NCBI GenBank assembly: GCA_963806535.1
Contig: CAWDYC010000008.1
Location: forward strand, 96,001-160,000
DNA: 64,000 nucleotides
Source of the DNA: Candidatus Bathyarchaeota archaeon
GTDB lineage: Archaea > Thermoproteota > Bathyarchaeia > Bathyarchaeales > Bathycorpusculaceae
Direction of reading: 5' to 3'
Shown here: positions 1 to 64,000 of the stretch, in pieces
Layout of the letters: every line of letters starts with the position of its first letter
Numbering within the stretch: the stretch's first letter is position 1
The notes under the pieces: generated by a model
What the model was told of the DNA's origin: nothing
Database searches by the model: none
Seen by the model: the letters and a program-made list of their open reading frames with translations, nothing else
Program-made: the position numbers and the translations under genes

Positions 1-25
1 TCAATGAGACGATAACCCAAAAGGA

Positions 26-427
26 ATGATCAAACCCACCATCTATCAAATAATATCAGGGATATTTAGTGCACTTGTGCTTCTGTTTGTCTTCTACGCA
101 CTGGGTGAGTTTATTGGATTTGACAAAGTCCTCATCACCAACACAATAGTCAGTAACATCCAAGTGCAGGGAGTAATGCTTGCAGGATTCTCTCAGATAG
201 TAAGCAGCACTCTTTACAATGTTCTTGGAATAGCACCTGTACTCTCAGTAGCCTCAAGTCTTCTATCAGGATTTGCCGCATTCTGGTTCAGACTGGTTGT
301 ATCATTTGGATACTTCCAATTAATAGTTGCAGAGAAATGTGTTCCATTCTTCTGCAGAAAATGCGGAGGATGGAGATCAATGAGAAAGAAGAGCTGTGAT
401 GATCCAATAATCAAGAAGAAAAAATAA
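26..427 (+). CDS. Hypothetical membrane protein with a Cys-containing basic C-tail
   Basis: 133-aa ORF with 2-3 hydrophobic segments and C-terminal CRKC; no family recognised. Confidence 0.4.
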   Translation: MIKPTIYQIISGIFSALVLLFVFYALGEFIGFDKVLITNTIVSNIQVQGVMLAGFSQIVSSTLYNVLGIAPVLSVASSLLSGFAAFWFRLVVSFGYFQLIVAEKCVPFFCRKCGGWRSMRKKSCDDPIIKKKK

Positions 428-719
428 CAAGTAATATGGGGATTTTAGCGGAAAGTTTAAGGCAACACAGAAAAGCGTGTCTGCCATATTGTTTATTGAG
501 AGGGTTTTGTGAGTAAACGTAGATTTTTTGATTCTCCAAATTGCGGATGCTGTATCTACAAAGCAAGTAGTTACTGTTGGGGGCAATGCTCCCTAAATAT
601 CTGGAAAAGAGACAGAGAGTATTGATGCATTTTGAAATCGGTTTTGCTAGCGCTTTCTGTTAGACTTGCCTGCGACATCTTTAGAGTAATTCGGTTTTTC
701 TTAGCGGTGACCTAAGAAG

Positions 720-1052
720 TTGGATTCCGTTTTGGAAAAGACCTACACACTTATTGTAAAAGTGGTTGACTTTCAAAGAAATAAACCAATCCAGAATGTT
801 AACGTAAAAGTTTTCAGATTAGAAAAAGAATCAATAACACTCAAACAATGGGCTGAAAATCTCAAAAATGGAAGCCCCTTTAGAAGATTGATGATCTCAA
901 TGAATACAGATAATTCCGGGAAGATAATTGCCGAGCTTACAGAGGGTATTTATGAAATTGAAGTCGAGAAATGCGGCTATGCTAAGGTTTGCGACCTAAA
1001 GAAAAATGAGGAAGCTGTTTTTGTTGAGCCGAAAAAGCAGTGGTGGCGATAA
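720..1052 (+). CDS. Hypothetical protein, carboxypeptidase-regulatory-like beta-sandwich
   Basis: Pattern VKVVD..NKPIQNVNVKV...TDNSG....L.EG.YEIEVEK.GY is typical of this fold; GGTGA upstream of a TTG start. Confidence 0.55.
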   Translation: MDSVLEKTYTLIVKVVDFQRNKPIQNVNVKVFRLEKESITLKQWAENLKNGSPFRRLMISMNTDNSGKIIAELTEGIYEIEVEKCGYAKVCDLKKNEEAVFVEPKKQWWR

Positions 1053-1175
1053 TCACTTTTTTGGAAAGAGTGATAGATTGAATATTTTGGTTAAAGTGAG
1101 TTATGCCACGTAAGTTATGGATGGTTTTTTAAAGCTTATTATTGGAAAGACCAACGAGAATACAACACAACATTT

Positions 1176-1211
1176 ATATGAATAATTATTCATATGAAAT
1201 ATAATTCATAC
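1176..1211. promoter_or_regulatory. Two overlapping ArsR/SmtB-type operators over the TATA box of the arsR operon
   Basis: Perfect 20-bp palindrome ATATGAATAATTATTCATAT (1176-1195) and a second site ATATGAAATATAATTCATAC (1192-1211), both ATATGAA-N6-TTCATAY; TTTATAT at 1173-1179. Confidence 0.75.
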
Positions 1212-1237
1212 TAACATTAGGGGCAAGATGAAACAAA

Positions 1238-1559
1238 ATGAAAACAGGATATAACAAAAATCTGCTACCGCTTCTTCTCCAACCTCGCAAACCCCACAAG
1301 ACTCGCCGCACTTGAACAATTAATGGAGAAACCAATGAGCGTAAACGAACTCGCAACCGCACTTGGGCAGGAACAAAGCATGATTTCACACAACCTAAAA
1401 CCCTTGCTCCAATGCAACCTCATCCTCGTCAAAAAAGAAGGCAAAAAACACATCTACACAGTCAATGAAGAAACCCTGCGCCCAATCTTTGATGCCATCC
1501 AAAACCACGCAGAAAAATTCTGCCCCACAGGCGGAAAGTGCCTAAGAGGAGAAAACTAA
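1238..1559 (+). CDS. ArsR/SmtB family transcriptional regulator (one apparent +1 frameshift near 1258)
   Basis: Removing one A from the A-run at 1256-1260 gives MKTGYNKICYRFFSNLANPTRLAALEQLMEKPMSVNELATALGQEQSMISHNLKPL..., a complete ArsR wHTH; C-terminal HAEKFCPTGGKC. Confidence 0.85.
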
Positions 1560-1560
1560 C

Positions 1561-2205
1561 ATGAAAAGAAAAATTGTAAACATAAATGAAAATCTCTGTA
1601 ACGGATGCGGAGCCTGCATACCTAAATGCGCAGAAGGCGCATTACAAATTGTAAATGGGAAGGCGAAAATTATCAAGGAGGTTTACTGTGACGGACTTGG
1701 CGCGTGTTTGGGTCAGTGCCCGCAAGGAGCAATTACCATAACGGAACGGGAAGCTGAACCTTTCAGTGAAACGGAAACTCATGAACACCTAAAAAGCAGA
1801 ACCCCAGAACCAACCATAACCATCCAAAGTAACCAGACTCCGCAAAAACCGCAATGGCCAGTAAAACTAGACCTTGTCCCGATAAAAGCGCCGTTTTTTG
1901 AAAACGCCAATCTGTTATTTGCCGCTGATTGCGCTCCGATTGCACTTAAAAACTTCCACGATTTAATGGTAGGTAAACGAACCATTATTGGCTGCCCAAA
2001 ATTCAACGATGCAATGGCTTATGCTGAGAAATTGGCTGAAATCTTCAAACAAAATACCATTGCCTCTGTAACTGTTGTTCACATGGAAGTTCCATGTTGC
2101 ACTGGCTTGAAATGGGCAGTAAACAAAGCGCTTGCAACCTCAGGCAAACAAATCCCAGTTAAAGAGCTTGAAGTAAAGATTGGAGGTGAAATAGTTGAGC
2201 TCTAA
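1561..2205 (+). CDS. 2x[4Fe-4S] ferredoxin-domain protein with a Cys-containing C-terminal domain
   Basis: CNGCGACIPKC and CDGLGACLGQCP motifs, then QWPVKL, ADC, IGCPK, MEVPCC. Confidence 0.85.
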   Translation: MKRKIVNINENLCNGCGACIPKCAEGALQIVNGKAKIIKEVYCDGLGACLGQCPQGAITITEREAEPFSETETHEHLKSRTPEPTITIQSNQTPQKPQWPVKLDLVPIKAPFFENANLLFAADCAPIALKNFHDLMVGKRTIIGCPKFNDAMAYAEKLAEIFKQNTIASVTVVHMEVPCCTGLKWAVNKALATSGKQIPVKELEVKIGGEIVEL

Positions 2206-2449
2206 AGACAAACCAACGGAAAAGAATCCACAAACTTGCCCGGGACTTCGAGATCTTCTTCAGCCAAAACCGGCATACATTAAATGCCATGTTTGCGGTG
2301 GCGACCTTGAAATCTGGAGCGATGAAGACAAAACAACGTGCCCCTCATGTGGTGCTGAATGGAAACGCCCTGACAAATCAGCCGCTTGCCTAGAATATTG
2401 CCAGTACGCTGACAAATGCCGAGGCATAATTGAATCGCGAAAATCATAG
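2195..2449 (+). CDS. Small Cys-rich zinc-ribbon protein
   Basis: CPG...CHVCG..LEIWSDE...CPSCG...CLEYC...C; overlaps the upstream stop, GGAGGTGA Shine-Dalgarno site upstream. Confidence 0.75.
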   Translation: MSSKDKPTEKNPQTCPGLRDLLQPKPAYIKCHVCGGDLEIWSDEDKTTCPSCGAEWKRPDKSAACLEYCQYADKCRGIIESRKS

Positions 2450-2571
2450 GAAATCCTTTTTTTAACTTCAATACTTTCTTTTACATTTCAAAATTATCTT
2501 TAGTCGAAAAAAGTCAATGGTTTACCTGTTTTAATTCTTAATCTTTCAGGAAATTAAAAAATGGCTCCCGC

Positions 2572-2685
2572 TCACTCAGATGGGTGATACCATTTCCGAA
2601 TTGAGGCAGCAACTTCTTTTGAGTAACCATAATCAGTTAATTTGCTAAAAACTTGCTCTGGTTTAGGGTTGCTTCGTCGAGGCAT
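2572..2685 (-). CDS. Putative 37-aa small protein MPRRSNPKPEQVFSKLTDYGYSKEVAASIRKWYHPSE
   Basis: Translated by hand; ATG at 2685 to TGA at 2572, T-tract downstream; below the ORF track cutoff. Confidence 0.45.
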   Translation of the reverse strand: MPRRSNPKPEQVFSKLTDYGYSKEVAASIRKWYHPSE

Positions 2686-2870
2686 ATCTTCATTTTTGAC
2701 CGGCTTTAATTTAAACTTTCAGAATTCCAAATCTTACTGTAGATGTGTAGAACAAAAATACACAACCATCAGTCTATTTCTCTGGACACTAATTTTCTCC
2801 ATATATAGAAAGAAATGAATGAATGTTAACTCGCTAATTTAATCTTAGAAAAAAGAAAGTGGAAGAATGT

Positions 2871-2951
2871 TTATTCTTCGTCTTCGCAGTCTTCACAGTC
2901 GCAGTCGTCTTCGCAGTCTTCGTCTTCTTCTTCAAATCTGTACAATACCAT
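2871..2951 (-). CDS. 26-aa acidic Cys-rich micropeptide MVLYRFEEEDEDCEDDCDCEDCEDEE
   Basis: Translated by hand; ATG at 2951 to TAA at 2871; TTATAG TATA-like box about 36-41 nt upstream; T-rich tract after the stop. Confidence 0.7.
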   Translation of the reverse strand: MVLYRFEEEDEDCEDDCDCEDCEDEE

Positions 2952-3154
2952 TTTCAAAAACCCAACAAAGGGTAATAACGCTGCCCTATAAGTCTTCTCC
3001 AAATGAGGGTTTTAAATGAACCTATTAAAATTTTGAAGAAAATGTGAAAGTGACGTTCTAAATAAGTTTTGAAGCTACTTGAAGCTATTCTGCCTTATTT
3101 TATGGTTTTCCAGAAAGCTTATTATGATTACAGAAATTACTTTTGATGATTGTC

Positions 3155-3922
3155 ATGGACATTCTTGAAGTCAAAGATTTGACTATTCGAGTTGAAGATA
3201 AAGAAATTCTCAATGGCATAAGTTTGAGTCTTAAGAAGGGCGAGGGGCACATTTTATTTGGTCCTAATGGTTCTGGAAAAACAACCCTGATAAGTGCCAT
3301 TATGGGTCTTCCTTCCTACGAGGTTACTTCTGGAAAAATATTCTTTGAAGGCAAAGATATTACAGCAACAAGTGTTGATGAACGCGCAAAATTAGGCATT
3401 GTCGTTAGCTTCCAAAATCCTCCGGAAATTGCTGGAGTAAAACTCGTTGATCTGTTAAAATTATGCATAGGAAAAACTGTTGAAGAAGAGTTTAGCTCTG
3501 AAGAAAACGAGCTTATTGAGACTTTTCAGTTAACTAACTTCTTAAATAGGGACCTTAATGTTGGTTTTTCCGGCGGCGAAAGAAAACGCTCAGAAATTCT
3601 TCAGCTGATCTTGCTTAAACCCAAACTACTGCTCCTTGACGAACCAGATTCAGGCGTTGATGTTGAGAGTCTAAAATTAATTTCGACTGCCATTCAAAGG
3701 TACATAGAAAAAAGTGGTGCTTCAGCTTTAATAATTACGCACAAAGGAGACATACTAGAATACATTAAAGCAAAATACGGTTGTATTCTGCTCAGCGGTC
3801 AATTTCATTGCTTCACTCATCCAGACAAGATTTATGAAGATATCAAGAAAGTTGGTTACGAAGAATGCGTAGTATGCCAAAGAAGAAAAACTGGAGGCTG
3901 GAAAAATAACAAACCAGAGTGA
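3155..3922 (+). CDS. sufC: Fe-S cluster assembly ATPase SufC (SmsC type)
   Basis: Walker A GPNGSGKT, FSGGERKRSE, LLLDEPDSGVD, C-terminal C-X18-CVVC motif. Confidence 0.92.
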   Translation: MDILEVKDLTIRVEDKEILNGISLSLKKGEGHILFGPNGSGKTTLISAIMGLPSYEVTSGKIFFEGKDITATSVDERAKLGIVVSFQNPPEIAGVKLVDLLKLCIGKTVEEEFSSEENELIETFQLTNFLNRDLNVGFSGGERKRSEILQLILLKPKLLLLDEPDSGVDVESLKLISTAIQRYIEKSGASALIITHKGDILEYIKAKYGCILLSGQFHCFTHPDKIYEDIKKVGYEECVVCQRRKTGGWKNNKPE

Positions 3923-5030
3923 TCTAACCAAGGTTCCCGAAGAAATCCTAAGAGAAGCCCAACAGGCTGGCATAGAATCCACCTCTGAGAATAGGGCAGG
4001 ATCCTTTTTCCATATGGATTCTGCTACCATTCAATCAAAAGTTAGCGAGGCATATGAAGGAAAAATTGAACTTATGGATGTTAAGTCTGCTCTTAAGAAA
4101 TATTCATGGCTTAAGGAGTACTTTTGGAAAATCGTTGACAAAAACAAGGATGAATTTACCAAGAAAGTTGAAGAAGATTATAGCGGTGGCTATTTTATAC
4201 ACATCTTGCCTGGAGCTGACATAACTTTTCCGCTGCAATCTTGTCTTATGATAACTCAAAAAAACCTTGAACAGCGTGTGCATAATATCATAATTGCTGA
4301 AGAAGGCTCCAAGTCACACATAATTACCAGTTGCCTGCAACATTCCACGGTTGAAAAAGCGTCGCATTTGGGAATTTCTGAAATATACGTAAAAAGAGGC
4401 GCTATGCTCAATTTCACTATGATCCATCAATGGAGCGAGGATACGCTAGTGCGCCCAAGAAGCGCAGCTGAAATAGCTGACAAAGCCACCTTTGTCTCAA
4501 ACTACGTGTGTATGCGCCCCGTTAGGGATATACAAATGTACCCTTCAGCCAACTGCATAGGTGAGGATTCTCGAGTAAGCTTTAACAGCATTCTTTATGG
4601 TCACAAGAACTCTTTGTTGGATATAGGATCTAAAGCAGTTTTAACTGGAAAAGGCAGTAAAGCCGAAATGATAAGTCGAGCCATTGCAAGGGAAGGCTCA
4701 AAAATAATTGTTCGAGGATTAATCGATGGTAATAGTTCTGAATGTAAAGGGCACCTTGAATGTAGAGGGTTGCTTATGGATGACCTATCTTTGATGCAGT
4801 CCATACCTGAATTGATCGCTAGAAAGAAGGGCGTGGAAATAACCCACGAAGCGGCAGTTGGCAAAATATCGGAGAAAGAAATAACTTATCTGCAAACACG
4901 TAAACTTTCCCGCGACCAAGCAGTCTCTTTAATCATACGAGGCTTCATGGATGTTGGCATACTTGGCTTGCCTGACGCGTTAAATGCGGAAATCAAGAAA
5001 ATAATAGAAACTTCTACCCAAGCCACTTAG
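3891..5030 (+). CDS. sufB: Fe-S cluster assembly scaffold SufB/SufD family (SmsB type); start uncertain
   Basis: FPLQSC, QRVHNIIIAEEGS, KGHLECRGL, ITHEAAVGKI, LIIRGF; the frame stays open upstream of the tracked ATG 4014 (...QAGIESTSENRAGSFFHMD) to an in-frame CTG at 3891. Confidence 0.9.
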   Translation: MEAGKITNQSDLTKVPEEILREAQQAGIESTSENRAGSFFHMDSATIQSKVSEAYEGKIELMDVKSALKKYSWLKEYFWKIVDKNKDEFTKKVEEDYSGGYFIHILPGADITFPLQSCLMITQKNLEQRVHNIIIAEEGSKSHIITSCLQHSTVEKASHLGISEIYVKRGAMLNFTMIHQWSEDTLVRPRSAAEIADKATFVSNYVCMRPVRDIQMYPSANCIGEDSRVSFNSILYGHKNSLLDIGSKAVLTGKGSKAEMISRAIAREGSKIIVRGLIDGNSSECKGHLECRGLLMDDLSLMQSIPELIARKKGVEITHEAAVGKISEKEITYLQTRKLSRDQAVSLIIRGFMDVGILGLPDALNAEIKKIIETSTQAT

Positions 5031-5110
5031 AAATCGCAGGTCAACATAAAAAACAGGTGGCAATTCATCCTTCCTAAACCAATAAGTAGACGCTCAACCA
5101 ACCTTACTTT

Positions 5111-6693
5111 ATGGTAAACGCTACTTTTCCGAAGATAACTTATGTTACTTTGTTTGCAGATGAGAGCTATTCACCCCAAATATGAGGCTGCTTTGGGAAA
5201 ATTTGAGAAAGAGCTTGGTCGCCGCTATCCCATGTTCATTGGCGAAGAAGAAGTATGGTCAGATTCTGGCGAGTTTGAGCATCACAGCCCCATTGACACT
5301 TCAATAACTGTGGGAAAATTCCAAGTCGGCACGCAAAAACATGCCAAGCTTGCAATCGCGGCAGCCAAAGAAGTCGTTCCCAGGGTGGAGCCAAAAAGGG
5401 TGGCAAGAACGGGTCAACATCATGAACAAGGCAGCAGATTTGATTGATGAACGGAAATTTGACATCGCGGTTGCTATCACATATGAAGTCGGAAAGAACC
5501 GTCTTGAAGCCCTTGCTGAATGCTGGGAAGCCATAGACGCAATAAAATTCTACACAAAAATCATGCAAGAGAACAACGGGTACATCAAAAAGATGGAAGA
5601 AGGTGGACCTGGCGAGGATTGCAAGGTTGTCTCAAAACCATTCGGCGTCTGGCCTGTAATTTCGCCCTTTAACTTCCCATTCATGTTAGCCAACGGAATG
5701 GCTCTTGGCGCCCTCCTTACAGGAAACACAGTTATCCTAAAGCCAACAAGCGAGGCTCCGCTCACGGGCTTAATGCTCTATAATGTCTTCAAGGATGCAG
5801 GAGTGCCTGAAGGAGCAATCAACTATGTCACAGGTCCTGGTCCAAATTTTGAGGAGGAGTTTGTTTCAAACAAAGATGTTGCAGGAATCGCTTTCACAGG
5901 CTCAAGAGAAGTTGGAATGAGACTTTATCGTGAGTTTTTGACTCAGCAGCCGTATCCTAAGCCGATCGTGCTTGAGATGGGAAGCAAAAACCCAGTTGTT
6001 ATAACTTCGTCAGCTGACATCGGCAAAGCGGTTGAGGGAACGGTTAGGTCGGCGTTTGGCTATGGCGGGCAGAAATGCAGTGCAACATCAAGAATCTATG
6101 TGCAGAGCAATATTCGAGACAAATTCTTGGATAAGCTTAGGGAACGAATTGAGAAGATAGTTGTGGGTGATCCTAGGGAAAAAGAGGTTTTCATGGGACC
6201 AGTGATTAACAAAACCGCAGTAGAGAAATTCACTAGGGCATTAACCGAAGCAAAGGAAGCAGGTGGAAAAGTGATTACTGGCGGCAAATGTTCTCCGAAG
6301 GCAAATTCAAAAATGGATTCTACCTATCGCCCACAGTCATAATTGGGTTGCCACAAACTCACAGGCTCTTCAAAGATGAGCTATTCACGCCGTTGATTGT
6401 TGTTGACGAATTCAAAACCCTTGATGAAGCCATAGCAAAAGTCAACGACACCGAATATGGATTGACAGCAGGCATCTTCTCCGAAGATCCAAAGGAAATA
6501 CAAACCTTCATGAATCATGTGCAGTTCGGAGTTCTCTATGCAAATCAGGAGCGGTGGAGCAACAACGGGAGCATGGCCAGGTGCCCAATCCTTTACAGGC
6601 TGGAACGCCAGCGGCGCAACGGGACGAGGAGTTGGAGGATCGAATTATCTGCTTAATTTTCTCCGCGACCAATCCCAAACGATCGTTTCCTAG
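5111..6693 (+). CDS. Aldehyde dehydrogenase, 1-pyrroline-5-carboxylate dehydrogenase-like (four apparent frameshifts)
   Basis: ISPFNFP, FTGS, LEMGSKNP, GQKCSA, ELFTP, EYGLTAG, ending GAWPGAQSFTGWNASG..LRDQSQTIVS*; frame changes near 5167, 5371, 6288 and 6547. Confidence 0.85.
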
Positions 6694-6715
6694 TTTTGGA
6701 TCTTTACCATTTAGT

Positions 6716-7015
6716 TTATTTCTGTATTCCTATATCTTTCGCCCAAGTGAAGCCTTCTAAATACTTCAACACGGGAGAAATTCGCACTTTTCCAATGAGC
6801 CTGAATGGTTCAACAGCGTTATTAAGTGTTGTAACATCGTTTGCTTCCAAAATAAAGTACCATACGTGTCCAGGCGCATCAAGATATCCTTCCATAACCT
6901 TTACTCCTGATTTCTTCATGCTTTCTTCCACTTTTTCAATAAACTTATCGTCAGGTCTCATTAATCCTCCAGGACAGTTTTCAGCAGAATGTTTTGCAGT
7001 AATAACAAAAAGCAA
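6716..7015 (-). CDS. Small ferredoxin-like-fold protein (GYD/DUF3303-like)
   Basis: MLFVITAKHSAENCP...GVKV...PGH...ILEA; GGAGG Shine-Dalgarno site upstream. Confidence 0.6.
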   Translation of the reverse strand: MLFVITAKHSAENCPGGLMRPDDKFIEKVEESMKKSGVKVMEGYLDAPGHVWYFILEANDVTTLNNAVEPFRLIGKVRISPVLKYLEGFTWAKDIGIQK

Positions 7016-7135
7016 CTCAACACACCTCCTTTTTTCGATTCATTGGTAGACGTGTAGGATAAGTTGTTTCTTAAGCGTATGTGATTGCAGAGTGACAGCC
7101 ACATTTTTATCGAATAGACATGACTTATTAGATGG

Positions 7136-7771
7136 TTGGTTAGGATGCTTACAGAAGCTGAGATATCAAATTTAGGAGATCAATATCGATGTCCAATGGG
7201 ACGCCGCGGTAGATTAGTTGCCACAATGATGAATCAGCATCATGAAGCACTTACGCTATGGGGATTAGCAAAAGTAACAATCAACTCAGACTATGTGATT
7301 TTGGATGTTGGTTGTGGAGGCGGCAAAACAATTACCACGATAGCCAAACTGGCACCTCAAGGCAAAGTCTACGGTATTGATTATTCAGTTGACATGGTTA
7401 AATTCTCGAAAAAAATCAACAAAACGCTGATTGCCCAAAATCGAGTCGAAATAATAGAAGGGTCAGTTGAAAAAATAAGTTTTGAGGATAACTTTTTTGA
7501 TTTGGTGACAGCCATTGAAACCTATTATTTTTGGAGCGATCTTCTCATCGGCTTCAAGGAAATACATCGAGTGTTAAAATCAGATGGAAAACTGCTTTTA
7601 GTTAATGAACTTCTATATGGGATTACGCCTGCAAAAATTATTAAAGAAACACATGTAAAACTTTTCCCTCTGAAAGAAATTCAGAATCTTTTGCAGTTGG
7701 CTGGTTTTGTAGATGTTCAAGTTTTTACTGAAGCTGAATCGCCTTGGAACGCAATTATTGCCAAAAAATAA
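7136..7771 (+). CDS. Class I SAM-dependent methyltransferase
   Basis: ILDVGCGGG, GIDYS, FDLVTAIETYYFW, EIHRVLK. Confidence 0.9.
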   Translation: MVRMLTEAEISNLGDQYRCPMGRRGRLVATMMNQHHEALTLWGLAKVTINSDYVILDVGCGGGKTITTIAKLAPQGKVYGIDYSVDMVKFSKKINKTLIAQNRVEIIEGSVEKISFEDNFFDLVTAIETYYFWSDLLIGFKEIHRVLKSDGKLLLVNELLYGITPAKIIKETHVKLFPLKEIQNLLQLAGFVDVQVFTEAESPWNAIIAKK

Positions 7772-7949
7772 CAGGGTTAATTGAGTCATTTATTACAGTT
7801 ACACAGAAATCTGCGATTTGCGAAGGAGGATTGCTGCCTATTAATTTCGCTTTTTCTTTTCAGTTGAAAGACCGTTCACATTAAATTTAAGAATCCCAAT
7901 TCAATTTATTTAACTCCCACTAGCATTATCTAAGCAAGGTTCTCCAAAC

Positions 7950-8945
7950 ATGAGCAGCAACGAAACAAATAAACCATCAATGGACGAAGCTATCATAGAT
8001 TTTCTTTCCAAGAAAGGCGGAATAACTGATCAAACAGAAAAATTGGCTCTTAGTCGAATTACCACCAAGATTGGAGTCAGCCTTCAAGAAGTAGAAGTCA
8101 GCATCAATAGGTTAAGTTCAAAAAACTTAATACGGAAAATTTACGTGCAAGGCAAAGTTGGTTTTGAATTAACTCCAAAAGGAAGATCAGCAATTGAGGC
8201 TCTGGCAAAAGCCGAAACAGACCGCATCACAAAAAAACTGCAAGAGGCGATAGAACAGGAACAAAAAGCTAAGCAAAGATTGAATGCAGTCAGAAAAATT
8301 AGGTTGATTGAAAATGAATGGCAAAAATACCGAATACCCGACAATAAACTGATGAATAACATTGAGGAAGAATCATTAAGACTTCTTTCAACAACAAAAG
8401 AAATTAAAGAAAAACAACCTATTTGCGAGTTAAACCCTCAAAATTACGATCAAGAATTCTCACAATACAAGCTTGAAGTTGAAAAACTAATTGGACAAAA
8501 CAGTAACCTGACCCAATTAGTTGACAATTATGCAAGAATCAGAAATGACCAATTGTCAATATCGTCTGATATTCAAAACATCAAGAGAACCATTACGAAA
8601 TACGAACCTTTGGTAGAAGCCGCAGCTCATGTAAATGAACTAAAAATTTCTCTTGGAAAATTAAAATTAATTCAGTCTCAAATAGAGACCTTTGAGAAGG
8701 AAAAGTTAGACCGATTTGTAGCTCTTAAGACTGAACTTAGAGATAATTCTAGACTTTTAGAGAGTCTTAAGAAACCTACCCATGAATTTAAGCCCATAAA
8801 AATTGCGACAGATACAGAAATAGCTGGGTACTTCGATACGGAAGGTCCAATAAATGATGGCTACAAAACAAGTGGCTACCCGTTAATGGAAAAATGCAGC
8901 AAATGTGGAATGAAACGAAAATCAACCCGTGTTGACATCGGATAA
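7950..8945 (+). CDS. Winged-HTH plus long coiled-coil protein of unknown function
   Basis: N-terminal wHTH with wing FELTPKGR, about 200 aa of heptad-rich helix, C-terminal CSKCG. Confidence 0.6.
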   Translation: MSSNETNKPSMDEAIIDFLSKKGGITDQTEKLALSRITTKIGVSLQEVEVSINRLSSKNLIRKIYVQGKVGFELTPKGRSAIEALAKAETDRITKKLQEAIEQEQKAKQRLNAVRKIRLIENEWQKYRIPDNKLMNNIEEESLRLLSTTKEIKEKQPICELNPQNYDQEFSQYKLEVEKLIGQNSNLTQLVDNYARIRNDQLSISSDIQNIKRTITKYEPLVEAAAHVNELKISLGKLKLIQSQIETFEKEKLDRFVALKTELRDNSRLLESLKKPTHEFKPIKIATDTEIAGYFDTEGPINDGYKTSGYPLMEKCSKCGMKRKSTRVDIG

Positions 8946-9181
8946 ATGTTTGCCTGTTTTCAGCTTTCTAAGACCAAGCACAACAGTGACGATAGCGACT
9001 ATAATGATGACTGCTCCAGCAATGATTAATTCTTCAAATTGGCTTTGGGTAGATGAGGCCGATGGAGCAGTCGCTAGATTCATCACGACTTGGTGAATGC
9101 TTGATGGTGTGTGAAACTAATAAACCAAGAATCTCCCTGTGATTCGCTGATGTAAACCAACTGTTTTTCGTCTAGGTCCAT
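8922..9181 (-). pseudogene. Remnant C-terminus of a membrane-anchored secreted protein
   Basis: Hand translation LDEKQLVYISESQGDSWFISFTHH/SIHQVVMNL...LIIAGAVIIIVAIVTVVLGLRKLK (TM helix plus basic tail), one frameshift, stops upstream. Confidence 0.5.
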
Positions 9182-9446
9182 TGACTAAAAGCTTTGTTTT
9201 CAGTCAAAGTCTTTTGACTACTTTTCCGCAAGCGACTAGGTTAAGTGAACAAAGCGCTAACAGGTTACTAGAATAAAAAACCCTTAAAGTTTTTGTTCTT
9301 TGCAGGTACCAAACGAGTTGCCCTACGATAACACAGGAAAAACGTTGGTGTTGTTTAACAGTCATATTTTTAAGAACCCCAAAAATCATTATTTAATTAG
9401 ACTTGAGTGTGCATATCTGAATTCTGAAGCTAAGACGGTTGAGAAC

Positions 9447-11736
9447 ATGAGTAAAAAAAATTGTCAATCACAACAAAACAAAAAAAATCTTGAGGGCAAA
9501 TCGGTTGATTCCACAGCCGTTGATAGCGTTGGCTCGGAAGTTGGCAACCGTGAGTTGAAACGAAGAGATTTCATGAAGCTGTCAGCCCTATTGGCGGGTG
9601 GAGCTTTAGCCACAGTCGTTTTGGAAGGCTCATTGAACCCTTTAAGATTGATACCGAAAGCAACTGATCAACTTCTTTTGGCACCAAGAAAAGGAAATTT
9701 ACAATTAGGGTCATTTGAGGCTCTTGCAGTTTCTAATATCAGCAGTTTGGACCCGTTGAACATTCCAAAATTTGAAAACCAATTAACTGCCCCGCCACCT
9801 GTTTATGACCCCAAAGTTATCACCAGCCAGGGTAAAGTGGTTCGGCATGAATACACTGTAGCAATGGCTAGTTTTATGGAGCAAATTCTTCCGCCTTCGA
9901 TGAATCTTAAAACGCCTGTTTGGGGTTATGGAGGCTTAGCTCATGATGCAGTAACAGGAGCATCTTTAGGTTTTGTCCAAAACAGCCCGGGTCCAACATT
10001 TGAAGCTGTCAGAGGAGTACCTATTCAGGTGGAGTGGCAAAACAACATTACCTCATCTTACATGTTTGCAGTTGATCCGACCATACATTGGGCGAACCCC
10101 AACAACAATTCGGAGAGCACTTCTCCTTTTTCAGCATATCCGCCAGGTTATCCAAATGCACAAACTCCAGTTCCACTTGTAACCCATCTACACGGAGGAC
10201 AAAACCAGTCCTTCTACGATGGAGGCCCAAACCAATGGTTCACCTCAAGCGGCAAACATGGCTCACAATACAGCACCTATAACCAAACCGGTTCAAACGC
10301 TGCAGTCTACTATTATCCTAACACCCAAGAGCCAACGACACTTTGGTATCATGATCACGCCTTAGGTGTTACACGCCTAAATGTGGTGTCAGGGCTCGCT
10401 GGTTTCTATCTCATAAGAGAACCGCAAAATGGAAACGATAAGGTTGCCCCTTTGTTGCCTACGGGAAAATATGAGATGCCTCTTGTAATTCAAGATAGAA
10501 TGTTCAACACTGATGGCTCATTCAACTATCCTTCAGTTGGCGTTGAACCTACAATTCATCCATATTGGGTAAACACTTTCTTAGGCAACACAATAATGGT
10601 AAACGGCAAACTCTGGCCAAACATGAATGTGGACAGAGGACAATATAGATTAAGAATCTTAAACGGATCAAATTCTCGTTTTTACAACCTAAGCTTTTCA
10701 AATGGAATGACTTTTATCCAAATCGGAAGCGACGGTGGCTACCTAAAAGCGCCAGTCAAACTCACATCATTGCTTCTTGCGCCCGCTGAACGCGCCGACA
10801 TCATAGTAGACTTTTCAAATTTGGCTATAGGAGCAAAAGTAGTTCTTACCAACACTAGTCTCATCTTAAATACAGATGAAGAAAAGCAGACACTTGGGCA
10901 AATAATGCAATTCACCACAACTGACCAAAAAGCATCTACACCTTTTAGTCTTGGCTCAGGCGCCAAACCCATTTAACCCAACACTTGCAGCCTCAAATTT
11001 CCCGACTTTGCCAACAGCAACAAAACAAAGAACTCTAACATTATTGGAGGTTTTGGGGCCAAACAGCACGAAGATTGCATTGCTTGATGGGCAAATGTGG
11101 GACGCACCGATCTCTGAACTTCCAGATTTGGGAACAACTGAAGAGTGGATACTTGTTAATGGAACCATGGATCCTCATCCAATTCATCTGCATTTAATTC
11201 AATTTCAACTTGTCCGAAGAGAAGGCTTTGATTCCGTTACTTATCTGGATAATTGGAATGCTCTTAACGGACAAGCGCCGTTTAGTAAACCTACGAAAAA
11301 TCTAGATATTAATTCATACCTCAATAATTTGCGGATTCCACTTCAGCCAAACGAAGAAGGCTGGAAAGACACAATTACAGTTAACGCTGGAGAAGTTGTA
11401 ACGATTAGAGTAAGGTTTGCGCAGCAAGACGGTTCCAGTTTCCCGTTTGACGCAACGGCTGGTCCGGGATATGTTTGGCACTGCCACCTGCTTGAACATG
11501 AAGACAACGAAATGATGCGGCCCTACAAAGTTACCAAAGCTAGCTCAATAGTTGTACCTTTAGCTGTTGCTGCGGTGGGGGTAGCAGCTGCGGCTTCCGT
11601 GATAGGATATTCTTATCAGAGAAAAAGAAAGAAAAAACGCCAACAATCAGAAGCGGCTTCAACCAATCAGCCAAATCATTTAGGCGAAAAAACCGAAACT
11701 AAGCAACCTGAAGAAATCGAAGACGAAAACTCTTGA
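9447..11736 (+). CDS. Multicopper oxidase (CotA/bilirubin oxidase-like), Tat signal and C-terminal TM anchor (one frameshift near 10965)
   Basis: KRRDFMK twin-arginine motif; Cu motifs HLHG, WYHDH, HPIHLH, HCHLLEHEDNEMM; TM helix followed by RKRKKKR. Confidence 0.9.
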
Positions 11737-11805
11737 AATTAACCAAAATTTTCTAAAAATAAATACTTTTAAAACAAACAAGAATACTGCAATGGAGAGA
11801 GTAAT

Positions 11806-12222
11806 ATGTCGCAAAAGTTCAACGCCCTTCTTTTGGCAGTTGGTGCAATTGCCATAGTTTTTGTTTGGCTGATAAACGTTCATGTTCAAATTGATCTAAT
11901 TCCAACTATAGTAAATGGCGAAGTTATTGCAACTTCGACTGCCATAATTTTCACTGGAATATTCTTCACGTTAGGCTGCACAAACAGACTTGTGGAGATT
12001 CAAAAAAAGAAGAATTTTCCGTTTTTTGTCCTTGGATTGTTAGGGGTAGCTTCAGTTTTTGTTATAGGCACTTTCTTTAGCATGATAGTCAACAATTTTG
12101 AGATTGCTTTAAAATTAAGCTTTACAGGTTTGATATTTGCAATTGGAACTTTCATGAGTCTAATAGCAGTATTCGTCCAACAAATGATTTCTCGAAACGT
12201 TAACTCCGATAACCAAAATTAA
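11806..12222 (+). CDS. Hypothetical 4-TM membrane protein
   Basis: Four hydrophobic segments; GGAG upstream. Confidence 0.6.
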   Translation: MSQKFNALLLAVGAIAIVFVWLINVHVQIDLIPTIVNGEVIATSTAIIFTGIFFTLGCTNRLVEIQKKKNFPFFVLGLLGVASVFVIGTFFSMIVNNFEIALKLSFTGLIFAIGTFMSLIAVFVQQMISRNVNSDNQN

Positions 12223-12266
12223 AGGTATTCAAGAAAAGCAGAATCCACCGAATAATGACAGAATTT

Positions 12267-12701
12267 TTAGATTGTTTTGAGGCGCAGAGCAGACCATTTT
12301 TCATCAATGGCAACTAAGCTTACTGCCTGTAATCCGACAGTTTGGGCATATTTCCGGATGGAATCCCGATTCACATCTGTTTTTGTTTTTGATGTTCCTT
12401 TTGGATAAGTCACCCATAGTACACCGTTTTTGACGAGTAGAAGCTTCAAAGGGGATAGCTTATCCTCCAAATCTTTCCTTGAATTCACAAAGACTTGAAT
12501 GATATCAAACTGTTTCTCTGAGATGTCAACTGTAACCGTCACGTTGAGAGACAGCTTGCCAAGACTTAACATATAGTTTTTTGGCTCGTTAAGTAGCAGA
12601 ACCTTGCAGTTTTCTTTAATTTGAAGCTTTTCTGAAATCGGTTTGTAAGACACTTTCCTTCGCCTTACATGTGATTTTAGGATTTTATGGTTTTTAACCA
12701 A
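12267..12701 (-). CDS. DUF3052-like protein
   Basis: KLQIK...LWVTYPKGTSK..TDVNRD...VAIDEKWSALR. Confidence 0.7.
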   Translation of the reverse strand: MVKNHKILKSHVRRRKVSYKPISEKLQIKENCKVLLLNEPKNYMLSLGKLSLNVTVTVDISEKQFDIIQVFVNSRKDLEDKLSPLKLLLVKNGVLWVTYPKGTSKTKTDVNRDSIRKYAQTVGLQAVSLVAIDEKWSALRLKTI

Positions 12702-13264
12702 TCTAAGAAAACTTGACGCATTTTCTCTGGGCTTTCCAGCACATGTACGTCTTCCATTTTTTCGAGTTTACGAACTTGGTCAGCTTCTTCTTTGCGCACT
12801 CTCAGCTTCATTTCTTTGCCATTTGGCAGTTTTGTGATAACAGTGCTTTCCCGATAGTCCGTGGGTAAGATGTATACTGGTCTGTATGCTTTTAGGCTCA
12901 TGATTGCTGAGTTCGTTAACATGGTGTCTCCGATGCCATTGGCGATTTTGGCAACCGTGTTTGAACTGGCAGGAGCAATGAGTAAAAACTCGTATTTGCC
13001 GCTTTGCAGCCATGCAGCCAGAAAAGGCGAATTGGAATTAAGCTCAACTTGCACTTTCAGAAAATTCTTCTTCAATTCATCTTCAAGCCGATAAAACTTC
13101 AGCATTGTGTCAGCGGCTTTAGAAAGATAGACATCAATTTCCACTATCTCTTCTGATTGCTTTTTTAGATCCTTCATTATTTCCAAGATTTCAGCGATTT
13201 TGTCGCCTGCGCCAGTTATGCCCCAAGCCACTTTTCGCTTCTTTACTTTCTCTGCTTCTGTCAT
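12677..13264 (-). CDS. afpA: Archaeoflavoprotein AfpA
   Basis: VAWGITGAG, NSPFLA, IAPASSNTVAKIANGIGDT, VYILPTD. Confidence 0.85.
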   Translation of the reverse strand: MTEAEKVKKRKVAWGITGAGDKIAEILEIMKDLKKQSEEIVEIDVYLSKAADTMLKFYRLEDELKKNFLKVQVELNSNSPFLAAWLQSGKYEFLLIAPASSNTVAKIANGIGDTMLTNSAIMSLKAYRPVYILPTDYRESTVITKLPNGKEMKLRVRKEEADQVRKLEKMEDVHVLESPEKMRQVFLDWLKTIKS

Positions 13265-13273
13265 AAACTCAAC

Positions 13274-13870
13274 CTATTTTTGTTGGTACTTCTCCATGTA
13301 ATCTGCAAACCGCTTAACGGTCTTCTTTAAGCTTCTGAAACCTTCTTCATCAGACTTGACGCCGTCAAGAGTGTCTTTACTCCAAAACGTTACACCCAAA
13401 TTCGCTCCGAAGAATCCTCCCCCAACAGGAATCATTCCGTTAATAATATAAAATGTGTGAATCTGCATTAAGGCGAATTCTTGACCACCATTCCTGTCTC
13501 CTCCAACAACGATGCCCATGCCAACTTTGCCCTTAAACACATTTTTATCAGCTGCAACCAATGCGCGTGTTCTATCCATCACCGTCTTAATTTGGGCACT
13601 TACGCCTCCATTGTAAACTGGTGATGCAAAAATGATTCCTTTTGCCTCAGTGAGTAATGCGTAAAGTTCTTGCATATCATCTTGGACAACGCATTCCTTG
13701 TTTTTGAGGCAGTAATCACAATGCGCACAAAAATCAATCCAATTTCCCTTTACAGTCCAAAATTTGGTTTCGAACCCTTTTTCGCTAAGCATTCGAAGGG
13801 CTTCTTTTAGGACATATTCAGTGGCTTGATCTCTTGGGCTGCCGCAAACTCCGATAATCATAAGCTTCAC
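13274..13870 (-). CDS. Iron-sulfur flavoprotein (Isf)/NADPH-dependent FMN reductase family
   Basis: GSPR, CAHCDYC-X5-C, DDMQ, ASPVY, GGDRNGGQE. Confidence 0.88.
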   Translation of the reverse strand: MKLMIIGVCGSPRDQATEYVLKEALRMLSEKGFETKFWTVKGNWIDFCAHCDYCLKNKECVVQDDMQELYALLTEAKGIIFASPVYNGGVSAQIKTVMDRTRALVAADKNVFKGKVGMGIVVGGDRNGGQEFALMQIHTFYIINGMIPVGGGFFGANLGVTFWSKDTLDGVKSDEEGFRSLKKTVKRFADYMEKYQQK

Positions 13871-14018
13871 TATTAACGTTAATTATAGATTTGCATTAAA
13901 ATCTTGCTACCAGAAATTATTCGGTAAAAAAGCAGGCTTCAAATGAACAAAAACTCCTTAAAAATATAGGGTTTTTCACATGATAAAAAAAGTGGAAGCT
14001 GAATAAAGTTTTGCTTCA

Positions 14019-14207
14019 CTACATTTTCTTTTTTACTTTTTCAGCTACCTTTTTGGTATCTTCAGCTGCTTTTGTCCCGGCTTTTTTAGCAACGGCAGCA
14101 ACCTTCTTTGATTCCTCAGCAACCTTTGACCCGGCTTTCTTGGCGTCGATTACAGCTTTTTTAGCTTCTTCTTCCGCCACGGTCTTAGCATTCTTTAAAT
14201 TGGGCAT
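14019..14207 (-). CDS. 62-aa Lys/Ala/Glu-rich helical repeat protein
   Basis: 18-aa repeat AKKAG(S/T)K(V/A)AE(E/D)(S/T)KKVA; TATTTAAA box about 40 nt upstream of the ATG. Confidence 0.65.
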   Translation of the reverse strand: MPNLKNAKTVAEEEAKKAVIDAKKAGSKVAEESKKVAAVAKKAGTKAAEDTKKVAEKVKKKM

Positions 14208-14360
14208 ATTGACGCTTGCTCCGCTAAAGTTTTTGATCTTTGATGTTTAAATAGTCTATGCTTTTGTCTTTTAACACAAAAACGAAAAGAAGAAAAACTC
14301 AAAAACAAAGAAATCAAGTTAAACAAAAAAATAAAGAAATAAGAAAATTTTGAGGTGATT

Positions 14361-16578
14361 TTATTCTTTCTCGAAGTATTCTTCTGCTTTTGGCGGTACT
14401 GGCGGTAATCCTCTGCGTTCGCGTATCTTTTTGATGGTTTCTGCTTGCATTTGTTCTGGAACTGGTGCCCATCGGCTGAATTGTGTTGCCCAGAAGGCTC
14501 TGCCTGAAGTTGAACCTCGTAGTTCATCAGCGATGCCGAAGCTTTCGGAGACTGGCATTTCAGCTTTTACGGTAATCATGTCTTCTTCTGATGGCATGTC
14601 AAGGATTTTTCCTCGTCGTCTTGTTTAGCATTGTGATTACTGCGCTGACGAATTCGCTTGGAACTTTGCATTCGAAACTCATGAGTGGTTCAAGCAGTTT
14701 TGGATCGCTCAGTAGTATACAGCAGTATATTGGTCTCCAAGTCATTGGGATAGCTTGTGCTGGTCCCCTGTGGACTGGGTCTTCATGGAGGGTTATGTCT
14801 TCAAGGTTGATTTTTAAGCCGTAAGCTGGTTCTTTAGCTAATGGCGATGTATGGACTGCTTCTCGGAATCCACCTTTAATGTGGTCTAAGATTTCCTCAA
14901 CATATTGTCTTCCACGAATACGGTTGACAAGAATGCAGTTTTCCTCCACAGCTACTGCGCCTTTAGCTTCATCCGCTTCCCATCCTAAAGCCCTCAAAGT
15001 TTTCGTTCGTTCATCTCTACTCTGCATATCATTGACTTTGTCTGATTTTATTGCTTCAATGACTTCATCGGACAGCTTCTCAATAGTTATCCAAAGTTTG
15101 TTATGTTTGTTGGGGCTTTTACCCATGATTGCTGGACCACGGTAATCGTGACTTATAGTTTCTCTGTAGATGACGATTGGTTTGCTAAGTTTTACTTTTA
15201 AGCCTGCTTCCTGCATTCGGTAAGCTGTAATTTCAAGGTGTAGCTCGCCCATTCCTGAGAGAAGGAATTCGCCGCTTTCTTTGTTCATAACAAAGTGAAG
15301 GTTAGGGTCCTCTGTTGTTAGTTTATGCATTACTTTGTCGAATAAGGGCAGGTCTTTGACGTCTTCAGGCTCTACTGCGACAGTTACGACTGGGTCAGAA
15401 ACATATCTTAAGCCTTCAAACGAATGAACATCTGCACCTTCTTCTGCGACAGTTTCGCCGACGTGTATGGATGGTAAACCTGAGATTGCTCCAATGTTGC
15501 CCGCTGGAACACGGTCAATTAGAACCCGGTCAGTTGCCATACTCATGAAAACCTGTTGAATAGTGCCTTTCTGGTTACTGCTTAAAAGCTGAACTGTTTT
15601 TCCTCGCTCAACTGAGCCACTGAAAATTCTGCCGATTGCAACTGTTCCACTGTGTGGGTCAACTTCAATAGTGGATATGCACATAAGCAAAGGTGCTTTG
15701 GGGTCAACTTTTGCCATGCCTACACCGGTTGGACTAGTTACATCTCCTGGCCAAATCTGTGGCTGTCTGTAGGGTTGTGCTTCGTATGGGTTAGGCAAGT
15801 GCTTGACAAACATGTCTAGAATCGGTTCTGGTAGAGGCGCTTTTTTGCTGAGTGCATCTACTTTTCTTCCAACGTCTATAGGGTCACCTGTGTATGCGTC
15901 GATGATGTCTTGGAAAGTGACTTTCTTCATTTTCATGTGATCAAGATTTAAGCCCCATTTGTGAAGCGCGGAGCCAAAGGCAACACGGCTATCTTCAATT
16001 TTGACTTGCCAATCTTGTTTATGTTCAGCAGGTGCATACCTCTCAATTAAATTGTTTACTCTCATCAGAATCTTTGCAAATTTCTTTTGAATTTCTGCTG
16101 GAGTTAATTTGATTTCTTTTATGAGTCGGTCAACTTTATTGATGAACAAGATTGGTTTTACCCGTTCTCGAAGGGCTTGCATAAGAACAGTTTCTGTCTG
16201 AGTCATAGGTCCTTCAACAGCATCAACAACCACGAGTGCGCCATCAACGGCACGAAGGCTTCTGGTTACTGCACCTGAAAAGTCGATGTGACCAGGTGTA
16301 TCAATGAGGTTGATCAGGTAATCTTTTTCTTGATAAGTGTGAACTAAGCTCACGTTTGAAGCGAAAACAGTCATTTGACGCTTTTGCTCAAGATCCCATG
16401 AGTCCAAAAACAGTTTTTGCCCAGCGGTTTGAGTGCTGATGATTCCTGCTGCAGCAAGTAAACTGTCGGCCAAGGTGGTTTTTCCATGGTCAACATGCGC
16501 GATAATACTGGTATTTCTGATGAATGTTGGAGTTTCCATCAGTTTGACTATTTCGTCAGTCTGCCTATAACGAGCCAT
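14361..16578 (-). CDS. fusA: Translation elongation factor EF-2 family GTPase, possibly the aEF-2 paralogue (one frameshift near 14622)
   Basis: AHVDHGKT, DTPGH, NKVD, GMGELHLE, diphthamide loop HEDPVHRGPAQ; domain V continues in ORF 14361-14597. Confidence 0.92.
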
Positions 16579-17155
16579 CTAAACATTCTCCATTTTAATG
16601 ATATTTATTATTTGAAACTACATGGAAAGTGAAATTGTGTCCTATTAACTTTATGGCATCCTTTTTTTCAAACACTTGGGAAAATCACTAGTGGTGAAAC
16701 CAACAACAAACTCCATTATTTTGAATAGATTCTGCAATTTGACTTATTTTGCTTCTATAGTAGTCAAGAACACGGTTGATCCACTTTTGCAGATAAGTTA
16801 AGTGAAGTTCACAAAAAAGGATAAATGGACTTATTTTTCTTCTATTCTACAAAATTATTAAGTTGAAAGAGGAAAAAGATTCAAATGTGTGATAAAGCTA
16901 TTGCCCGCTTTAAAACTATTAAATCGACATTAAATTTACCTTTAAGTCCGATTAGTTTAAATGTAGTAAGCAACAATAAATCCAAAAATAATAACGCCAT
17001 CAATGTATTTAGGTTTAAAACGAGGGTATGAATGTACTTTAAATTAGTCTTGGTTCAACTTTGTATCTTCCCATCAAATATTTCTCCATGTAATGATGCT
17101 CACTTTGCGGGGTTGTAAATAACTAAGTCAATCTTGAGGTTTTGGCGGAGTATAT

Positions 17156-19925
17156 TTGGAAAAAGCTGTTTCTTTGCCCATTAACGAGGTTTTCGACGAC
17201 CTAAAAACAACACCTGACGGATTAACAAGTGAAGAGGCTAAACTCCGCATAAAGAAATACGGTTACAACAAGCTTTCAGAAAAAAGACAAATCCCCTTTA
17301 TTCACAAATTCATAAGGCATCTGAGAGACTTATTCGGCATCCTACTACTTGTCGCAGCAGTTTTATCATACATCAGTGGCAGTCCCGAACTTGCCTTAAT
17401 CATACTCGCAGTTGTTTTCGTAAACATCTTCGTTAGTCTATTCCAAGAGTCACGTGCAGAAAAAGCTATGGAGACCCTGAAAAGCTGGATGCCTGAGTTT
17501 GCAAAAGTGATGCGTGATGGAGAACTTAAAAAAATCTCTGTCAGCGAAATTGTTCCAGGCGACATCGTAGCACTTGAAGAAGGCGACCGAGTACCAGCAG
17601 ATGCCCGCCTGATCGAAGCTTTTGATTTATGGACAAACAACGTTCCATTAACTGGAGAATCCGAACCTCAACCCCGTGTTGCTGAAGCAGTGAAGACAGT
17701 TGAAAAAGCGTATTTGTATTCACCCAACCTTGTTTTTATGAGTACAAGCGTCGCCAAAGGACAGGGTAAAGCAGTTGTTTACTCAACAGGTATGAATACG
17801 CAGTTTGGAAAAATCGCTAATTTAACTCAAACAATCCAGGAAGAAGACAGCCCTCTTCAAAAAGAAATCGCTTTAACAGCTAAATACGATTTTATGATCG
17901 CTGTAGCAGTAGGCGTAGTCTTCTTTGCTTCAAGTTTTCTTTTCCTGCATGCCTCTCTTTCTACAAGCATATTCTTCATGATTGGTGTTATGGTTGCTTG
18001 CGTGCCTGAAGGGTTGCAGGTAACTGTTTCCAGCGCTTTAGCCATCAACGTTTTGAAAATGGTTAAAGAGAACGTTTTGGTAAAACGGTTGTCAGCAGTA
18101 CAGACTTTAGGCAGCGTTACTGTCATTTGCACCGATAAAACGGGCACAATAACAAAGGGAGAAATGACTGTAAACAAGCTGTGGGTTTATGATTATGTTG
18201 TGGATGTTTCAGGTCTAGGCTATAAACCTGAAGGCGACTTCACCGTAAACGGTCAACCATTAAACAAAGAACAAAATGGTTGTCTTGAAAAGCTTATTGA
18301 GATTGCTGCCCTTTGTAACGGAGCAAAACTTGATCCTCCTTCAGATAGAAACAAAAACTGGAGCGTAATAGGTGACCCAACAGACGGCGCTTTACTTGTT
18401 GCCGCTTTAAAGTCAACAGTGAATATACAGGATGCTTTGGCTCAAAAACAAATGATCCATATTATACCATTCAGTTTTGAACGCAAAACCATGACCACTG
18501 TTCACAGTTTGAATGGCGATGTTTTAATTTATACTAAGGGTGCACCGAGAAACATTTTAGATTTATGCAAAAAAGTGCTTATTGACGACAAAGTTGTAGA
18601 GTTAGATACTGAAAGAATGGCTTGGATAGAAGAAAGAATTCATGAGTTTGCCAACGAAGGCTTGCGCGTTATAGCAGTTGCTTATCAGGAAAATGCCAAA
18701 AGCTGAATTCGAAAAAGGAGCCGAAGTGGAATCTGACCTCATTTTTGTCGGTTTAGCTGCCATGCGTGATCCGCCAAGAATGGAAGTTAAAGACGCCGTT
18801 TTAAAGGCAAAGCAAGCGGGAGTAAAAACCGTTATAATTACAGGGGATTATGGCCCAACAGCACAGGCTATTGCACAAGAAGTTGCGATTGTCGACCGGG
18901 ATTGCTGCCAAGTCGTTCGCGGTGTCGACTTAGACGATTTAAGCGATGAAGCTGTAGTTAATGAAGTTCGACAGGGAAACGTGATTTTTGCTCGTGTTGC
19001 ACCAGAACAGAAACTCCGCATAGTCAAAGCTCTTAAGAAAAGTGGAGAAATAGTGGCAGTAACTGGTGACGGCGCAAATGATGCTCCTTCGCTTAAAGAA
19101 GCAGATATTGGCGTAGCCATGGGTTTTTCAGGAACCGACGTTGCCCGTGAAGCGGCAGACATCGTTTTGCTGGATGACAGTTTTGCATCTATCGTTAAAG
19201 CAATTGAGTCAGGAAGAGCAATCTATGAGAACATTCGCAAGTTTATTGTCTACGTGTTTTCGCATAACTGGGCTGAATTAATTCCGTTCATACTTTACGC
19301 CGTTCTAGGAATTCCTTTGCCGCTTCTTGTAACGCAAGTTTTAGCAATTGACCTTGTCATAGATGTCATTCCATCGTTAGCTTTAAGCCGTGAACCTCCT
19401 GAAGCAGGAATCATGCAGGAACCTCCAAGAAGCATCAAAGAAAGACTGTTTACGCGCAAGGTTCTGATTCGGTCAGTATTCATTGGAGTTATCATTGCCG
19501 CAGGGGCCATGTACGGATGTTTGAGCACTTGGGCTGCAGGAGGATGGCACTTTGGATTATCGTTGGCCACCAATAGCCAACTTTACGCTAAAGGTGTAAC
19601 TATGACTTTCGCAGGCATCGTAGTGGCGCAAGCAGGCAACGTCTTGGCATGTAGAACCAGCAAACAATCAATCTTCAAAACAAGCCTAAAAACTAACAAA
19701 TGGATAATCTTTGGCATCGCCTCACAAATCGGAATCTTGGCATTAATTGTTTATGTTCCAATAATGCAGCATGTATTCACAACTGCGCCTCTCAACCTAA
19801 GTGACTGGGGATTCCTGATTTCATTGGCTTTGGTCGTGGTTTTCGCAGAGGAAATTCGCAAGTTCTTTAGCAGAAAATTCAGCAAAACAGGTTCAGAAGC
19901 ACTAAAGATACACGATCACACTTAA
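17156..19925 (+). CDS. Type II P-type cation-transporting ATPase (one frameshift near 18688)
   Basis: TGES, VPEGL, DKTGT, KGAP, TGD, GDGANDAPSL. Confidence 0.92.
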
Positions 19926-20063
19926 GCTCTCTTCATTAATGGTGTTTGCTAACTATTTCTATTATTTTTCTTCCAGCGATAGAAACAAAACAAATGCCAA
20001 GAGCTAAATACAAACAATTGTACATTTTTACTGCAAAGTTAACTGGTATAGGAGAAAAAGTGC

Positions 20064-21339
20064 ATGCCTAATTTCCAGACTGTTCGTGGAATGAGAGATT
20101 TACTTGGCGAAGAAGCCCAAACATTCACAAACATTATTGCTAAAGCCCGTGAAACCGCGGCACTTTACGGTTACAAAGAAGTCATAACGCCAGTTGTTGA
20201 GCCACTTGAGCTTTTGAGTGCTAAATCAGGTGAAGAAATTCGACAACGAATGTTTATTTTCAAAGACCTCGGCGAACGGCAGGTTGCTTTGCGTCCAGAA
20301 TTTACTGCATCAATCGCACGGTTAGCAACTACAGCTCTAAAAAACGAGCCTAAACCACTTAGACTGTTCTCGGTGGGTAGCGTTTACCGATACGACGAAC
20401 CCCAAAAGGGACGTTATAGAGAGTTTTGGCAGTCAAATTTTGAATTAATGGGTTCAGCTAGGCCAGAGGCGGATGCAGAAATCGTTTTGCTGACAAATAG
20501 TTTGATGAAAGGGTTGGGTTTGCAAGGTTACGCTTTCAAAATCGGGCATATAGGCGTGATACGGGGTATTCTTAGCCAAGAAGGTGTGGATGAAAAAACT
20601 CAAAACGCGATTTTGCAGCGAATGGACAAGAAGGAATATGATGAAGCGTTTAAGTTGGTCCGTACCGAGAAGTGCAGAGTAATGCTTGAAGGGTTACTTA
20701 AACTGAAAAGCGATGATTGTTTTGAAACCGTAGAAAAAATCAAAACCTATGTTGCAAATAATGAAAAGGCTAAGGCTGCCGCGGAAAACCTATACGAAAT
20801 CTTAAAGCTCATTGTAGAAAGCGGGTGTCCAGTGCAGTTTGTGGAGCCTGCGTTCGCTCGCGGCTTAGAATATTACACAGGAATGATTTTTGAAATTTAC
20901 ATCCCACAGCTAGACATTGCTCTTGGCGGTGGAGGCAGATACGATAGGTTAATTGAATTATTCGGTGGCGAACCAACCCCCGCCGTAGGCGTTGCTCATG
21001 GAATTGACAGGGTTGCACTTGCTTTGCAAACCCAGAAGGCAACAATTGCAAGGTACGGTTGGGAAACGTGTTCTTGTTTTAGCAGTGAATGATGCATTGA
21101 AAGTTGAAGCATTAAAAATTGCGCAAATGCTCCGTGGCTTGGGGGTGGTTGTTGAGTTTGAAGTTATGGGCCGCAAAATGGGCAAGGCGCTGGAGGATGC
21201 TGATAAACGGCAAGCTGATTACGCAGTAATTGTTGGCGAACGAGAATTAAAAGAGGGCGCAGTAATGCTTAGGAATTTGGCCAAACGTGAACAAACAACT
21301 GTTCCGATTAAAGAGCTGGCTAAAAAAATCAAGGATTAA
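20064..21339 (+). CDS. hisS: Histidyl-tRNA synthetase (one frameshift near 21045)
   Basis: RGMRD, LRPEFT, RYDEPQKGRYREF, RGLEYYTG, GGGRYD; anticodon-binding domain in ORF 20992-21339. Confidence 0.95.
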
Positions 21340-21365
21340 AAAAACAAGAGAAAAGCGGTTAGCTA

Positions 21366-21671
21366 TTATTTCAATTCTACAACCAACAGATCAATCACGC
21401 TGTCACCAATATTAGTGGCTTCGTGATTCTGGGCATCTAAGAAAACCGCAGACCCTTCCTTCAAATCAAGGTCTTGACTTTTGCCTTCAGATGTCAATTT
21501 TAGTTTTCCACCTTTCAGCACGTAAGCCATGTGTTGCGGGTGATGATGCATTTTCGCTGTTGCACCTGGTTCGAAAGTTACTTTGAGCACACGCATTCGA
21601 TTGTTTTCATTAATAAATGTGTAAACGTTTTTGGCCGATACCAATGGATCTAACTGGTTCATTTCCATCAA
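21366..21671 (-). CDS. Cupin domain protein
   Basis: ENNRMRVL, MHHHP, HEATNIG, VELK. Confidence 0.85.
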   Translation of the reverse strand: MMEMNQLDPLVSAKNVYTFINENNRMRVLKVTFEPGATAKMHHHPQHMAYVLKGGKLKLTSEGKSQDLDLKEGSAVFLDAQNHEATNIGDSVIDLLVVELK

Positions 21672-21782
21672 ATATAATCACCTCTAATCACAATTACTCG
21701 CTCCCTAAAAATAAGAAATTGTGACTACAAAATGAACACACAAAAAAATGAAAAACAAAGAAAAGAAATAAGTTTTTTTGGC

Positions 21783-23147
21783 TTAGAGCCGTTTGATGTA
21801 GCGGTTGACTTCCCACTCGGTGACTTGTGTACGGTAGAGGTCCCATTCTCTGCGTTTTTCAATTAGGAAGTTTGTGAATGCGGTTTCGCCGAGGGTTTCA
21901 CGCATTAAATCGCTGGTTTCCAATTCGTCAAGTGCTTCTTTTAGTGATTCTGGCAGTGAAACGATGTTTCGTTCTTTGCGTTCTTCATAGGTCATGTGGT
22001 AAACGTTTAGTTCAACTGGGTCGCCTGGGTCAATCTTGTTTTTGATGCCGTCTAAGCCAGTTGCTAAGAGCACTGCGAATTGGAGGTATGGGTTTCCGGC
22101 GCCGTCTGGGCATCGAATTTCGCATCTTGCAGCGTTTTTTCTTCCGCCAAAGTTTGGCACTCGAATAAGAGGTGAACGGTTTTTGTGTGCCCAAGCAAGA
22201 TAGACTGGAGCTTCGTAGCCTGGGACTAGTCGTTTGAAGCTGTTTGGCCATGAATCAAGGATTGCGCACATTTTGCGTCCATGCGCCAGTTGTCCACCGA
22301 TGAAGTTTCGTGCTAAGTCTGAAAGGAAACCGCTTTTCTCGTCGTCTTCGTAGAAGAGATTTTGTGATACGTTTTTGTTCCATAGGCTCATGTGAGTGTG
22401 CATTCCTGAACCGTTTATGCCTGCGAATGGTTTTGGCATGTAAGTTGTGATGTAGCCGTTTCGTGCTCCAACAACTTTTCCGCACATTTTCATTGTAATG
22501 GTTCTGTCGGCTGTTTTCAATGCTTCATCATATTTGAAGTCAATTTCGTTTTGTCCCAAAGCAACTTCGTGATGCGAAATCTCTATTTCTATTCCGAAAG
22601 CTTCAGCTGTATCAGCTATTTCCCTTCTTAGATCGTCTGTTAAGTCGCCTGGGTGGAAATCGAAGTAGCCTGCCATGTCTATTGGTGTTGGCAAGCCTCC
22701 TGTTTCACTTTCTTTCACTATGAAAAATTCTAGTTCCGGAGCACAGATGAATGTGTAGCCTGCTTTTGCAGCTTTTTCTACTTGTCGTTCAAGAACATAG
22801 CGGGGATCGCCTTCAAACCTTCTGTTTTGTGGAGTGTAAATGTCGCAGATTAGTCGGGCGGAGGATTTTTCTTTGGGTCGCCATGGCAAAACTGCGAATG
22901 TGCTTGGGTCTGGATACAGCACCATGTCGGATTCTTCTATGGGTCTGTAGCCTGTGATGGATGAGCCGTCGAAGGATTGGCCGTTTTCAAAAATTGTTTC
23001 AATGTTTTTTGAGCTTACTGCTAAGTTTTTTAAAATACCGTTAATGTCGGTAAATTGAAGTCTGATGAACTTAATTTCTTGTTCCTGTATTTGCTGGATT
23101 ACTTTTGAGACGTTTTCTTTCCATGTTGCGTCTTTGAAATTTTTCAT
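21783..23147 (-). CDS. glnA: Glutamine synthetase type I (short, GSI-alpha-like)
   Basis: FDGSS, ESDM, PELEFF, HHEVA.GQNE, MPKP..GINGSGMH, RLVPGYEAP, EIRCPD; AGGTGA upstream of ATG 23147. Confidence 0.93.
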   Translation of the reverse strand: MKNFKDATWKENVSKVIQQIQEQEIKFIRLQFTDINGILKNLAVSSKNIETIFENGQSFDGSSITGYRPIEESDMVLYPDPSTFAVLPWRPKEKSSARLICDIYTPQNRRFEGDPRYVLERQVEKAAKAGYTFICAPELEFFIVKESETGGLPTPIDMAGYFDFHPGDLTDDLRREIADTAEAFGIEIEISHHEVALGQNEIDFKYDEALKTADRTITMKMCGKVVGARNGYITTYMPKPFAGINGSGMHTHMSLWNKNVSQNLFYEDDEKSGFLSDLARNFIGGQLAHGRKMCAILDSWPNSFKRLVPGYEAPVYLAWAHKNRSPLIRVPNFGGRKNAARCEIRCPDGAGNPYLQFAVLLATGLDGIKNKIDPGDPVELNVYHMTYEERKERNIVSLPESLKEALDELETSDLMRETLGETAFTNFLIEKRREWDLYRTQVTEWEVNRYIKRL

Positions 23148-23381
23148 TTTTATATTTTCACCTGTATTTAGCATCTGATTAACTGATAGTTAATAGTAGT
23201 CTTTGGGTAAATATATTTAATGATTGGCAGCTTACCAGCAAAACTGATTATTTGTCAAAAAATAAAGTAAAATTTGAAAAAATGTGGATAATTCAGTATC
23301 AGAAGCATTTGAATGTGGGTAATCATTTAAAAGGGAACGCAGACATAAACAGAGAATATTGGGTGAAGAAAAATAACTACA

Positions 23382-23657
23382 TTGAAACTTATTCAAAAAA
23401 TAGCCTTACTCTCTGGAGTAGTTTTCAGCATATTTGCCGGTTTAGCCGCATTGATAACTTGGCAAGCAGATAAACTAGAATACAATCCAATTGTTCCCGC
23501 CAGCTTTATTCAACTGACCATTGTAACGTCGGCGTTGCCGTTCATAGCTTTCGCGGTTGTTTTATTCATAACAACAGGAATTATTTGGCAAGCAACAAAA
23601 ACAAAAGAAGAAAAACTGCCTGAAACACAAACCCTCTTAGAAGAAGCAAAATCTTAA
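23382..23657 (+). CDS. Hypothetical 2-TM membrane protein
   Basis: Two hydrophobic helices and a charged tail; T-tract after the stop. Confidence 0.55.
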   Translation: MKLIQKIALLSGVVFSIFAGLAALITWQADKLEYNPIVPASFIQLTIVTSALPFIAFAVVLFITTGIIWQATKTKEEKLPETQTLLEEAKS

Positions 23658-23800
23658 CATTATTTTTTCTTTTTACAAAAGACGAAATTTAATGAAAAAC
23701 AAGAATTCTTTTCGCAAGCTATAATAGCTATTTTAGACTTAATTTGCCTGTGGCCGTTAGACCTCTTGTCTAATTTTTCAACCTTTCCTATAAAATAACA

Positions 23801-23899
23801 CTAATCAAGGCTTTCTTCATCTAAGGGGTCTTTGTTCTGTCTGCGGTCTCTTTCTGTATCGCACACCGAACGAGGCTTCAGATTACTATTTTTCGACAT
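23801..23899 (-). CDS. Possible 32-aa small protein MSKNSNLKPRSVCDTERDRRQNKDPLDEESLD
   Basis: Translated by hand; GGAG about 9 nt upstream of the ATG; no homology recognised. Confidence 0.3.
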   Translation of the reverse strand: MSKNSNLKPRSVCDTERDRRQNKDPLDEESLD

Positions 23900-24123
23900 T
23901 TTACGATCTCCATACTATTCTTAAGGCAATGACGTTTTTAGGCATACCCAGCATATTCTATATACGCTATTGTTGACAAAACGGAAACGTTCAGTGGCAG
24001 TGCTAGTTATTTATCCTTCTCACATTTTAAAATATATTTTCGGGTTGGAAGAAATCGGTTAATGTTAAATACGTTAGAAGCAGAATTGATAATTAATCAA
24101 TAAATGACATAGAAGGAAGCTTT

Positions 24124-24423
24124 TTGTCTGCGGATGATGAACTAAGAAGAAAAGCAAAGCTGAGAGCTGAAGCAAAGCTTGGATTTTATATCCACTTTGG
24201 GGTCTATGTCGGTGTAAACGTTTTGTTGTTTTTTGTTTGGTGGTTTACCCGTGGAGACGCCTCTATTCCTAATGCCTCTTTTCCGTGGTTCATCTTTCCG
24301 TTGGTCGGCTGGGGAATAGGGGTGTTGGCTCATTATTTGGCAGTTTTCGCTCGGACGGGTGTCACAGACAGAATGGTAGAGCAAGAGTACAGAAGACTTA
24401 AAGAAGAACAAGAAAAACATTAA
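24124..24423 (+). CDS. 2TM domain protein
   Basis: GFYIH..VYV.VN..L...W....PWFIFPLVGWGIGVLAH...EQEY pattern. Confidence 0.8.
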   Translation: MSADDELRRKAKLRAEAKLGFYIHFGVYVGVNVLLFFVWWFTRGDASIPNASFPWFIFPLVGWGIGVLAHYLAVFARTGVTDRMVEQEYRRLKEEQEKH

Positions 24424-24434
24424 CCCATAGCCAT

Positions 24435-24918
24435 TTATCTTTTCAGTTTTGAAGCGAACTCTTCCGCATGTTTGAGGTCTTCAGCGTTAGGTCTGCCTTT
24501 GTTGATTCCACCGAACCACTTGAGGAATTTATTTGTGTTGAAACCAGCGCAACCAAACTCACCAATGACCGTGTAGCCTTTATGTTGAAGAGTTTCTTTG
24601 AGGGTGGTGTGACATTTGGTTGTGTATGCTTCTATTCGTTTTTGCCCTGAAACACTGATTGGCGTTCCAGAAGTTGAGAAGACGAATGCTTTCTTGTTGA
24701 TGACTTGAGGCAGTCTATCTGCAAAGTCAAGAAGTTCCATGTAGTTTTTACCAGTGTCTATCCCTGACCCGAAGCCTACTAAGTCATACTCTTGAAGCGT
24801 TTCTGGGTCAGTCTGTTGCGGAGTCTTAATCTGCGCATCGAGAACTTTTGCGATAGACTTCTGCTACTTTCTGCGTATTATGATGATGGTAAGAATAAAC
24901 AACTATCAAAGACTTCAA
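24435..24918 (-). CDS. Flavodoxin family protein (two frameshifts near the 5' end)
   Basis: Reconstructed KSLIVVYSYHHHNTQKVAEVIAKVLDA...YDLVGFGSGI, joining ORF 24435-24740; paralogue of 25419-25868. Confidence 0.8.
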
Positions 24919-24949
24919 TGGAAATTTCAATGTCTCCTATCTTTCCTTA

Positions 24950-25394
24950 TCAATATTGGGGGAAGAGGTGTTTTCCTTTTTCCGTGACTTCGATAGCACC
25001 AACTTGTTTGAAAATACTTACGTTGTCAGTAACATTCCAGTATTCAGAAAGTTTGCCATTCACGATGCGATAGATGTCAACAGCCTTAGATGTTATTTTC
25101 TTTCCAGTAGGCGATAATCCCATAAATTCGACCTTTATGAGTCCCAGTGTAAGTAAGGCGAACCCAAACCTTGTCTCCTTCAGCAATAATGTCTTCAATA
25201 GCTTCATGCCAATCAGGGAAAGCGTTAAGACCCATTTTAAATAATTGTTTTAGACCTTCTCGATCGACATTATTGGAGTGGTCAACATAATCTGGTGCCA
25301 CAAAATCATCTATTAAGTCCAAGTAGTCTAAGTTTCGTTTATTATAGGCTTCAATAAACCCACGAACAATTGCTTTATTCTTTTCCAATGACAT
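24950..25394 (-). CDS. SnoaL-like/ester cyclase (NTF2 fold) protein (one frameshift near 25130)
   Basis: NKAIVRGF...AFPD....EDIIAEGDKVWVR...GTHKG/EFMGLSPTGKK...IYRIVNGK..EYW. Confidence 0.85.
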
Positions 25395-25418
25395 TTAGGT
25401 TCACTTCTTTTGTATGAT

Positions 25419-25868
25419 CTATTTTAGGTTCTTTGCAAACTCTTCTGCAAGTTTGAGGTCGTCTAAATTTGGTCTGCCCTTCTTCAATCCGCCGACGAGT
25501 TTATACGGTCCCCAAGTATTGAAACCAGCACAATTAAATTCCCCAACAATCGTGTATCCTTTAGATTGCAGTTTTTCTCTGAGAAGTGAGTGATATTTGG
25601 GTGCGTTTTTAGTATTCGTGCAAGTTGAGAAGATGAATGCTTTTTTGTTAACTACTTTCGGAAGTTCATCTGTGAATTTGCGAAGCGTTCTGTGGTGTCT
25701 TCCAGCGTATATTCCTGAACCAAAGCCAACAAGGTCGTACTGTTGAAGGTCATCAGGGCTAGTTTGTTCTGGTGTCTTTACTTGTGCATCAAGCACTTTC
25801 GCCATAACTTCTGCTATCTTCTGGGTGTTGTTATGATGATAAGATACTAAGACTATCAAAGACTTCAT
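25419..25868 (-). CDS. Flavodoxin family protein
   Basis: SYHHNNTQKIA, YDLVGFGSGIY, GEFNCAG, KGRPN. Confidence 0.88.
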   Translation of the reverse strand: MKSLIVLVSYHHNNTQKIAEVMAKVLDAQVKTPEQTSPDDLQQYDLVGFGSGIYAGRHHRTLRKFTDELPKVVNKKAFIFSTCTNTKNAPKYHSLLREKLQSKGYTIVGEFNCAGFNTWGPYKLVGGLKKGRPNLDDLKLAEEFAKNLK

Positions 25869-25892
25869 GAGTTACTCGACTTTTCCAGACTT

Positions 25893-26451
25893 TCATTTTT
25901 TAGCTACTTCTCTTGTCCAATCACGAATAGCATCTAAGTCTCTTAAATCATAAACACCAGCTTTTGATTCCTTGTAACCAGCACTTTCAAGTTTAGGCTT
26001 AATTGATGATAGAGTTTTCTTGAAGAACCATGACATTTTGTTGAAGTCATAGCATCCACCAAAGAAACCTAATGCAACTGGATTCACTTTGTATTCAACA
26101 GATTTATCCTCAAGATATTTCCTCTTCGCATCATCCATTTCCTTGTTCTTCTTGTTCACCTTCAGATAGAGGATTTGCACCACCACAAGACACGAAGAGG
26201 GCTACTTTCTTTTTTGATAATTCTTTCTGGTATTTCTTGAGGAAGTCTTCGGGTTCTTTTGTCCATTTACCCATTTGGATTCCGCTTCCGACAATGATGA
26301 GGTCAAATTCACCTATGCTTTGGACTTTTTCTTTTTTGGCATCAACAATTTTGACTTCATAGCCTACTTGTCGAAGAGTATCTGCAATAACCTCAGATGT
26401 GTTCGCTGTTGCTCCATAGCGAGTTCCGAAAACAATCAAAGCCTTACTCAT
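25893..26451 (-). CDS. Flavodoxin (HemG-like) protein (one frameshift near 26150)
   Basis: FGTRYGAT, FDLIIVGSGIQMGKW, VALFVSC, FFGG, DLRDLDAIRDW. Confidence 0.82.
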
Positions 26452-26797
26452 TTACTATTCCTTCAATTGTGTATCTTGTTTGTAATATATAACAGATGAG
26501 TTTCAATTATTTTGGTAACTATTTAGACTATATTGGAAAGCTTTTAGACCAAAAACCTCCAAGTTGGAATAAGTGAGAACTTGCAAAAAACAAAGAACCT
26601 GAAAGTAGCATTCATTGATGATAAAAAGATAGTTTACACTGTGGAAATGGCTTCTCCTGAAGAATTAGATGAAGGAGTCAGAGTCTTGTACAGCGAACTA
26701 AAGGTGAAAAGTATAATCCCCCGAAAGTAAGATACTAATTAAAAGCAACTTTCTAGGCATGATAATACCTTAAAAAGAATGGAATCGGTACGTAACC

Positions 26798-27379
26798 TTA
26801 TGGAGACTTCAAAGGGTAAACGTTTTGTGAGAAGCTTTTGGCAAGCGAATCTGTGTTTGATGTGCCAAGAATCAGATATTGCCCATTGTTTAGTTGTATT
26901 ATGAGGTCGGTTGAGTTGGTTGATGCCAAGTAAGCCGTTGCTCCGTTTCCGAGAGTAAATACACCTACGTTAGTATTGCCATTATTGGTTCCATATTGTT
27001 TATTTAACGTAAAATTTCCTGAACCTATCTGACCAACGAAGGCGTTGGAAATTTGACTTGATGTAATGTTCTTTTCGCCGCCGATAAAAGGGATGGGCGA
27101 CAAGGTGGAGAATTGTGTGTTTATATATCCAGAGCCAACGGTTACTGTTGAAGGGGCGTAATAAAGAAAAAATACCCCAAGAACTAATGCGATCAACACA
27201 ATCCCGCCGATAATAACCGAATATTTATTATTCAAATTATACCCAATCGATTTAACTATCCGTAGTCTACTTGACAAGCCTATTATTATAAGAACAGCCC
27301 CCACCGCAATTAGAACTATCACAGCGATAGTTACAAAAATGCTGTAGGGTGCTTGCACTGTAAATTGTTCAAGAGACAT
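26798..27379 (-). CDS. Membrane protein with a bacterial PH-like domain
   Basis: Two N-terminal TM helices; KQYGTN......GVFTLGNG..AYL motif. Confidence 0.6.
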   Translation of the reverse strand: MSLEQFTVQAPYSIFVTIAVIVLIAVGAVLIIIGLSSRLRIVKSIGYNLNNKYSVIIGGIVLIALVLGVFFLYYAPSTVTVGSGYINTQFSTLSPIPFIGGEKNITSSQISNAFVGQIGSGNFTLNKQYGTNNGNTNVGVFTLGNGATAYLASTNSTDLIIQLNNGQYLILGTSNTDSLAKSFSQNVYPLKSP

Positions 27380-27531
27380 TTAAATTGCCAAATCCTAAAT
27401 CGTCTCATCCAAGAGTAAACCTCTTGCATTGGTTAGAGAATTTAAATTTAACGTTGGTTCAGACAGTTCTTAAGCAGCCGAAAACAATCCATCTATTTAT
27501 TCTAAAAAAATGAAAATGGAAATTCCTCAAC

Positions 27532-29007
27532 TTAGTAGTCGAGGTACTTCATTATTTCCCAAGGTGACACATAGAGGCAGTATTGGTTCCAATCGTTTGT
27601 TTTCAGCTCGATAAATGCGTCGAAAACGTGGTTGCCTAGGGTTTGTTTTATGAGTTCGTCGCCTTCCATTTCGTCTAATGCGTCTTTGAGTGTTGTTGGC
27701 AGTTCTTGGATGCCTAGTTCTTTGCGTTTTGCTTTGCTGAGTTTGTAAACGTCTTCGTCAACTGGGTTTCCTGGGTCAAGCTTCTTTTTGATTCCGTCAA
27801 GACCAGCCATCATAATGCATGCGAATGCTAAGTATGGGTTGCATGATGGATCTACGCCGCGGTATTCAACTCTTTTCTGTGCTGCAAAGCCTGCTCCTTT
27901 ATAGTATAGAGGTATTCTTGCAAGTGATGAGCGGTTGCGTCTGCTCCACATGACGTAGATTGGTGCTTCAAAGCCTGGGACTAATCGTTTGTAGCTGCTT
28001 ACGGTTGGGCAACATACTGCGGTTAGGGCTTTTGCGTGGGCTAAGATTCCACCGACGTAGTATCTTCCGATTTGGCTTAGTTCTGCGTACTCATCTTTTC
28101 CATCGTACATTATGTTTTTTCCGTCTTTCCAAAGTGATGAGTGAACATGCATGCCGCTTGCGTTGTCAAGGTAGATTGGTTTTGGCATGAATGTAGCGAT
28201 TAAGCCATATTTCTTCGCGATGTTTTTGGCGACAAACTTGAAGAATAGGGCTCTGTCCGCTGTCTCAAGAAGTTCACCGTATTTGTAGTCGATTTCAACT
28301 TGACCGACTGTTGCCACTTCGTGGTGATGTTTCTCAATTGTTAATCCAAAGTCATCTTCCAGAACCTGAGAGACCTCATTTCTGTAAGCAACAGTGGTGT
28401 CTTCTGGTGGTGTTCTATAGTATGCTTCTTTGGGTCTTAAGATGAAACCGCCTGGTTTGATTTCTGGCGATTCAGGAACAACACGAGGTGCACCCCATGC
28501 ATCTCCTTCACCACTTTTTGGAGCAGCCCAAAGATCCCATGTTAATTTTGTGGGGTCAATTGAAGTGAAGACGAAGTGTTCAAGTTCAGGAGCGAAAATT
28601 CCAGTGTACCCCATGTCTTTCGCTGCTTTGATAGCTCTTTTTGCTACGTAGCCTCTTGGGCAGGTAACGGAAGCTTCTTTTCCACCGAAAGCTTCCTGGG
28701 CATCACCTAAAATTATTGCGCTTTTTTGTAATTCATCAGTTACCCATGGCATGATTGAGAGTGTTTTTGCGTCGGGCATAAAAATCATGTCTGATTCTTC
28801 GATGGATTTGAAGCCGCGTACTGAGGATCCGTCAAAGCCTATACCTTCTGTAAAGGCTGCGCCGCTTAGGTACTCTCTGGCTGGGAGAACCATATCTTGG
28901 AGGATTCCTCGGACATCGACAAATGCTGAATGCACCCATCGAATATTATTCGATTTGAGTTTTTCAATTGCTTTCCTTACTTGTTCATCCACCATGATTT
29001 TCACCAT
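27532..29007 (-). CDS. glnA: Glutamine synthetase type I (with GSI-beta-like insertion)
   Basis: GFDGSSVRGF, ESDM, APELE, HHHEVA..GQVE, FMPKP..DNASGMH, KRLVPGFEAP, RVEYR. Confidence 0.93.
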   Translation of the reverse strand: MVKIMVDEQVRKAIEKLKSNNIRWVHSAFVDVRGILQDMVLPAREYLSGAAFTEGIGFDGSSVRGFKSIEESDMIFMPDAKTLSIMPWVTDELQKSAIILGDAQEAFGGKEASVTCPRGYVAKRAIKAAKDMGYTGIFAPELEHFVFTSIDPTKLTWDLWAAPKSGEGDAWGAPRVVPESPEIKPGGFILRPKEAYYRTPPEDTTVAYRNEVSQVLEDDFGLTIEKHHHEVATVGQVEIDYKYGELLETADRALFFKFVAKNIAKKYGLIATFMPKPIYLDNASGMHVHSSLWKDGKNIMYDGKDEYAELSQIGRYYVGGILAHAKALTAVCCPTVSSYKRLVPGFEAPIYVMWSRRNRSSLARIPLYYKGAGFAAQKRVEYRGVDPSCNPYLAFACIMMAGLDGIKKKLDPGNPVDEDVYKLSKAKRKELGIQELPTTLKDALDEMEGDELIKQTLGNHVFDAFIELKTNDWNQYCLYVSPWEIMKYLDY

Positions 29008-29173
29008 ATCAATTCATATGTTTGAGAATCCACTTAAAACATAAACATATATAAGTTTATCGCAGAAATGTTTGAATGAACGTTTACTAGTTAAGAAAAA
29101 ATCATAAAGCCTCAAATTTAAATTAAAGCGACAGACGCAGTTCAAAATACAAAAAAATTGACTTATGGAAAAT

Positions 29174-29647
29174 CTAGAACCTTTCTCTTGATTCTCTACG
29201 CAGAAAATCCCCAACATCAAGCACATTTTCAACTGAAATCTTTCCCTCAGACGTCCCAAGATCGTCTAGTATCTTGCCAAATCCGAGGCACTCCCCAAAC
29301 TCGTTAAGCACCAAAGTAGACTCACCCTTCCGCTTAGACCCCATAATCTTCACTATCCCAACTCGAAAAATATCTCTTCCGCAGATAAAGAGCCAAGCTG
29401 CTTTCTGGTCGATCACAATTTTATTTGCGGCTGCACTTACAAGCAAGTTTAGCAGGTTGAAGCTTGGGAAGAACATGCCATTCTTGATTTTGCCCAGATA
29501 TAAGCCAGCGTAATAGAAGTCACTTTGCAAAATCGTTTTGAGGCGTGGATTCAATAGGTAATATCGTTGATTTTTTTCAGTGACCATTTGTGAATTAAAG
29601 GCTATTCTGCATCCGAAACGGGATGCGAAAACTTCGTATGGCTTCAT
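29174..29647 (-). CDS. Nip7-like PUA-domain ribosome biogenesis protein
   Basis: YAGLYLG, KAAWLFICGRDIF, VLNEFGECLGFG, DVGDFLRRE; overlaps the Nop2 gene stop. Confidence 0.8.
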   Translation of the reverse strand: MKPYEVFASRFGCRIAFNSQMVTEKNQRYYLLNPRLKTILQSDFYYAGLYLGKIKNGMFFPSFNLLNLLVSAAANKIVIDQKAAWLFICGRDIFRVGIVKIMGSKRKGESTLVLNEFGECLGFGKILDDLGTSEGKISVENVLDVGDFLRRESRERF

Positions 29648-30531
29648 TGGGTAACCGCCTTCTTTAGTTTGCATACAAAGAAACCTTGAGTCTGTTCAGG
29701 CCAGATTCTTCTGCAAAATGAGATTTGAGGGTCAAGTTTTCTGCCAAAAACTTCGGTTAGCCCGTTTACTCCGTAGCAATCAATTTTTTCTACTTTTAGG
29801 CCTAAATTTTTGATTGCCCAATCAATATTTAGCTCGTCTTCCTCAGGTTCCAGTGAGCAGGTGGAATAAACTATTTCTCCATTCGGAGCGAGACATTTTA
29901 CTGCTTCAGCAAGAATTTCCTTTTGCACCTTGGCGTTGCGTTCAACGTCGGCGAATGTTCTTCGGCTGAACCATTCACTATCAGAAGCAAAGTTGCCTGA
30001 ACATGGAACATCGAGAAGAATACGATCGAACGTGCGGTTGAGCTTTGTAGCTTGCCGACCATCTAAATTGTAAACAACTGTGTTACTGATATGACAGCGT
30101 TCTAAATGGTTCGCCATAACCGATAACCGTTCTTTGTTCACATCTAACGCTGTTATGGTGCCGCTGTTTTCCATTAGGTCAGCAAGTTGAACGGTTTTTC
30201 CTCCGGGCGCAGCCGAAGCATCCAGCACCATTTTGCTATGTAACGCGGCGAAGAGTGTTGCTGGGATTTGTGCTGCTGCTTCCTGAATAGAGTACATTCC
30301 AAGCAAGTATTCTGCTGTTGCGCCCGCTGAAGCCTTAGACCGCACTACCCAGTATCCTGTCTGCAAAAAAGGAATTTTCACAACTTCAACGCCTAAACTG
30401 CGGAGACGCTCAGGAAGTTTTTTGGCTCTTGCATTGATTTGATTTATTCTGATTGCTAGCTTAGGCTGTGGTTCTTTGTATTCCCAACCAAGTTGAGCAT
30501 AGCGATCTAAGAAAAATTGTTTGCCAGACAT
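29644..30531 (-). CDS. RsmB/Nop2/NSUN family RNA m5C methyltransferase
   Basis: LDASAAPGGKT, ILLDVPCSG, VYSTCSLEPEEDE. Confidence 0.92.
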   Translation of the reverse strand: MSGKQFFLDRYAQLGWEYKEPQPKLAIRINQINARAKKLPERLRSLGVEVVKIPFLQTGYWVVRSKASAGATAEYLLGMYSIQEAAAQIPATLFAALHSKMVLDASAAPGGKTVQLADLMENSGTITALDVNKERLSVMANHLERCHISNTVVYNLDGRQATKLNRTFDRILLDVPCSGNFASDSEWFSRRTFADVERNAKVQKEILAEAVKCLAPNGEIVYSTCSLEPEEDELNIDWAIKNLGLKVEKIDCYGVNGLTEVFGRKLDPQISFCRRIWPEQTQGFFVCKLKKAVTQ

Positions 30532-30624
30532 CAACTCTACATTGGGCTAACGTAATAAAAACCTTTCAACAACGAATCTCTGTCAACATAATATTTACGA
30601 AACAACATTTATTCAAATCAAGAT

Positions 30625-30663
30625 ATGTTCCAGAGTTGGAACATTTTGTTCCTCAAGTAGAAC
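30625..30663. promoter_or_regulatory. Tandem GTTC-N8-GAAC inverted-repeat sites in a divergent promoter region
   Basis: ATGTTCCA-GAGT-TGGAACAT (30625-30644) and GTTC-CTCAAGTA-GAAC (30648-30663), 21 bp apart. Confidence 0.5.
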
Positions 30664-30720
30664 TTTTAGCTTCTTTCCATTAACTGATTTTCAGCTGAAT
30701 CAGGGAGAAATACCTTAAAA

Positions 30721-31272
30721 ATGATGAAATCGGCGCTAGGTACATTTAGTAAAAGAACTATGTTAACAATTTCACTTTTCTTAGTTATCCTAATGATATC
30801 CTCTGTCAGTGGGGCTTACTTCGTATCGGTTAATCAATCCAACAAAAAAGATACCGTCGCACCTTCCAATTTTTCTTCGCCGATCTCCACACAATCTCCC
30901 CAGACGACAACGCCGCCTTCTCCAACACCGACTGCTTCACCTACCTTAATTTCTGCAAAAGTATTTTTGGGAGGTCCGTTTGGCGGTTTCAAAGTAAAGT
31001 ATAACGTTGAGTCGAGAGTTCTTAGTGTCAATGGACAAGTTTTGTGGGGAGCTAACTGCAAATTGCTCATAACCTACAGTATTGATGGGTTAGGAAGCTA
31101 CACTATTTGTACGAACATAAAGCCAATTGATGTTAATTTTCCCGGTGTAGATATTAGTGGATCAGATGTTTTGCCACTTTTAGCTGCCGGTAATCATAGC
31201 ATAACGGTTTATGGCAGTTTGGAATTGCCTGGTTCTAAAGCAACTCAAACCACCCTTAATTTTGCATTGTAG
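30721..31272 (+). CDS. Secreted or membrane-anchored protein with Pro/Thr/Ser linker and Ig-like domain
   Basis: N-terminal hydrophobic helix, TTTPPSPTPTASP, YSIDG...L.AGNHSITVYG. Confidence 0.7.
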   Translation: MMKSALGTFSKRTMLTISLFLVILMISSVSGAYFVSVNQSNKKDTVAPSNFSSPISTQSPQTTTPPSPTPTASPTLISAKVFLGGPFGGFKVKYNVESRVLSVNGQVLWGANCKLLITYSIDGLGSYTICTNIKPIDVNFPGVDISGSDVLPLLAAGNHSITVYGSLELPGSKATQTTLNFAL

Positions 31273-31294
31273 AGCAATTTTAAAACATGTTAGG

Positions 31295-31528
31295 ATAAAG
31301 GCATAAAATAATCTTTTCTGAAGAGAGGATTTCTGAGTTTTTTACGAACCTTTTCTGTTATTTTTCATACTTTTCTAACCTTTTTCGCACGTTTCTGTTC
31401 TTTTCCATTCATTTCTGTTCTTTTCTAACCTTTTCTTTACGTGACCTGCAAACACTGCAAGCCCTAAATCAAAAAAGCAACCTAAAACACAAAGATAAAA
31501 TTTCTGCACAAAAACCCGTCAATAACTG
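31295..31528. repeat. Dispersed non-coding element, copy 1 (end motif + ten 10-bp units + ~98-bp core)
   Basis: Core 31431-31528 matches the reverse complement of 53033-53128 at 88/98 columns by hand alignment; decamer array at 31341-31440. Confidence 0.9.
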
Positions 31529-31549
31529 TTCCTCTAATGACACTTTCGG

Positions 31550-31626
31550 AACGCAAAGAAACGCAATACAACGGGAATAAACGCATTTCAACGGGGAACA
31601 ACGGGAAAAAACGCAACTTGCAAACG
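31550..31626. repeat. Second 10-bp-period array (AACG-phased)
   Basis: AACG at 31550, 31560, 31570, 31580, 31590, 31600 and 31610, plus an off-phase copy at 31623. Confidence 0.85.
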
Positions 31627-31766
31627 CAGCAAACCCTGAACAGAAGAAACAACTTAAAACACAAATAACAGAATTTGTATCTTTTGAATTGTCTTTTATC
31701 ATGGACTATCTGGGTGGTGTTAATTTTAATAAGTCTCCCAATTAGTATTTCTTCTGAGCGAAGAAC

Positions 31767-33548
31767 ATGGATTACGCGGTTATAGCTGAAGCCTACGAGA
31801 AAATTGAAGCGACATCAAAAAGGCTAGAAATGACCGATCTGCTAGTAGACCTGCTTAAGAAAACGCCTAAAGAGGTCATGGCTAAGGTGGTTTATTTGAC
31901 GCAGGGTAAATTGTACCCAGACTTTATGGGCGTGGAGATGGGCATTGCTGAAAAATTAGCAATAAAAGCCTTAGCCCGAGCATCTGGACAAAGTGAAAGC
32001 TTTATTTTGTCTGAACTTCAAAAAAGCGGGGACATCGGTCAAACATCGGAGAAGCTTTTGGCTAAACGCAAACAATCCACCTTCTTTACAAAGAAGCTGA
32101 CTGTTGAGCATGTTTATGAGACGCTGGATAAAATGGCTAAAACCTCTGGTTCCGGCGCTGTTGACACAAAAATGGCGTTGCTCTGCAGCTTGTTAACTGA
32201 TGCTTCTCATCACGAGGCAAAATGGATAATGCGCACTGTAACAGCCAATCTGCGCCTCGGCATTGCTGATATGACGGTTCTGGATGCCTTAGCGATTGCG
32301 TATGGCGGAGGAAAAGAAGCCCGCAAACTTGTTGAACGTGCTTACAGCATCTCTTCTGACCTTGGTCGAGTTGCTGACGTGGTTGTCGAAAAAGGTGTGG
32401 ATGGAATAAAAAACTTCCAAGTTGCAGTTTTTGAACCAATAAGACCTATGCTGGCAGAGCGCTTGGCTTCGCCTGAAGAAATTTTGGAAAAATTCGGCGG
32501 CAAATGCGTAGCCGAATACAAGTACGATGGAGAACGGGTTCAAGCGCACAAGAAAGACGGCAAAGTAATACTATTTTCCAGACGGTTAGAAAATATTTCT
32601 AGCCAGTATCCTGATGCGGTGGAGTTGGTTAAGGAAAAGATTGATGCGAAAGAAGCCATTTTGGAAGCTGAATGTGTTGCTATGGATTTAGAAACTGGTG
32701 ACATGCGTCCATTTCAAGAGTTAATGCATCGAAGACGTAAATACGGAGTTGAAGAAGCCATTGAGCAATATCCCATTTCACTTTTCCCCTTTGACCTGCT
32801 TTATGTTGACGGTAAAGATTTAACCCTTGAACCGCTGCCCAAAAGACGAAAAGAACTTCAACGCATAATAAAGCAAACTGACCGCGTAACACCTGCCATT
32901 CATAAACTCGTTAGTAGTCCTAAAGAGCTTGAGGATTTCTTTGAAGAAGCCATAGAGAAAGGCTGCGAAGGATTAATGTGCAAATCCGTCTCCAAAGACT
33001 CAGTTTACCAAGCAGGCAACCGCGGTTGGCTCTGGATAAAATATAAACGCGATTACAAAAGCGAAATGACCGACACCGTTGATCTTGTGGTTGTGGGAGC
33101 TTTCCATGGCAGAGGAAAACGTGTGGGAGCATATGGTGCATTGCTCTTAGCCACTTACAACGATGAAAAAGACACATTTGAAACAGTTACAAAATGCGGT
33201 ACAGGCTTCACAGATAAAGACTTGGCAACGCTACATGAAACTCTCCAGAAACATATAATTCCCAAAAAGAATTCGCGAGTGGTTTCAATGATGCAGGCAG
33301 ATGTTTGGTTTGAACCCAGTTTGGTTCTTGAAATTTTAGGCGCGGAAATCACCCTCAGCCCAATTCACCCATGCGCTATGGATTCAATACGAAAAGGAAG
33401 CGGTTTGGCAATTCGTTTTCCACGTTTTACAGGTAAATACCGAACAGACAAAAGCCCCGAAGACGCAACCACTTCAAAAGAAATTGTAGAGATGTATCAA
33501 GGGCAACTAAAAAAAATCAGCGAAACACAGACCCCAGAGAAAAGCTAA
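31767..33548 (+). CDS. lig: ATP-dependent DNA ligase
   Basis: EYKYDGER, EGLMCK, WIKYKRDY, IRFPRF. Confidence 0.97.
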   Translation: MDYAVIAEAYEKIEATSKRLEMTDLLVDLLKKTPKEVMAKVVYLTQGKLYPDFMGVEMGIAEKLAIKALARASGQSESFILSELQKSGDIGQTSEKLLAKRKQSTFFTKKLTVEHVYETLDKMAKTSGSGAVDTKMALLCSLLTDASHHEAKWIMRTVTANLRLGIADMTVLDALAIAYGGGKEARKLVERAYSISSDLGRVADVVVEKGVDGIKNFQVAVFEPIRPMLAERLASPEEILEKFGGKCVAEYKYDGERVQAHKKDGKVILFSRRLENISSQYPDAVELVKEKIDAKEAILEAECVAMDLETGDMRPFQELMHRRRKYGVEEAIEQYPISLFPFDLLYVDGKDLTLEPLPKRRKELQRIIKQTDRVTPAIHKLVSSPKELEDFFEEAIEKGCEGLMCKSVSKDSVYQAGNRGWLWIKYKRDYKSEMTDTVDLVVVGAFHGRGKRVGAYGALLLATYNDEKDTFETVTKCGTGFTDKDLATLHETLQKHIIPKKNSRVVSMMQADVWFEPSLVLEILGAEITLSPIHPCAMDSIRKGSGLAIRFPRFTGKYRTDKSPEDATTSKEIVEMYQGQLKKISETQTPEKS

Positions 33549-33595
33549 AACTGATAAGCATCAACAGCTAAAATAAGGAGCAGGCGTGAACTTCG

Positions 33596-34216
33596 TTGTC
33601 TCAAGATACAGAAAAAATGAAATCGCTAATAGCATTCAAAAAGCGAATGGAAGACCAACTGGAAAAATTAAACGCTGAAGCAAAAGAAGTTCAAGCTGCC
33701 TTGGACACGGTTAACGGAATGTTGCTTGATAAAGGCTTCAAGCGTGGAGAAATCAAAGAAGTTCCTGAGATGCCTGTGCCAAGGGACGTAGTTTTGCCGA
33801 AGCAAGAGCTTGAGCCGCCGACAGTTGTAGTACAACGCGGTGCACCTTTGCAAACGGAAAAGGAAAGTGTAATTCCCCTAAAAACCATGGCTGAAGAGCC
33901 TTTGGCATTAATGTATTTTGAAAAGCAAGCCATCCATGTTTTGCCAGATGAAAGCAAAAACTTCAGCGTTAACACGCCGCCTTTCACTAATTTTCTTGTT
34001 GAAAAAGTCTTCGCTAAAATGCAAGAAAAAGATACAGAACTTGTCAAAACGAAACAGTTAGCAGCGGACAAAATGTTCTCATTTAACATTGTCCGTGAAG
34101 GCGACCAAATTCGCGAAATAGTAATAAAAAACGTAGATGAAGAAAGACTGAAGGAACTAAAGTCGAGCATCCGCTGGACTTTTGAGAAAATGTATGAAAA
34201 AATGAAAAGTGCCTAA
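33596..34216 (+). CDS. Hypothetical protein with N-terminal coiled coil
   Basis: 206 aa; TPPF..FLV.KVF, ELKSSIRWTFEKMYE; co-oriented with lig. Confidence 0.7.
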   Translation: MSQDTEKMKSLIAFKKRMEDQLEKLNAEAKEVQAALDTVNGMLLDKGFKRGEIKEVPEMPVPRDVVLPKQELEPPTVVVQRGAPLQTEKESVIPLKTMAEEPLALMYFEKQAIHVLPDESKNFSVNTPPFTNFLVEKVFAKMQEKDTELVKTKQLAADKMFSFNIVREGDQIREIVIKNVDEERLKELKSSIRWTFEKMYEKMKSA

Positions 34217-34217
34217 T

Positions 34218-34544
34218 TTACTGTGAATGCTTTTGCAATGTATCAACGATTTTGTTTTTAGGGCACAAACCAACAAGTCTTTCTGCTTCTTGACCATTTT
34301 TAAAAACAATCATCGTTGGTATGCTGAAAACCTGGAAGCGTTCAGCAGTAGATGGGTTCTCATCAACATCAAGTTTGCCAATTAAAATTTTGCCATTGTA
34401 TTCTTTGGCTAATTCCACAATGGTAGGAGCTAAAGCTCGGCATGGTCCACACCAATTGGCCCAAAAATCAACAAAAACCAAGTTGTTTTTCTTGATTGTT
34501 TCTTCGAAGTTTGCATCTGTTATATGAAAAGGTTCAGAACTCAT
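34218..34544 (-). CDS. trxA: Thioredoxin
   Basis: DFWANWCGPC, SIPT. Confidence 0.95.
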   Translation of the reverse strand: MSSEPFHITDANFEETIKKNNLVFVDFWANWCGPCRALAPTIVELAKEYNGKILIGKLDVDENPSTAERFQVFSIPTMIVFKNGQEAERLVGLCPKNKIVDTLQKHSQ

Positions 34545-34638
34545 TTATTTTGACTCCTTAATATAATAGAATTTAAGATTTCTGTGATATAAACCGTTCG
34601 TGATGCCTGAAGCGGGTTTTCTGTGGGTTAGATAAGCT

Positions 34639-35847
34639 CTAGAAACTCACGAAGTTGAATTTAATTATTGATACGACTCCCCATAGATTGACGAGCAAGC
34701 TTAGAATTATGAGGGCTTTTTCTGGCCAGGCCAAGTTTTCTCTCGTGCCCTTGGCTGTTAACAAAATGAGAAAAGGGGTAAAATCAAGGCTGAAACGGTA
34801 GCCAAACTGAGTAAACCCTACAGTGCCATGAGTAATTAAGGGTGGAAGGATACATAATACGGCTAAAGCAGAGTATTTGCTTAGTTTGTTCCAAGGACCT
34901 TTGAAGATATAGATAAATGCTGGCGTAGTGAAAAACAAGCCTAAACCCATCCATGATGGCTTAAAGTACGGAAATGAATTAAGCAGAATTGGTCCCTGGA
35001 AAAATATTGCGTAAATGTGTCTAGGAATATAGGCAATGTTAAAGATTCCCTGTAGGAAAAATTGATCCTGTTGGATTCCAGGTATAAGACCATATCCGGC
35101 ATCCAAAATTGTTCCGTAACGAGCAAAATTGTAAAGAAGATATAAAGTAACTGGTATTGCTATGCCTATGAAAAAATATGCTGCTTGCTTAAGTCTTGGT
35201 TTCCAAGATTCATTCGTCTGATAGATAAGAAACAAAAAGAATGGGAATGCCAAAGCCACTGGAAGTCGCGACAAAGTAGCAAAACCTAACAATAACCCAA
35301 CGAAAAAATTGTTCTTCTTATAAAAAGCCAGCACTATTGCAGATGTGAGAAAAAGAACCGCCGCAACCTCTTCAATGTACCATGATGAACCGACTGCGGC
35401 GGTGAACCAAAAACAAGTTCCAAATCCGAAAAGTGCGGTTAACCATAAGACTTTGCTTCCTTGTACTCCTGTTTTTTTGAGCATAAGCCATATGAGGGAA
35501 ACGGATAAACTTGCAAGAATTATGGAAATTACGCTTTGATCAATCGAAGTGCCAAAAACTGCTACAACAGGCATCAAAATCACGGCGGGCATGGGAGGGT
35601 AAACCACATAAAAGTTGCCGTTGAGGGGAACAAGTTCCTGCAATGAAGTTCCGGCACCCGTAACTCCCAATCTGCCATGAAGGAAAGCATCAGCTAAATA
35701 AACAAAATGATCCTGCCCAGGCGGCGGACCTTTAGACAACACAAAAATAAAGAAAGATACCAGAGCAATTAGAATAAATTTCTGGACAGTTCCCAAAGAC
35801 TCCATTTTTGAGACTACTCGCCGAAATCCCTGGCTGATTTTGTCCAA
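34639..35847 (-). CDS. Polytopic membrane protein, GT-C glycosyltransferase-like
   Basis: YLADAFLHGRL, YVVYPPMPA, YNFARYG, QFGYRFSLDF; about 11 TM helices. Confidence 0.65.
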   Translation of the reverse strand: MDKISQGFRRVVSKMESLGTVQKFILIALVSFFIFVLSKGPPPGQDHFVYLADAFLHGRLGVTGAGTSLQELVPLNGNFYVVYPPMPAVILMPVVAVFGTSIDQSVISIILASLSVSLIWLMLKKTGVQGSKVLWLTALFGFGTCFWFTAAVGSSWYIEEVAAVLFLTSAIVLAFYKKNNFFVGLLLGFATLSRLPVALAFPFFLFLIYQTNESWKPRLKQAAYFFIGIAIPVTLYLLYNFARYGTILDAGYGLIPGIQQDQFFLQGIFNIAYIPRHIYAIFFQGPILLNSFPYFKPSWMGLGLFFTTPAFIYIFKGPWNKLSKYSALAVLCILPPLITHGTVGFTQFGYRFSLDFTPFLILLTAKGTRENLAWPEKALIILSLLVNLWGVVSIIKFNFVSF

Positions 35848-35940
35848 TTATACTACCTATTGAATTCTGAATTCGTTAGAAAAGAATTTAAACATTCGTT
35901 AAATTTTCTCAAAAAAATCAGGCAATTCCTTTTATCAATG

Positions 35941-36372
35941 CTATTTGCAGGCCTTCATTTTCTCCAATAAAGCCTTGAACACAGCGTAAGAATTCTTGGG
36001 GTCTGAAATCTCTGAGGCGGCCTTCTCGAAGGGGCATACCCCAGTTTTCTTTAAGTCCAAAACATTATCTACCAACGTTTCCCACTGGCAAATGACTTTG
36101 TTTTCTTGGAAAAGGGCTTGGGCTTTTTTGCTTAAAACTTCCGCATAAACTTCATGTATCCCAGCATAAACGCACAGGAGTGCTAATGCTTTGCCAGCAA
36201 CTCGATCTGCAACTGAAGCGCCATTCAATTCCTTGCCTAGGGTGTCAATTGCATGAATGAAACCTGAGATTCTATGTGAATCAGTTTGAAAAAGCACTTG
36301 ACTATTTTTTACTATGGAAAGCGTTAGCTGCTTACTATAGAGCTGTTCTTTAGCGATTTCGAGGTCTTGCAT
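35941..36372 (-). CDS. DUF1893 (TM1506-like) protein
   Basis: VADRVAGKA.A, YAEVLS, CPFEK. Confidence 0.85.
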   Translation of the reverse strand: MQDLEIAKEQLYSKQLTLSIVKNSQVLFQTDSHRISGFIHAIDTLGKELNGASVADRVAGKALALLCVYAGIHEVYAEVLSKKAQALFQENKVICQWETLVDNVLDLKKTGVCPFEKAASEISDPKNSYAVFKALLEKMKACK

Positions 36373-36424
36373 TATTCTTCACCACTTTGGATGTCGGGTA
36401 GCATAAACGCAATTGTTTTTTGAA

Positions 36425-36856
36425 TTATTCAGCAGTAATTTTGAAAAGTTGATTCTCGGGCACTTCGGCAAGTTGCCAAGCATAAGCCTCTGTTAATTTA
36501 TCTTCTTTTTTCTTTTCCTCTATTGTCTCTCTAAATTTTTTGGCAAGTGTTATTTTCACTATTTTTCCAGTTTCTTCAACCATAAAAGTTGCTTGAATGG
36601 TTTTTGAGTTTTTAAATTGTAGACGTTGATTGCCAATTGTGCATGTTGTGGAAACTTGTATGCCGTCAAGCAAACAAGAAAACGGAGGGAATAACGGCAC
36701 AGCAACTTCTGCCCTCAGGTGCTCTATTTCAGTATTGGAAATGTTTAGTGTTTTTTTGGCTGCAGCACCCATCCTTAAGCCTATAACTAAGTAAGGTCCA
36801 ACGTGTCCATGAAGTTGGCGCGCGAATTCAATAATTGCTTGTTGTTCGGTTGGCAT
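36425..36856 (-). CDS. FmdE (formylmethanofuran dehydrogenase subunit E) family protein
   Basis: HGHVGPYLVIGLRMG, SCLLDGIQVSTTCTIGN; start at MPTEQQ. Confidence 0.85.
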   Translation of the reverse strand: MPTEQQAIIEFARQLHGHVGPYLVIGLRMGAAAKKTLNISNTEIEHLRAEVAVPLFPPFSCLLDGIQVSTTCTIGNQRLQFKNSKTIQATFMVEETGKIVKITLAKKFRETIEEKKKEDKLTEAYAWQLAEVPENQLFKITAE

Positions 36857-36870
36857 GGATGTTCGCTTTC

Positions 36871-37950
36871 TTAGTTGGTGTTTGTGTTTATTGAGGGTTG
36901 CTGTATGTTTTTGAATGGGTCGAGTTTGTCGTATTTTTTGTGGCGCCAGTACCCGAAGGAGAACAACCAAGAAACAACAAAGATACCTATTATACCAAAA
37001 CCCACCATCTCAAAATTAAGCGCGTGTAGCCAGCCCCAAAATATTCCACTCAGGTTTAGTTCATTTGATAGCACTTGCAAAAGTTCCAACGTGCCGATTA
37101 CCCATGCAACAAGTACCGAAATTACCGTGACGGTTAAGTTGTAATAAATCTTTCTAATTGGATTTAAGAATGCCCAGCCATAAGCCATACGCATTGCAAC
37201 ACCATCAGCGGTGTCCACAGTGACCATACCGCAAGTGAACAATAACGGCAGAATAAGAACGTAGTAAAGAGGAATACCTGTGGAAACGCCGATTCCAACG
37301 CTTATAGCGATAAGAGCAATTTCGCTAGCGGTATCAAACCCTAAGCCGAAGAGTACACCGACTGGGTAGATATGCCATGGTTTGCTTATGAGTTTGAACA
37401 GCGGCCGGAAGAAGCGGTTCATAAAACCGCGGTCTTGCAATAGATTTTCGAGCTCATCTGGATTCATTTTTCCCTGTTTTAGAGTTTGAAAAATCTTGTA
37501 TAAACCGATGACTATAACGGCGTTAATGAAGCCAATTATCCATAGGAAGCTTCCTGAGACCAAGGTTCCGATTACTGCGCCTGCATTTTGAAGCGCTGGA
37601 ATGTTGGCCGTAACAGTTCTTGTGGCAAAAATCAGACCGAGTATTAGAGCAACAACCACTGTTGAGTGACCAAGAGAGAACCACATTCCTACAGTGTAAG
37701 GGCGTTTTCCTTCTTGCATTAGTTTTCTTGTTGTGTTGTCGATGGCTGCTATGTGGTCCGCGTCTACTCCGTGTCGCAAGCCAAAGACGTAGGCTACGAT
37801 GCCTAAGCCGCCGAGGACAACGGCGATTTTTCCTATGACAAAAGCTGCAGAGAAACCGACTGCGGTGATTGTTAGGAGTGTGGTGAAGATTATGGCTATT
37901 TTGATTTTTTCGTTGCGCGAAAGCCCGAAGTTTGCAGATTTTGCCGTCAT
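36871..37950 (-). CDS. HoxN/HupN/NixA family high-affinity nickel/cobalt transporter (NiCoT)
   Basis: GLRHGVDADHIAAID, FSLGHSTVV, LFGLGFDTASE. Confidence 0.95.
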   Translation of the reverse strand: MTAKSANFGLSRNEKIKIAIIFTTLLTITAVGFSAAFVIGKIAVVLGGLGIVAYVFGLRHGVDADHIAAIDNTTRKLMQEGKRPYTVGMWFSLGHSTVVVALILGLIFATRTVTANIPALQNAGAVIGTLVSGSFLWIIGFINAVIVIGLYKIFQTLKQGKMNPDELENLLQDRGFMNRFFRPLFKLISKPWHIYPVGVLFGLGFDTASEIALIAISVGIGVSTGIPLYYVLILPLLFTCGMVTVDTADGVAMRMAYGWAFLNPIRKIYYNLTVTVISVLVAWVIGTLELLQVLSNELNLSGIFWGWLHALNFEMVGFGIIGIFVVSWLFSFGYWRHKKYDKLDPFKNIQQPSINTNTN

Positions 37951-37952
37951 GG

Positions 37953-37980
37953 GTAACACTTTTTTGAGTTTTAGTGTTAC
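37953..37980. promoter_or_regulatory. NikR operator
   Basis: GTAACACT-N12-AGTGTTAC (= GTAACA-N16-TGTTAC, 28 bp) between the minus-strand TATA TTTTATAT (~37986-37993) and the NiCoT ATG. Confidence 0.8.
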
Positions 37981-38031
37981 TGAGCATATAAAAGCTTTTA
38001 GGCACAACAAACACTTTTTACTTGACCATAA

Positions 38032-38439
38032 ATGTCAAAAGTCACCCGCGTAGGAGTAACGTTCCCGCCTGAACTTCTCAAAGACTTCGACGAAATCCTA
38101 AACAAAATGGGTTATGAAAGCCGCAGCAAAGCTATCCAAGACGCAGTTAGGTTGTATGTTTCTGATCGAAAATGGATAACAGAAGAAGAAACTGTCCAAA
38201 CAGGAGTGATACTTATGGTTTATGACCATGATGCGAAAGGACTGGAAAGCGAATTAACCGAAACGCAGCACGAACACTCCTCAATCATAACTTCAACCCT
38301 TCATATCCACATTAGCGAAAGAGACTGTTTAGAAGCCATAGCAGTAAAAGGCAAAGCGTCAGAAATACATCATTTAAGCGACGAATTAACAACCAGAAGA
38401 GGAGTAAAAATCCTCAAAACAACGATAGTAACCGTTTAG
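38032..38439 (+). CDS. nikR: Nickel-responsive regulator NikR
   Basis: RHH domain RVGVTF...GYESRSKAIQDA; QHEH, TLHIH...CLE nickel ligands. Confidence 0.95.
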   Translation: MSKVTRVGVTFPPELLKDFDEILNKMGYESRSKAIQDAVRLYVSDRKWITEEETVQTGVILMVYDHDAKGLESELTETQHEHSSIITSTLHIHISERDCLEAIAVKGKASEIHHLSDELTTRRGVKILKTTIVTV

Positions 38440-38510
38440 AACTCTTTTAAAAAAAATAAAGTTGAGAATTTTGTTTTTGCGAAAGTTGCGACTTTCAGTT
38501 TACCACTAAG

Positions 38511-40103
38511 TTACGTCTTTCTTCTTTTTCTCATTATGAGCACAATTGCAGGAGTAATTCCCACAATCAACAATGTCAAAACAACCATTGATGGAAACTC
38601 TGGTGCTAAAGGTGTTTGTGCAGGTGAGACTGAGGGAGAATTGGTTGGTGTTGCTGTTGATGTGGCTGGTGGCGACGTTGGCGTGGAAGCAGGCGAATTT
38701 GTAGGTGTTGGGCTTGCGCTAGCTGTAGGCGTCGGCGATGAGTCAGAGGTGAATACTGCGAAGATGGTTGTTGCACCATTAACGTTTTGGATGGGGTAAG
38801 AACTCATGGCGCCAACAGAAGTTCCATTCACTAAAACATCCGCTATATGAAAGCCGGTATTGGCGGTTATTGTAAAAGTTTTGCCGCCGCCATAGTTAAG
38901 GCTGACAATTCCGCTTGGAGAAATAGAGCCGCCAGCGCCAACAGTCGAATTTACAAATGTTGGGGCTTGAGTATTTGGTGCTGTCAAGAAAGGAATAAAT
39001 GACGTATTTCCGTAGTTAAAATCGTTTTTAAAGTCATAAATTGTCTGATTTATTGCTTGAATATTGTTTGTTCCCCACCAATTATAAGACGCGTTAATGT
39101 CTGCGGAACCGAGCACATATAGGTTGTATTGGTTCCCGTAAATGTTGTTGTACAAAATTAATGGTTTTGAACTAACGGTGCCTATTCCATAAGGATTACT
39201 ATTAATTGTATTATTTTCTACGATGCTGACGTCATTAGAATCTAGAAAAATTCCAAAGCTCCATGTGCCGTTATTACTACAAATTACATTTCGAATGATA
39301 GTATTGTTGGTTTGATAGAAAAAGTCGTTAGCGGAAGAAATCCCCATTTCCCAACCATAGATTGAATTGTCTATAATTGTTGCATTTCCAATCGAGTAAA
39401 CCCCATACCCAAGAGTGTTAATTCCTGACATTGTATTATTAGAAATTGTTGGCGAAGTTTGCCGTTCTATGGGTATGGCTTTAACAGTAATCCCGTTGGT
39501 TACCCTACCGGAGCAGTTCATAGTTATAGTGTTGCTTGAAATGATGGGTGAGCCGCCACTTACAATAATTGCCTCCTCATAGGAATTCTGGCTTTGATTA
39601 AAAGTGATTATGTTATTGTCAATTTTTGGGGATGCTCCATCAATTTCTACAGGTATATAGTTTAAGTTTGCATTTTGAATTATCGAGCCAGTACCTGTCA
39701 GCTCGTTCCATCTGCTGCTCCTGGAAGTAAACAGAATTTGATAACCTGAACTACCAGTATTAACATACCCAGGATAGCCTGAATGAACGTTTGAATTGCC
39801 ATTTATCACAATTGGATTATTTGATTGACCTCTGGAATCGAGGGTTCCATTTACTTGTAAATAATTCGTTCCAATGTTTACGATAACACCAGGTTGAATT
39901 GTTAAGGTTACGCCAGCATTAATGGCAATAGGTCCAGTAAATGTGTAAGGACTATTTGCTTGTGTCCAAGTAGTGTCTGAAGTAATTACGCCACTAACAT
40001 TGGTACCTGAACTCTGCGCTTCTCCGAAATGAACAGTCGTGACTAAAACCAAAGAAACAACAATTATGACAATCAATAATAAACTGAACAGTGACTTTTT
40101 CAT
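38511..40103 (-). CDS. Cell-surface parallel beta-helix (NosD-like) protein with Pro/Thr linker and PEF-CTERM sorting motif
   Basis: Signal peptide, SDTTWT..NSPY, Asn-rich beta-helix repeats, NASYNWWG, PEFP + TM helix + RKRRK. Confidence 0.8.
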   Translation of the reverse strand: MKKSLFSLLLIVIIVVSLVLVTTVHFGEAQSSGTNVSGVITSDTTWTQANSPYTFTGPIAINAGVTLTIQPGVIVNIGTNYLQVNGTLDSRGQSNNPIVINGNSNVHSGYPGYVNTGSSGYQILFTSRSSRWNELTGTGSIIQNANLNYIPVEIDGASPKIDNNIITFNQSQNSYEEAIIVSGGSPIISSNTITMNCSGRVTNGITVKAIPIERQTSPTISNNTMSGINTLGYGVYSIGNATIIDNSIYGWEMGISSANDFFYQTNNTIIRNVICSNNGTWSFGIFLDSNDVSIVENNTINSNPYGIGTVSSKPLILYNNIYGNQYNLYVLGSADINASYNWWGTNNIQAINQTIYDFKNDFNYGNTSFIPFLTAPNTQAPTFVNSTVGAGGSISPSGIVSLNYGGGKTFTITANTGFHIADVLVNGTSVGAMSSYPIQNVNGATTIFAVFTSDSSPTPTASASPTPTNSPASTPTSPPATSTATPTNSPSVSPAQTPLAPEFPSMVVLTLLIVGITPAIVLIMRKRRKT

Positions 40104-40274
40104 TCGCTCATCCGCGCATTGAGCTACGTATGAATGAGTTATATATTAACATTTACGACTTTGGAGTCAGTAACCGTTCCTAATTACAAAAAGAGGTTTT
40201 ATCCAAATTAGATAAATTAAGTAATTTTAAGAGAATAATTAATGAAATTAGGGTTTTAAAATAGTCGAAAAGAT

Positions 40275-41180
40275 TTAGACTTCAAACATGCGTTCCAATG
40301 AAGCTCTAGCCTTCTTCGCAACTGCGTCTGGAACTTTAACAACGTTCTTTTCTTCTTTTAGGGCAGCGTAGAGTCTGTCTAGCGTAGTGAGCTTCATGTT
40401 TGGGCAAACTGCTCCTTCATATGCTAAGTAGAAGTTTTTTTCTGGGTTCTCTTTCCTCAGGCGGTGTAGGAGACCTTCTTCTGTTCCAATTATGAAGTTT
40501 TCGGCATCGGATTCTTTTGCGAAACGACACATTTTGGATGTGCTACCAACATAGTCAGCGACTTTGCGCATTTCTGTACTGCATTCAGGATGAACCATAA
40601 CGGTTGCGTCGGGATGCTGCATTTTAAGTACGGTTATGTCTTCAGGCTGGAAGAGCAGGTGTGTCGGGCAGAACCCGTTTTCAGGAATAGGAATCAGCGT
40701 TTTTCCTGTTTTTTCTGAAACGTATTCGGCGAGGTTCTTGTCAGGGCCAAAAAGTATTGTGTCAGCATCAAGTGACTTTATAACTTCCACCGCGTTCGCG
40801 CTTGTACAGCAAACATCGCAGTGTGCTTTGCATGAAGCCAAAGTGTTAACATATAACACAACTGGAGCACCCGGATACTTGGCTTTAGCCCGTTTTATTT
40901 CGTCCACTGTTAACATCTGAGCCATCGGACATCTTGCGCCTAAACAGGGCAAAAGAACCTTCTTATCCGGATTCAAAATTGCAGCCGACTCAGCCATGAA
41001 ATCTACCGCTGAGAAAAGTATCATTTCAGCGTCTTTTTCCTGTGCTGCTTTGCGGCTTAACTCGATGCTATCGCCCACATAGTCGGCAATGTCCTGGATC
41101 TCTGACCGTTGGTAATTATGAGCCAAAATAACCGCTTTTTTTTCTTTCTTGAGCCTAAGGATTTTATCAACTAAAGCCAT
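40275..41180 (-). CDS. nadA: Quinolinate synthase
   Basis: ILAHNYQ, DYVGDS, FMAESA, CPMA, TSANA, HPEC, CPNMK. Confidence 0.95.
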   Translation of the reverse strand: MALVDKILRLKKEKKAVILAHNYQRSEIQDIADYVGDSIELSRKAAQEKDAEMILFSAVDFMAESAAILNPDKKVLLPCLGARCPMAQMLTVDEIKRAKAKYPGAPVVLYVNTLASCKAHCDVCCTSANAVEVIKSLDADTILFGPDKNLAEYVSEKTGKTLIPIPENGFCPTHLLFQPEDITVLKMQHPDATVMVHPECSTEMRKVADYVGSTSKMCRFAKESDAENFIIGTEEGLLHRLRKENPEKNFYLAYEGAVCPNMKLTTLDRLYAALKEEKNVVKVPDAVAKKARASLERMFEV

Positions 41181-41318
41181 ATTTTCGCCAAGTAGTGTTA
41201 AGTTGAAAATTAAAGAGGACAAATCAAGAGATATATGCTTTTACCTTTCTCTATAGAAGATTAAACCTAAAAAACAAAGAAAAACTCTCAATTTGCTTTG
41301 GCATATTATGTTTAGGAT

Positions 41319-42926
41319 TTATCCCGTAAAGTCAAAGACGAATATTCTTCTTGGGTCTGCACCAAAAGTGGCTTGATCTGATATTCCAGAAAAGTTGCCT
41401 GAATAATATATTTGCTCGTAGACTTGATGCAAGTCAAGTGTAGTGTTGAAATACGGCACGGTACTGCCGAACTCGTACATGAAAACGAATTTTACATTAT
41501 TCTGTTTGCATAAGCCAATAAACTCAGTTATATTGAAGTTTGGAGTATAGGTGTCAACTGGCAACGCTGGGTACTGATAGGTTTTGATTTGGGGTGCACC
41601 ATCTGCCCAGAGGTAGAAGCTTACCATATCTTGGCTAAAGTAATTGTAGGGGCATAGAAGGATGATGGACTGGTTTGTGGGATCATGGGCTACTACATAG
41701 TTTGTTGCTTGGCTAATTTCAATGTTAATGTCATTTTGTTTGACATTGTAGTAAATATCATTAATACTGTAAGCAATCGAAACAGACACTAAGACTATCA
41801 ATAAGGCAGCTGCCACTTTAGCGGCTTTTTTCCTGTTTATGCTTACACTTTGTATCCAAGTGTGGCGAAGTTTATCGTAAACAAACAACACAAGAACTGA
41901 AGCCGAGATTGCCAAAGCCGGAAACAATGTCAAAACGTAGCGCCATTCACGATTGGAAATCACAGTGAAAAACACGAAAACGCTGATGAACCAAACGAAA
42001 ACAAACTTGTCTTCCCTTTTCCTCCGCCAAACAAACAAGCCTAAACCAGTTAAACCTACAATATAGAGAAGCAGGGAAATCGGGTGTACATCACTGTAGG
42101 GCCAAACCATTTCTATCAGGTAAAATATTGGAATAGGAAAGCGAACGCTGTACAATGATCTTCCAGGATTTCCCATCTGCAAAGCGTACATCCATTGACT
42201 AAAAACGTATGATGCCATAACATGATAGACAATTATAAGCCAGGGAATAATCACAGCAAGCGCGGCGACGATAAGCAGCACAAATCTTGAAAACAACCGT
42301 TTAAGTTGGCCCCACCCCAATATCAGCATGCTAACAACCATTACCGCCAAAGCTGCAATGACCTGATACTTCGTTAAGAATCCAAAACCTAAAGCTAAAC
42401 CGCTCAAAACTAGCATCCAATTCTTTCTACTGGTTAACCAACGGAAAAAGAAAAACAAGGACAGCGTAAAAAAGAAGACAAGCATTATTTCCAGCAAAGC
42501 CAAACGTGAGAGCCAAAAGTAACCTGGCATGACGGCCAGGAGAATAGCTGAAATTAAGGCAGCTTTTCCGCCATACATGTTGTAGGCTAATTCAAAGACT
42601 ACCCAAAGTGAAAGAATACTGAAAACTGCAGATACAAGTCTGGCCGAGAAAAGGCTTGCTCCAAATAGGTAGAAGGATCCCGTAGTGAAAACTGAATAGA
42701 GCGGTGGGTAGAAAGAGTCGCGTACGAAATTGTTGTATAACCCATTTTTTAGTTCCATTGCGCCAGTTAATCGGGTGACTTCATCCCAATTCATAGGTTG
42801 GTTGGAGAGGATAAGTAGGAGCAGAATAAAGTATGCGAGTGCGAGAATTAGAAAGGCAATTCGCCACTTGTTTAAGGCTGCTTTCAGCTGAGTTAAGCGG
42901 GATCTTGAATTTGGTTTGTCAATCAT
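41319..42926 (-). CDS. GT39/ArnT-like membrane glycosyltransferase
   Basis: WDE, YPPLY, SARLVS, SRLALLE, LTKY, EWRY; polytopic. Confidence 0.85.
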   Translation of the reverse strand: MIDKPNSRSRLTQLKAALNKWRIAFLILALAYFILLLLILSNQPMNWDEVTRLTGAMELKNGLYNNFVRDSFYPPLYSVFTTGSFYLFGASLFSARLVSAVFSILSLWVVFELAYNMYGGKAALISAILLAVMPGYFWLSRLALLEIMLVFFFTLSLFFFFRWLTSRKNWMLVLSGLALGFGFLTKYQVIAALAVMVVSMLILGWGQLKRLFSRFVLLIVAALAVIIPWLIIVYHVMASYVFSQWMYALQMGNPGRSLYSVRFPIPIFYLIEMVWPYSDVHPISLLLYIVGLTGLGLFVWRRKREDKFVFVWFISVFVFFTVISNREWRYVLTLFPALAISASVLVLFVYDKLRHTWIQSVSINRKKAAKVAAALLIVLVSVSIAYSINDIYYNVKQNDINIEISQATNYVVAHDPTNQSIILLCPYNYFSQDMVSFYLWADGAPQIKTYQYPALPVDTYTPNFNITEFIGLCKQNNVKFVFMYEFGSTVPYFNTTLDLHQVYEQIYYSGNFSGISDQATFGADPRRIFVFDFTG

Positions 42927-43069
42927 TTTTCTCAGCGCTGCAAAGCCTGTTTTCTCAAACTATGAAAGGCATTCGATATAAAATCTTCCTAATTGAAGCA
43001 TTTTGCAGCTTTATTTACAAGTGAGAAAGGCTAAAATGTTTCAATGCAACAATTTGTCTGGGTTTAACT

Positions 43070-44110
43070 GTGCCTTATAATGAACTTAGAAAAGATTATT
43101 TGCTGAACCGTTGGGTTGTAATCGCGACAGAGCGAAGTCGAAGACCCACAGATTTTGTGAAGCAAAAGACTGAAAGTGTGCAAACGACGGTTTGTCCGAT
43201 GTGTGTAGGCAACGAGCACTTGACGCCTCCAGCCAGGATGCTTTATCTTAAAGAGAACGATGGAATAAATGTTGCTCAAGACCCGATGGTTGGCGAGCGC
43301 CCGAAAAACTGGCTTGTCCGCGTTATCCCAAACCTTTACCCAGCCTTCAGCCCACCCAAACAGCCTGAAGATACGGCACAAATTTTCAAGAATGAATGTT
43401 TGGGTGATGCAATTGGTGGTCATGAGGTTATTGTTGAATCGCCTAATCATGATGAGGATCCAGCTGACGCTGAATTGCCACAGCTTGAACTGGTCATACA
43501 CGCCTACATCGATAGGATCAGAGAGTTAAGCTCAAAGCCGTATGTAAAGTATGTCTCGATTTTTAGGAATTTTGGCAAAGAAGCAGGTGCCTCAATGTCT
43601 CATGCGCACAGCCAAGTAATTGCAACACCTATGGTTCCCCCGCTTATCCAAGAGGAAATGGGTGCAAGCAAAACATACTACAGAAAGTACAGGAAATGTG
43701 TTTTCTGCGAAATAATTGAGCGGGAAGCAAAGGGTCCAAGGCTTGTTTATGACAGCACTGACTTCTTGGTTTTTGCTCCTTACGCAAGCATTAATCCGAT
43801 GGAGTTTTGGATTGTTCCTAAAAAACACGCCGCCAACATCCTTGATATGACTGGTGCTGAAGTGGAGGGTCTGGCTAAAACACTCAAATTAAGCCTCAAA
43901 GCCCTAAAAGACCTGGTCAACGACCCGCCGTACAATTACGGTATACACTTAGCCATAAATGAAGAAGCAAAAGACTCCTATCACTGGCACTTGGAAGTTT
44001 ATCCTAAACTGTCAATTTGGGCAGGCTTCGAACTAAACACGGGAACATACATCAACACGGTTACGCCTGAAACAGCCGCTGAAAGCCTACGAAAAGCAAT
44101 AGCAACCTAA
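43070..44110 (+). CDS. galT: Galactose-1-phosphate uridylyltransferase (HIT-like)
   Basis: ERSRRP, CPMCVGNE, PNLYPA, GASMSHAHSQ, WAGFE. Confidence 0.9.
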   Translation: MPYNELRKDYLLNRWVVIATERSRRPTDFVKQKTESVQTTVCPMCVGNEHLTPPARMLYLKENDGINVAQDPMVGERPKNWLVRVIPNLYPAFSPPKQPEDTAQIFKNECLGDAIGGHEVIVESPNHDEDPADAELPQLELVIHAYIDRIRELSSKPYVKYVSIFRNFGKEAGASMSHAHSQVIATPMVPPLIQEEMGASKTYYRKYRKCVFCEIIEREAKGPRLVYDSTDFLVFAPYASINPMEFWIVPKKHAANILDMTGAEVEGLAKTLKLSLKALKDLVNDPPYNYGIHLAINEEAKDSYHWHLEVYPKLSIWAGFELNTGTYINTVTPETAAESLRKAIAT

Positions 44111-44180
44111 TTTTCTGTTTTGTCAAGGTTTCTGGACATCTAAATTAGCCTATCACAGTACCCGATTTACGCCTTTACTC

Positions 44181-44380
44181 AAAGCAGAAGAAGTGTGTTT
44201 TTTCTTGTTTCTTCTTCTTTTAAATCTGGAAGAAGGAGACGCGGACTCTTAAAGGAACTTAACAAAGAGGTAGAAGTAGGATGCGGTGTTTTTTCTTCCG
44301 TTCCTACTTCTTCTACCAGAAAAACAACAACACAGTACCACCACCAACTGTTGTTACTCTACATGCTGTTGTTCTTCTTT
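44181..44380. other. Cluster of hairpins, two sharing an identical loop sequence, between convergent genes
   Basis: AGAAGAAG/CTTCTTCT and AGAAGTAGGA..CGG/CCG.TCCTACTTCT stems, both enclosing GTGTTTTTTCTT; third stem ACAGT/ACTGT. Confidence 0.45.
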
Positions 44381-44431
44381 GAATAATATTTCTCAAAAAG
44401 ATTATGGAGCGGAGGTGCATGGGAAGTTTGC

Positions 44432-46492
44432 CTAAGTAGCCACAAATTGAGGTTTTATCATCAGAACGTCTTCAATATAGGCTCTTAGGGGCTCGGCTAC
44501 GCTCCATGCTTGTGAGATACATCCTCTTGGAGCGTTTGGCGAGTCACAGTCGTAAATTTCATTTATGGTTCCTAACCCTCCTTGATGAATTCCGAGGGTA
44601 AACAGGGGCAAAATAAGATTGTTCAAAGCATAGTCACGCGATTTAGCAGAGTAACCATTAACTCTCAAGTATGCTGTGACATATGGTCCTAGTAACCAAG
44701 GCCAAATTGTGCCGTTGTGGTAAGCTGTATCTCGGCTTCGTCGGTTACCGAAGCATTTGCCTGCAAATTTGGGGTCATCTAATGAGAGAGTTCTTAAGCC
44801 GTATGGTGTCACAAGTTCACGGTTTACTACTTCAACAACTTTTGAGCTTTTTTCTGAGTCAAGCATTGTGTAATCCAGTGAAACGGCAAATATCTGGTTC
44901 GGACGATCCGACGCATCTTTAGATTTGATATCAAGAACGTCAAACAGGCAGCCTTCTGCGGGATTCCAGAATTTTTCGTTAAAACTTTCGCGGGTTTTGT
45001 TTGCCATAGCTGCGTATTTTTCAGCGAATGAGATCTCACCGAACTTGTTTGCTAATAGCTCCATGATTCTAAGAGCATTATACCATAATGCTTGAATTTC
45101 CACTGCTTTTCCAGCTCGGGGAGTAAATTCGTCGCCGTCCACCGCAGCATCCATCCATGTAAGCTGTGGACCATGAACAATTAAGCCGTCATCACCCAAA
45201 CGAATACCAAAAAACGTGCCTTTCTGGTGGTAGTCTATTATTGATTGTAGGCTTTCCCAGAGCTCTTCTTTAACAAAGACAAAATCTCTAGTGTACTTCA
45301 GATATTGGAGAACTGCATTAATGTACCAGAATGTTCCATCAACCGTGTTGTAAGCTGGCTCAGCGGTCTTGTCCGTGACAAAATTGGGAATCAAGCCACC
45401 TCTGCAATACTGGATGAAGTTTTTTAGTATGTTTTTTGCTTCGTTGAATCTTCCAGTTACCAGCAACAGACCAGGAAAGGAAACAAAAGTATCTCTGCCC
45501 CATGATTCAAACCAGTGGTATCCTGCGATGATTGATTTTTGGCCGGCTGTGTTTTGTACAATAAAGGAGTCTGCGGCTAAAAGAATCCAGTTTAGCCAAT
45601 CACTCATGGGTACCTTGGTGTATTGGCGATAAAAGTCATTCAAGAGTTCGCTCTTTTGGTTCAACTCTTGTGTAAAAACATCAGTGCTAACAAATGTGTT
45701 TCCGAGCGAATCTAAGAATTCTCTCGCTTTCTGATACTTCTCATCAACGGAGGCAGTTATCGCAAATTGTTTCTCAGTTAGAGATGGAACTTGCAGTTCA
45801 AAATATCCCGGCTGGAAACAATCATCAGTGCTGCTTTCTTCCCGTTCCGCTTCATCACGGTAGAATAAACGGTCTACCCAGTTAAAATTCTCCTTAAATT
45901 CTCCGTCAGATGATTGGCAAACAAAAGTGGCTTGAGGACGCTCAAAGTTTACCTCAAAATCTTTTTTGCCGCTTTTTTGCGTAAAATCCAGTGGGTTTTT
46001 ACGTCGGTCAACCACAGTGTGGAAATATCTGCACGTTAAAAGGGGATAAATCCTTACTTTAACGTTAGAATTGTTCTGGTTATTAACATTATAAATTGAT
46101 GATACTGCGTTCTTGTTTTTAGGCATAAAAATTGTTTTATCAACTTTGATGTTGCCTAAATCGTACGAGTATTTTGGGTAAGGTACAATTGAAAATTGGC
46201 TTATTAGCTTGTGACCTTGCGGGTAGATTAAATTGTGAAAGTCGTTCGAGCCTAACCTGATAACATCGTTGTCAATAATCACGTCTTCATCGAGTTTTGA
46301 CAAACAAACAGTGCGATCGCCAGGTGGATGCAACGCAGCAACTAACAAACCATGATATTTCCTCGTGTTTATCCCGAAAACCGTTGATGATGCGTAACCG
46401 CCCAAACCGTTTGTAACCAGCCACTCCCGCTCTATAACCTCGTCGAAACGTGAAAGCGCTTCTTGAGTAAAGGTTATGGCGGGTAGCTTCAT
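44432..46492 (-). CDS. Amylo-alpha-1,6-glucosidase (glycogen debranching enzyme)
   Basis: REWLVTNGLGGYAS, AGYHWF..WGRDT, LTWMDA, YHNGTIWPW, QAWSVAE. Confidence 0.92.
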   Translation of the reverse strand: MKLPAITFTQEALSRFDEVIEREWLVTNGLGGYASSTVFGINTRKYHGLLVAALHPPGDRTVCLSKLDEDVIIDNDVIRLGSNDFHNLIYPQGHKLISQFSIVPYPKYSYDLGNIKVDKTIFMPKNKNAVSSIYNVNNQNNSNVKVRIYPLLTCRYFHTVVDRRKNPLDFTQKSGKKDFEVNFERPQATFVCQSSDGEFKENFNWVDRLFYRDEAEREESSTDDCFQPGYFELQVPSLTEKQFAITASVDEKYQKAREFLDSLGNTFVSTDVFTQELNQKSELLNDFYRQYTKVPMSDWLNWILLAADSFIVQNTAGQKSIIAGYHWFESWGRDTFVSFPGLLLVTGRFNEAKNILKNFIQYCRGGLIPNFVTDKTAEPAYNTVDGTFWYINAVLQYLKYTRDFVFVKEELWESLQSIIDYHQKGTFFGIRLGDDGLIVHGPQLTWMDAAVDGDEFTPRAGKAVEIQALWYNALRIMELLANKFGEISFAEKYAAMANKTRESFNEKFWNPAEGCLFDVLDIKSKDASDRPNQIFAVSLDYTMLDSEKSSKVVEVVNRELVTPYGLRTLSLDDPKFAGKCFGNRRSRDTAYHNGTIWPWLLGPYVTAYLRVNGYSAKSRDYALNNLILPLFTLGIHQGGLGTINEIYDCDSPNAPRGCISQAWSVAEPLRAYIEDVLMIKPQFVAT

Positions 46493-47382
46493 TAGGGCAT
46501 CAGCTTAGCTACGTTTTTGTCCCGTGGAACACAAAAATAATTGGCGACTGGAACACATTTTGTCCTGAACAATAGCAAATGTGGTTTTGTTAGTTTGTAT
46601 TCGGTGAGGGTTTCAGCGTAGCCCATGCCTTTAGCAAAAACCAGTTCAGCCGAATCATATACTTTCAGGAATTCAGGTGAAACTTCTTTTTTTTGCAAGC
46701 CAACTGCGTCGGTTCCTGTTGTTATTACATCATCAGCCAATTTGTCCATGTTTGATAGAGGGACATCCTCCATTGTGGCGTCGTTAATTACAGGTCCGCC
46801 TTTAACAACATAAATGACTTTTAAACCCATATTTTTTAATTGTTCAACTAGCAAAGTGTCAAAAACGATTTCGCCGGCATTATCCGCTAAATAAAGAACA
46901 GTGTTTGCTTTCTTTGCTAATTCGTAAGCTTTGTCAATATCATCAATGACTAAATCTTTTGACGCTGCTCTAAAACAAGCAGCTAAATCATTTAGTGTGA
47001 ATTTGTGCCCTGGAATATCAAATTCCATAATATTGCCTACGATTGCGCATAGACATGCTTTTTTGAATCGTTCTTGTTGATTGTTACTTGCTTCTACCAG
47101 TTTTTTTGCATGTGGCAGTATTTTGAGGGCTTTCTCGTTAGCTAACCGTTTGCTACGCAGGTAAGGGTCTTCGTTGCAGCTCAGCTGTTTTATTATGCGA
47201 TCCCTTTTTGTTCCTAATTCTGCGGCGACTGACGTGGATTTGAATTCCCGATTCAATAATTTAACAATTTCAGCCAGACATCTAAATCGAAGAGCAGGGT
47301 TTGTTGTGGCTTGATACGTTGCCACTTGCCCCCGAGAAAGCAAACACGACTCACATTCAGCTTCAACTTTCAAGACATTCAC
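46492..47382 (-). CDS. DUF89/ARMT1-like damage-control phosphatase
   Basis: ECESC, DPY, DNAGEIVFD, NDAT, KGMGYAETL, TKC. Confidence 0.88.
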   Translation of the reverse strand: MNVLKVEAECESCLLSRGQVATYQATTNPALRFRCLAEIVKLLNREFKSTSVAAELGTKRDRIIKQLSCNEDPYLRSKRLANEKALKILPHAKKLVEASNNQQERFKKACLCAIVGNIMEFDIPGHKFTLNDLAACFRAASKDLVIDDIDKAYELAKKANTVLYLADNAGEIVFDTLLVEQLKNMGLKVIYVVKGGPVINDATMEDVPLSNMDKLADDVITTGTDAVGLQKKEVSPEFLKVYDSAELVFAKGMGYAETLTEYKLTKPHLLLFRTKCVPVANYFCVPRDKNVAKLMP

Positions 47383-47387
47383 ACAAT

Positions 47388-48101
<714 letters not shown>

Positions 48102-48174
48102 TTACTAATATGATTTGCCTTAGAAAATACTATGAAGATAGGTTCTAACAAAAAATTAAGAAAGTTTATTTTAG

Positions 48175-49848
48175 TTATGATTTAACTTGTAGAGCGGCCT
48201 TCTTGGCAATATCTTCCGTTAACATTCCGATGAGATGGCCGTTTTTAACTATGGCTGCGCGTTTCATACCTTTCTCGATCATCAGTTTCATGGCTGAAAT
48301 CATGGATTGGTCTCCTTGCAGGATTATGAGCGGTGTGTAAGTGAGGTCTTTGGCAAGAGTTTTTTTAGGGTCTTTGTGTTCTTCAACTATATCTCTTAAG
48401 ATGTCCTTTTCGTTTATTATTCCTAGTGGCCGGTGATTCTCAGTTATTAAGATTGAGACAACTCCGTTTTGCAGCATTTTATTGACCAGTTGGGTTGCTG
48501 TTTCGGATGTTGAAACTTCAATTGAGGGTAGTTTAGTGCCGGCTTGTTCGCTGATTTCTGAAATATCTATGCCTCTCTTCCAAATATCGTCCAGCATTTC
48601 GCTTACTCTTTCAATTTGACTAGGGTCAGTGGAGTACATTGTGTCAACCAAGGAAAGGGCGGATTCGGTTTCAAAATCACTCAGAGGAGGCATTTTGAAC
48701 ATGAAGAGGTACTTGTCATCAACAAGCATCATTGTTAAGTAGCTAATCGGTACATGTTTGATTTCGTAACTTTTTGAAAGCTTTTGTGCTGGCTCAAGAT
48801 TGTCAAGGTCAATTGACGCCATTATTCTGACATCTAAGTCCTTATTTAGATATTTTACTATGGGGTCATTTTCAGCGAGACGGTTGATGCTTTGGGATGT
48901 AGTAATTAGAACAACTTCTTTTTTTGCGGATTCCAGAATCTTTGTGACTTTGTTCCATGCTTCGTCTGCGTCTTTAATGACAAGCGTTTCGCCAATTGGT
49001 ATTCCGGTCTTTATCTCGTCAATTCGTCTTGATGCGTCAACTCCGCTTTGCCACATTTGGCCGAAGAAAGCTTTCAGAACTGAAATGAACATTTTATCGT
49101 TAATCCATAGGCCTTCATCTTCTAAATTCAAAACGGAAGCTTCATTGCCAAAAGGTGCGTACAGCATGGCTTCTTCTTCATCTTTTATTAAAAATCTTGG
49201 GAAAAATTTGGAGTTCATTCCGACATGTCGGACCTTCATATTTAGTTTTTCCGCAGCAATATTTTTGTCGAGTCTTTCAGCAACTTTGAGGTTTTCATGG
49301 GAAATGTCAGTTATAATTTGAAATTGAACTTTTCGTTCTTGGGCAGAAACTTCAGCTGTATCAAATATTCCGGCTATGTCTTCTTGAATTAAACCTAAAG
49401 CGGTTGTTAAGACTGTCACTTGAGTTTTTGACTCTTCAATCATGGATAGCATTTTGGAGTGAATTTTCTTTTTTCCTGTAATAATGGAGAATTTGGCTAC
49501 TGGATATTCAGATTCAGGAGCACTTATTGATTGCCAAGCTGTTAAAAGGCTTGACTTTTGATCGTTTAGATTGGTAACTTCAGTCTTTTTAGCGTTGATG
49601 AATTGATCAACCAGTGCTTCAAAAGGAACAATCGTAAACCGGGTAGGCCGCTCCAAAGTTGCTTCTATGAAGCCTTTTTCCTGCAGTTTTTTGAAGGTTC
49701 GGTAAGCTTGGACTCGTTCCATTTTAAGTCTTTTAGCCACAAAGCTTGTTGATTGTACACCACTTTTGGCAAGAAACATGTAAACTTGGATTTCTCGTTT
49801 TGATAACCCGAGAATCTGGAGGAATTTGGTTACATCCTTTTCACTCAA
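48175..49848 (-). CDS. TrmB family regulator: wHTH + two TrmB effector (PLD-like) domains + C-terminal CBS pair
   Basis: LGLSKRE..VY..L, L.EKGFIE....RP; duplicated effector domain (FLIKDEEEA / MLVDDKYL); CBS motifs PLGIINEKDIL and LIGMLTEDI. Confidence 0.8.
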   Translation of the reverse strand: MSEKDVTKFLQILGLSKREIQVYMFLAKSGVQSTSFVAKRLKMERVQAYRTFKKLQEKGFIEATLERPTRFTIVPFEALVDQFINAKKTEVTNLNDQKSSLLTAWQSISAPESEYPVAKFSIITGKKKIHSKMLSMIEESKTQVTVLTTALGLIQEDIAGIFDTAEVSAQERKVQFQIITDISHENLKVAERLDKNIAAEKLNMKVRHVGMNSKFFPRFLIKDEEEAMLYAPFGNEASVLNLEDEGLWINDKMFISVLKAFFGQMWQSGVDASRRIDEIKTGIPIGETLVIKDADEAWNKVTKILESAKKEVVLITTSQSINRLAENDPIVKYLNKDLDVRIMASIDLDNLEPAQKLSKSYEIKHVPISYLTMMLVDDKYLFMFKMPPLSDFETESALSLVDTMYSTDPSQIERVSEMLDDIWKRGIDISEISEQAGTKLPSIEVSTSETATQLVNKMLQNGVVSILITENHRPLGIINEKDILRDIVEEHKDPKKTLAKDLTYTPLIILQGDQSMISAMKLMIEKGMKRAAIVKNGHLIGMLTEDIAKKAALQVKS

Positions 49849-49887
49849 TCGAGCAACCGCCGTTTAAAACTTAATTAGTATTACTCG

Positions 49888-49953
49888 ATGTCGTTCGACA
49901 TTTATATAACTAATGTTTTTTTGTAGACGTTTTGTCAAACGATTTGACTACAA
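49888..49953. promoter_or_regulatory. Palindromes flanking the TATA box of the TrmB-CBS gene
   Basis: ATGTCG-TT-CGACAT (49888-49901) abuts the TATA box; GTCAAA-CGA-TTTGAC at 49934-49948; direct repeat TAGACGTTTT twice. Confidence 0.45.
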
Positions 49954-49980
49954 CTAGACGTTTTTGCGCTAACAAGGTGG

Positions 49981-50643
49981 CTAAACAAGCTTCTGCTGCA
50001 AAAAGGCCTTTTCGCTCTTAGCCCTCTTCGCAGGCTTCCATGACTTCCTAACAAAATCAGGATAATCATCATTTTTATCCAGCAGACCCTTAAGAAAAAT
50101 CATTGTTTTTTCATCCGTTAAGTATCCGCTGCCAAAGTCACCGTGTTCAAGCCTCAAGCTTGCGACTTCTCTATCGCGCTCAACCTTAGCAATAATCGAG
50201 GCTGCTGAAACGATCGGATAAATCCTGTCAGCCTTATGTTTAGAAATGATTCGAGTCTTAATTTTTAAGCATTCTTTAACATGGTTTCCAAAGCGATGTT
50301 CAACAGTGTCTGCCGCATCAACGTATGCTTCATCAGGTTCTAAAACTTCAATAATTTGAGCCATCGTCTGTGCCTCAAGCCTGTTTAATTTATGCAGTTT
50401 TCTGAGGTTTTCAACTGCTTTATCAATTTGGAAAGGCATGACTTTTATTGTGTGATACTTTTCAACTAATTGCAATATTACTGGATACAAAAGACTCCGC
50501 TTTTCTGGTGTTAGAAGTTTTGAGTCTCTGACGCCTAGGTCGGTCAGGATTGAAAGGTTTTCAGTTTTCATCATAACACCAGCGACAACTAAAGGACCGA
50601 TAACACATCCCCGTCCAGCTTCGTCAACACCAGCAACCAACAT
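49981..50643 (-). CDS. rnhB: Ribonuclease HII
   Basis: GVDEAGRG, DSKLL, VSAASIIAKV.RD, GSGY. Confidence 0.96.
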   Translation of the reverse strand: MLVAGVDEAGRGCVIGPLVVAGVMMKTENLSILTDLGVRDSKLLTPEKRSLLYPVILQLVEKYHTIKVMPFQIDKAVENLRKLHKLNRLEAQTMAQIIEVLEPDEAYVDAADTVEHRFGNHVKECLKIKTRIISKHKADRIYPIVSAASIIAKVERDREVASLRLEHGDFGSGYLTDEKTMIFLKGLLDKNDDYPDFVRKSWKPAKRAKSEKAFLQQKLV

Positions 50644-50798
50644 TACAGCTTTTCAACCTTAAACTATCAATGCCTTCTGATCTAAGCTATATTGCTTTTC
50701 CAAAAAATATTGTTAATTAGAAAAATCGTTGCAAAGCAGAACATATTGAAATTTTGGTTCGAGAGGGAAGGAGCAAGTTTTGTAGGCACTCTTGCGTC

Positions 50799-51497
50799 TT
50801 AACTACGTTGGGCGATTATCATGGCGTGTGCCTTGTCAAAAGGTTCCAGATTCACAACTTCTTTGACTTCAAAACCTCTTTTGCGCAAAACATTAGCTTC
50901 CTGGCGATAAACATCGTCTGGATTCATGGTTACATCGATACTTTGTGATTTAACAGCGAGCATAACCCAGCCGCCCGGCTTTAGGAAAACATCTGCGTTG
51001 TCAGCCAAAAGTCTTGCTTGTTCAGGCTGCGCCACATCGCAGTAAATTGTATCTACTTTGCCTGAGATGAACATCGCATATCTTTCGGGCATCCGAGCAT
51101 CTTCCAACAAAGGGGAAATGTTTGGTCTAAAGGTTGCAACATTATTAACTAAATCTCGAATCGATCGCTGGGCAAATTCGACGCAGTAAACATATCCGTT
51201 TTCGCCCACGATATCCGAAACGTGGCTGGGGGTTGTTCCTGAAGCAGCACCTAAATAAAGAACTTTAAAGCCAGGCTCTATAGGCACATTTTGTAAACCT
51301 TTAAGGATTGCAGCGGCTAATTTGCTTCTGAAAGCATCCCAAACACGGTACTCAACGCCTTTAAATCTAATCAGTCGTTCGCTATAAACAATTAAGCCGG
51401 GAGTTAAATTGCGTGTACCTAATCGTTGTGCGCCGTCTTCAAGGGTAACTTGGTATATTTCTTTGAATTTTGGGTGCGGTCTAACCTTGACGGTCAA
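50799..51497 (-). CDS. flpA: Fibrillarin-like rRNA/tRNA 2'-O-methyltransferase
   Basis: RSKLAAAI, VLYLGAASGTT.SHVSD, DVAQPEQ. Confidence 0.96.
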   Translation of the reverse strand: MTVKVRPHPKFKEIYQVTLEDGAQRLGTRNLTPGLIVYSERLIRFKGVEYRVWDAFRSKLAAAILKGLQNVPIEPGFKVLYLGAASGTTPSHVSDIVGENGYVYCVEFAQRSIRDLVNNVATFRPNISPLLEDARMPERYAMFISGKVDTIYCDVAQPEQARLLADNADVFLKPGGWVMLAVKSQSIDVTMNPDDVYRQEANVLRKRGFEVKEVVNLEPFDKAHAMIIAQRS

Positions 51498-52810
51498 CGC
51501 CGTTCTCTTCTCCGATTCCTATCTCTACGCGGTCCACCGCCACCTCTAAAAGGTGGTCGCCCTCCGCCTTCCCGAGGCCTGAATGGCCGATCTCCACCTT
51601 CCCTGCGTTCCCCAAATTGCCCTCGTCCTTCCGGTCGTGGTTTAGCTTCTTTTGGTGGCGGCGGCTCCTTGTATTTTTCGCGAATTTCTTCTAACCGCTT
51701 GTTAATGTCTGCTTTCAATCGGTCTCCGATGTAGTGGCCTCCGAAAGCATCGGCTCTAGCTGCAATGGCAAGTTTTCCAGCGATTACTCTTGCAATTTTT
51801 CCTCTTTGCCATCTTTTTGCATCATGCAGAAGTGTGTGCTGGAAGATTAAGCCATGTTTTGGTGGTCTCGCACCTGTTTTTAATGAGCGGAAAAGAGCTT
51901 TTTCTGCACCCAAGACTTGTATTGTGCTTGCGGGTCTCATTGCTAACGTTTGTAAGCTGCCCGCGATGGCGATTAATCTTGCACCTAGAAGCGCACCCGC
52001 AACTGCTCGTACGTTGGGCGCCATCTCCTCCATAGTTCGGTCAACATAGTTATCCATGTTCTTGCGAAGTTCATAGAACGATAGCACGTTTCTGGCTAAT
52101 TCTTGTATCTGCAGTAAATCTCGTTCTGCTATGTCTGCGCCCATGGATGATTCAGCTGCTTTCGCAACCAATTGGGCTCGCTCTTTGGGAATGTTTTCCT
52201 TCTCTAAGCCCTCAATAGTGTAGTTTTCCCTATCTCCTAAACTCATGGCGAGTCTTGAGTAAGTTTCATGTTTCTCGATTAAACGGTCAAGCTCGGGGAA
52301 ATATACGCCATACCATTCTCTAAGTCTGCCCATGAATAAGTTGACTGTTCTGTCCAAATCATCTAGGGTTTGTATGCCTTGAGCTATGATTAGGTCTCTT
52401 TTTTCTGAAGCACCTTTAATTCGCAGTTTGGCAAGCTCCATGCTTACGTTGCGGTTCCACAGGCTAAGCTCCTTGTCATCGTTAACAAAGCCTGATTCAA
52501 CAGCGGCTTCATTCATGCGGGAACGGAGAACTTCTGCTTCAGCGGGTTTTGCAACTTCCACCGTAACATTCATTTTTCGCTGAATTGCTTCTGCTAAATT
52601 TGCTTTTTCAAAAACAAATGTGTCATATCCTGAGTTTTTAAGGATTGAAATTAATGAGAAAACTTCATCAGACATTTGTCCAGCTTCAGCTTTAAGTAAG
52701 CTTCTCGCTGCAGCCTGAGGTTTTTTTGGAAACAAAACCTTCTCTACTAAACTATTTTTGTCGTCGAAAGCTGCAATACCAAAGGGAAATTGAATTAGGA
52801 ATGCTTTCAT
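51494..52810 (-). CDS. nop5: C/D box sRNP protein Nop5 (Nop56/58) with Arg/Gly-rich tail
   Basis: RLREWYG.YFPEL, PASTIQVLGAEKALF, PKHGLIFQH, RGKIAR. Confidence 0.95.
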   Translation of the reverse strand: MKAFLIQFPFGIAAFDDKNSLVEKVLFPKKPQAAARSLLKAEAGQMSDEVFSLISILKNSGYDTFVFEKANLAEAIQRKMNVTVEVAKPAEAEVLRSRMNEAAVESGFVNDDKELSLWNRNVSMELAKLRIKGASEKRDLIIAQGIQTLDDLDRTVNLFMGRLREWYGVYFPELDRLIEKHETYSRLAMSLGDRENYTIEGLEKENIPKERAQLVAKAAESSMGADIAERDLLQIQELARNVLSFYELRKNMDNYVDRTMEEMAPNVRAVAGALLGARLIAIAGSLQTLAMRPASTIQVLGAEKALFRSLKTGARPPKHGLIFQHTLLHDAKRWQRGKIARVIAGKLAIAARADAFGGHYIGDRLKADINKRLEEIREKYKEPPPPKEAKPRPEGRGQFGERREGGDRPFRPREGGGRPPFRGGGGPRRDRNRRRERR

Positions 52811-53032
52811 ATTTTTGAGCCCCAATAAACTATGTATTGTCACTACTCTAACTTAATAAACCGTTATGTTGCCTTAAATTGAAAGAAACGTATTTTTCTT
52901 TGTTATTGAGGGCTCTTACTTTGTTTGTTTAAAAAAACCCATAGTGTTCAAACAACCAACTGAACAAAAAATTGTTTATGGTCTAAAAAAGAATCTAACG
53001 AGCGCAATAGGCTTAAGACCCGCTCCCTATAG

Positions 53033-53249
53033 CGGTTATTGATGGGTGTTTGTGCAAATTTTTTCTTTGTGTTTTAGATTGCTTTTTTGATTTAGGGCTT
53101 GCGATGTTTGCAGGTCACGTACAGAAAAGTGTGGAAACATACAGAAACGTATGGGAAAGTATGGAAAAGGTTAAAAACGTACAAAAAAGTATTAAAAAGT
53201 CCGCAGGAAAAAAATCGAATCTTCAGTCGTGATGGGAAAATGCTTTTAT
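53033..53249. repeat. Dispersed non-coding element, copy 2 (inverted relative to copy 1; eight 10-bp units)
   Basis: Core 53033-53128, units from 53119 to 53198, end motif AAATC-N3-TCTTCAG-N4-GAT-N6-ATGCYTTTAT shared with copy 1. Confidence 0.9.
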
Positions 53250-53544
53250 TAATGAAAACACAAAAACTATCGAGTTAAAGAAATAGATTAACTTAGACGC
53301 AGACAAAAAAATTCGGAAGAGAGAGGGGGAATCATTCACCTGCGTCTAAGTTATCCATTTTATTGCGCTTTTGGGCTCGTCCTTCTGCGCGTTATTATAA
53401 CAATGCTTCTTGGATGATAAATAATGATGTGATTGTACAATTACAGTAACAAGTTTAACAAGTTTAAAACAGCATTTGCGCTTGATTGCCCGCGTAAGAT
53501 ATTTAACTTCGGATTCTTTATGGGAAATATGAGGAATTAGAGTA

Positions 53545-55018
53545 CTATTTTTTTCCAAGAGGAAATTCAAGGGTGAACCTTGTTCCTTTTCCAACTTGGC
53601 TTTCAACACTTACCTTACCATTTAAGGCCTCAGTCAACTTTTTGACAACTGCCAAACCGAAACCTTGTCCTTTAGCTTTAGTTGTAAATAGAGGCTTGAA
53701 GAGTTTATCTTTTGATTCCTCTGGTATACCTACACCGGTATCTTGGACAGTTATCACCAACGTATGGTCGTTGTTTTCAGCTTCAAGGGTTAGTTTTCCA
53801 CCTTCTGGCATGGCTTGAACTGCATTTGAAGATAGATTTATTAGAATTCTCTTCATAGCGGCAGGATCGGTCAATAATTTATTAAGGCAAGGCTCTACAG
53901 AATAAAAGACATTTATGTTTTCAGGAATTTTCAAGTTTGAAAAAACATCATCAACAATTTTTGTAAAATCAGTTTCTTCAATTGAAGCAGCTATGGGTTT
54001 AGCATAGTCTTGAAGATCGGTGACAATCTTGTTTATATAAAATGTATTATCTTCAATTGATTGTACGCTTTCCTGCAGGTACTTTTTAGATTGGCTATCA
54101 GGCAAATCCTCTATTTCTTTTTTTGATAAGAACAGCTCGCCGATGATAGCTTGCAAGGGATTGCGGATGTCATGACCAACCATCCCCGCTGTAGCGCCAA
54201 TTGCAGCTAGACGTTCATTATCTTGAAGCTGTTTTTCTAAACTCATACGCTTACTAATATCATTAAATAATATGCCCACTTTCCAGGGTTTTCCTTCACC
54301 GACTGGGAATGCAAAAACATCGTAATAACGGTTCAATGCTCTTGCTTCATTAGTGAAACGAACGGGCTCTCCTGTCATGGCGACCTTACCGTAGATCTGA
54401 AACCAATGCTCTTCATGATTTGGAACAAGACTGCGCATTAATTTTCCCGCTGCGTCATGTAATCCCGTCTGTTTCTCAAATGAAGCGTTAATTTCCAGAA
54501 ACCGATAGTCCAGAGGCTTTGCATCTGCATCAAAAATCAACTCGACAATGCAGAAGCCCTCGTCAATCGAATCAAACAATGTTCGGTATCTTGCCTCACT
54601 TACCTTCAGCGAAAGCGTACGTTTTTCAACGGTTTCCTCTAATTTCTTACGTTCAATGGCATAACGTATCGCTCGAAATAGTAAAGTAGCGTCAAACTTT
54701 CCTTTGATAAGATAGTCTTGCGCACCTCTTCGGACTGCTTCTAAAGCTACTGAGTCATCGTTGAAACCAGTTAAGACAAGAATAGGTAATTGTTTCGCGG
54801 ATGCATGTATCTTTTCAAAAGTATTTAGACCCTGACTATCAGGCAGTCCAAGATCAAGCAAAATGGCATCTATGCCATTTGCTGCCAAACGATCTAATCC
54901 TTTTGAAAGCCGGTCGACGCGCTCTATTTTGCGTATACCCGTTTGTTCAGTTAGCATCTCTTCAATAAGCCGAGCGTCACCAGCGTTGTCTTCAATCAGC
55001 AAGATTCTAATTTTCTAT
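53545..55018 (-). CDS. Hybrid sensor kinase: receiver-PAS-HisKA-HATPase
   Basis: (K)IRILLIEDN, LLDLGLPD, GAQDYLIK, GHDIRNPL, NLSSNAVQA, DTGVG, GQGFGL; the start codon appears disrupted by one base (see findings). Confidence 0.9.
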
Positions 55019-55464
55019 TGCTCCTTTGGAGGCAGTTTTACTATAGTGAACCAGAATTCTTCAAGTGCATGAATTATTTCAACGAATCGGTTTAAGTCAA
55101 CAGGTTTGGTGATGTAGGCGTTTGCATGCAGATTGTATGTTTTGATTATGTCTTCATCTGCTTTTGATGTTGTTAGGATAATCACGGGAATATGCTTAAG
55201 CTTGGGGTCTTTCTTGACTTCAGCTAATACTTCTCGACCATCTTTTCTAGGCAAATTCAAATCCAATAGTATCATATCGGGAATCGGGGCATCTACAAAT
55301 TGTCCTTGCCTATGCAAGAAGTCCATTGCTTCGACGCCATCTTTAGCGACGTAAATTTCGTTTAGTACTTTTGCATCTTTTAGGGCTTCTTTGGTTAACC
55401 GAACGTCTCCAGGATTGTCTTCCACTAGTAAAATATCCACCGCTTCTGCATTAACTTTCTTCAT
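55015..55464 (-). CDS. Single-domain response regulator (Rcp1-like)
   Basis: ILLVEDNPGD, LLDLNLP, LTTS, ANAYITKP, FWF. Confidence 0.93.
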   Translation of the reverse strand: MKKVNAEAVDILLVEDNPGDVRLTKEALKDAKVLNEIYVAKDGVEAMDFLHRQGQFVDAPIPDMILLDLNLPRKDGREVLAEVKKDPKLKHIPVIILTTSKADEDIIKTYNLHANAYITKPVDLNRFVEIIHALEEFWFTIVKLPPKEQ

Positions 55465-55469
55465 TTCTT

Positions 55470-57347
55470 TTAATCACTCCTTTTTTGTTTGTTTAATGTG
55501 AAATAGATAGTTGAACCTTTTCCCACTTGTGACTTGATCCAGATTCGTCCGCCATGGCGTTCTACGATCCTTTTACAAACGGCAAGACCTATTCCGGAAC
55601 CAGGATATTCTTCTCTGGTATGAAGACGCTGGAAAATCTTGAAAAGCCTATCGAAATATTCTGGGGCAATACCTATGCCGTTATCACGCACTGAAAAAAC
55701 GTATTCATTTCCTCTATCTTGAGCTGACACGTGAACTCGTGAGGGCTCTTTTCCATGGAACTTTATTGCGTTGCCGATCAAATTTTGAAGCAGTTGAACA
55801 AGTTGCCCTCCATCAGCGTTAACTACTGGAAGCTTATCATGCGTCACCACTGCGTTGTTTTCCGTAATTGACGCCTTCAGATTCAGAAGCACTACTTCAA
55901 GGGTTGACTCAAGGTTCGTTGGTTCAAATGGCTTGCCAAGTCTGCTAACTCGAGAATAAGTCAAAAGGTCATCGATTAAGCCTCGCATACGGTTGGCTCC
56001 ATCAACAGCGTAGCCAATGAACTCGTCAGCGTCCTTGTCTAATTTTCCTTTGTATCTCCGCTCCAATAGCTGGACGTAACTTGCTACCATGCGCAGTGGC
56101 TCTTGAAGGTCATGCGATGCTACATAGGCAAATTGTTCCAATTCAGAATTTGACTGTTTGAGTTTTTCCATGGTTAGTTTTATTTCATTCTCCATTGCGT
56201 TGCGTTCGGTAACATCTCTTGCAGCTGCAAAAACACCTTGTATGTCGCCTTGTGGGTTTCTATAAATTGATGCGTTGTACAATACGTCGGTAATTTTGCC
56301 CGACTTATGACGAATTGCCAAGGGATAATCTTTGACAAAGCCTTCGGTGAAAACTTTCTGGTATCCTGCTCTTGCATCTCTGGGTTCAGTGAAATAATCG
56401 GAAAAATCGCTATCGACAAGTTCTTCTCGAGTGCATCCGGTAACGTCTTCAGTTGCCTTGTTAACATCGGTAATCTTTCCTTCCTTGCTAATAGTAACCA
56501 GCGGGTCTAAGCTTGCCTCGATTAAGCTTCTTGAATAAAGTGAGGCAGCAAACAATTTTTGTTCAGCTATTTTCCGTTCGGTTACATCACGCGCAGCTGC
56601 GAAAACTCCCTGAATTGTACCATCTTCATTTCTGTAAACTGTGGCATTGTATAATACATCAGTGATTTTGCCAGATTGGTGACGTATAGCAAGCGGGTAA
56701 TCTGTAACGTATCCCTCTGTAAACACTTTTTTGTAACCGATCCGAGCTTTTTCTGGTTCCGTAAAGTAATCTGAAAAATCGCTTCCGATCAATTGATCGC
56801 GTGTGTAGCCAGTGACTTCCTCAGTTGATTTGTTGACGTCCGTGATTTTACCTTCTGCGCTAATAGTAACTAAAGGATCAAGGCTTGCTTCGATTAAGCT
56901 ACGAGAATATAAAGAGACGCTTTTCAGCTTCTCTTCTGCTTGCCTACGCTCAGTGATGTCCCGAGCTGCAGCAAAGACACCTTGAATTTCTCCAGCCGCG
57001 TTCTTGTAAACGCTTGCATTGTACAATACATAGGTTACTTTGCCTGATTTATGACGAATAGCCAGAGGATAATCTCTTACATAGCCTTCCGTGAACACTT
57101 TTCTGTATCCAGCTCGAGCCTCCTGAGGTTTGGTGAAGTAGTCGGAAAAATCGCTTCCAATCAATAAGTCCCTTGAACATCCAGTGACTAGTTCTGTGGC
57201 TTTGTTGACGTCGGTTATTTTTCCTTCGGCACTGATTGTCACAAGAGGATCAAGGCTTGCTTCAATAAGACTTCGTGCATATAACGATGCAGAACGAGTC
57301 TCATCAGCCGTTTTTCCCTTAACCGGTAGCTTTTCGTTTTTCACCAA
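55470..57347 (-). CDS. Sensor histidine kinase with three tandem PAS domains (Cph1-like kinase core)
   Basis: Three 124-aa repeats starting SLY(A/S)RSLIEASLDPLVTIS; YVASHDLQEPLR, NLIGNAIKF, DNGIG, GSGIGLA. Confidence 0.93.
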   Translation of the reverse strand: MVKNEKLPVKGKTADETRSASLYARSLIEASLDPLVTISAEGKITDVNKATELVTGCSRDLLIGSDFSDYFTKPQEARAGYRKVFTEGYVRDYPLAIRHKSGKVTYVLYNASVYKNAAGEIQGVFAAARDITERRQAEEKLKSVSLYSRSLIEASLDPLVTISAEGKITDVNKSTEEVTGYTRDQLIGSDFSDYFTEPEKARIGYKKVFTEGYVTDYPLAIRHQSGKITDVLYNATVYRNEDGTIQGVFAAARDVTERKIAEQKLFAASLYSRSLIEASLDPLVTISKEGKITDVNKATEDVTGCTREELVDSDFSDYFTEPRDARAGYQKVFTEGFVKDYPLAIRHKSGKITDVLYNASIYRNPQGDIQGVFAAARDVTERNAMENEIKLTMEKLKQSNSELEQFAYVASHDLQEPLRMVASYVQLLERRYKGKLDKDADEFIGYAVDGANRMRGLIDDLLTYSRVSRLGKPFEPTNLESTLEVVLLNLKASITENNAVVTHDKLPVVNADGGQLVQLLQNLIGNAIKFHGKEPSRVHVSAQDRGNEYVFSVRDNGIGIAPEYFDRLFKIFQRLHTREEYPGSGIGLAVCKRIVERHGGRIWIKSQVGKGSTIYFTLNKQKRSD

Positions 57348-57597
57348 ATATAGGTTGCCTTCGTAATAATTTTCAATTAATTAGAGACTATTACAAAATA
57401 TTTGATGATAAAAGCTTTTTCATTTGGTGTAACAAAATTGGACGTACATTATAAAATCATAAGTTATCGCTCAAGTACAATACCTGTCGTGGGGGGTTCG
57501 ACATTTTTGGGGGCATAGTGAAGCATTAGTTAAGTTTAAAATCTTCTCTAAAGATATAGGTAGAGCACCAATCTGAGATCGTAGGGGAAAAGGGTTT

Positions 57598-59814
57598 ATG
57601 GTAAATCAGCCACCGCAACGCGCACGCGGCGTAAAAGTACTCAAAGCCGTCTCGTCACCTCTCAGACTGCAAATCTTAAACTTACTTTTCGACAAAAGCG
57701 CTCTCTCGTACACTGAATTAATGAACCAGTTGAAAATGAATCCCAGCCGAGATGCAGGTAGATTCGCTTATCACCTAAAATTTATGTTAAAAGCTGATTT
57801 GGTTGAGGCAGATGTTGAAGCAAAAAAATATTATCTGACTGACCTTGGCAAAATGGTTCTTGATGTTGCTGATCGTGTGGAAAAGAAAGCGTTTAAGCCG
57901 AAAGGAATGATTGTCCGCACATCCCATTTAACACTTGAAGAGTTTGACGCAAACAAAATAGCTAATTCTCTAATAAAAGAAGCAAAAGTGCCGGCTGAAC
58001 TTGCTCAAAAAGCAGCTAAAGAAACTGAAAAACGTTTAATCAAATCAAAAACAAAGTATTTGACTGCCGCTTTAATCAGGGAAGTCGTGAATGGTATTTT
58101 AATTGAGAAGGGCTATGAAGAATACCGCCATAAACTCACTAGAGTCGGCATGCCCGTGCATGAGGTAACAGTTTCAATTGAATCAAAAGACCAAACCACT
58201 GATTCAACTGCTTTACTTATTAGGGCAGGTCAAGCAGTTCTTAGCGAGTACACTTTACTCAACATTTTTCCAAGAGATATTGCTGACGCTCACCTTTCAG
58301 GTGCCATCCACATTGACAATTTAGGCACATGGATACTGAAACCAAACGAAGTCAGCCATGACATGCGTTTCTTCTTCCAAAACGGGGTCAAACTCGACAA
58401 TCCACTTCAAACATCAATGGAGCCACCGAGAGATTTTGAATCTGCTTTGTCAATTGCATTCAATATGCTTTTGCATGCAAGCAAAGAAACAAATCGGGTC
58501 CAGATATGTAATTACTTCAACATTTTTCTTGCACCCTTTGCTAAAGGTGCTGAAACGACAAGAATAAAGGAAAATTTACGTTTGTTTATTTTAAACGTAA
58601 ACCAACAAACCGAATCTACATTAGTTCTTGAACTTTCAATTCCAAAATCAACCGCTGAAAAAGAAGCAATGGGCCCACTTGGAAAAATCGCAGGAAAATA
58701 TGGCGATTATGCTCAAGAAAGCCAATTGCTGGCCTCAATTATTATTGATATATTCTTGGAAGAAAACGCCAAAAAACCCCTACTTAATCCTAAACTCATA
58801 ATTAGGATTAACCAGGACAGTTTAGCCGATGAAAACGCCAAGGAAATTCTATTTAAGGCACACCGATTATCTGCAGAGAGAGGAACACCCTATTTTGCCA
58901 ACATAACAAAAAAAGAAACCGAAAACACTGTTTTCTCACCTTCAGGAGCTAAACTTTCAGCGGACCTGACAGGAGATTGGGAAACCGACACACTTCGGAC
59001 AGGCTGTCTTGGTTGCGTAACAATAAATTTGCCCAGAATTGTTCAAGAAAGTGAGAAGGACAAAAACAAATTTTTCGAGCTTGTAAGGGAACGTTTTGAA
59101 GTTGCCGCTCGAACCATAGGAATCAAGAACAATGCATTAAAGCAATTTGGAAAAAACTCCTTGCCGTTCCTGCTAAAAAGCTCCAGTGGAGACACTTATT
59201 TCAGGCTTGAAAACTGCTCCAGAATTATCAACTTGGCTGGATTTAGAGAGGCAGTAGAAGCTTTTACCGAAAAAAACATTAACTCTGATGAGAGCCGCAA
59301 GTTTGCCGAAGAAATCATTCAGAATCTTCTGGCCTTCAAACAGAAAATCGGCAGAAAACATGGAAAGAGACTGTACCCCGTCATTCTTAGCAATCCTGAA
59401 GCGTCTGAGAGGCTCGCCCAATTAGACATTGAGAAGTATGGAGTCGCCAAGACAAAGTTTTCGGGAACCAGAGAAAAACCATATTACTCAACCGCTAGAC
59501 GATTCCAAGTGAAGGCTGCTGAAATTCTAACCATAGCACCCGAAATACTAGAAATGGCGCAAAAAATGAAGGGGCTAAGTGTCGGTGGAACCCTGGATAT
59601 TATAGAGTTAGATGGTGCTGAAGTAAAACCTGAAGCATTAATGGATTTAACAAAACGCATTATTGAAAACCAATCTTTGGAGTTTTTCACTTACAACCGC
59701 ATCATCAGTTACTGTGATAACTGCAAGAAAAGCTGGTTTGGAACAGTTCACAAATGTCCATCCTGCGGCTCAATGAGCGCATTGACGACGTTCGATCGCT
59801 TCACTTCTATATGA
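57598..59814 (+). CDS. ArsR-like HTH + ATP-cone + class III ribonucleotide reductase (NrdD)-like fusion, apparently catalytically inactive
   Basis: HTH (SPLRLQIL..LSYTELM..FAYHLK), ATP cone (FDANKIANSLIKEA..LIREVV), NrdD landmarks ADAHLSGAIHI, GTPYF, GDWETDTLRTG, VTINLPR, CDNC..CPSCGS; no GCR and no RxxGY. Confidence 0.85.
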   Translation: MVNQPPQRARGVKVLKAVSSPLRLQILNLLFDKSALSYTELMNQLKMNPSRDAGRFAYHLKFMLKADLVEADVEAKKYYLTDLGKMVLDVADRVEKKAFKPKGMIVRTSHLTLEEFDANKIANSLIKEAKVPAELAQKAAKETEKRLIKSKTKYLTAALIREVVNGILIEKGYEEYRHKLTRVGMPVHEVTVSIESKDQTTDSTALLIRAGQAVLSEYTLLNIFPRDIADAHLSGAIHIDNLGTWILKPNEVSHDMRFFFQNGVKLDNPLQTSMEPPRDFESALSIAFNMLLHASKETNRVQICNYFNIFLAPFAKGAETTRIKENLRLFILNVNQQTESTLVLELSIPKSTAEKEAMGPLGKIAGKYGDYAQESQLLASIIIDIFLEENAKKPLLNPKLIIRINQDSLADENAKEILFKAHRLSAERGTPYFANITKKETENTVFSPSGAKLSADLTGDWETDTLRTGCLGCVTINLPRIVQESEKDKNKFFELVRERFEVAARTIGIKNNALKQFGKNSLPFLLKSSSGDTYFRLENCSRIINLAGFREAVEAFTEKNINSDESRKFAEEIIQNLLAFKQKIGRKHGKRLYPVILSNPEASERLAQLDIEKYGVAKTKFSGTREKPYYSTARRFQVKAAEILTIAPEILEMAQKMKGLSVGGTLDIIELDGAEVKPEALMDLTKRIIENQSLEFFTYNRIISYCDNCKKSWFGTVHKCPSCGSMSALTTFDRFTSI

Positions 59815-59817
59815 AAG

Positions 59818-60771
<954 letters not shown>

Positions 60772-60922
60772 CTAAATAACACTTTGTATAGAACCAATAG
60801 TTTTTTTTCCGCCAAGTTAGTGCTTATATGCTTTTGTGGTTGTTCGGCGACTGCTACACAGTTTTAATAGCAACCGTTCGCCCATAGTATTTCCAATTAG
60901 AAATTTTAAAAGGTGTTTTAAA

Positions 60923-61120
60923 ATGGAAGCAATAATGGAAAAAATTTCTAAACGACAAAAAACAAAAGAATCTTTCAATTATAACGGATATATGCCCAGA
61001 ATATACGAAGTCAGATCTCCATGCCAATGGCTTGAAAATTGCCACGACGGCAAATGCCCAGCTTTCACCAAACTTAATGGTAACTTTTATTGCGCACGCG
61101 CAAACCAAATCCACCTCTAA
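60923..61120 (+). CDS. Small 4-Cys hypothetical protein
   Basis: 65 aa from ATG 60923 (AGGTG upstream); C-X5-C-X4-C-X11-C; T-tract after the stop. Confidence 0.5.
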   Translation: MEAIMEKISKRQKTKESFNYNGYMPRIYEVRSPCQWLENCHDGKCPAFTKLNGNFYCARANQIHL

Positions 61121-61184
61121 ATTTTTCTATTTTTAATTGAAAAAGTTTATCATTAACTTTCTAAGAGTATTCATTAAAATCGCA

Positions 61185-62096
61185 TTAACTTTTCAAAGCA
61201 GCTATCGCTTCTTTAATGATAGCAACTGATTTTCCAAAACGCTCCTTCGTTTCATTTGACAGATCTAACTCAATTATTTTTTCAACTCCCTGTTTTCCAA
61301 CAACTACAGGTACACCGATAGAAACGTCTGAAAAACCGTATTCACCACTAAGACAAGTTGATACGCTCATAACCCGGTTTCTTCCCGTCAGAATAGCGTC
61401 CGCCATAATCGCAATAACGGTTCCGGGAGCGTACTCTGTTGAACCTTTAAGTTTTATCACGTCTGCCCCCGAAGATACCGTTAAATGTATTATTTTTTCA
61501 ATCTGCTCTTTATTTAGCAATTTTGTTACTGGAATACCCGAGACAGAAGCGTATTCAACAAGTGGAACCATGGAGTCGCCATGTTCACCAATCACTAAAG
61601 CACGTGTGTCCTCTCTCGAAACATTAAGTTCATTTGCAATGTACGTTCTAAAACGCATTGTATCCAAAATATTTCCCATGCCAAACAAGCAACATCTAGG
61701 AAAACCTGATTCTTGCGAAGCAACATAAGTCATGATATCAACCGGGTTGGTAACAATCATAAGCTTGCACTTAGGTGCATATTTAACAACTTCCTTAACG
61801 ATTGACCGCATGATTTGGGCATTGGTATTCAATAAATCGAAGCGTGTCATATCAGGTCTTCTGCCAAGCCCAGCCGTTACAATAACAAGTTCTGAGCCTT
61901 CCATTTGGCTGAAATCACTAGTCCCTTGGATTGTTCCATCAAACTCGATGGCGGGCGCTGCCTGCATCATATCAAGGGCTTCCCCTTTTGCCTGGTTTTC
62001 GTTGGCGTCAATTAGAACTACATCGCTTATTTTATAACGAAGAATATCGAAGGCAGCGGCACTTCCGACTTTGCCCGCTCCAATTACTGTTATCAT
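61185..62096 (-). CDS. mdh: Malate dehydrogenase (LDH-like)
   Basis: VIGAGKVG, GEALD, TAGLGRRPDMTR, VTNPVD, LDTMR, GEHGD. Confidence 0.92.
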   Translation of the reverse strand: MITVIGAGKVGSAAAFDILRYKISDVVLIDANENQAKGEALDMMQAAPAIEFDGTIQGTSDFSQMEGSELVIVTAGLGRRPDMTRFDLLNTNAQIMRSIVKEVVKYAPKCKLMIVTNPVDIMTYVASQESGFPRCCLFGMGNILDTMRFRTYIANELNVSREDTRALVIGEHGDSMVPLVEYASVSGIPVTKLLNKEQIEKIIHLTVSSGADVIKLKGSTEYAPGTVIAIMADAILTGRNRVMSVSTCLSGEYGFSDVSIGVPVVVGKQGVEKIIELDLSNETKERFGKSVAIIKEAIAALKS

Positions 62097-62197
62097 ACAA
62101 TAAAATTAAGATTATATCCTTAGATATAATCTGCTCGCTAGGGACTACTAAACTAAAAAAAGATTTGTTAGAGTTCTGATTGCAAGAAAAATCTTAT

Positions 62198-62650
62198 TTA
62201 TCTCACTATAACCACTGGGCACGGCGCCAAATGAGCAACCTTCTCACTGATGCTCCCCAAAAAACGTTCCCTTACCATGCCCAAACCTTTATGTCCAATA
62301 ACAATCGCATCAAAACCGCTATCTTTAGCCACATTCACAATTTCAACAGCGGGATCTCCATCTCTCAGCATCGATGAAACTACCAAATCAGGCTTAACTG
62401 CCTTCGCATGGGAAACAGCTTTACTTAAGATCTCTTCATGAATCTTTCGTAAATCTTTACCAAGAATAGTCATATTATCGAAAGAATAAGTTGTCGATTC
62501 TTGAGGAACCACACCCATAGCCAGCACTTCAGAAACGTTCAACACCGTTACAGCTGAAGCGAATTTTTCTGCTAAATCTAGAGCAAAATCTAAGACCCGA
62601 TCTGAGTTTTCAGAGCCATCCACAGCTACCAAAATATTTTGAATCAACAT
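62198..62650 (-). CDS. Universal stress protein
   Basis: ILVAVDGSENS, GDPA, IVIGHKG, LGSIS..V..APCPV. Confidence 0.92.
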   Translation of the reverse strand: MLIQNILVAVDGSENSDRVLDFALDLAEKFASAVTVLNVSEVLAMGVVPQESTTYSFDNMTILGKDLRKIHEEILSKAVSHAKAVKPDLVVSSMLRDGDPAVEIVNVAKDSGFDAIVIGHKGLGMVRERFLGSISEKVAHLAPCPVVIVR

Positions 62651-62868
62651 AAGAGTGAAGCGCCTATGAAGTAATTAGTAAACGGAGATTAAGGTTTTTC
62701 TCAAAACCAACAGTTTGAACTATTCTTTCAGGCTATTTCCTTTTAGCTGTGTTCGATTGTTTTTTTAACGATTTTCTTTAAACAATATAAAGGTAAAGTG
62801 TTACTTAGTAACTAAAAGAGGCATGTGGGGGTTCATCAATCAATAAGCATATTCAGATCCTAACAGTC

Positions 62869-64000
62869 ATGCTTATTATTGCAACGATAATTTTGTCAGC
62901 ACCCAATTTCCCTGACATCAAAGCTCAAGATAATCAATCCCCATGGAATCTGCTGACACCTATGCCAACAGCTCGAAGCGCACTCGGAGTTGCAGTTGTC
63001 GATGGAAAAATCTATGCTATCGGAGGTTTGAGCGGTGATGTACAGCTTCGAAATAATGAACAGTACGACCCCGTTTTAAACACTTGGACTGTTGAAATGC
63101 CGATGCCTACCGCCAGAAGCGGTTTCGCAATTGCTGCTTACAATGGCAAAATATATGTTATAGGCGGAACAGTGGGCAATGGCTTTGTAGGAAACAACGA
63201 AGTATATGATCCGGCAACGAATACGTGGGAGACAAAAGCTTCAATGCCCACGCCCCGCTCAGACTTAAGTGCAAGTGTAGTAAATGATAAAATCTACTTA
63301 ATTGGCGGAAAAAAATATTCGAATACGAATCCCTATTTCACTGAAACAAACACAAATGAAGTTTATGATCCAGCTAATGATTCATGGACGACTAAAGCTG
63401 CTATCCCAACTGCTACCTACGGATATGGATCAGCAATCATAAACCAAAAAATCTACATTGCCGGTGGTTCACAAACCCCAATATCGCAACAGCAAAGTGG
63501 CGATTTCGTCCACGCAAATCAAGTTTATGACCCACAAACAGATAATTGGACTTCAGCGGCAAATTTGCCTTCCTCGGTTTCTTATGCCGCTACGGCTGCA
63601 ACTCAAGACTATTTAGCGCCTGCTCGAATATATCTTGCAGGTGGATATTTTCAAAATACCATAACAAGCATAACTCAAATCTATAATCCCTCTAATAACT
63701 CATGGACTATAGGCACACCATTATCTTCGCCGCGAGCAGACTTGGCTTTTGCAGTCGTAAACGATGTTTTATATGCAATCGGCGGATTTGACGGACAAAA
63801 TCCAGTTAATACGAATGAGCAGTTTAAACCTGCTGATTATGGAACAGTTCCGCCGATTCTTCGGATTACTTCTCCTGAAAACAAAACTTATTCTAAAGCA
63901 AGTTTGGCTTTTACCATTAACAGGGGCACGTCATGGATAGGATACAGTTTAGATAATCAAGTAAATGAAACAGTAAAGGAAGGAACTAACACTAGTCTAA
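62869..64000 (+). CDS. Secreted Kelch-repeat beta-propeller protein (runs off the window; start uncertain)
   Basis: Hand translation: hydrophobic N-terminus, repeated MPTARS..V.DGKIY.IGG....NE.YDP..NTW units, then an Ig-like start PP..ITSPENKTY. Confidence 0.88.
   Translation, partial: MLIIATIILSAPNFPDIKAQDNQSPWNLLTPMPTARSALGVAVVDGKIYAIGGLSGDVQLRNNEQYDPVLNTWTVEMPMPTARSGFAIAAYNGKIYVIGGTVGNGFVGNNEVYDPATNTWETKASMPTPRSDLSASVVNDKIYLIGGKKYSNTNPYFTETNTNEVYDPANDSWTTKAAIPTATYGYGSAIINQKIYIAGGSQTPISQQQSGDFVHANQVYDPQTDNWTSAANLPSSVSYAATAATQDYLAPARIYLAGGYFQNTITSITQIYNPSNNSWTIGTPLSSPRADLAFAVVNDVLYAIGGFDGQNPVNTNEQFKPADYGTVPPILRITSPENKTYSKASLAFTINRGTSWIGYSLDNQVNETVKEGTNTSL

Follow-up and report, generated by a model that had tools for sequence, protein, structure and literature searches.

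A genus-restricted family of dispersed units with a promoter-like core and 10-bp phased boxes in a Bathyarchaeia genome

Two inverted units beside the DNA ligase and Nop5 genes

The window, by which we mean the whole stretch of 64,000 nucleotides analysed here, carries genes for an ATP-dependent DNA ligase, Nop5, RsmB, and glutamine synthetase in the neighbourhood of two units that lie in inverted orientation to each other (Table 1). Each unit is composed of a T-rich core, an array of decamers in phase, and an end motif, and all three parts of copy 1 are present as the initial annotation had described them. Its account of an inverted copy at 53033-53249 also stands: when aligned globally, the two cores differ by 8 mismatches and one 2-nt gap (about 88 of 98 positions identical), and the copy continues with eight array units and the same end motif. 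In both arrays, Tandem Repeats Finder detects periods of 10, 20, and 40. Read on the minus strand, TTTGCAGGTCAC forms the end of the T-rich core of copy 1, and the last base of the conserved TTTGCAGG(TCAC) in this core is 31441. The weaker unit that stands in tandem upstream of copy 1 has a T-rich array of CGTT type with a 10-bp period at about 31616-31547.

Table 1. Features of the two units and of the segment between them (window coordinates).
Feature	Position	Strand	Remarks
Segment inverted relative to the closest relative (G013)	31715..52930		ligase gene (31767-33548, +) to Nop5 gene (51494-52843, -)
Weaker tandem unit upstream of copy 1	31547..31678	minus	partial core 31678-31610
Copy 1 core	31528 down to 31441	minus	T-rich, promoter-like; GCAGG at 31449-31445
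Copy 1 weak TATA-like TAGGGCTTGCAGTG	31466-31453	minus	TATA score rank 83/108
Copy 1 array	31440 down to 31341	minus	ten in-phase decamers, GTAY/GAAC/GGTT + GAAAA type
Copy 1 end motif AAATC-N3-TCTTCAG-N4-GAT-N6-ATGCCTTTAT	31332 down to 31295	minus	
Copy 2 core	53033..53118	plus	GCAGG at 53110-53114; TATA score rank 98/108
Copy 2 array	53119..53198	plus	eight in-phase decamers; box type as in copy 1
Copy 2 end motif, same as that of copy 1	53212..53249	plus	

The end motif is private to these two copies, with only 2 matches genome-wide even when 4 substitutions are tolerated, and the best core match of copy 1 is copy 2 and vice versa, so that we read them as sister copies. They are gene-less units with a degenerate TATA-like sequence and would probably be weak promoters. 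The distance from core to end motif differs by about 15-16 nt between them; the 10-bp register, which the initial annotation had taken to be exact, is therefore exact within the arrays and lost before the end motif. Over about 9 nt, the last bases of this motif weakly suggest the ATGCC(T/A)YTAAC start of a family of 92-aa ORFs described below, and the HMM of that family gave no match at the end motif of copy 1. The box type of copies 1 and 2 recurs in the same genome at C6:40266, C7:79129, C9:10523, and C12:5097 and is also found in other species; it stands before an intact 92-aa ORF at C6:40063 and before such ORFs in relatives.

A family of about 110 units restricted to one genus

The genome (G000; 2.95 Mb on 12 contigs, about 40% G+C, 92% complete) holds many more such units than the two that had been noticed initially. 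By blastn we found 102 matches to the core; an nhmmer profile derived from 60 of them detected 119 at E<0.01, of which 110 passed E<1e-5. These 110 units are spread over all 12 contigs and both strands (53 plus, 57 minus). Their best-conserved core stretch is TTTGTTCTTTGTGTTTTAGGTTGCTTTTTTGATTTAGGGTTTGATTTGTTTGCAGGTTGCG, and the elements TTGCTTTTTTG and TTTGCAGG are identical in 90-99% of copies. The units form 72 clusters, 24 of which are tandems of 2-4 units with a spacing of 150-220 bp.

Judged by crude gene calls (longest ORFs of at least 100 aa), 100 of the 110 units overlap no ORF of that size, and every orientation relative to the neighbouring genes occurs. Many begin 15-70 bp past a stop codon or extend as far as that of a convergent gene, and 61 of the 110 are directed at the 3' end of a convergent gene. 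Only 9 carry the 92-aa ORF, and roughly 9 more lie at most 250 bp from a co-oriented ORF of at least 100 aa.

Adjacent clusters on a contig share their strand in 43 of 60 cases (binomial p = 0.001), and the units lean against the local majority gene strand (p = 0.026). Unit orientation is not linked to GC skew (p = 0.5), which leaves no support for the relation to replichores that the initial annotation had proposed to look for. On contig C10, 11 minus-strand clusters switch to 4 plus-strand clusters near 46-51 kb, and no origin-type genes were found at this switch. This contig (133 kb) has 17 units per 100 kb compared with 1-8 per 100 kb on the other contigs; its unit-dense region contains miscellaneous genes and apparent fragments of a beta-CASP/metallo-beta-lactamase gene (L265:7926-8465 and 9461-9760).

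The longest composite is an 807-bp block of three units, each with a different box type, that is duplicated at 96.8% identity (C4:413328-414122 and C5:365172-365977). Within the block, a 63-aa zinc-ribbon ORF lies on the opposite strand (C4:413900-413712) and may resemble the LysW carrier protein. After the third unit of the block, C4:414158-414185 looks like a tRNA 3' end in reverse complement, with T-arm and acceptor stem, and could be an old integration scar.

Among relatives, blastn detected the core in 17 of 24 genomes of the same genus, in none of 16 genomes from other families of the order, and, weakly, in a single one of 117 genomes across 69 other genera of the family. A scan of species-representative genomes with a core pattern returned 113 loci, 41 of them with a real core. 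When 80 of the 113 loci were inspected, 25 had cores, and all of these belong to records of Candidatus Bathyarchaeota or Bathyarchaeia; the 48 records of other taxa among the inspected loci contain no core. By these sequence comparisons, the unit family is specific to one genus of Bathyarchaeia, with about 110 copies in the genome studied here.

Arrays of boxes with a 10-bp period

The best self-similarity lag within the range of 5-15 is 10 in 98 of 108 units, and mean self-identity over these 108 units at lags of 10, 20, and 30 is 0.49, 0.44, and 0.43, respectively, compared with 0.29 after shuffling. The arrays stand in a fixed register with the core, with boxes at constant positions of the 10-mers counted from GCAGG. 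A box consists of G and 3-4 specific bases, and the remaining positions are A/T-rich; each unit has 3-10 boxes of 4-5 bp separated by spacers of 5-6 AT-rich bases, which amounts to one box per helical turn. Sequence is uniform among the boxes of one array and differs between units: the most common type is GTCA (29 units), followed by GCAA (8), GTCT (7), GTAA, GGTC, GTAC, GGAA, and GACA (six each), GTGA and GACT (five each), and rarer types. No ORF is linked to several common types, among them GCAA, GTAA, GACA, and GACT, and with at least 12 box types for only 6 intact ORFs in this genome, there is not one regulator per box type.

Arrays at orthologous sites of G000 and G013 keep the period and the GTC, but the fourth base of the box and the number of boxes vary. 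Slippage of 10-bp units, instead of selection, could maintain the 10-bp period.

A promoter-like core

The core is T-rich and about 60-90 bp long, and in about a third of the units it contains a good archaeal BRE/TATA sequence (AAAGCTTAAAT); a near-invariant TTTGCAGGTTGCG comes next in the core. A AAAGCTTAAAT-like BRE/TATA sequence also precedes the tRNA genes of the same genome, and the matrix used for scoring was built from these sequences upstream of tRNA genes. In 36 of 108 units, the best forward-strand match falls at one fixed place, its end lying 8 nt ahead of the last base of GCAGG, and 24 of 108 units exceed the 95th percentile of the background on the forward strand versus 8 on the reverse strand. 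At the conserved position, the TATA-like score has a median of 2.6 and is above 5 in 36 of 108 units. Units that carry the 92-aa ORF mostly rank well by this score (1, 6, 9, 21, 47, and 49 of 108).

Given the usual distance from TATA to start site in archaea, the predicted start falls in the first one or two boxes, and we infer from this arrangement that the core may act as a promoter with transcription starting in the first boxes of the array. A Bacteroidetes-type promoter, suggested by a TnnTTTG sequence, was dropped because Nop5 and the ATP-dependent DNA ligase mark the host as an archaeon.

A linked family of 92-aa proteins with a PhS018-like predicted fold

Several units are immediately followed by a 92-aa ORF starting with MPLTQRV, which is the gene found most regularly behind such modules. 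An HMM of this ORF family detected 6 intact and 3 broken loci in the genome, and all 9 lie directly behind a unit. A Pfam scan assigned the ORF to no MraZ or AbrB family, with a chance-level hit to TMP_3 (E 0.033) as its sole match. Its 67 database relatives are almost all unnamed, one of them from a Bathyarchaeota record, and a few are labelled as AbrB/PrlF-type antitoxin or MraZ by one source.

The AF2 model of the ORF has a pLDDT of 91.2, and its best fold match is PhS018 of Pyrococcus horikoshii (2glw; Foldseek E 2.8e-4, TM 0.72). Comparison of the two gives a VIA Z of 11.3 with an rmsd of 2.3 over 84 residues, relative to a Z of 7 or less for unrelated barrels, and a profile E of 0.029; MraZ structures match the model weakly (TMq 0.47). 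As modelled, the 92-aa ORF is a PhS018-like single-chain beta barrel of two halves from the AbrB/MazE/MraZ superfamily. To our knowledge, PhS018 has no demonstrated DNA binding and no known target DNA. The available portion of the source describes it as an archaeal single-chain relative of the AbrB, MazE, and MraZ swapped-hairpin DNA binders and presents its recognition of DNA as a prediction only (PMC4333400).

Because no conserved partner gene stands behind the six intact ORFs, we rejected a toxin-antitoxin module; an ORF listing of their surroundings shows no shared genes.

Of 60 other genomes of the genus, 35 contain the ORF family, in many cases interrupted by internal stops. Among 24 genomes of the same genus scored for both features, core and protein are both present in 15 and both missing from 7, while 2 have weak core matches only and none has the protein only, a co-occurrence that is no statistical test since these genomes share ancestry. 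Over 30 ORF loci of the genus (6 of them from G000), 25 have an upstream match to the core HMM, and 23 show a best lag of 10 in the 100 nt before the ORF. Of 301 genomes across the class, 20 encode the protein, and these belong to 11 of 107 genera, G000 counted. Outside the genus, the core is unrecognisable, and the best lag before the ORF is 10 in 13 of 18 loci, which represent about 10 independent ones because they include three near-duplicate pairs. These arrays usually lie about 25 nt past a TTTAAAT- or GCTTAAAT-like sequence. Along the protein tree, the box is identical or similar among near relatives and different between deeper paralogues, a match that could be explained by co-inheritance of neighbouring DNA alone.

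Units at an inversion and at breaks of synteny

Compared with the closest relative G013, whose DNA ligase is 96% identical, the segment between the two copies is inverted (Table 1). The inversion spans 21.7 kb, and its ends are copy 1 (with the weak unit) and copy 2 in inverted orientation. The order in G000 is 30570, a 183-aa ORF, copy 1 (-) with the weak unit, 31715-52930, copy 2 (+), and 53264. G013 instead has the equivalent of window positions 62096 to 53264 reversed, a unit-free junction of 131 bp, then 31715 to 52930, one unit, and 30570 downward. Its single unit in this region stands on the Nop5 side only and has a different (GTCA) array, and its ligase-side junction is without a unit.

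The 183-aa ORF (window 30721-31272, +; no Pfam match) lies between the synteny block on the RsmB side and copy 1, and it is missing from the matching junction in G013, which is 236 bp long. Just beyond copy 2, where synteny with G013 sets in, there is a perfect 11-nt inverted repeat (CTTAGACGCAG / CTGCGTCTAAG, arms 37 nt apart, window 53292-53350), and one of its arms is found in G013 too. A further ATP-dependent DNA ligase, a paralogue with about 33% identity to that of the window, is present in most genomes of the genus; G000 gave one match only.

Two histories would produce this arrangement. A copy may have landed at the second junction and then recombined with its inverted counterpart, or a replicative event may have produced the inversion itself. 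The signature of replicative transposition was sought and rejected, as the predicted target repeat in the same orientation is missing at the junctions. At the other 25 loci of the genus, the upstream flank of the ligase gene carries neither neighbour within 1.5 kb and so gave no polarity for the inversion.

A unit is also present at one further locus (L023) in G000 and in G013, where there are two units, and absent there from G016, G019, and G020. The intergenic DNA of this locus is too diverged to define insertion ends. At two other loci, synteny with relatives stops at a unit.

Comparison with known systems

[quoted passage not shown] Like the MraZ boxes of the dcw/mraZ operon, the arrays described here are direct repeats of a 4-bp box plus 6 spacer bases with a 10-bp period; at the nine ORF loci of G000 they would lie between a putative promoter and the gene of the putative regulator and would begin at the predicted start site, whereas copies 1 and 2 have no ORF. 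One array type is GTGT/GTGG. In contrast to MraZ with its 3-4 boxes at one locus per genome, there are 3-10 boxes at about 110 loci and at least 12 types. The 92-aa protein also differs from MraZ in not belonging to that family by sequence, the host is archaeal and its promoters are of TATA type, the units are not followed by dcw genes, and binding to the boxes is a prediction here.

PhS018 has the same length as the product of the linked ORF (92 aa) and matches its predicted fold at an identity of 17-18%, and none of the titles in the literature found reports repeat arrays with it.

Plasmid iteron operators and centromeres such as parC/ParR and the omega heptads consist of short direct repeats by a promoter that are coated cooperatively by a small beta-sheet binder repressing its own gene. 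The units resemble them in having short direct repeat arrays next to a promoter-like sequence. Unlike the units, which are chromosomal and very numerous, plasmid centromeres adjoin partition ATPase genes; an ORF listing, with part of the neighbours scanned against Pfam, shows no conserved gene for a partition ATPase or filament protein behind the six intact ORFs.

Putative mobile promoters, in the available portion of their description, are highly similar promoter regions upstream of unrelated genes in a genome (PMC3575422). The units are similar to them in this respect and differ in that most copies are gene-less and each has a variable phased box array. With REP/REPIN sequences and MITEs, the units share that they are short, non-coding, intergenic, lineage-restricted, and present in about 100 copies. 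Unlike those, they are directional, with a conserved head and a variable tail, and no palindromes, terminal inverted repeats, or target duplication were seen. A likeness to MITEs and non-autonomous insertion sequences also lies in the 110 dispersed copies and in sites that are empty in relatives (the ligase junction of G013 and the L023 locus in G016, G019, and G020).

We found no description of such units in the literature searched, and none on tandem-repeat promoters of Bathyarchaeota or on AbrB proteins of Bathyarchaeia (supplements lay outside the scope of this search).

A promoter with a phased operator lattice as the preferred reading

We give about an even chance to the reading that the module is a promoter together with a phased operator lattice of a PhS018-like regulator family, which would have been amplified and diversified, mostly without its gene, in one genus of Bathyarchaeia. 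The small single-chain protein of the AbrB/MraZ superfamily that the 92-aa ORF encodes would occupy adjacent boxes along one face of the DNA. Once bound, it would mask the start site and control initiation in the way of MraZ on GTG(G/T)-N6 boxes. The module would then have multiplied by duplication and recombination, mostly without the gene, its box sequence would have diversified into a dozen types, and the units would come to mark points of rearrangement.

Among the possibilities that the initial annotation had listed, a protein-loading lattice fits best, given the in-phase boxes of 4-5 bp, the AT-rich spacers, the predicted start, and the link to an AbrB/MraZ-superfamily gene across the class. 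From sequence patterns and a structural model we infer binding of the 92-aa proteins to the boxes, promoter activity of the core, and a role for the roughly 90 orphan units. Most units drive no obvious gene, which is evidence against the promoter-operator reading.

Alternative readings

Three rival readings retain considerable weight beside the preferred one. The first, rather unlikely in itself, is that the units form a non-autonomous mobile or recombinogenic element, in which the core is a recombinase or homology site, the arrays are accessory iterons, and the promoter-like features are secondary. It would fit the about 110 copies, their mosaic tandem combinations, the duplicated three-unit composite, the patchy presence in the genus (17 of 24 genomes), the unit-free ligase-side junction of G013, the presence or absence of a unit at the same locus (G000 and G013 versus G016, G019, and G020), and the ending of synteny at a unit in 3 further loci. 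Copies 1 and 2 also bound an inversion, as intramolecular replicative transposition would yield. However, the terminal inverted repeats of such an element are not seen, since copies 1 and 2 have only short and differing pairs in agreement with the initial annotation. Neither is the expected target duplication, in place of which the junctions, compared by eye, show a reverse-complement hexamer in the wrong orientation. No transposase or integrase is regularly adjacent to the units, as had also been noticed initially, and the neighbours of the six intact ORFs have nothing in common. ORF relatives on viral contigs number 0, the divergence of intergenic DNA prevents a definition of insertion ends, and recombination between 100-bp repeats explains the rearrangements without dedicated machinery. 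The earlier suggestion of a new non-autonomous mobile element is not supported in the sense of a classical MITE, given that shared terminal inverted repeats, target duplication, and viral relatives were not found. It survives as loose mobility, with units that are gained or lost between species and lie at synteny breaks. Likewise, the empty sites that it had asked for exist as unit-free sites in relatives, but target duplications were not seen, with no direct repeat in the expected orientation.

Two related candidates were discarded. A virus or plasmid origin was rejected on the same lack of ORF relatives on viral contigs and on 43 pattern matches that all failed in tblastn, and a larger mobile element carrying the units was rejected because the longest repeated block, of about 800 bp, comprises three units and one small gene.

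We see a small chance that the units are structural DNA, either bent DNA that positions chromatin proteins or a two-way terminator or insulator between genes. On the forward strand the core has 51% T and the array 39% A; runs of at least five T occur in 94 of 108 cores and runs of at least five A, which an opposing polymerase would meet as T, in 73 of 108 arrays, compared with about 20% of random 70-mers. In archaea, termination is signalled by oligo-T, and A-tracts that recur in phase cause DNA to bend. A polymerase arriving from either flank would thus run into oligo-T, and the unit looks insulated from flanking transcription, in line with the many units that lie close behind a stop codon or end at a convergent one. 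What this reading leaves unexplained is that boxes are uniform within arrays and different between them, that T-rich or mixed arrays exist (CGTT, GACT, and TGTG types), that TTGCTTTTTTG and TTTGCAGGTTGCG are near-invariant, and that the units are linked to one protein family.

It seems about equally improbable that the units are a family of small noncoding RNA genes, with the core as promoter and an unstructured, A-rich RNA of 10-nt motifs as product that might serve as a sponge for an RNA-binding protein or as antisense to the convergent gene. The units are self-contained, intergenic, and mostly without an ORF behind them, more than half point into the 3' end of a convergent gene, and the predicted start site places the array at the 5' end of the transcript. 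The repeat-bearing structured RNA that the initial annotation had considered found no support: Rfam 15 gave 0 matches at gathering score in the window, a permissive scan of 31200-31800 gave 4 matches at E 4.8-10 that are all far below gathering scores, and the mean folding z of three sub-regions lies near 0 on both strands (-0.13 to +0.29; 60 of 82 strong units). An exact period of 10 and a partner with the AbrB fold would moreover fit recognition of DNA better than of RNA, and the TATA-like sequence is weak in most units.

That a low-complexity intergenic stretch was duplicated by chance and is functionless, as an end motif and exact box order common to copies 1 and 2 only might suggest and as the initial annotation had granted for the case of just two copies not conserved in relatives, is practically refuted by 110 copies, units in 17 of 24 genomes of the genus, and phase in 98 of 108 units.

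Implications for Bathyarchaeia and the PhS018 family

Returning to the promoter-operator reading, its strongest form is a speculative one that we hold to be improbable for now: the genome would contain more than 100 copies of one portable promoter, each tagged by one of about a dozen box codes of 4-5 bp and read by diversifying miniature MraZ-like (PhS018-like) proteins, with the same units serving as recombination points. If true, the PhS018 family would have its first function, and archaea would possess a mobile, programmable promoter-operator of a new kind. PhS018-like proteins, structural curiosities so far, would gain a testable function and a target DNA. The principle of MraZ, one protomer per helical turn on phased boxes, would be carried to archaea and to a family of a hundred copies, and the variable box types would offer a natural series for how a small barrel reads DNA. 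With units at the break points of an inversion and of synteny, the family may also be a main driver of genome rearrangement in an abundant group of uncultured archaea.

Follow-up and report, generated by a model that had tools for sequence, protein, structure and literature searches.

The window analysed here, a 64,000-nucleotide stretch of contig CAWDYC010000008.1 from a Candidatus Bathyarchaeota archaeon, raises the question of what a protein does in which a DNA-binding domain precedes an entire class III ribonucleotide reductase (RNR), NrdD, without its radical residues. The first-pass annotation had described an intact 738-aa open reading frame (ORF) with an ArsR-like winged helix-turn-helix (wHTH), an ATP-cone, an NrdD barrel, and a Zn site, and Pfam and structure-profile matches upheld this description. 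The ORF and its domains were located as follows.

57598..59814, plus strand: whole ORF of 738 aa with an ATG start, comprising wHTH, ATP-cone, catalytically dead NrdD barrel, and Zn ribbon
57637..57864, plus strand: wHTH, residues 14–89, matching Pfam DUF7347 and HTH_5
57910..58125, plus strand: ATP-cone, residues 105–176, matching Pfam PF03477 with 30.3 bits (cut-off, 25.8)
58135..58158, plus strand: cone-to-barrel linker LTRVGMPV, residues 180–187, with R182, G184, and P186 invariant in 85 sequences
58228..59799, plus strand: NrdD-type barrel, residues 211–734, matching Pfam NRDD with 238.7 bits
59710..59772, plus strand: Zn ribbon CxxC...CxxC, residues 705–725, aligned with the Zn site of 8p23 and 9d3x

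The strand opposite the ORF contained many stops throughout, and the orthologues at 14/14 same-genus loci had an identical start (MVNQPP..RARGVKVLKA), the same length, and an intact frame. The best match for the wHTH was the archaeal Pfam family DUF7347 (residues 14–89, 31.3 bits; cut-off, 27.6), followed by HTH_5/ArsR (residues 20–70, 27.4 bits; cut-off, 22). In the same region, the family profile matched HlyU (3jth) with an E-value of 6e-4. The PADLOC Csa3 model matched residues 12–168 (1.8e-7), and the metalloregulator ArsR/SmtB model NF033788 scored 31.6, below its cut-off of 55. A putative recognition helix lies around DAGRFAYHLK. [quoted passage not shown] The cone starts with VRTS in place of the canonical KR-type hairpin. 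The NRDD match covered profile positions 17–538 of 562 and thus stopped short of the profile's glycyl-radical end. The family profile also matched the solved NrdD structures 9d3x, 8p23, 4coi, and 1h78 with E-values of 3.3e-43, 4.5e-40, 1.2e-35, and 1.1e-33, respectively. By its barrel and Zn ribbon, the protein is thus a homologue of NrdD, and it had no match to the NrdR models Zn_ribbon_NrdR and TIGR00244.

The loss of the first active-site cysteine, the finger-loop cysteine, and the RxxGY motif, as claimed in the annotation, was borne out by alignments to T4 NrdD, 9d3x, 8p23, and archaeal NrdDs. The relevant positions were the following.

58336..58365, plus strand: first active-site Cys position, LKPNEVSHDM, residues 247–256, with E251 replacing Cys
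58930..58962, plus strand: finger loop, VFSPSGAKLSA, residues 445–455, with A451 in the place of the radical Cys
58996..59037, plus strand: RTGCLGCVTINLPR, residues 467–480, with the NLPR motif retained and Cys at the Asn of GNL
59794..59814, plus strand: what is left of the glycyl-radical motif, DRFTSI and then the stop codon, aligned with QRITGY

KP-NEVSHD aligned with FTNCCLVD of T4 NrdD and with RP-NCLQHD and RP-FCQEHD of canonical archaeal NrdDs, which places the cysteine position at E251, and SPSGAK aligned with SPMGCR of T4 NrdD and apMGCRs of 9d3x, which places it at A451. The C-terminus, CPSCGSMSALTTFDRFTSI, aligned with CPKCGSH-HIDKLQRITG(Y) of 8p23; the radical Gly corresponds to S737 and the Tyr to I738, where the protein ends. 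In relatives, the remnant was longer and still Gly-less, for example YGRSSATYAPL..W. The NCBIfam equivalog model TIGR02487 gave 260.1 for the 738-aa protein, under its cut-off of 326.35, and 569.5 for the genome's own NrdD and 517 and 533 for two NrdDs encoded in tandem with relatives of the gene. The annotation had also listed the reading of GNL as GCL. The reading is correct (TGCLG), but it is not diagnostic, since Ser occupies this position in active tandem NrdDs and in the NrdD of this genome (MGSLQ, TGSIG). Judged from these alignments, the 738-aa protein cannot be a glycyl-radical enzyme. The surroundings of the old active site were retained as DAHLSG.IHI, NLPR, and W..D..RTG, with N477 of NLPR invariant and P479 and R480 conserved in at least 90% of the family alignment. 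The architecture and the residue losses recurred across hundreds of sequence clusters, and the feature is far beyond chance.

Orthologues were present in 40/41 related Bathyarchaeia genomes, covering 16/16 genera. Across the class, about 102 of 151 genomes were matched at E ≤ 1e-90 (hand count), and across the phylum 155/251 at E ≤ 1e-45; the HTH pattern had at least 600 matches in a species-representative genome collection. Against six same-genus orthologues, dN/dS was 0.04–0.08, and all domains were below 0.2. Members of the family in ammonia-oxidising archaea showed dN/dS values of 0.02–0.10 overall, 0–0.025 in the HTH, and 0–0.06 in the cone. Mean column conservation was highest in the ATP-cone (0.69), followed by the HTH (0.56), and lowest in the barrel (0.37–0.38); between Bathyarchaeia and ammonia-oxidiser homologues, identity was 55% in the cone and 15–22% in the barrel. 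Copies broken now and then in relatives (G004 second copy, G023, G070, and G119) and HTH-less dead copies (the L051 partner, P0178, and P0253) were also seen. In the f49 form (L047), the C-terminus lacked the CxxC Zn ribbon, and the NRDD match stopped at profile position 489 of 562.

Among 95 diverse representatives of 590–800 aa, 64 had the HTH signature; 62 of these lacked both the finger Cys and RxxGY, two retained one of them, and none retained both. The seven representatives that retained both were all HTH-less. The annotation had proposed a check that homologues share the fusion, the losses, and a dN/dS below 1; among the 64 HTH-bearing representatives, none restored both the finger Cys and RxxGY. 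All HTH forms grouped in one clade (SH-aLRT, 97–99), whose sister group is the clade of canonical archaeal NrdDs with the tandem partners. On this tree, the HTH-type dead NrdD is of single origin. The signature of cone and linker, VRTS...PLIRE...YR..LTRLG, was common to the dead form and the active tandem NrdDs.

At 20 fetched Bathyarchaeia loci, the gene lay directly upstream of a canonical nrdD on the same strand. The partners had both cysteines in 20/20 cases and R(I/V)TGY in 19/20. A glutaredoxin-like ORF lay between the two genes at four of these loci (L032–L035), and Pfam Glutaredoxin was confirmed in the two such ORFs scanned (L034 and L035). Eight loci fetched from as many other families of the phylum were all (8/8) without an RNR gene within about 2.5 kb. 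The neighbour on the other side of the stop codon in the window was the following.

59818..60756, minus strand: pyrB (aspartate carbamoyltransferase), converging on the 738-aa ORF and separated from its stop by 3 nt

The identity of pyrB was supported by TIGR00670 (388.9 bits; cut-off, 236.95) and by Pfam OTCace_N and OTCace. Convergent pyrB followed the gene at 16/16 same-family loci and was downstream in 51/53 named Bathyarchaeia loci; in relatives with a tandem nrdD, it comes after nrdD. From this gene order, pyrB is a syntenic marker of a putative ancestral locus, [HTH-dead NrdD]->[nrdD]<-[pyrB]; the window's own family has lost the tandem nrdD and kept the convergent pyrB. In Bathyarchaeia, the position beside nrdD may in part be a leftover of the tandem duplication and not evidence of regulation.

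The family was also present in 59/61 ammonia-oxidiser genomes (58/60 without the unpublished genome G427), with one weak NRDD hit each (36–92 bits), and no canonical NrdD was found in the 61 genomes. amoA was confirmed in two of them. At 20/22 ammonia-oxidiser loci, the gene lay 174–328 bp upstream of an ATP-cone ORF read as a B12-dependent class II RNR (nrdJ); the one such ORF that was scanned matched NrdJ_Z with 727.8 bits (cut-off, 399.95).

In the window's genome, no RNR gene stands beside the 738-aa ORF. A search for a separate, intact nrdD and nrdG, as the annotation had advised, located the working NrdD in an nrdR-nrdD-nrdG operon on another contig, C11. The single NrdG hit over the cut-off was on C11, and none of the genome's 18 radical-SAM matches fell on the window's contig, in agreement with the earlier remark that no nrdG is nearby. 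This NrdD, the only one in the genome, is of a different subtype, with 24% identity to the 738-aa protein and a KR-type cone. The genome also encodes a true NrdR (Zn_ribbon_NrdR and TIGR00244). NrdR occurred in 27/151 genomes of the class and was confined to two families, the window's own, in which nrdD follows nrdR, and one other (f24), in whose searched genomes no HTH-type match was found. Divergently upstream of the ORF are genes for a PAS histidine kinase and a response regulator, a neighbourhood retained at 1/15 other same-family loci checked.

The upstream region was delimited by alignment of 14 same-genus upstream regions, which defined two conserved blocks.

57527..57597, plus strand: promoter and 5′ leader, with TAGTTAAGTTTAAA (TATA-like), then ATAGGTAGAGCACC, then a G-rich ribosome-binding stretch

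The TAGTTAAGTTTAAA block holds the palindrome AGTTTAAA(C)T in relatives. With no mismatch, both blocks occurred once in the 2.95-Mb genome; with one mismatch, TAGTTAAGTTTAAA had one further hit and ATAGGTAGAGCACC had none. An Rfam scan of the leader gave no family at the gathering score, and no conserved RNA fold was found in it. No motif common to the promoters of the ORF and of the nrdR-nrdD-nrdG operon was found, and the candidate operator of relatives was absent from both.

We consider it fairly probable that the 738-aa protein acts as a transcription factor that responds to nucleotides and controls RNR or nucleotide genes, much as NrdR does in bacteria. Its relatives are usually encoded beside real reductases, which probably makes it a sensor-regulator of DNA-precursor supply that has so far gone undescribed. 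In the model that we infer, which covers DNA binding, nucleotide binding, the regulon, and the sign of regulation, the protein would have originated as a tandem duplicate of archaeal class III RNR that gained the N-terminal wHTH, lost radical chemistry, and retained the Zn ribbon, the barrel through which dimers form, and the allosteric ATP-cone with its linker to the barrel. The NrdD core would mediate dimerisation or oligomerisation, adenine nucleotides at the cone would alter the arrangement or oligomeric state, and the altered state would decide whether two wHTH domains can contact promoter DNA, a logic like that of bacterial NrdR and ATP-cone-regulated NrdD. Nucleotides at the former effector or substrate sites may provide an added input. 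Ancestrally and most often, the targets would be RNR genes standing next to it, nrdD in Bathyarchaeia and class II nrdJ in ammonia oxidisers. With the adjacent nrdD lost in the window's family, the regulator would have to act in trans there, and candidate targets are the nrd operon, its own promoter, and other nucleotide-metabolism genes.

The annotation had proposed a whole RNR scaffold reused as a dNTP-sensing transcription factor. Its regulatory part was backed by selection, by the mutual exclusivity of HTH and radical residues, and by linkage to RNR genes of two classes. Sensing by the whole scaffold is putative; cone and HTH are the best conserved, and the barrel is the least conserved part. 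In the cone of Prevotella copri NrdD (PcNrdD), nucleotides are held by the Lys7/Arg8 hairpin pair and a helix with Tyr83, Arg87, and Arg91, as given in the available text of PMC11226230. By ungapped alignment transfer, Lys7/Arg8 correspond to T108/S109, Tyr83 to Y176, Arg87 to L180, and Arg91 to G184. With the Lys-Arg pair and both arginines replaced, nucleotide binding by the VRTS-type cone is putative, although active tandem NrdDs have the same variant. Basic residues retained in or near the cone were R107, R161, and R182 (invariant) and R177 (at least 90% of 85 sequences). The region aligned with Asn298, named in the available PcNrdD text as the specificity-readout residue, falls within the least-conserved part of the family.

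The replaced Lys-Arg pair would also suit a DNA-binding regulator in which the dead barrel and cone form an oligomerisation scaffold or sense a non-nucleotide signal, such as redox through the Zn-Cys4 site or formate, with a regulon not specific to RNR. Consistent with this rather unlikely alternative are the four invariant Zn cysteines, the lack of an adjoining RNR gene in the window's family and at the 8/8 loci of eight other families, the lack of an operator found in common with the nrd operon, and the upstream two-component genes, weakened by their retention at 1/15 loci. If the cone were a mere scaffold, its strongest conservation among the domains and its sharing a type with the cones of active neighbouring enzymes would be hard to explain. 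Further points against this alternative are the f49 form without a Zn ribbon and the linkage to two classes of RNR gene. The annotation had offered another option, an inactive partner subunit of a true NrdD. In a fuller form, the protein would be a non-catalytic partner or allosteric subunit of an active RNR, acting through an NrdD-interface heterodimer or cone-cone contacts, with the HTH in a secondary role such as autoregulation. The protein is indeed a paralogue of an active NrdD with the same cone type, adjacent in many Bathyarchaeia; PcNrdD tetramers use ATP-cones for protein-protein contacts, according to the available text of PMC11226230; and HTH-less dead copies exist. The 59/61 ammonia-oxidiser genomes, however, keep the protein under strong purifying selection without a canonical NrdD, which disfavours a partner subunit as a general explanation. 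The window genome's only NrdD is of the other subtype, and few parts of the protein are as constrained as the HTH. We regard this option as improbable.

Purifying selection on the barrel and the preserved surroundings of the old active site might instead point to an enzyme with a different, non-radical nucleotide chemistry, made bifunctional by the HTH. This is very improbable, as the barrel is the least conserved domain, no new conserved catalytic residue is evident, the invariant columns fall in the HTH, cone, linker, NLPR motif, and Zn site, and the C-terminal half is shortened in some lineages. The occasional broken copies could suggest a decaying pseudogene or an assembly artefact; this reading, with a negligible probability, was refuted by the gene's recurrence in hundreds of independent assemblies, the intact frame, length, and start at 14/14 same-genus loci, the wide distribution of orthologues, and dN/dS values of 0.04–0.08.

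For the transcription factor favoured here, the broadest formulation is that archaea of the Thermoproteota (Bathyarchaeia and ammonia oxidisers, with leads to Asgard and DPANN) may have their own master regulator of DNA-precursor supply, an entire class III RNR that serves as nucleotide-pool sensor, is wired to DNA by a winged helix, controls whichever RNR class the lineage uses, and fills the role of bacterial NrdR. We give this formulation an even chance. Bathyarchaeia are major anaerobes of sediment and peat, and ammonia-oxidising archaea are globally abundant and central to the nitrogen cycle. In both groups the family is nearly universal, and in the latter it stands beside the sole RNR gene. 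If the reading is true, the family would clearly illustrate how pseudoenzymes evolve, with catalytic residues lost and the allosteric ATP-cone most conserved, and the largest and most complete case of the allosteric machinery of an enzyme recycled as a transcription factor. Members are named 'anaerobic ribonucleoside-triphosphate reductase' or 'ArsR family regulator' in databases, which is misleading, and metabolic reconstructions that count them as anaerobic RNR would err, for example in aerobic ammonia oxidisers.

Control of RNR expression is well described in bacteria via NrdR, whose binding to paired boxes in RNR promoters depends on ATP/dATP. Our literature searches turned up neither a paper on RNR regulators in archaea nor, as the first-pass annotation had supposed, a description of an HTH-fused dead NrdD. 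The family is a concrete, testable candidate for such a regulator in archaea. It resembles NrdR in coupling a DNA-binding domain to an ATP-cone, in its gene linkage to RNR genes, and in its proposed role of matching RNR expression to the nucleotide pool; in NrdR, ATP/dATP at the cone switches oligomers between DNA-binding and non-binding states, as stated in the available text of PMC12051234. NrdR, however, consists of a Zn ribbon and an ATP-cone in about 150 aa, whereas the 738-aa protein combines a wHTH (DUF7347/ArsR-like) with a whole dead NrdD barrel, has a cone of the archaeal NrdD VRTS type, and shows no homology to NrdR outside the cone. The available part of bioRxiv 10.1101/2025.03.28.645925 describes NrdR as absent from Archaea, with no archaeal orthologues; the HTH-dead NrdD family is archaeal, and the window's genome also carries a true NrdR.

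With class III NrdDs that carry an ATP-cone (PcNrdD, PDB 8p23; T4 NrdD, 1h78), the protein has a homologous barrel, Zn ribbon, cone, and linker. In PcNrdD, ATP/dATP at the cone switches dimers and tetramers and alters the order of the C-terminal domain, according to the text available for PMC11226230. The 738-aa protein differs in lacking the thiyl Cys, the second Cys, and the glycyl-radical Gly-Tyr, in its C-terminal radical domain being cut to six residues, and in having gained the HTH. PurR of Bacillus and GfcR of Haloferax join an HTH to a catalytically inactive phosphoribosyltransferase (PRT) domain whose old ligand site is the sensor, as described in the available text of PMC10838023. 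The recipe would be the same, an enzyme of nucleotide or central metabolism duplicated, deprived of catalysis, and given an N-terminal HTH, and in the 738-aa protein the inactive domain is likewise under selection; this is an analogy of design and not homology. The folds are unrelated (PRT versus RNR barrel), PurR and GfcR are much smaller, and their ligands and regulons are experimentally established, whereas the 738-aa protein is known from sequence alone. Finally, its N-terminal 90 residues match HTH_5, HlyU structures, and the wHTH part of Csa3 models, as in regulators of the ArsR/SmtB and Csa3 types, but the putative sensor module is an RNR instead of a metal site or a CARF domain.

P0001, the protein encoded at 57598-59814 (+) of the window, is specified by a single open frame of 738 codons with an ATG start, and the opposite strand of this region contained many stops and no open frame. 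The first-pass annotation had described an intact 738-aa ORF with a wHTH, an ATP-cone, an NrdD barrel, and a Zn site, and the ORF check and Pfam bore this description out. Pfam placed the domains as follows.

Residues 14-89 (DUF7347) and 20-70 (HTH_5/ArsR): archaeal wHTH
Residues 105-176: ATP-cone
Residues 211-734: NRDD barrel, 238.7 bits; the match stops at profile position 538 of 562, short of the glycyl-radical loop

The fold was assigned from sequence profiles, and the score of P0001 with the NCBI NrdD equivalog model, 260.1, was below the cut-off of 326.35. All four Cys of the Zn ribbon were retained. The residues reported as lost at first pass, namely RxxGY, the finger-loop Cys, and the first active-site Cys, were also absent in our alignments with T4 NrdD, solved NrdDs (family profile), and canonical archaeal NrdDs, all three of which agreed. 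The finger-loop Cys position is occupied by A451 (SPSGAK versus SPMGCR), and the other active-site Cys position by E251 (KP-NEVSHD versus RP-NCLQHD or RP-FCQEHD). The C-terminus reads DRFTSI* versus QRITGY, with Ser for Gly and Ile for Tyr, and the chain ends directly after this motif; in many relatives more of the radical domain remains, though without the Gly, e.g., YGRSSATYAPL..W....R..Y. The change of GNL to GCL, also listed by the first-pass annotation, is real but uninformative, since Ser occupies that position in active archaeal NrdDs.

The distribution of homologues of this gene was examined at several levels. A word-indexed search gave 120 listed clusters with 76-100% identity, almost all of 737-739 aa and nearly all with the same Pfam set, and HMMER, run exhaustively against 1.84 billion representatives, yielded 1761 matches at E<=1e-3, 335 of them at E<=1e-30. 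In whole-genome searches, a full-length homologue was found in 40 of 41 relatives and in all 16 genera, the sole miss being a 65%-complete genome. In the class sample, about 102 of 151 genomes matched at E<=1e-90 (counted by hand from the table) and 136 of 151 at 1e-20; in the phylum sample, 155 of 251 genomes matched at E<=1e-45. No match was found among the genomes searched of families f45 (0/19), f38 (0/11), f51 (0/9), and f53 (0/9). An HTH-pattern scan of the species-representative genome collection gave at least 600 matches, and 599 of the 600 listed were confirmed as relatives. In the ESM Atlas, every cluster retrieved with the stored homologue P0004 had an automatic name and shared the architecture, and these clusters provide leads to a reach beyond the phylum (Promethearchaeota and Nanobdellota). 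A sequence-run lookup for the locus returned one DNA run with a 0.06 share of sampled words and no RNA run.

Nei-Gojobori dN/dS against six same-genus orthologues was 0.04-0.08, no domain exceeded 0.2 in the five pairs analyzed by domain, and values in f37, the family read as ammonia oxidizers, were 0.02-0.10. The gene represents a conserved family and not decay. Disrupted copies were occasionally seen in relatives: a stop-ridden copy lies beside an intact gene in G004 (contig C4 3071-5283, adjoining locus L019), and stops or frameshifts interrupt copies in genomes G023 (C15 47582-49776), G070 (C4 69468-71680), and G119 (C3 909617-911789). Among the 80 best loci, L118, 66% identical to P0001, is titled as a Methanocella sp. 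MAG; nearly all others are labeled Bathyarchaeia or Bathyarchaeota, a few being labeled 'Nitrososphaerota archaeon' or 'uncultured archaeon', and a binning or labeling error seems likely for L118. Defense and phage origins were rejected: PADLOC matches were confined to the HTH of Csa3 models, and PHROGs matches to NrdD-like families.

The relationship between the HTH and the catalytic residues was analyzed using 95 aligned representatives of 590-800 aa from the exhaustive HMMER search. The HTH signature was present in 64, a lower bound since the regular expression misses some HTH forms, and 62 of these lacked both the finger Cys and RxxGY. The two exceptions, P0131 with GCR and P0145 with an RxxGY-like RAEGY, keep one feature each, and none retained both. 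Both features were found in seven representatives, all without the HTH. The HTH and radical chemistry are mutually exclusive among the 95 representatives. P0172, missed by the regular expression, contains Pfam DUF7347 and keeps RRLGY, without the Cys. The HTH columns seemingly filled in three of the seven (the canonical NrdDs P0184, P0186, and P0205) were identified by Pfam as a second ATP-cone.

A maximum-likelihood tree (quick search, LG+G4, rooted on the NrdD of the window's own genome) was built from 54 rows, all kept, consisting of 38 HTH forms, 15 rows labeled canonical, which include the dead, HTH-less P0178, and 1 HTH-less dead copy. All HTH forms fell into a single clade (SH-aLRT 97 and 99), sister (support 92) to canonical archaeal NrdDs including those encoded directly after the HTH gene, hereafter tandem partners. 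The ammonia-oxidizer proteins were nested in the HTH clade on a long branch. According to this tree, the HTH forms have one origin. The HTH-less dead proteins P0178 and the L051 partner branched within the dead clade or at its base. The latter lies right after an HTH form in genome G184, which belongs to another class (L051 4176-6083 (-)), has the tail FSRSIAFYGRV, and lacks the finger Cys. Other dead NrdD forms without the HTH are P0253, P0195, P0198, and P0224; three dead HTH-less representatives had two ATP-cones and NRDD scores of 277-305 bits, with the radical residues absent.

Across 85 aligned HTH-type proteins, the invariant residues were H59, Y78, and G84 in the HTH; V106, R107, F116, I121, L125, E128, R161, and L168 in the cone; R182, G184, and P186 in the linker; and, elsewhere, N477 of NLPR and all four Zn-ribbon Cys. 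Conservation averaged over columns was 0.69 for the cone, 0.56 for the HTH, 0.53 for the linker together with the initial 80 residues of the barrel, and 0.37-0.38 for most of the barrel. Likewise, P0001 and its ammonia-oxidizer homologues were 55% identical in the cone, 35% in the HTH, and 15-22% in the barrel. As judged from these alignments, the pattern of constraint is the opposite of that of an enzyme, with the allosteric module kept best and the catalytic half worst.

The cone/linker signature VRTS...E.F...KI...PLIRE.V...YR..LTRLG.P.YD is common to the active neighbor NrdDs of relatives, with which the cone shared 35-43% identity, compared with 26-30% elsewhere. We know of no biochemical study of this VRTS cone type, including that of the active neighbor enzymes. 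The cone of P. copri NrdD (PcNrdD) binds two ATP or dATP via Lys7, Arg8, Tyr83, Arg87, and Arg91, and dATP leads to tetramers in which the flap and radical domain are disordered (PMC11226230). When these residues were transferred by alignment, the Lys-Arg pair corresponded to T108/S109, Arg87 to L180, and Arg91 to G184. Any nucleotide binding would therefore depend on other basic residues, namely R107, R161, R177, K179, and R182. The region aligned with Asn298, which reads out specificity in PcNrdD, is poorly conserved in the family, so it is doubtful that the former specificity site still functions in the dead protein.

The window's genome (G000; 2.95 Mb, 12 contigs, 91.75% complete) encodes a second, canonical NrdD on contig C11, with MCCR and RVVGY and scores of 648.9 (Pfam NRDD), 1081.7 (NF006126), and 569.5 bits (TIGR02487). 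It shares 24% identity with P0001, whose close homologues are labeled Candidatus Bathyarchaeia or Bathyarchaeota. The separate, intact nrdD and nrdG that the first-pass annotation had suggested looking for are thus both present, in an operon with the order nrdR-nrdD-nrdG. The NrdG scored 184.7 bits with TIGR02495, above the cut-off, and the NrdR 153 bits with TIGR00244 (cut-off 124.65). No class I or II RNR large subunit was found in this genome. The nrdR gene is located as follows.

L001 (contig C11 locus) 3582-4028 (-): nrdR, upstream of nrdD, encoding Zn_ribbon_NrdR and ATP-cone; promoter at L001 ~4029-4290

The nrdR promoter contains TTATATA followed by TGTAGTGT-N17-ACACTACA, an element largely conserved in 13 aligned loci, among which L063 and L065 were the most divergent, differing at some positions. 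It resembles what we take to be paired NrdR half-boxes. Clusters of this nrdR type with 86-96% identity are named NrdR [Ca. Bathyarchaeia]. This is a true NrdR in an archaeon, whereas a 2025 preprint describes NrdR as absent from Archaea (bioRxiv 10.1101/2025.03.28.645925).

Among Bathyarchaeia outside the window's family, the HTH gene lies directly upstream of an NrdD-like gene on the same strand in 8 of 16 relatives from other genera, and the class sample yielded at least 17 genomes with this tandem arrangement (counted by hand from the search of relatives and the listed class rows, 67 rows being outside the list). Among 20 tandem loci fetched, both Cys were present in every partner, the first in PFCxxHD and that of the finger in QCCR or QCCA, and 19 had R(I/V)TGY, the exception being the L170 partner with an aberrant C-terminus; both tandem partners scanned (n=2) passed TIGR02487. 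In four loci (L032-L035), a glutaredoxin-like ORF stands between the two genes, and Pfam Glutaredoxin was confirmed in the two scanned, L034 and L035.

L034 6233-6541 (-) and L035 7552-7857 (+): glutaredoxin-like ORF, 101-102 aa, CPRC/CTRC; the intergenic sequences of L032 and L033 contain it as well

The position of this ORF hints at a thiol-dependent NrdD subtype. In all 16 loci of the window's family, the HTH gene and pyrB converge, their stops separated by 3 nt; among named Bathyarchaeia loci with sufficient flanking sequence, pyrB was downstream in 51 of 53. In relatives, pyrB is tail to tail after the tandem nrdD in 5 loci and in 7 of 12 of another fetched set. The most parsimonious scenario is loss of nrdD in the window's family from an ancestral [HTH gene]->(grx)->[nrdD]<-[pyrB] arrangement. 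This family, without the tandem nrdD, carries nrdR-nrdD-nrdG. Within the class sample, detection of NrdR was confined to two families, the window's own (the window's genome and 19 of 20 further members) and f24 (7 of 33 genomes), and the other 28 families had none; the nrdR-nrdD order was found in 12 of 12 fetched loci. No HTH-type match was found among the f24 genomes searched. No RNR gene was found within ~2.5 kb on each side in eight loci from families f42, f43, f48, f54, f57, f58, f65, and f66, and the RNR genes of genomes G187 and G210 are far from the HTH gene. In another genome, G214, the canonical NrdD lies in a 2826-aa frame (contig C7 309471-317543 (-)) with NRDD matches in five pieces, presumably loaded with inteins, and a PF02867 gene lies in a 1267-aa frame.

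Signaling genes, identified by eye from translations, lie divergently upstream of the HTH gene (53545-57347 (-)).

55470-57347 (-): PAS-repeat histidine kinase
55015-55464 (-): response regulator
53545-55002 (-): REC-PAS histidine kinase

The kinase neighbor is common only to the closest relative, L018. Three proteins of 234-249 aa with a DUF7347-like HTH are encoded within 8 kb on contig C4 of the window's genome (373243-381512 (-)); they matched the HTH of P0001 with E values of 8e-6 to 8e-4 and may constitute a local regulator family.

A different linkage was found in f37, a family read as ammonia oxidizers because two of its genomes carry archaeal amoA (389 and 381 bits). The HTH-type protein was the only NRDD-family match in 59 of 61 f37 genomes with >=90% completeness (58 of 60 without the unpublished G427), and these matches (36-92 bits, frames of ~700 aa) included no canonical NrdD. 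An ORF with an ATP-cone starts 174-328 bp downstream, on the same strand, in 20 of the 22 loci fetched. The one scanned contained ATP-cone, Ribonuc_red_lgN, and lgC and scored 727.8 with NrdJ_Z (cut-off 399.95), and this nrdJ, encoding class II RNR, was the only PF02867 match in two genomes checked. As these organisms lack nrdD, the linkage to nrdJ cannot be a relic of duplication, and it argues for cis-linked regulation and against the alternative raised by the first-pass annotation, in which the protein is merely an inactive partner subunit of a true NrdD. The dead protein is probably an enzyme-derived, ATP-cone-bearing regulator.

Putative regulatory sequences were searched for around these genes. 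The promoter and leader of the HTH gene (57527-57597) are conserved in 14 of 14 same-genus loci. Each of two conserved upstream blocks occurred once in the genome with 0 mismatches, and allowing 1 mismatch added one occurrence for the first and none for the second. For the leader, Rfam gave only RAGATH-35 at a chance level (20 bits, gathering threshold 38.9), and RNAalifold detected no structure in 14 leaders (z = 0.07). By eye, no motif was common to the HTH-gene and nrdR promoters of the window's genome. In relatives, a double box TGTCAA(AC)-N9-14-TGTCAAT occurred 1-3 times per genome, compared with 0-1 for the reversed control, and three genomes have it between the HTH gene and nrdD, with a TACAG.ATTTTATACA promoter core following after ~20 nt.

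G029 C81 3092-3114, G039 C103 45613-45635, and G140 C29 23277-23299: double box TGTCAAAC-N9-TGTCAAT

The core, TACAG(A/C)ATTTTATACA, was present in 11 of 20 tandem intergenic regions, and the double TGTCAA box, which precedes nrdD in Bathyarchaeia of family f6, is a candidate operator. In the window's genome, the double box gave 9 matches versus 4 for the reversed control, none at the HTH-gene or nrdR promoter, and the motif TACAGNATTTTATA gave 0 matches. In ammonia oxidizers (loci L045, L046, and L066-L085), 14 of 20 spacers contained a GAA-N1-2-TTC inverted repeat, positioned 75-115 nt ahead of nrdJ (coding control, 0.1 per 200 bp). GATC boxes numbered 4-5 in the 200 bp before the HTH gene versus ~0.9 per 200 bp in coding sequence and were also present before nrdJ. 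Triple GATC clusters were not rarer than the control genome-wide (36 versus 42 in G364) and were common in G182 (131 versus 37), and the GATC boxes were therefore kept merely as a lead. The operator motifs as a whole are leads, coming from kin genomes in which conservation by descent is possible; in the window's genome, the relevant promoters contained none of the relatives' motifs.

What has been observed is that domains of the DNA-binding type and of the allosteric nucleotide-binding type are joined to a dead barrel, that selection is strong, and that the family is linked to two RNR chemistries. As described in PMC12051234, NrdR loaded with ATP and dATP binds DNA as a tetramer, and NrdR with ATP alone forms oligomers that do not bind DNA. 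By analogy with NrdR and PcNrdD, the archaeal protein most likely uses a cone-driven quaternary switch: the ATP-cone would drive a change of quaternary arrangement that would present or withdraw two wHTH domains. The family is important because it is widespread and linked to RNR genes, and because the literature searched describes no archaeal RNR regulator.

The public names of these proteins, all automatic, are 'anaerobic ribonucleoside-triphosphate reductase', 'ArsR family transcriptional regulator', and 'helix-turn-helix domain-containing protein'. A full-text literature search found no description of the fusion, in agreement with the earlier statement that none was known; supplements such as arCOG-style annotations and transcription-factor catalogues might mention it. 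Compared with known systems, the archaeal protein is homologous to NrdD but fails its defining catalytic features. The mode of action proposed here is like that of NrdR, but the protein lacks a Zn_ribbon_NrdR-type ribbon and belongs to a different family, of which NrdR is not a member. PurR and GfcR represent a parallel design, in which an HTH is combined with an inactive phosphoribosyltransferase, as described in PMC10838023.
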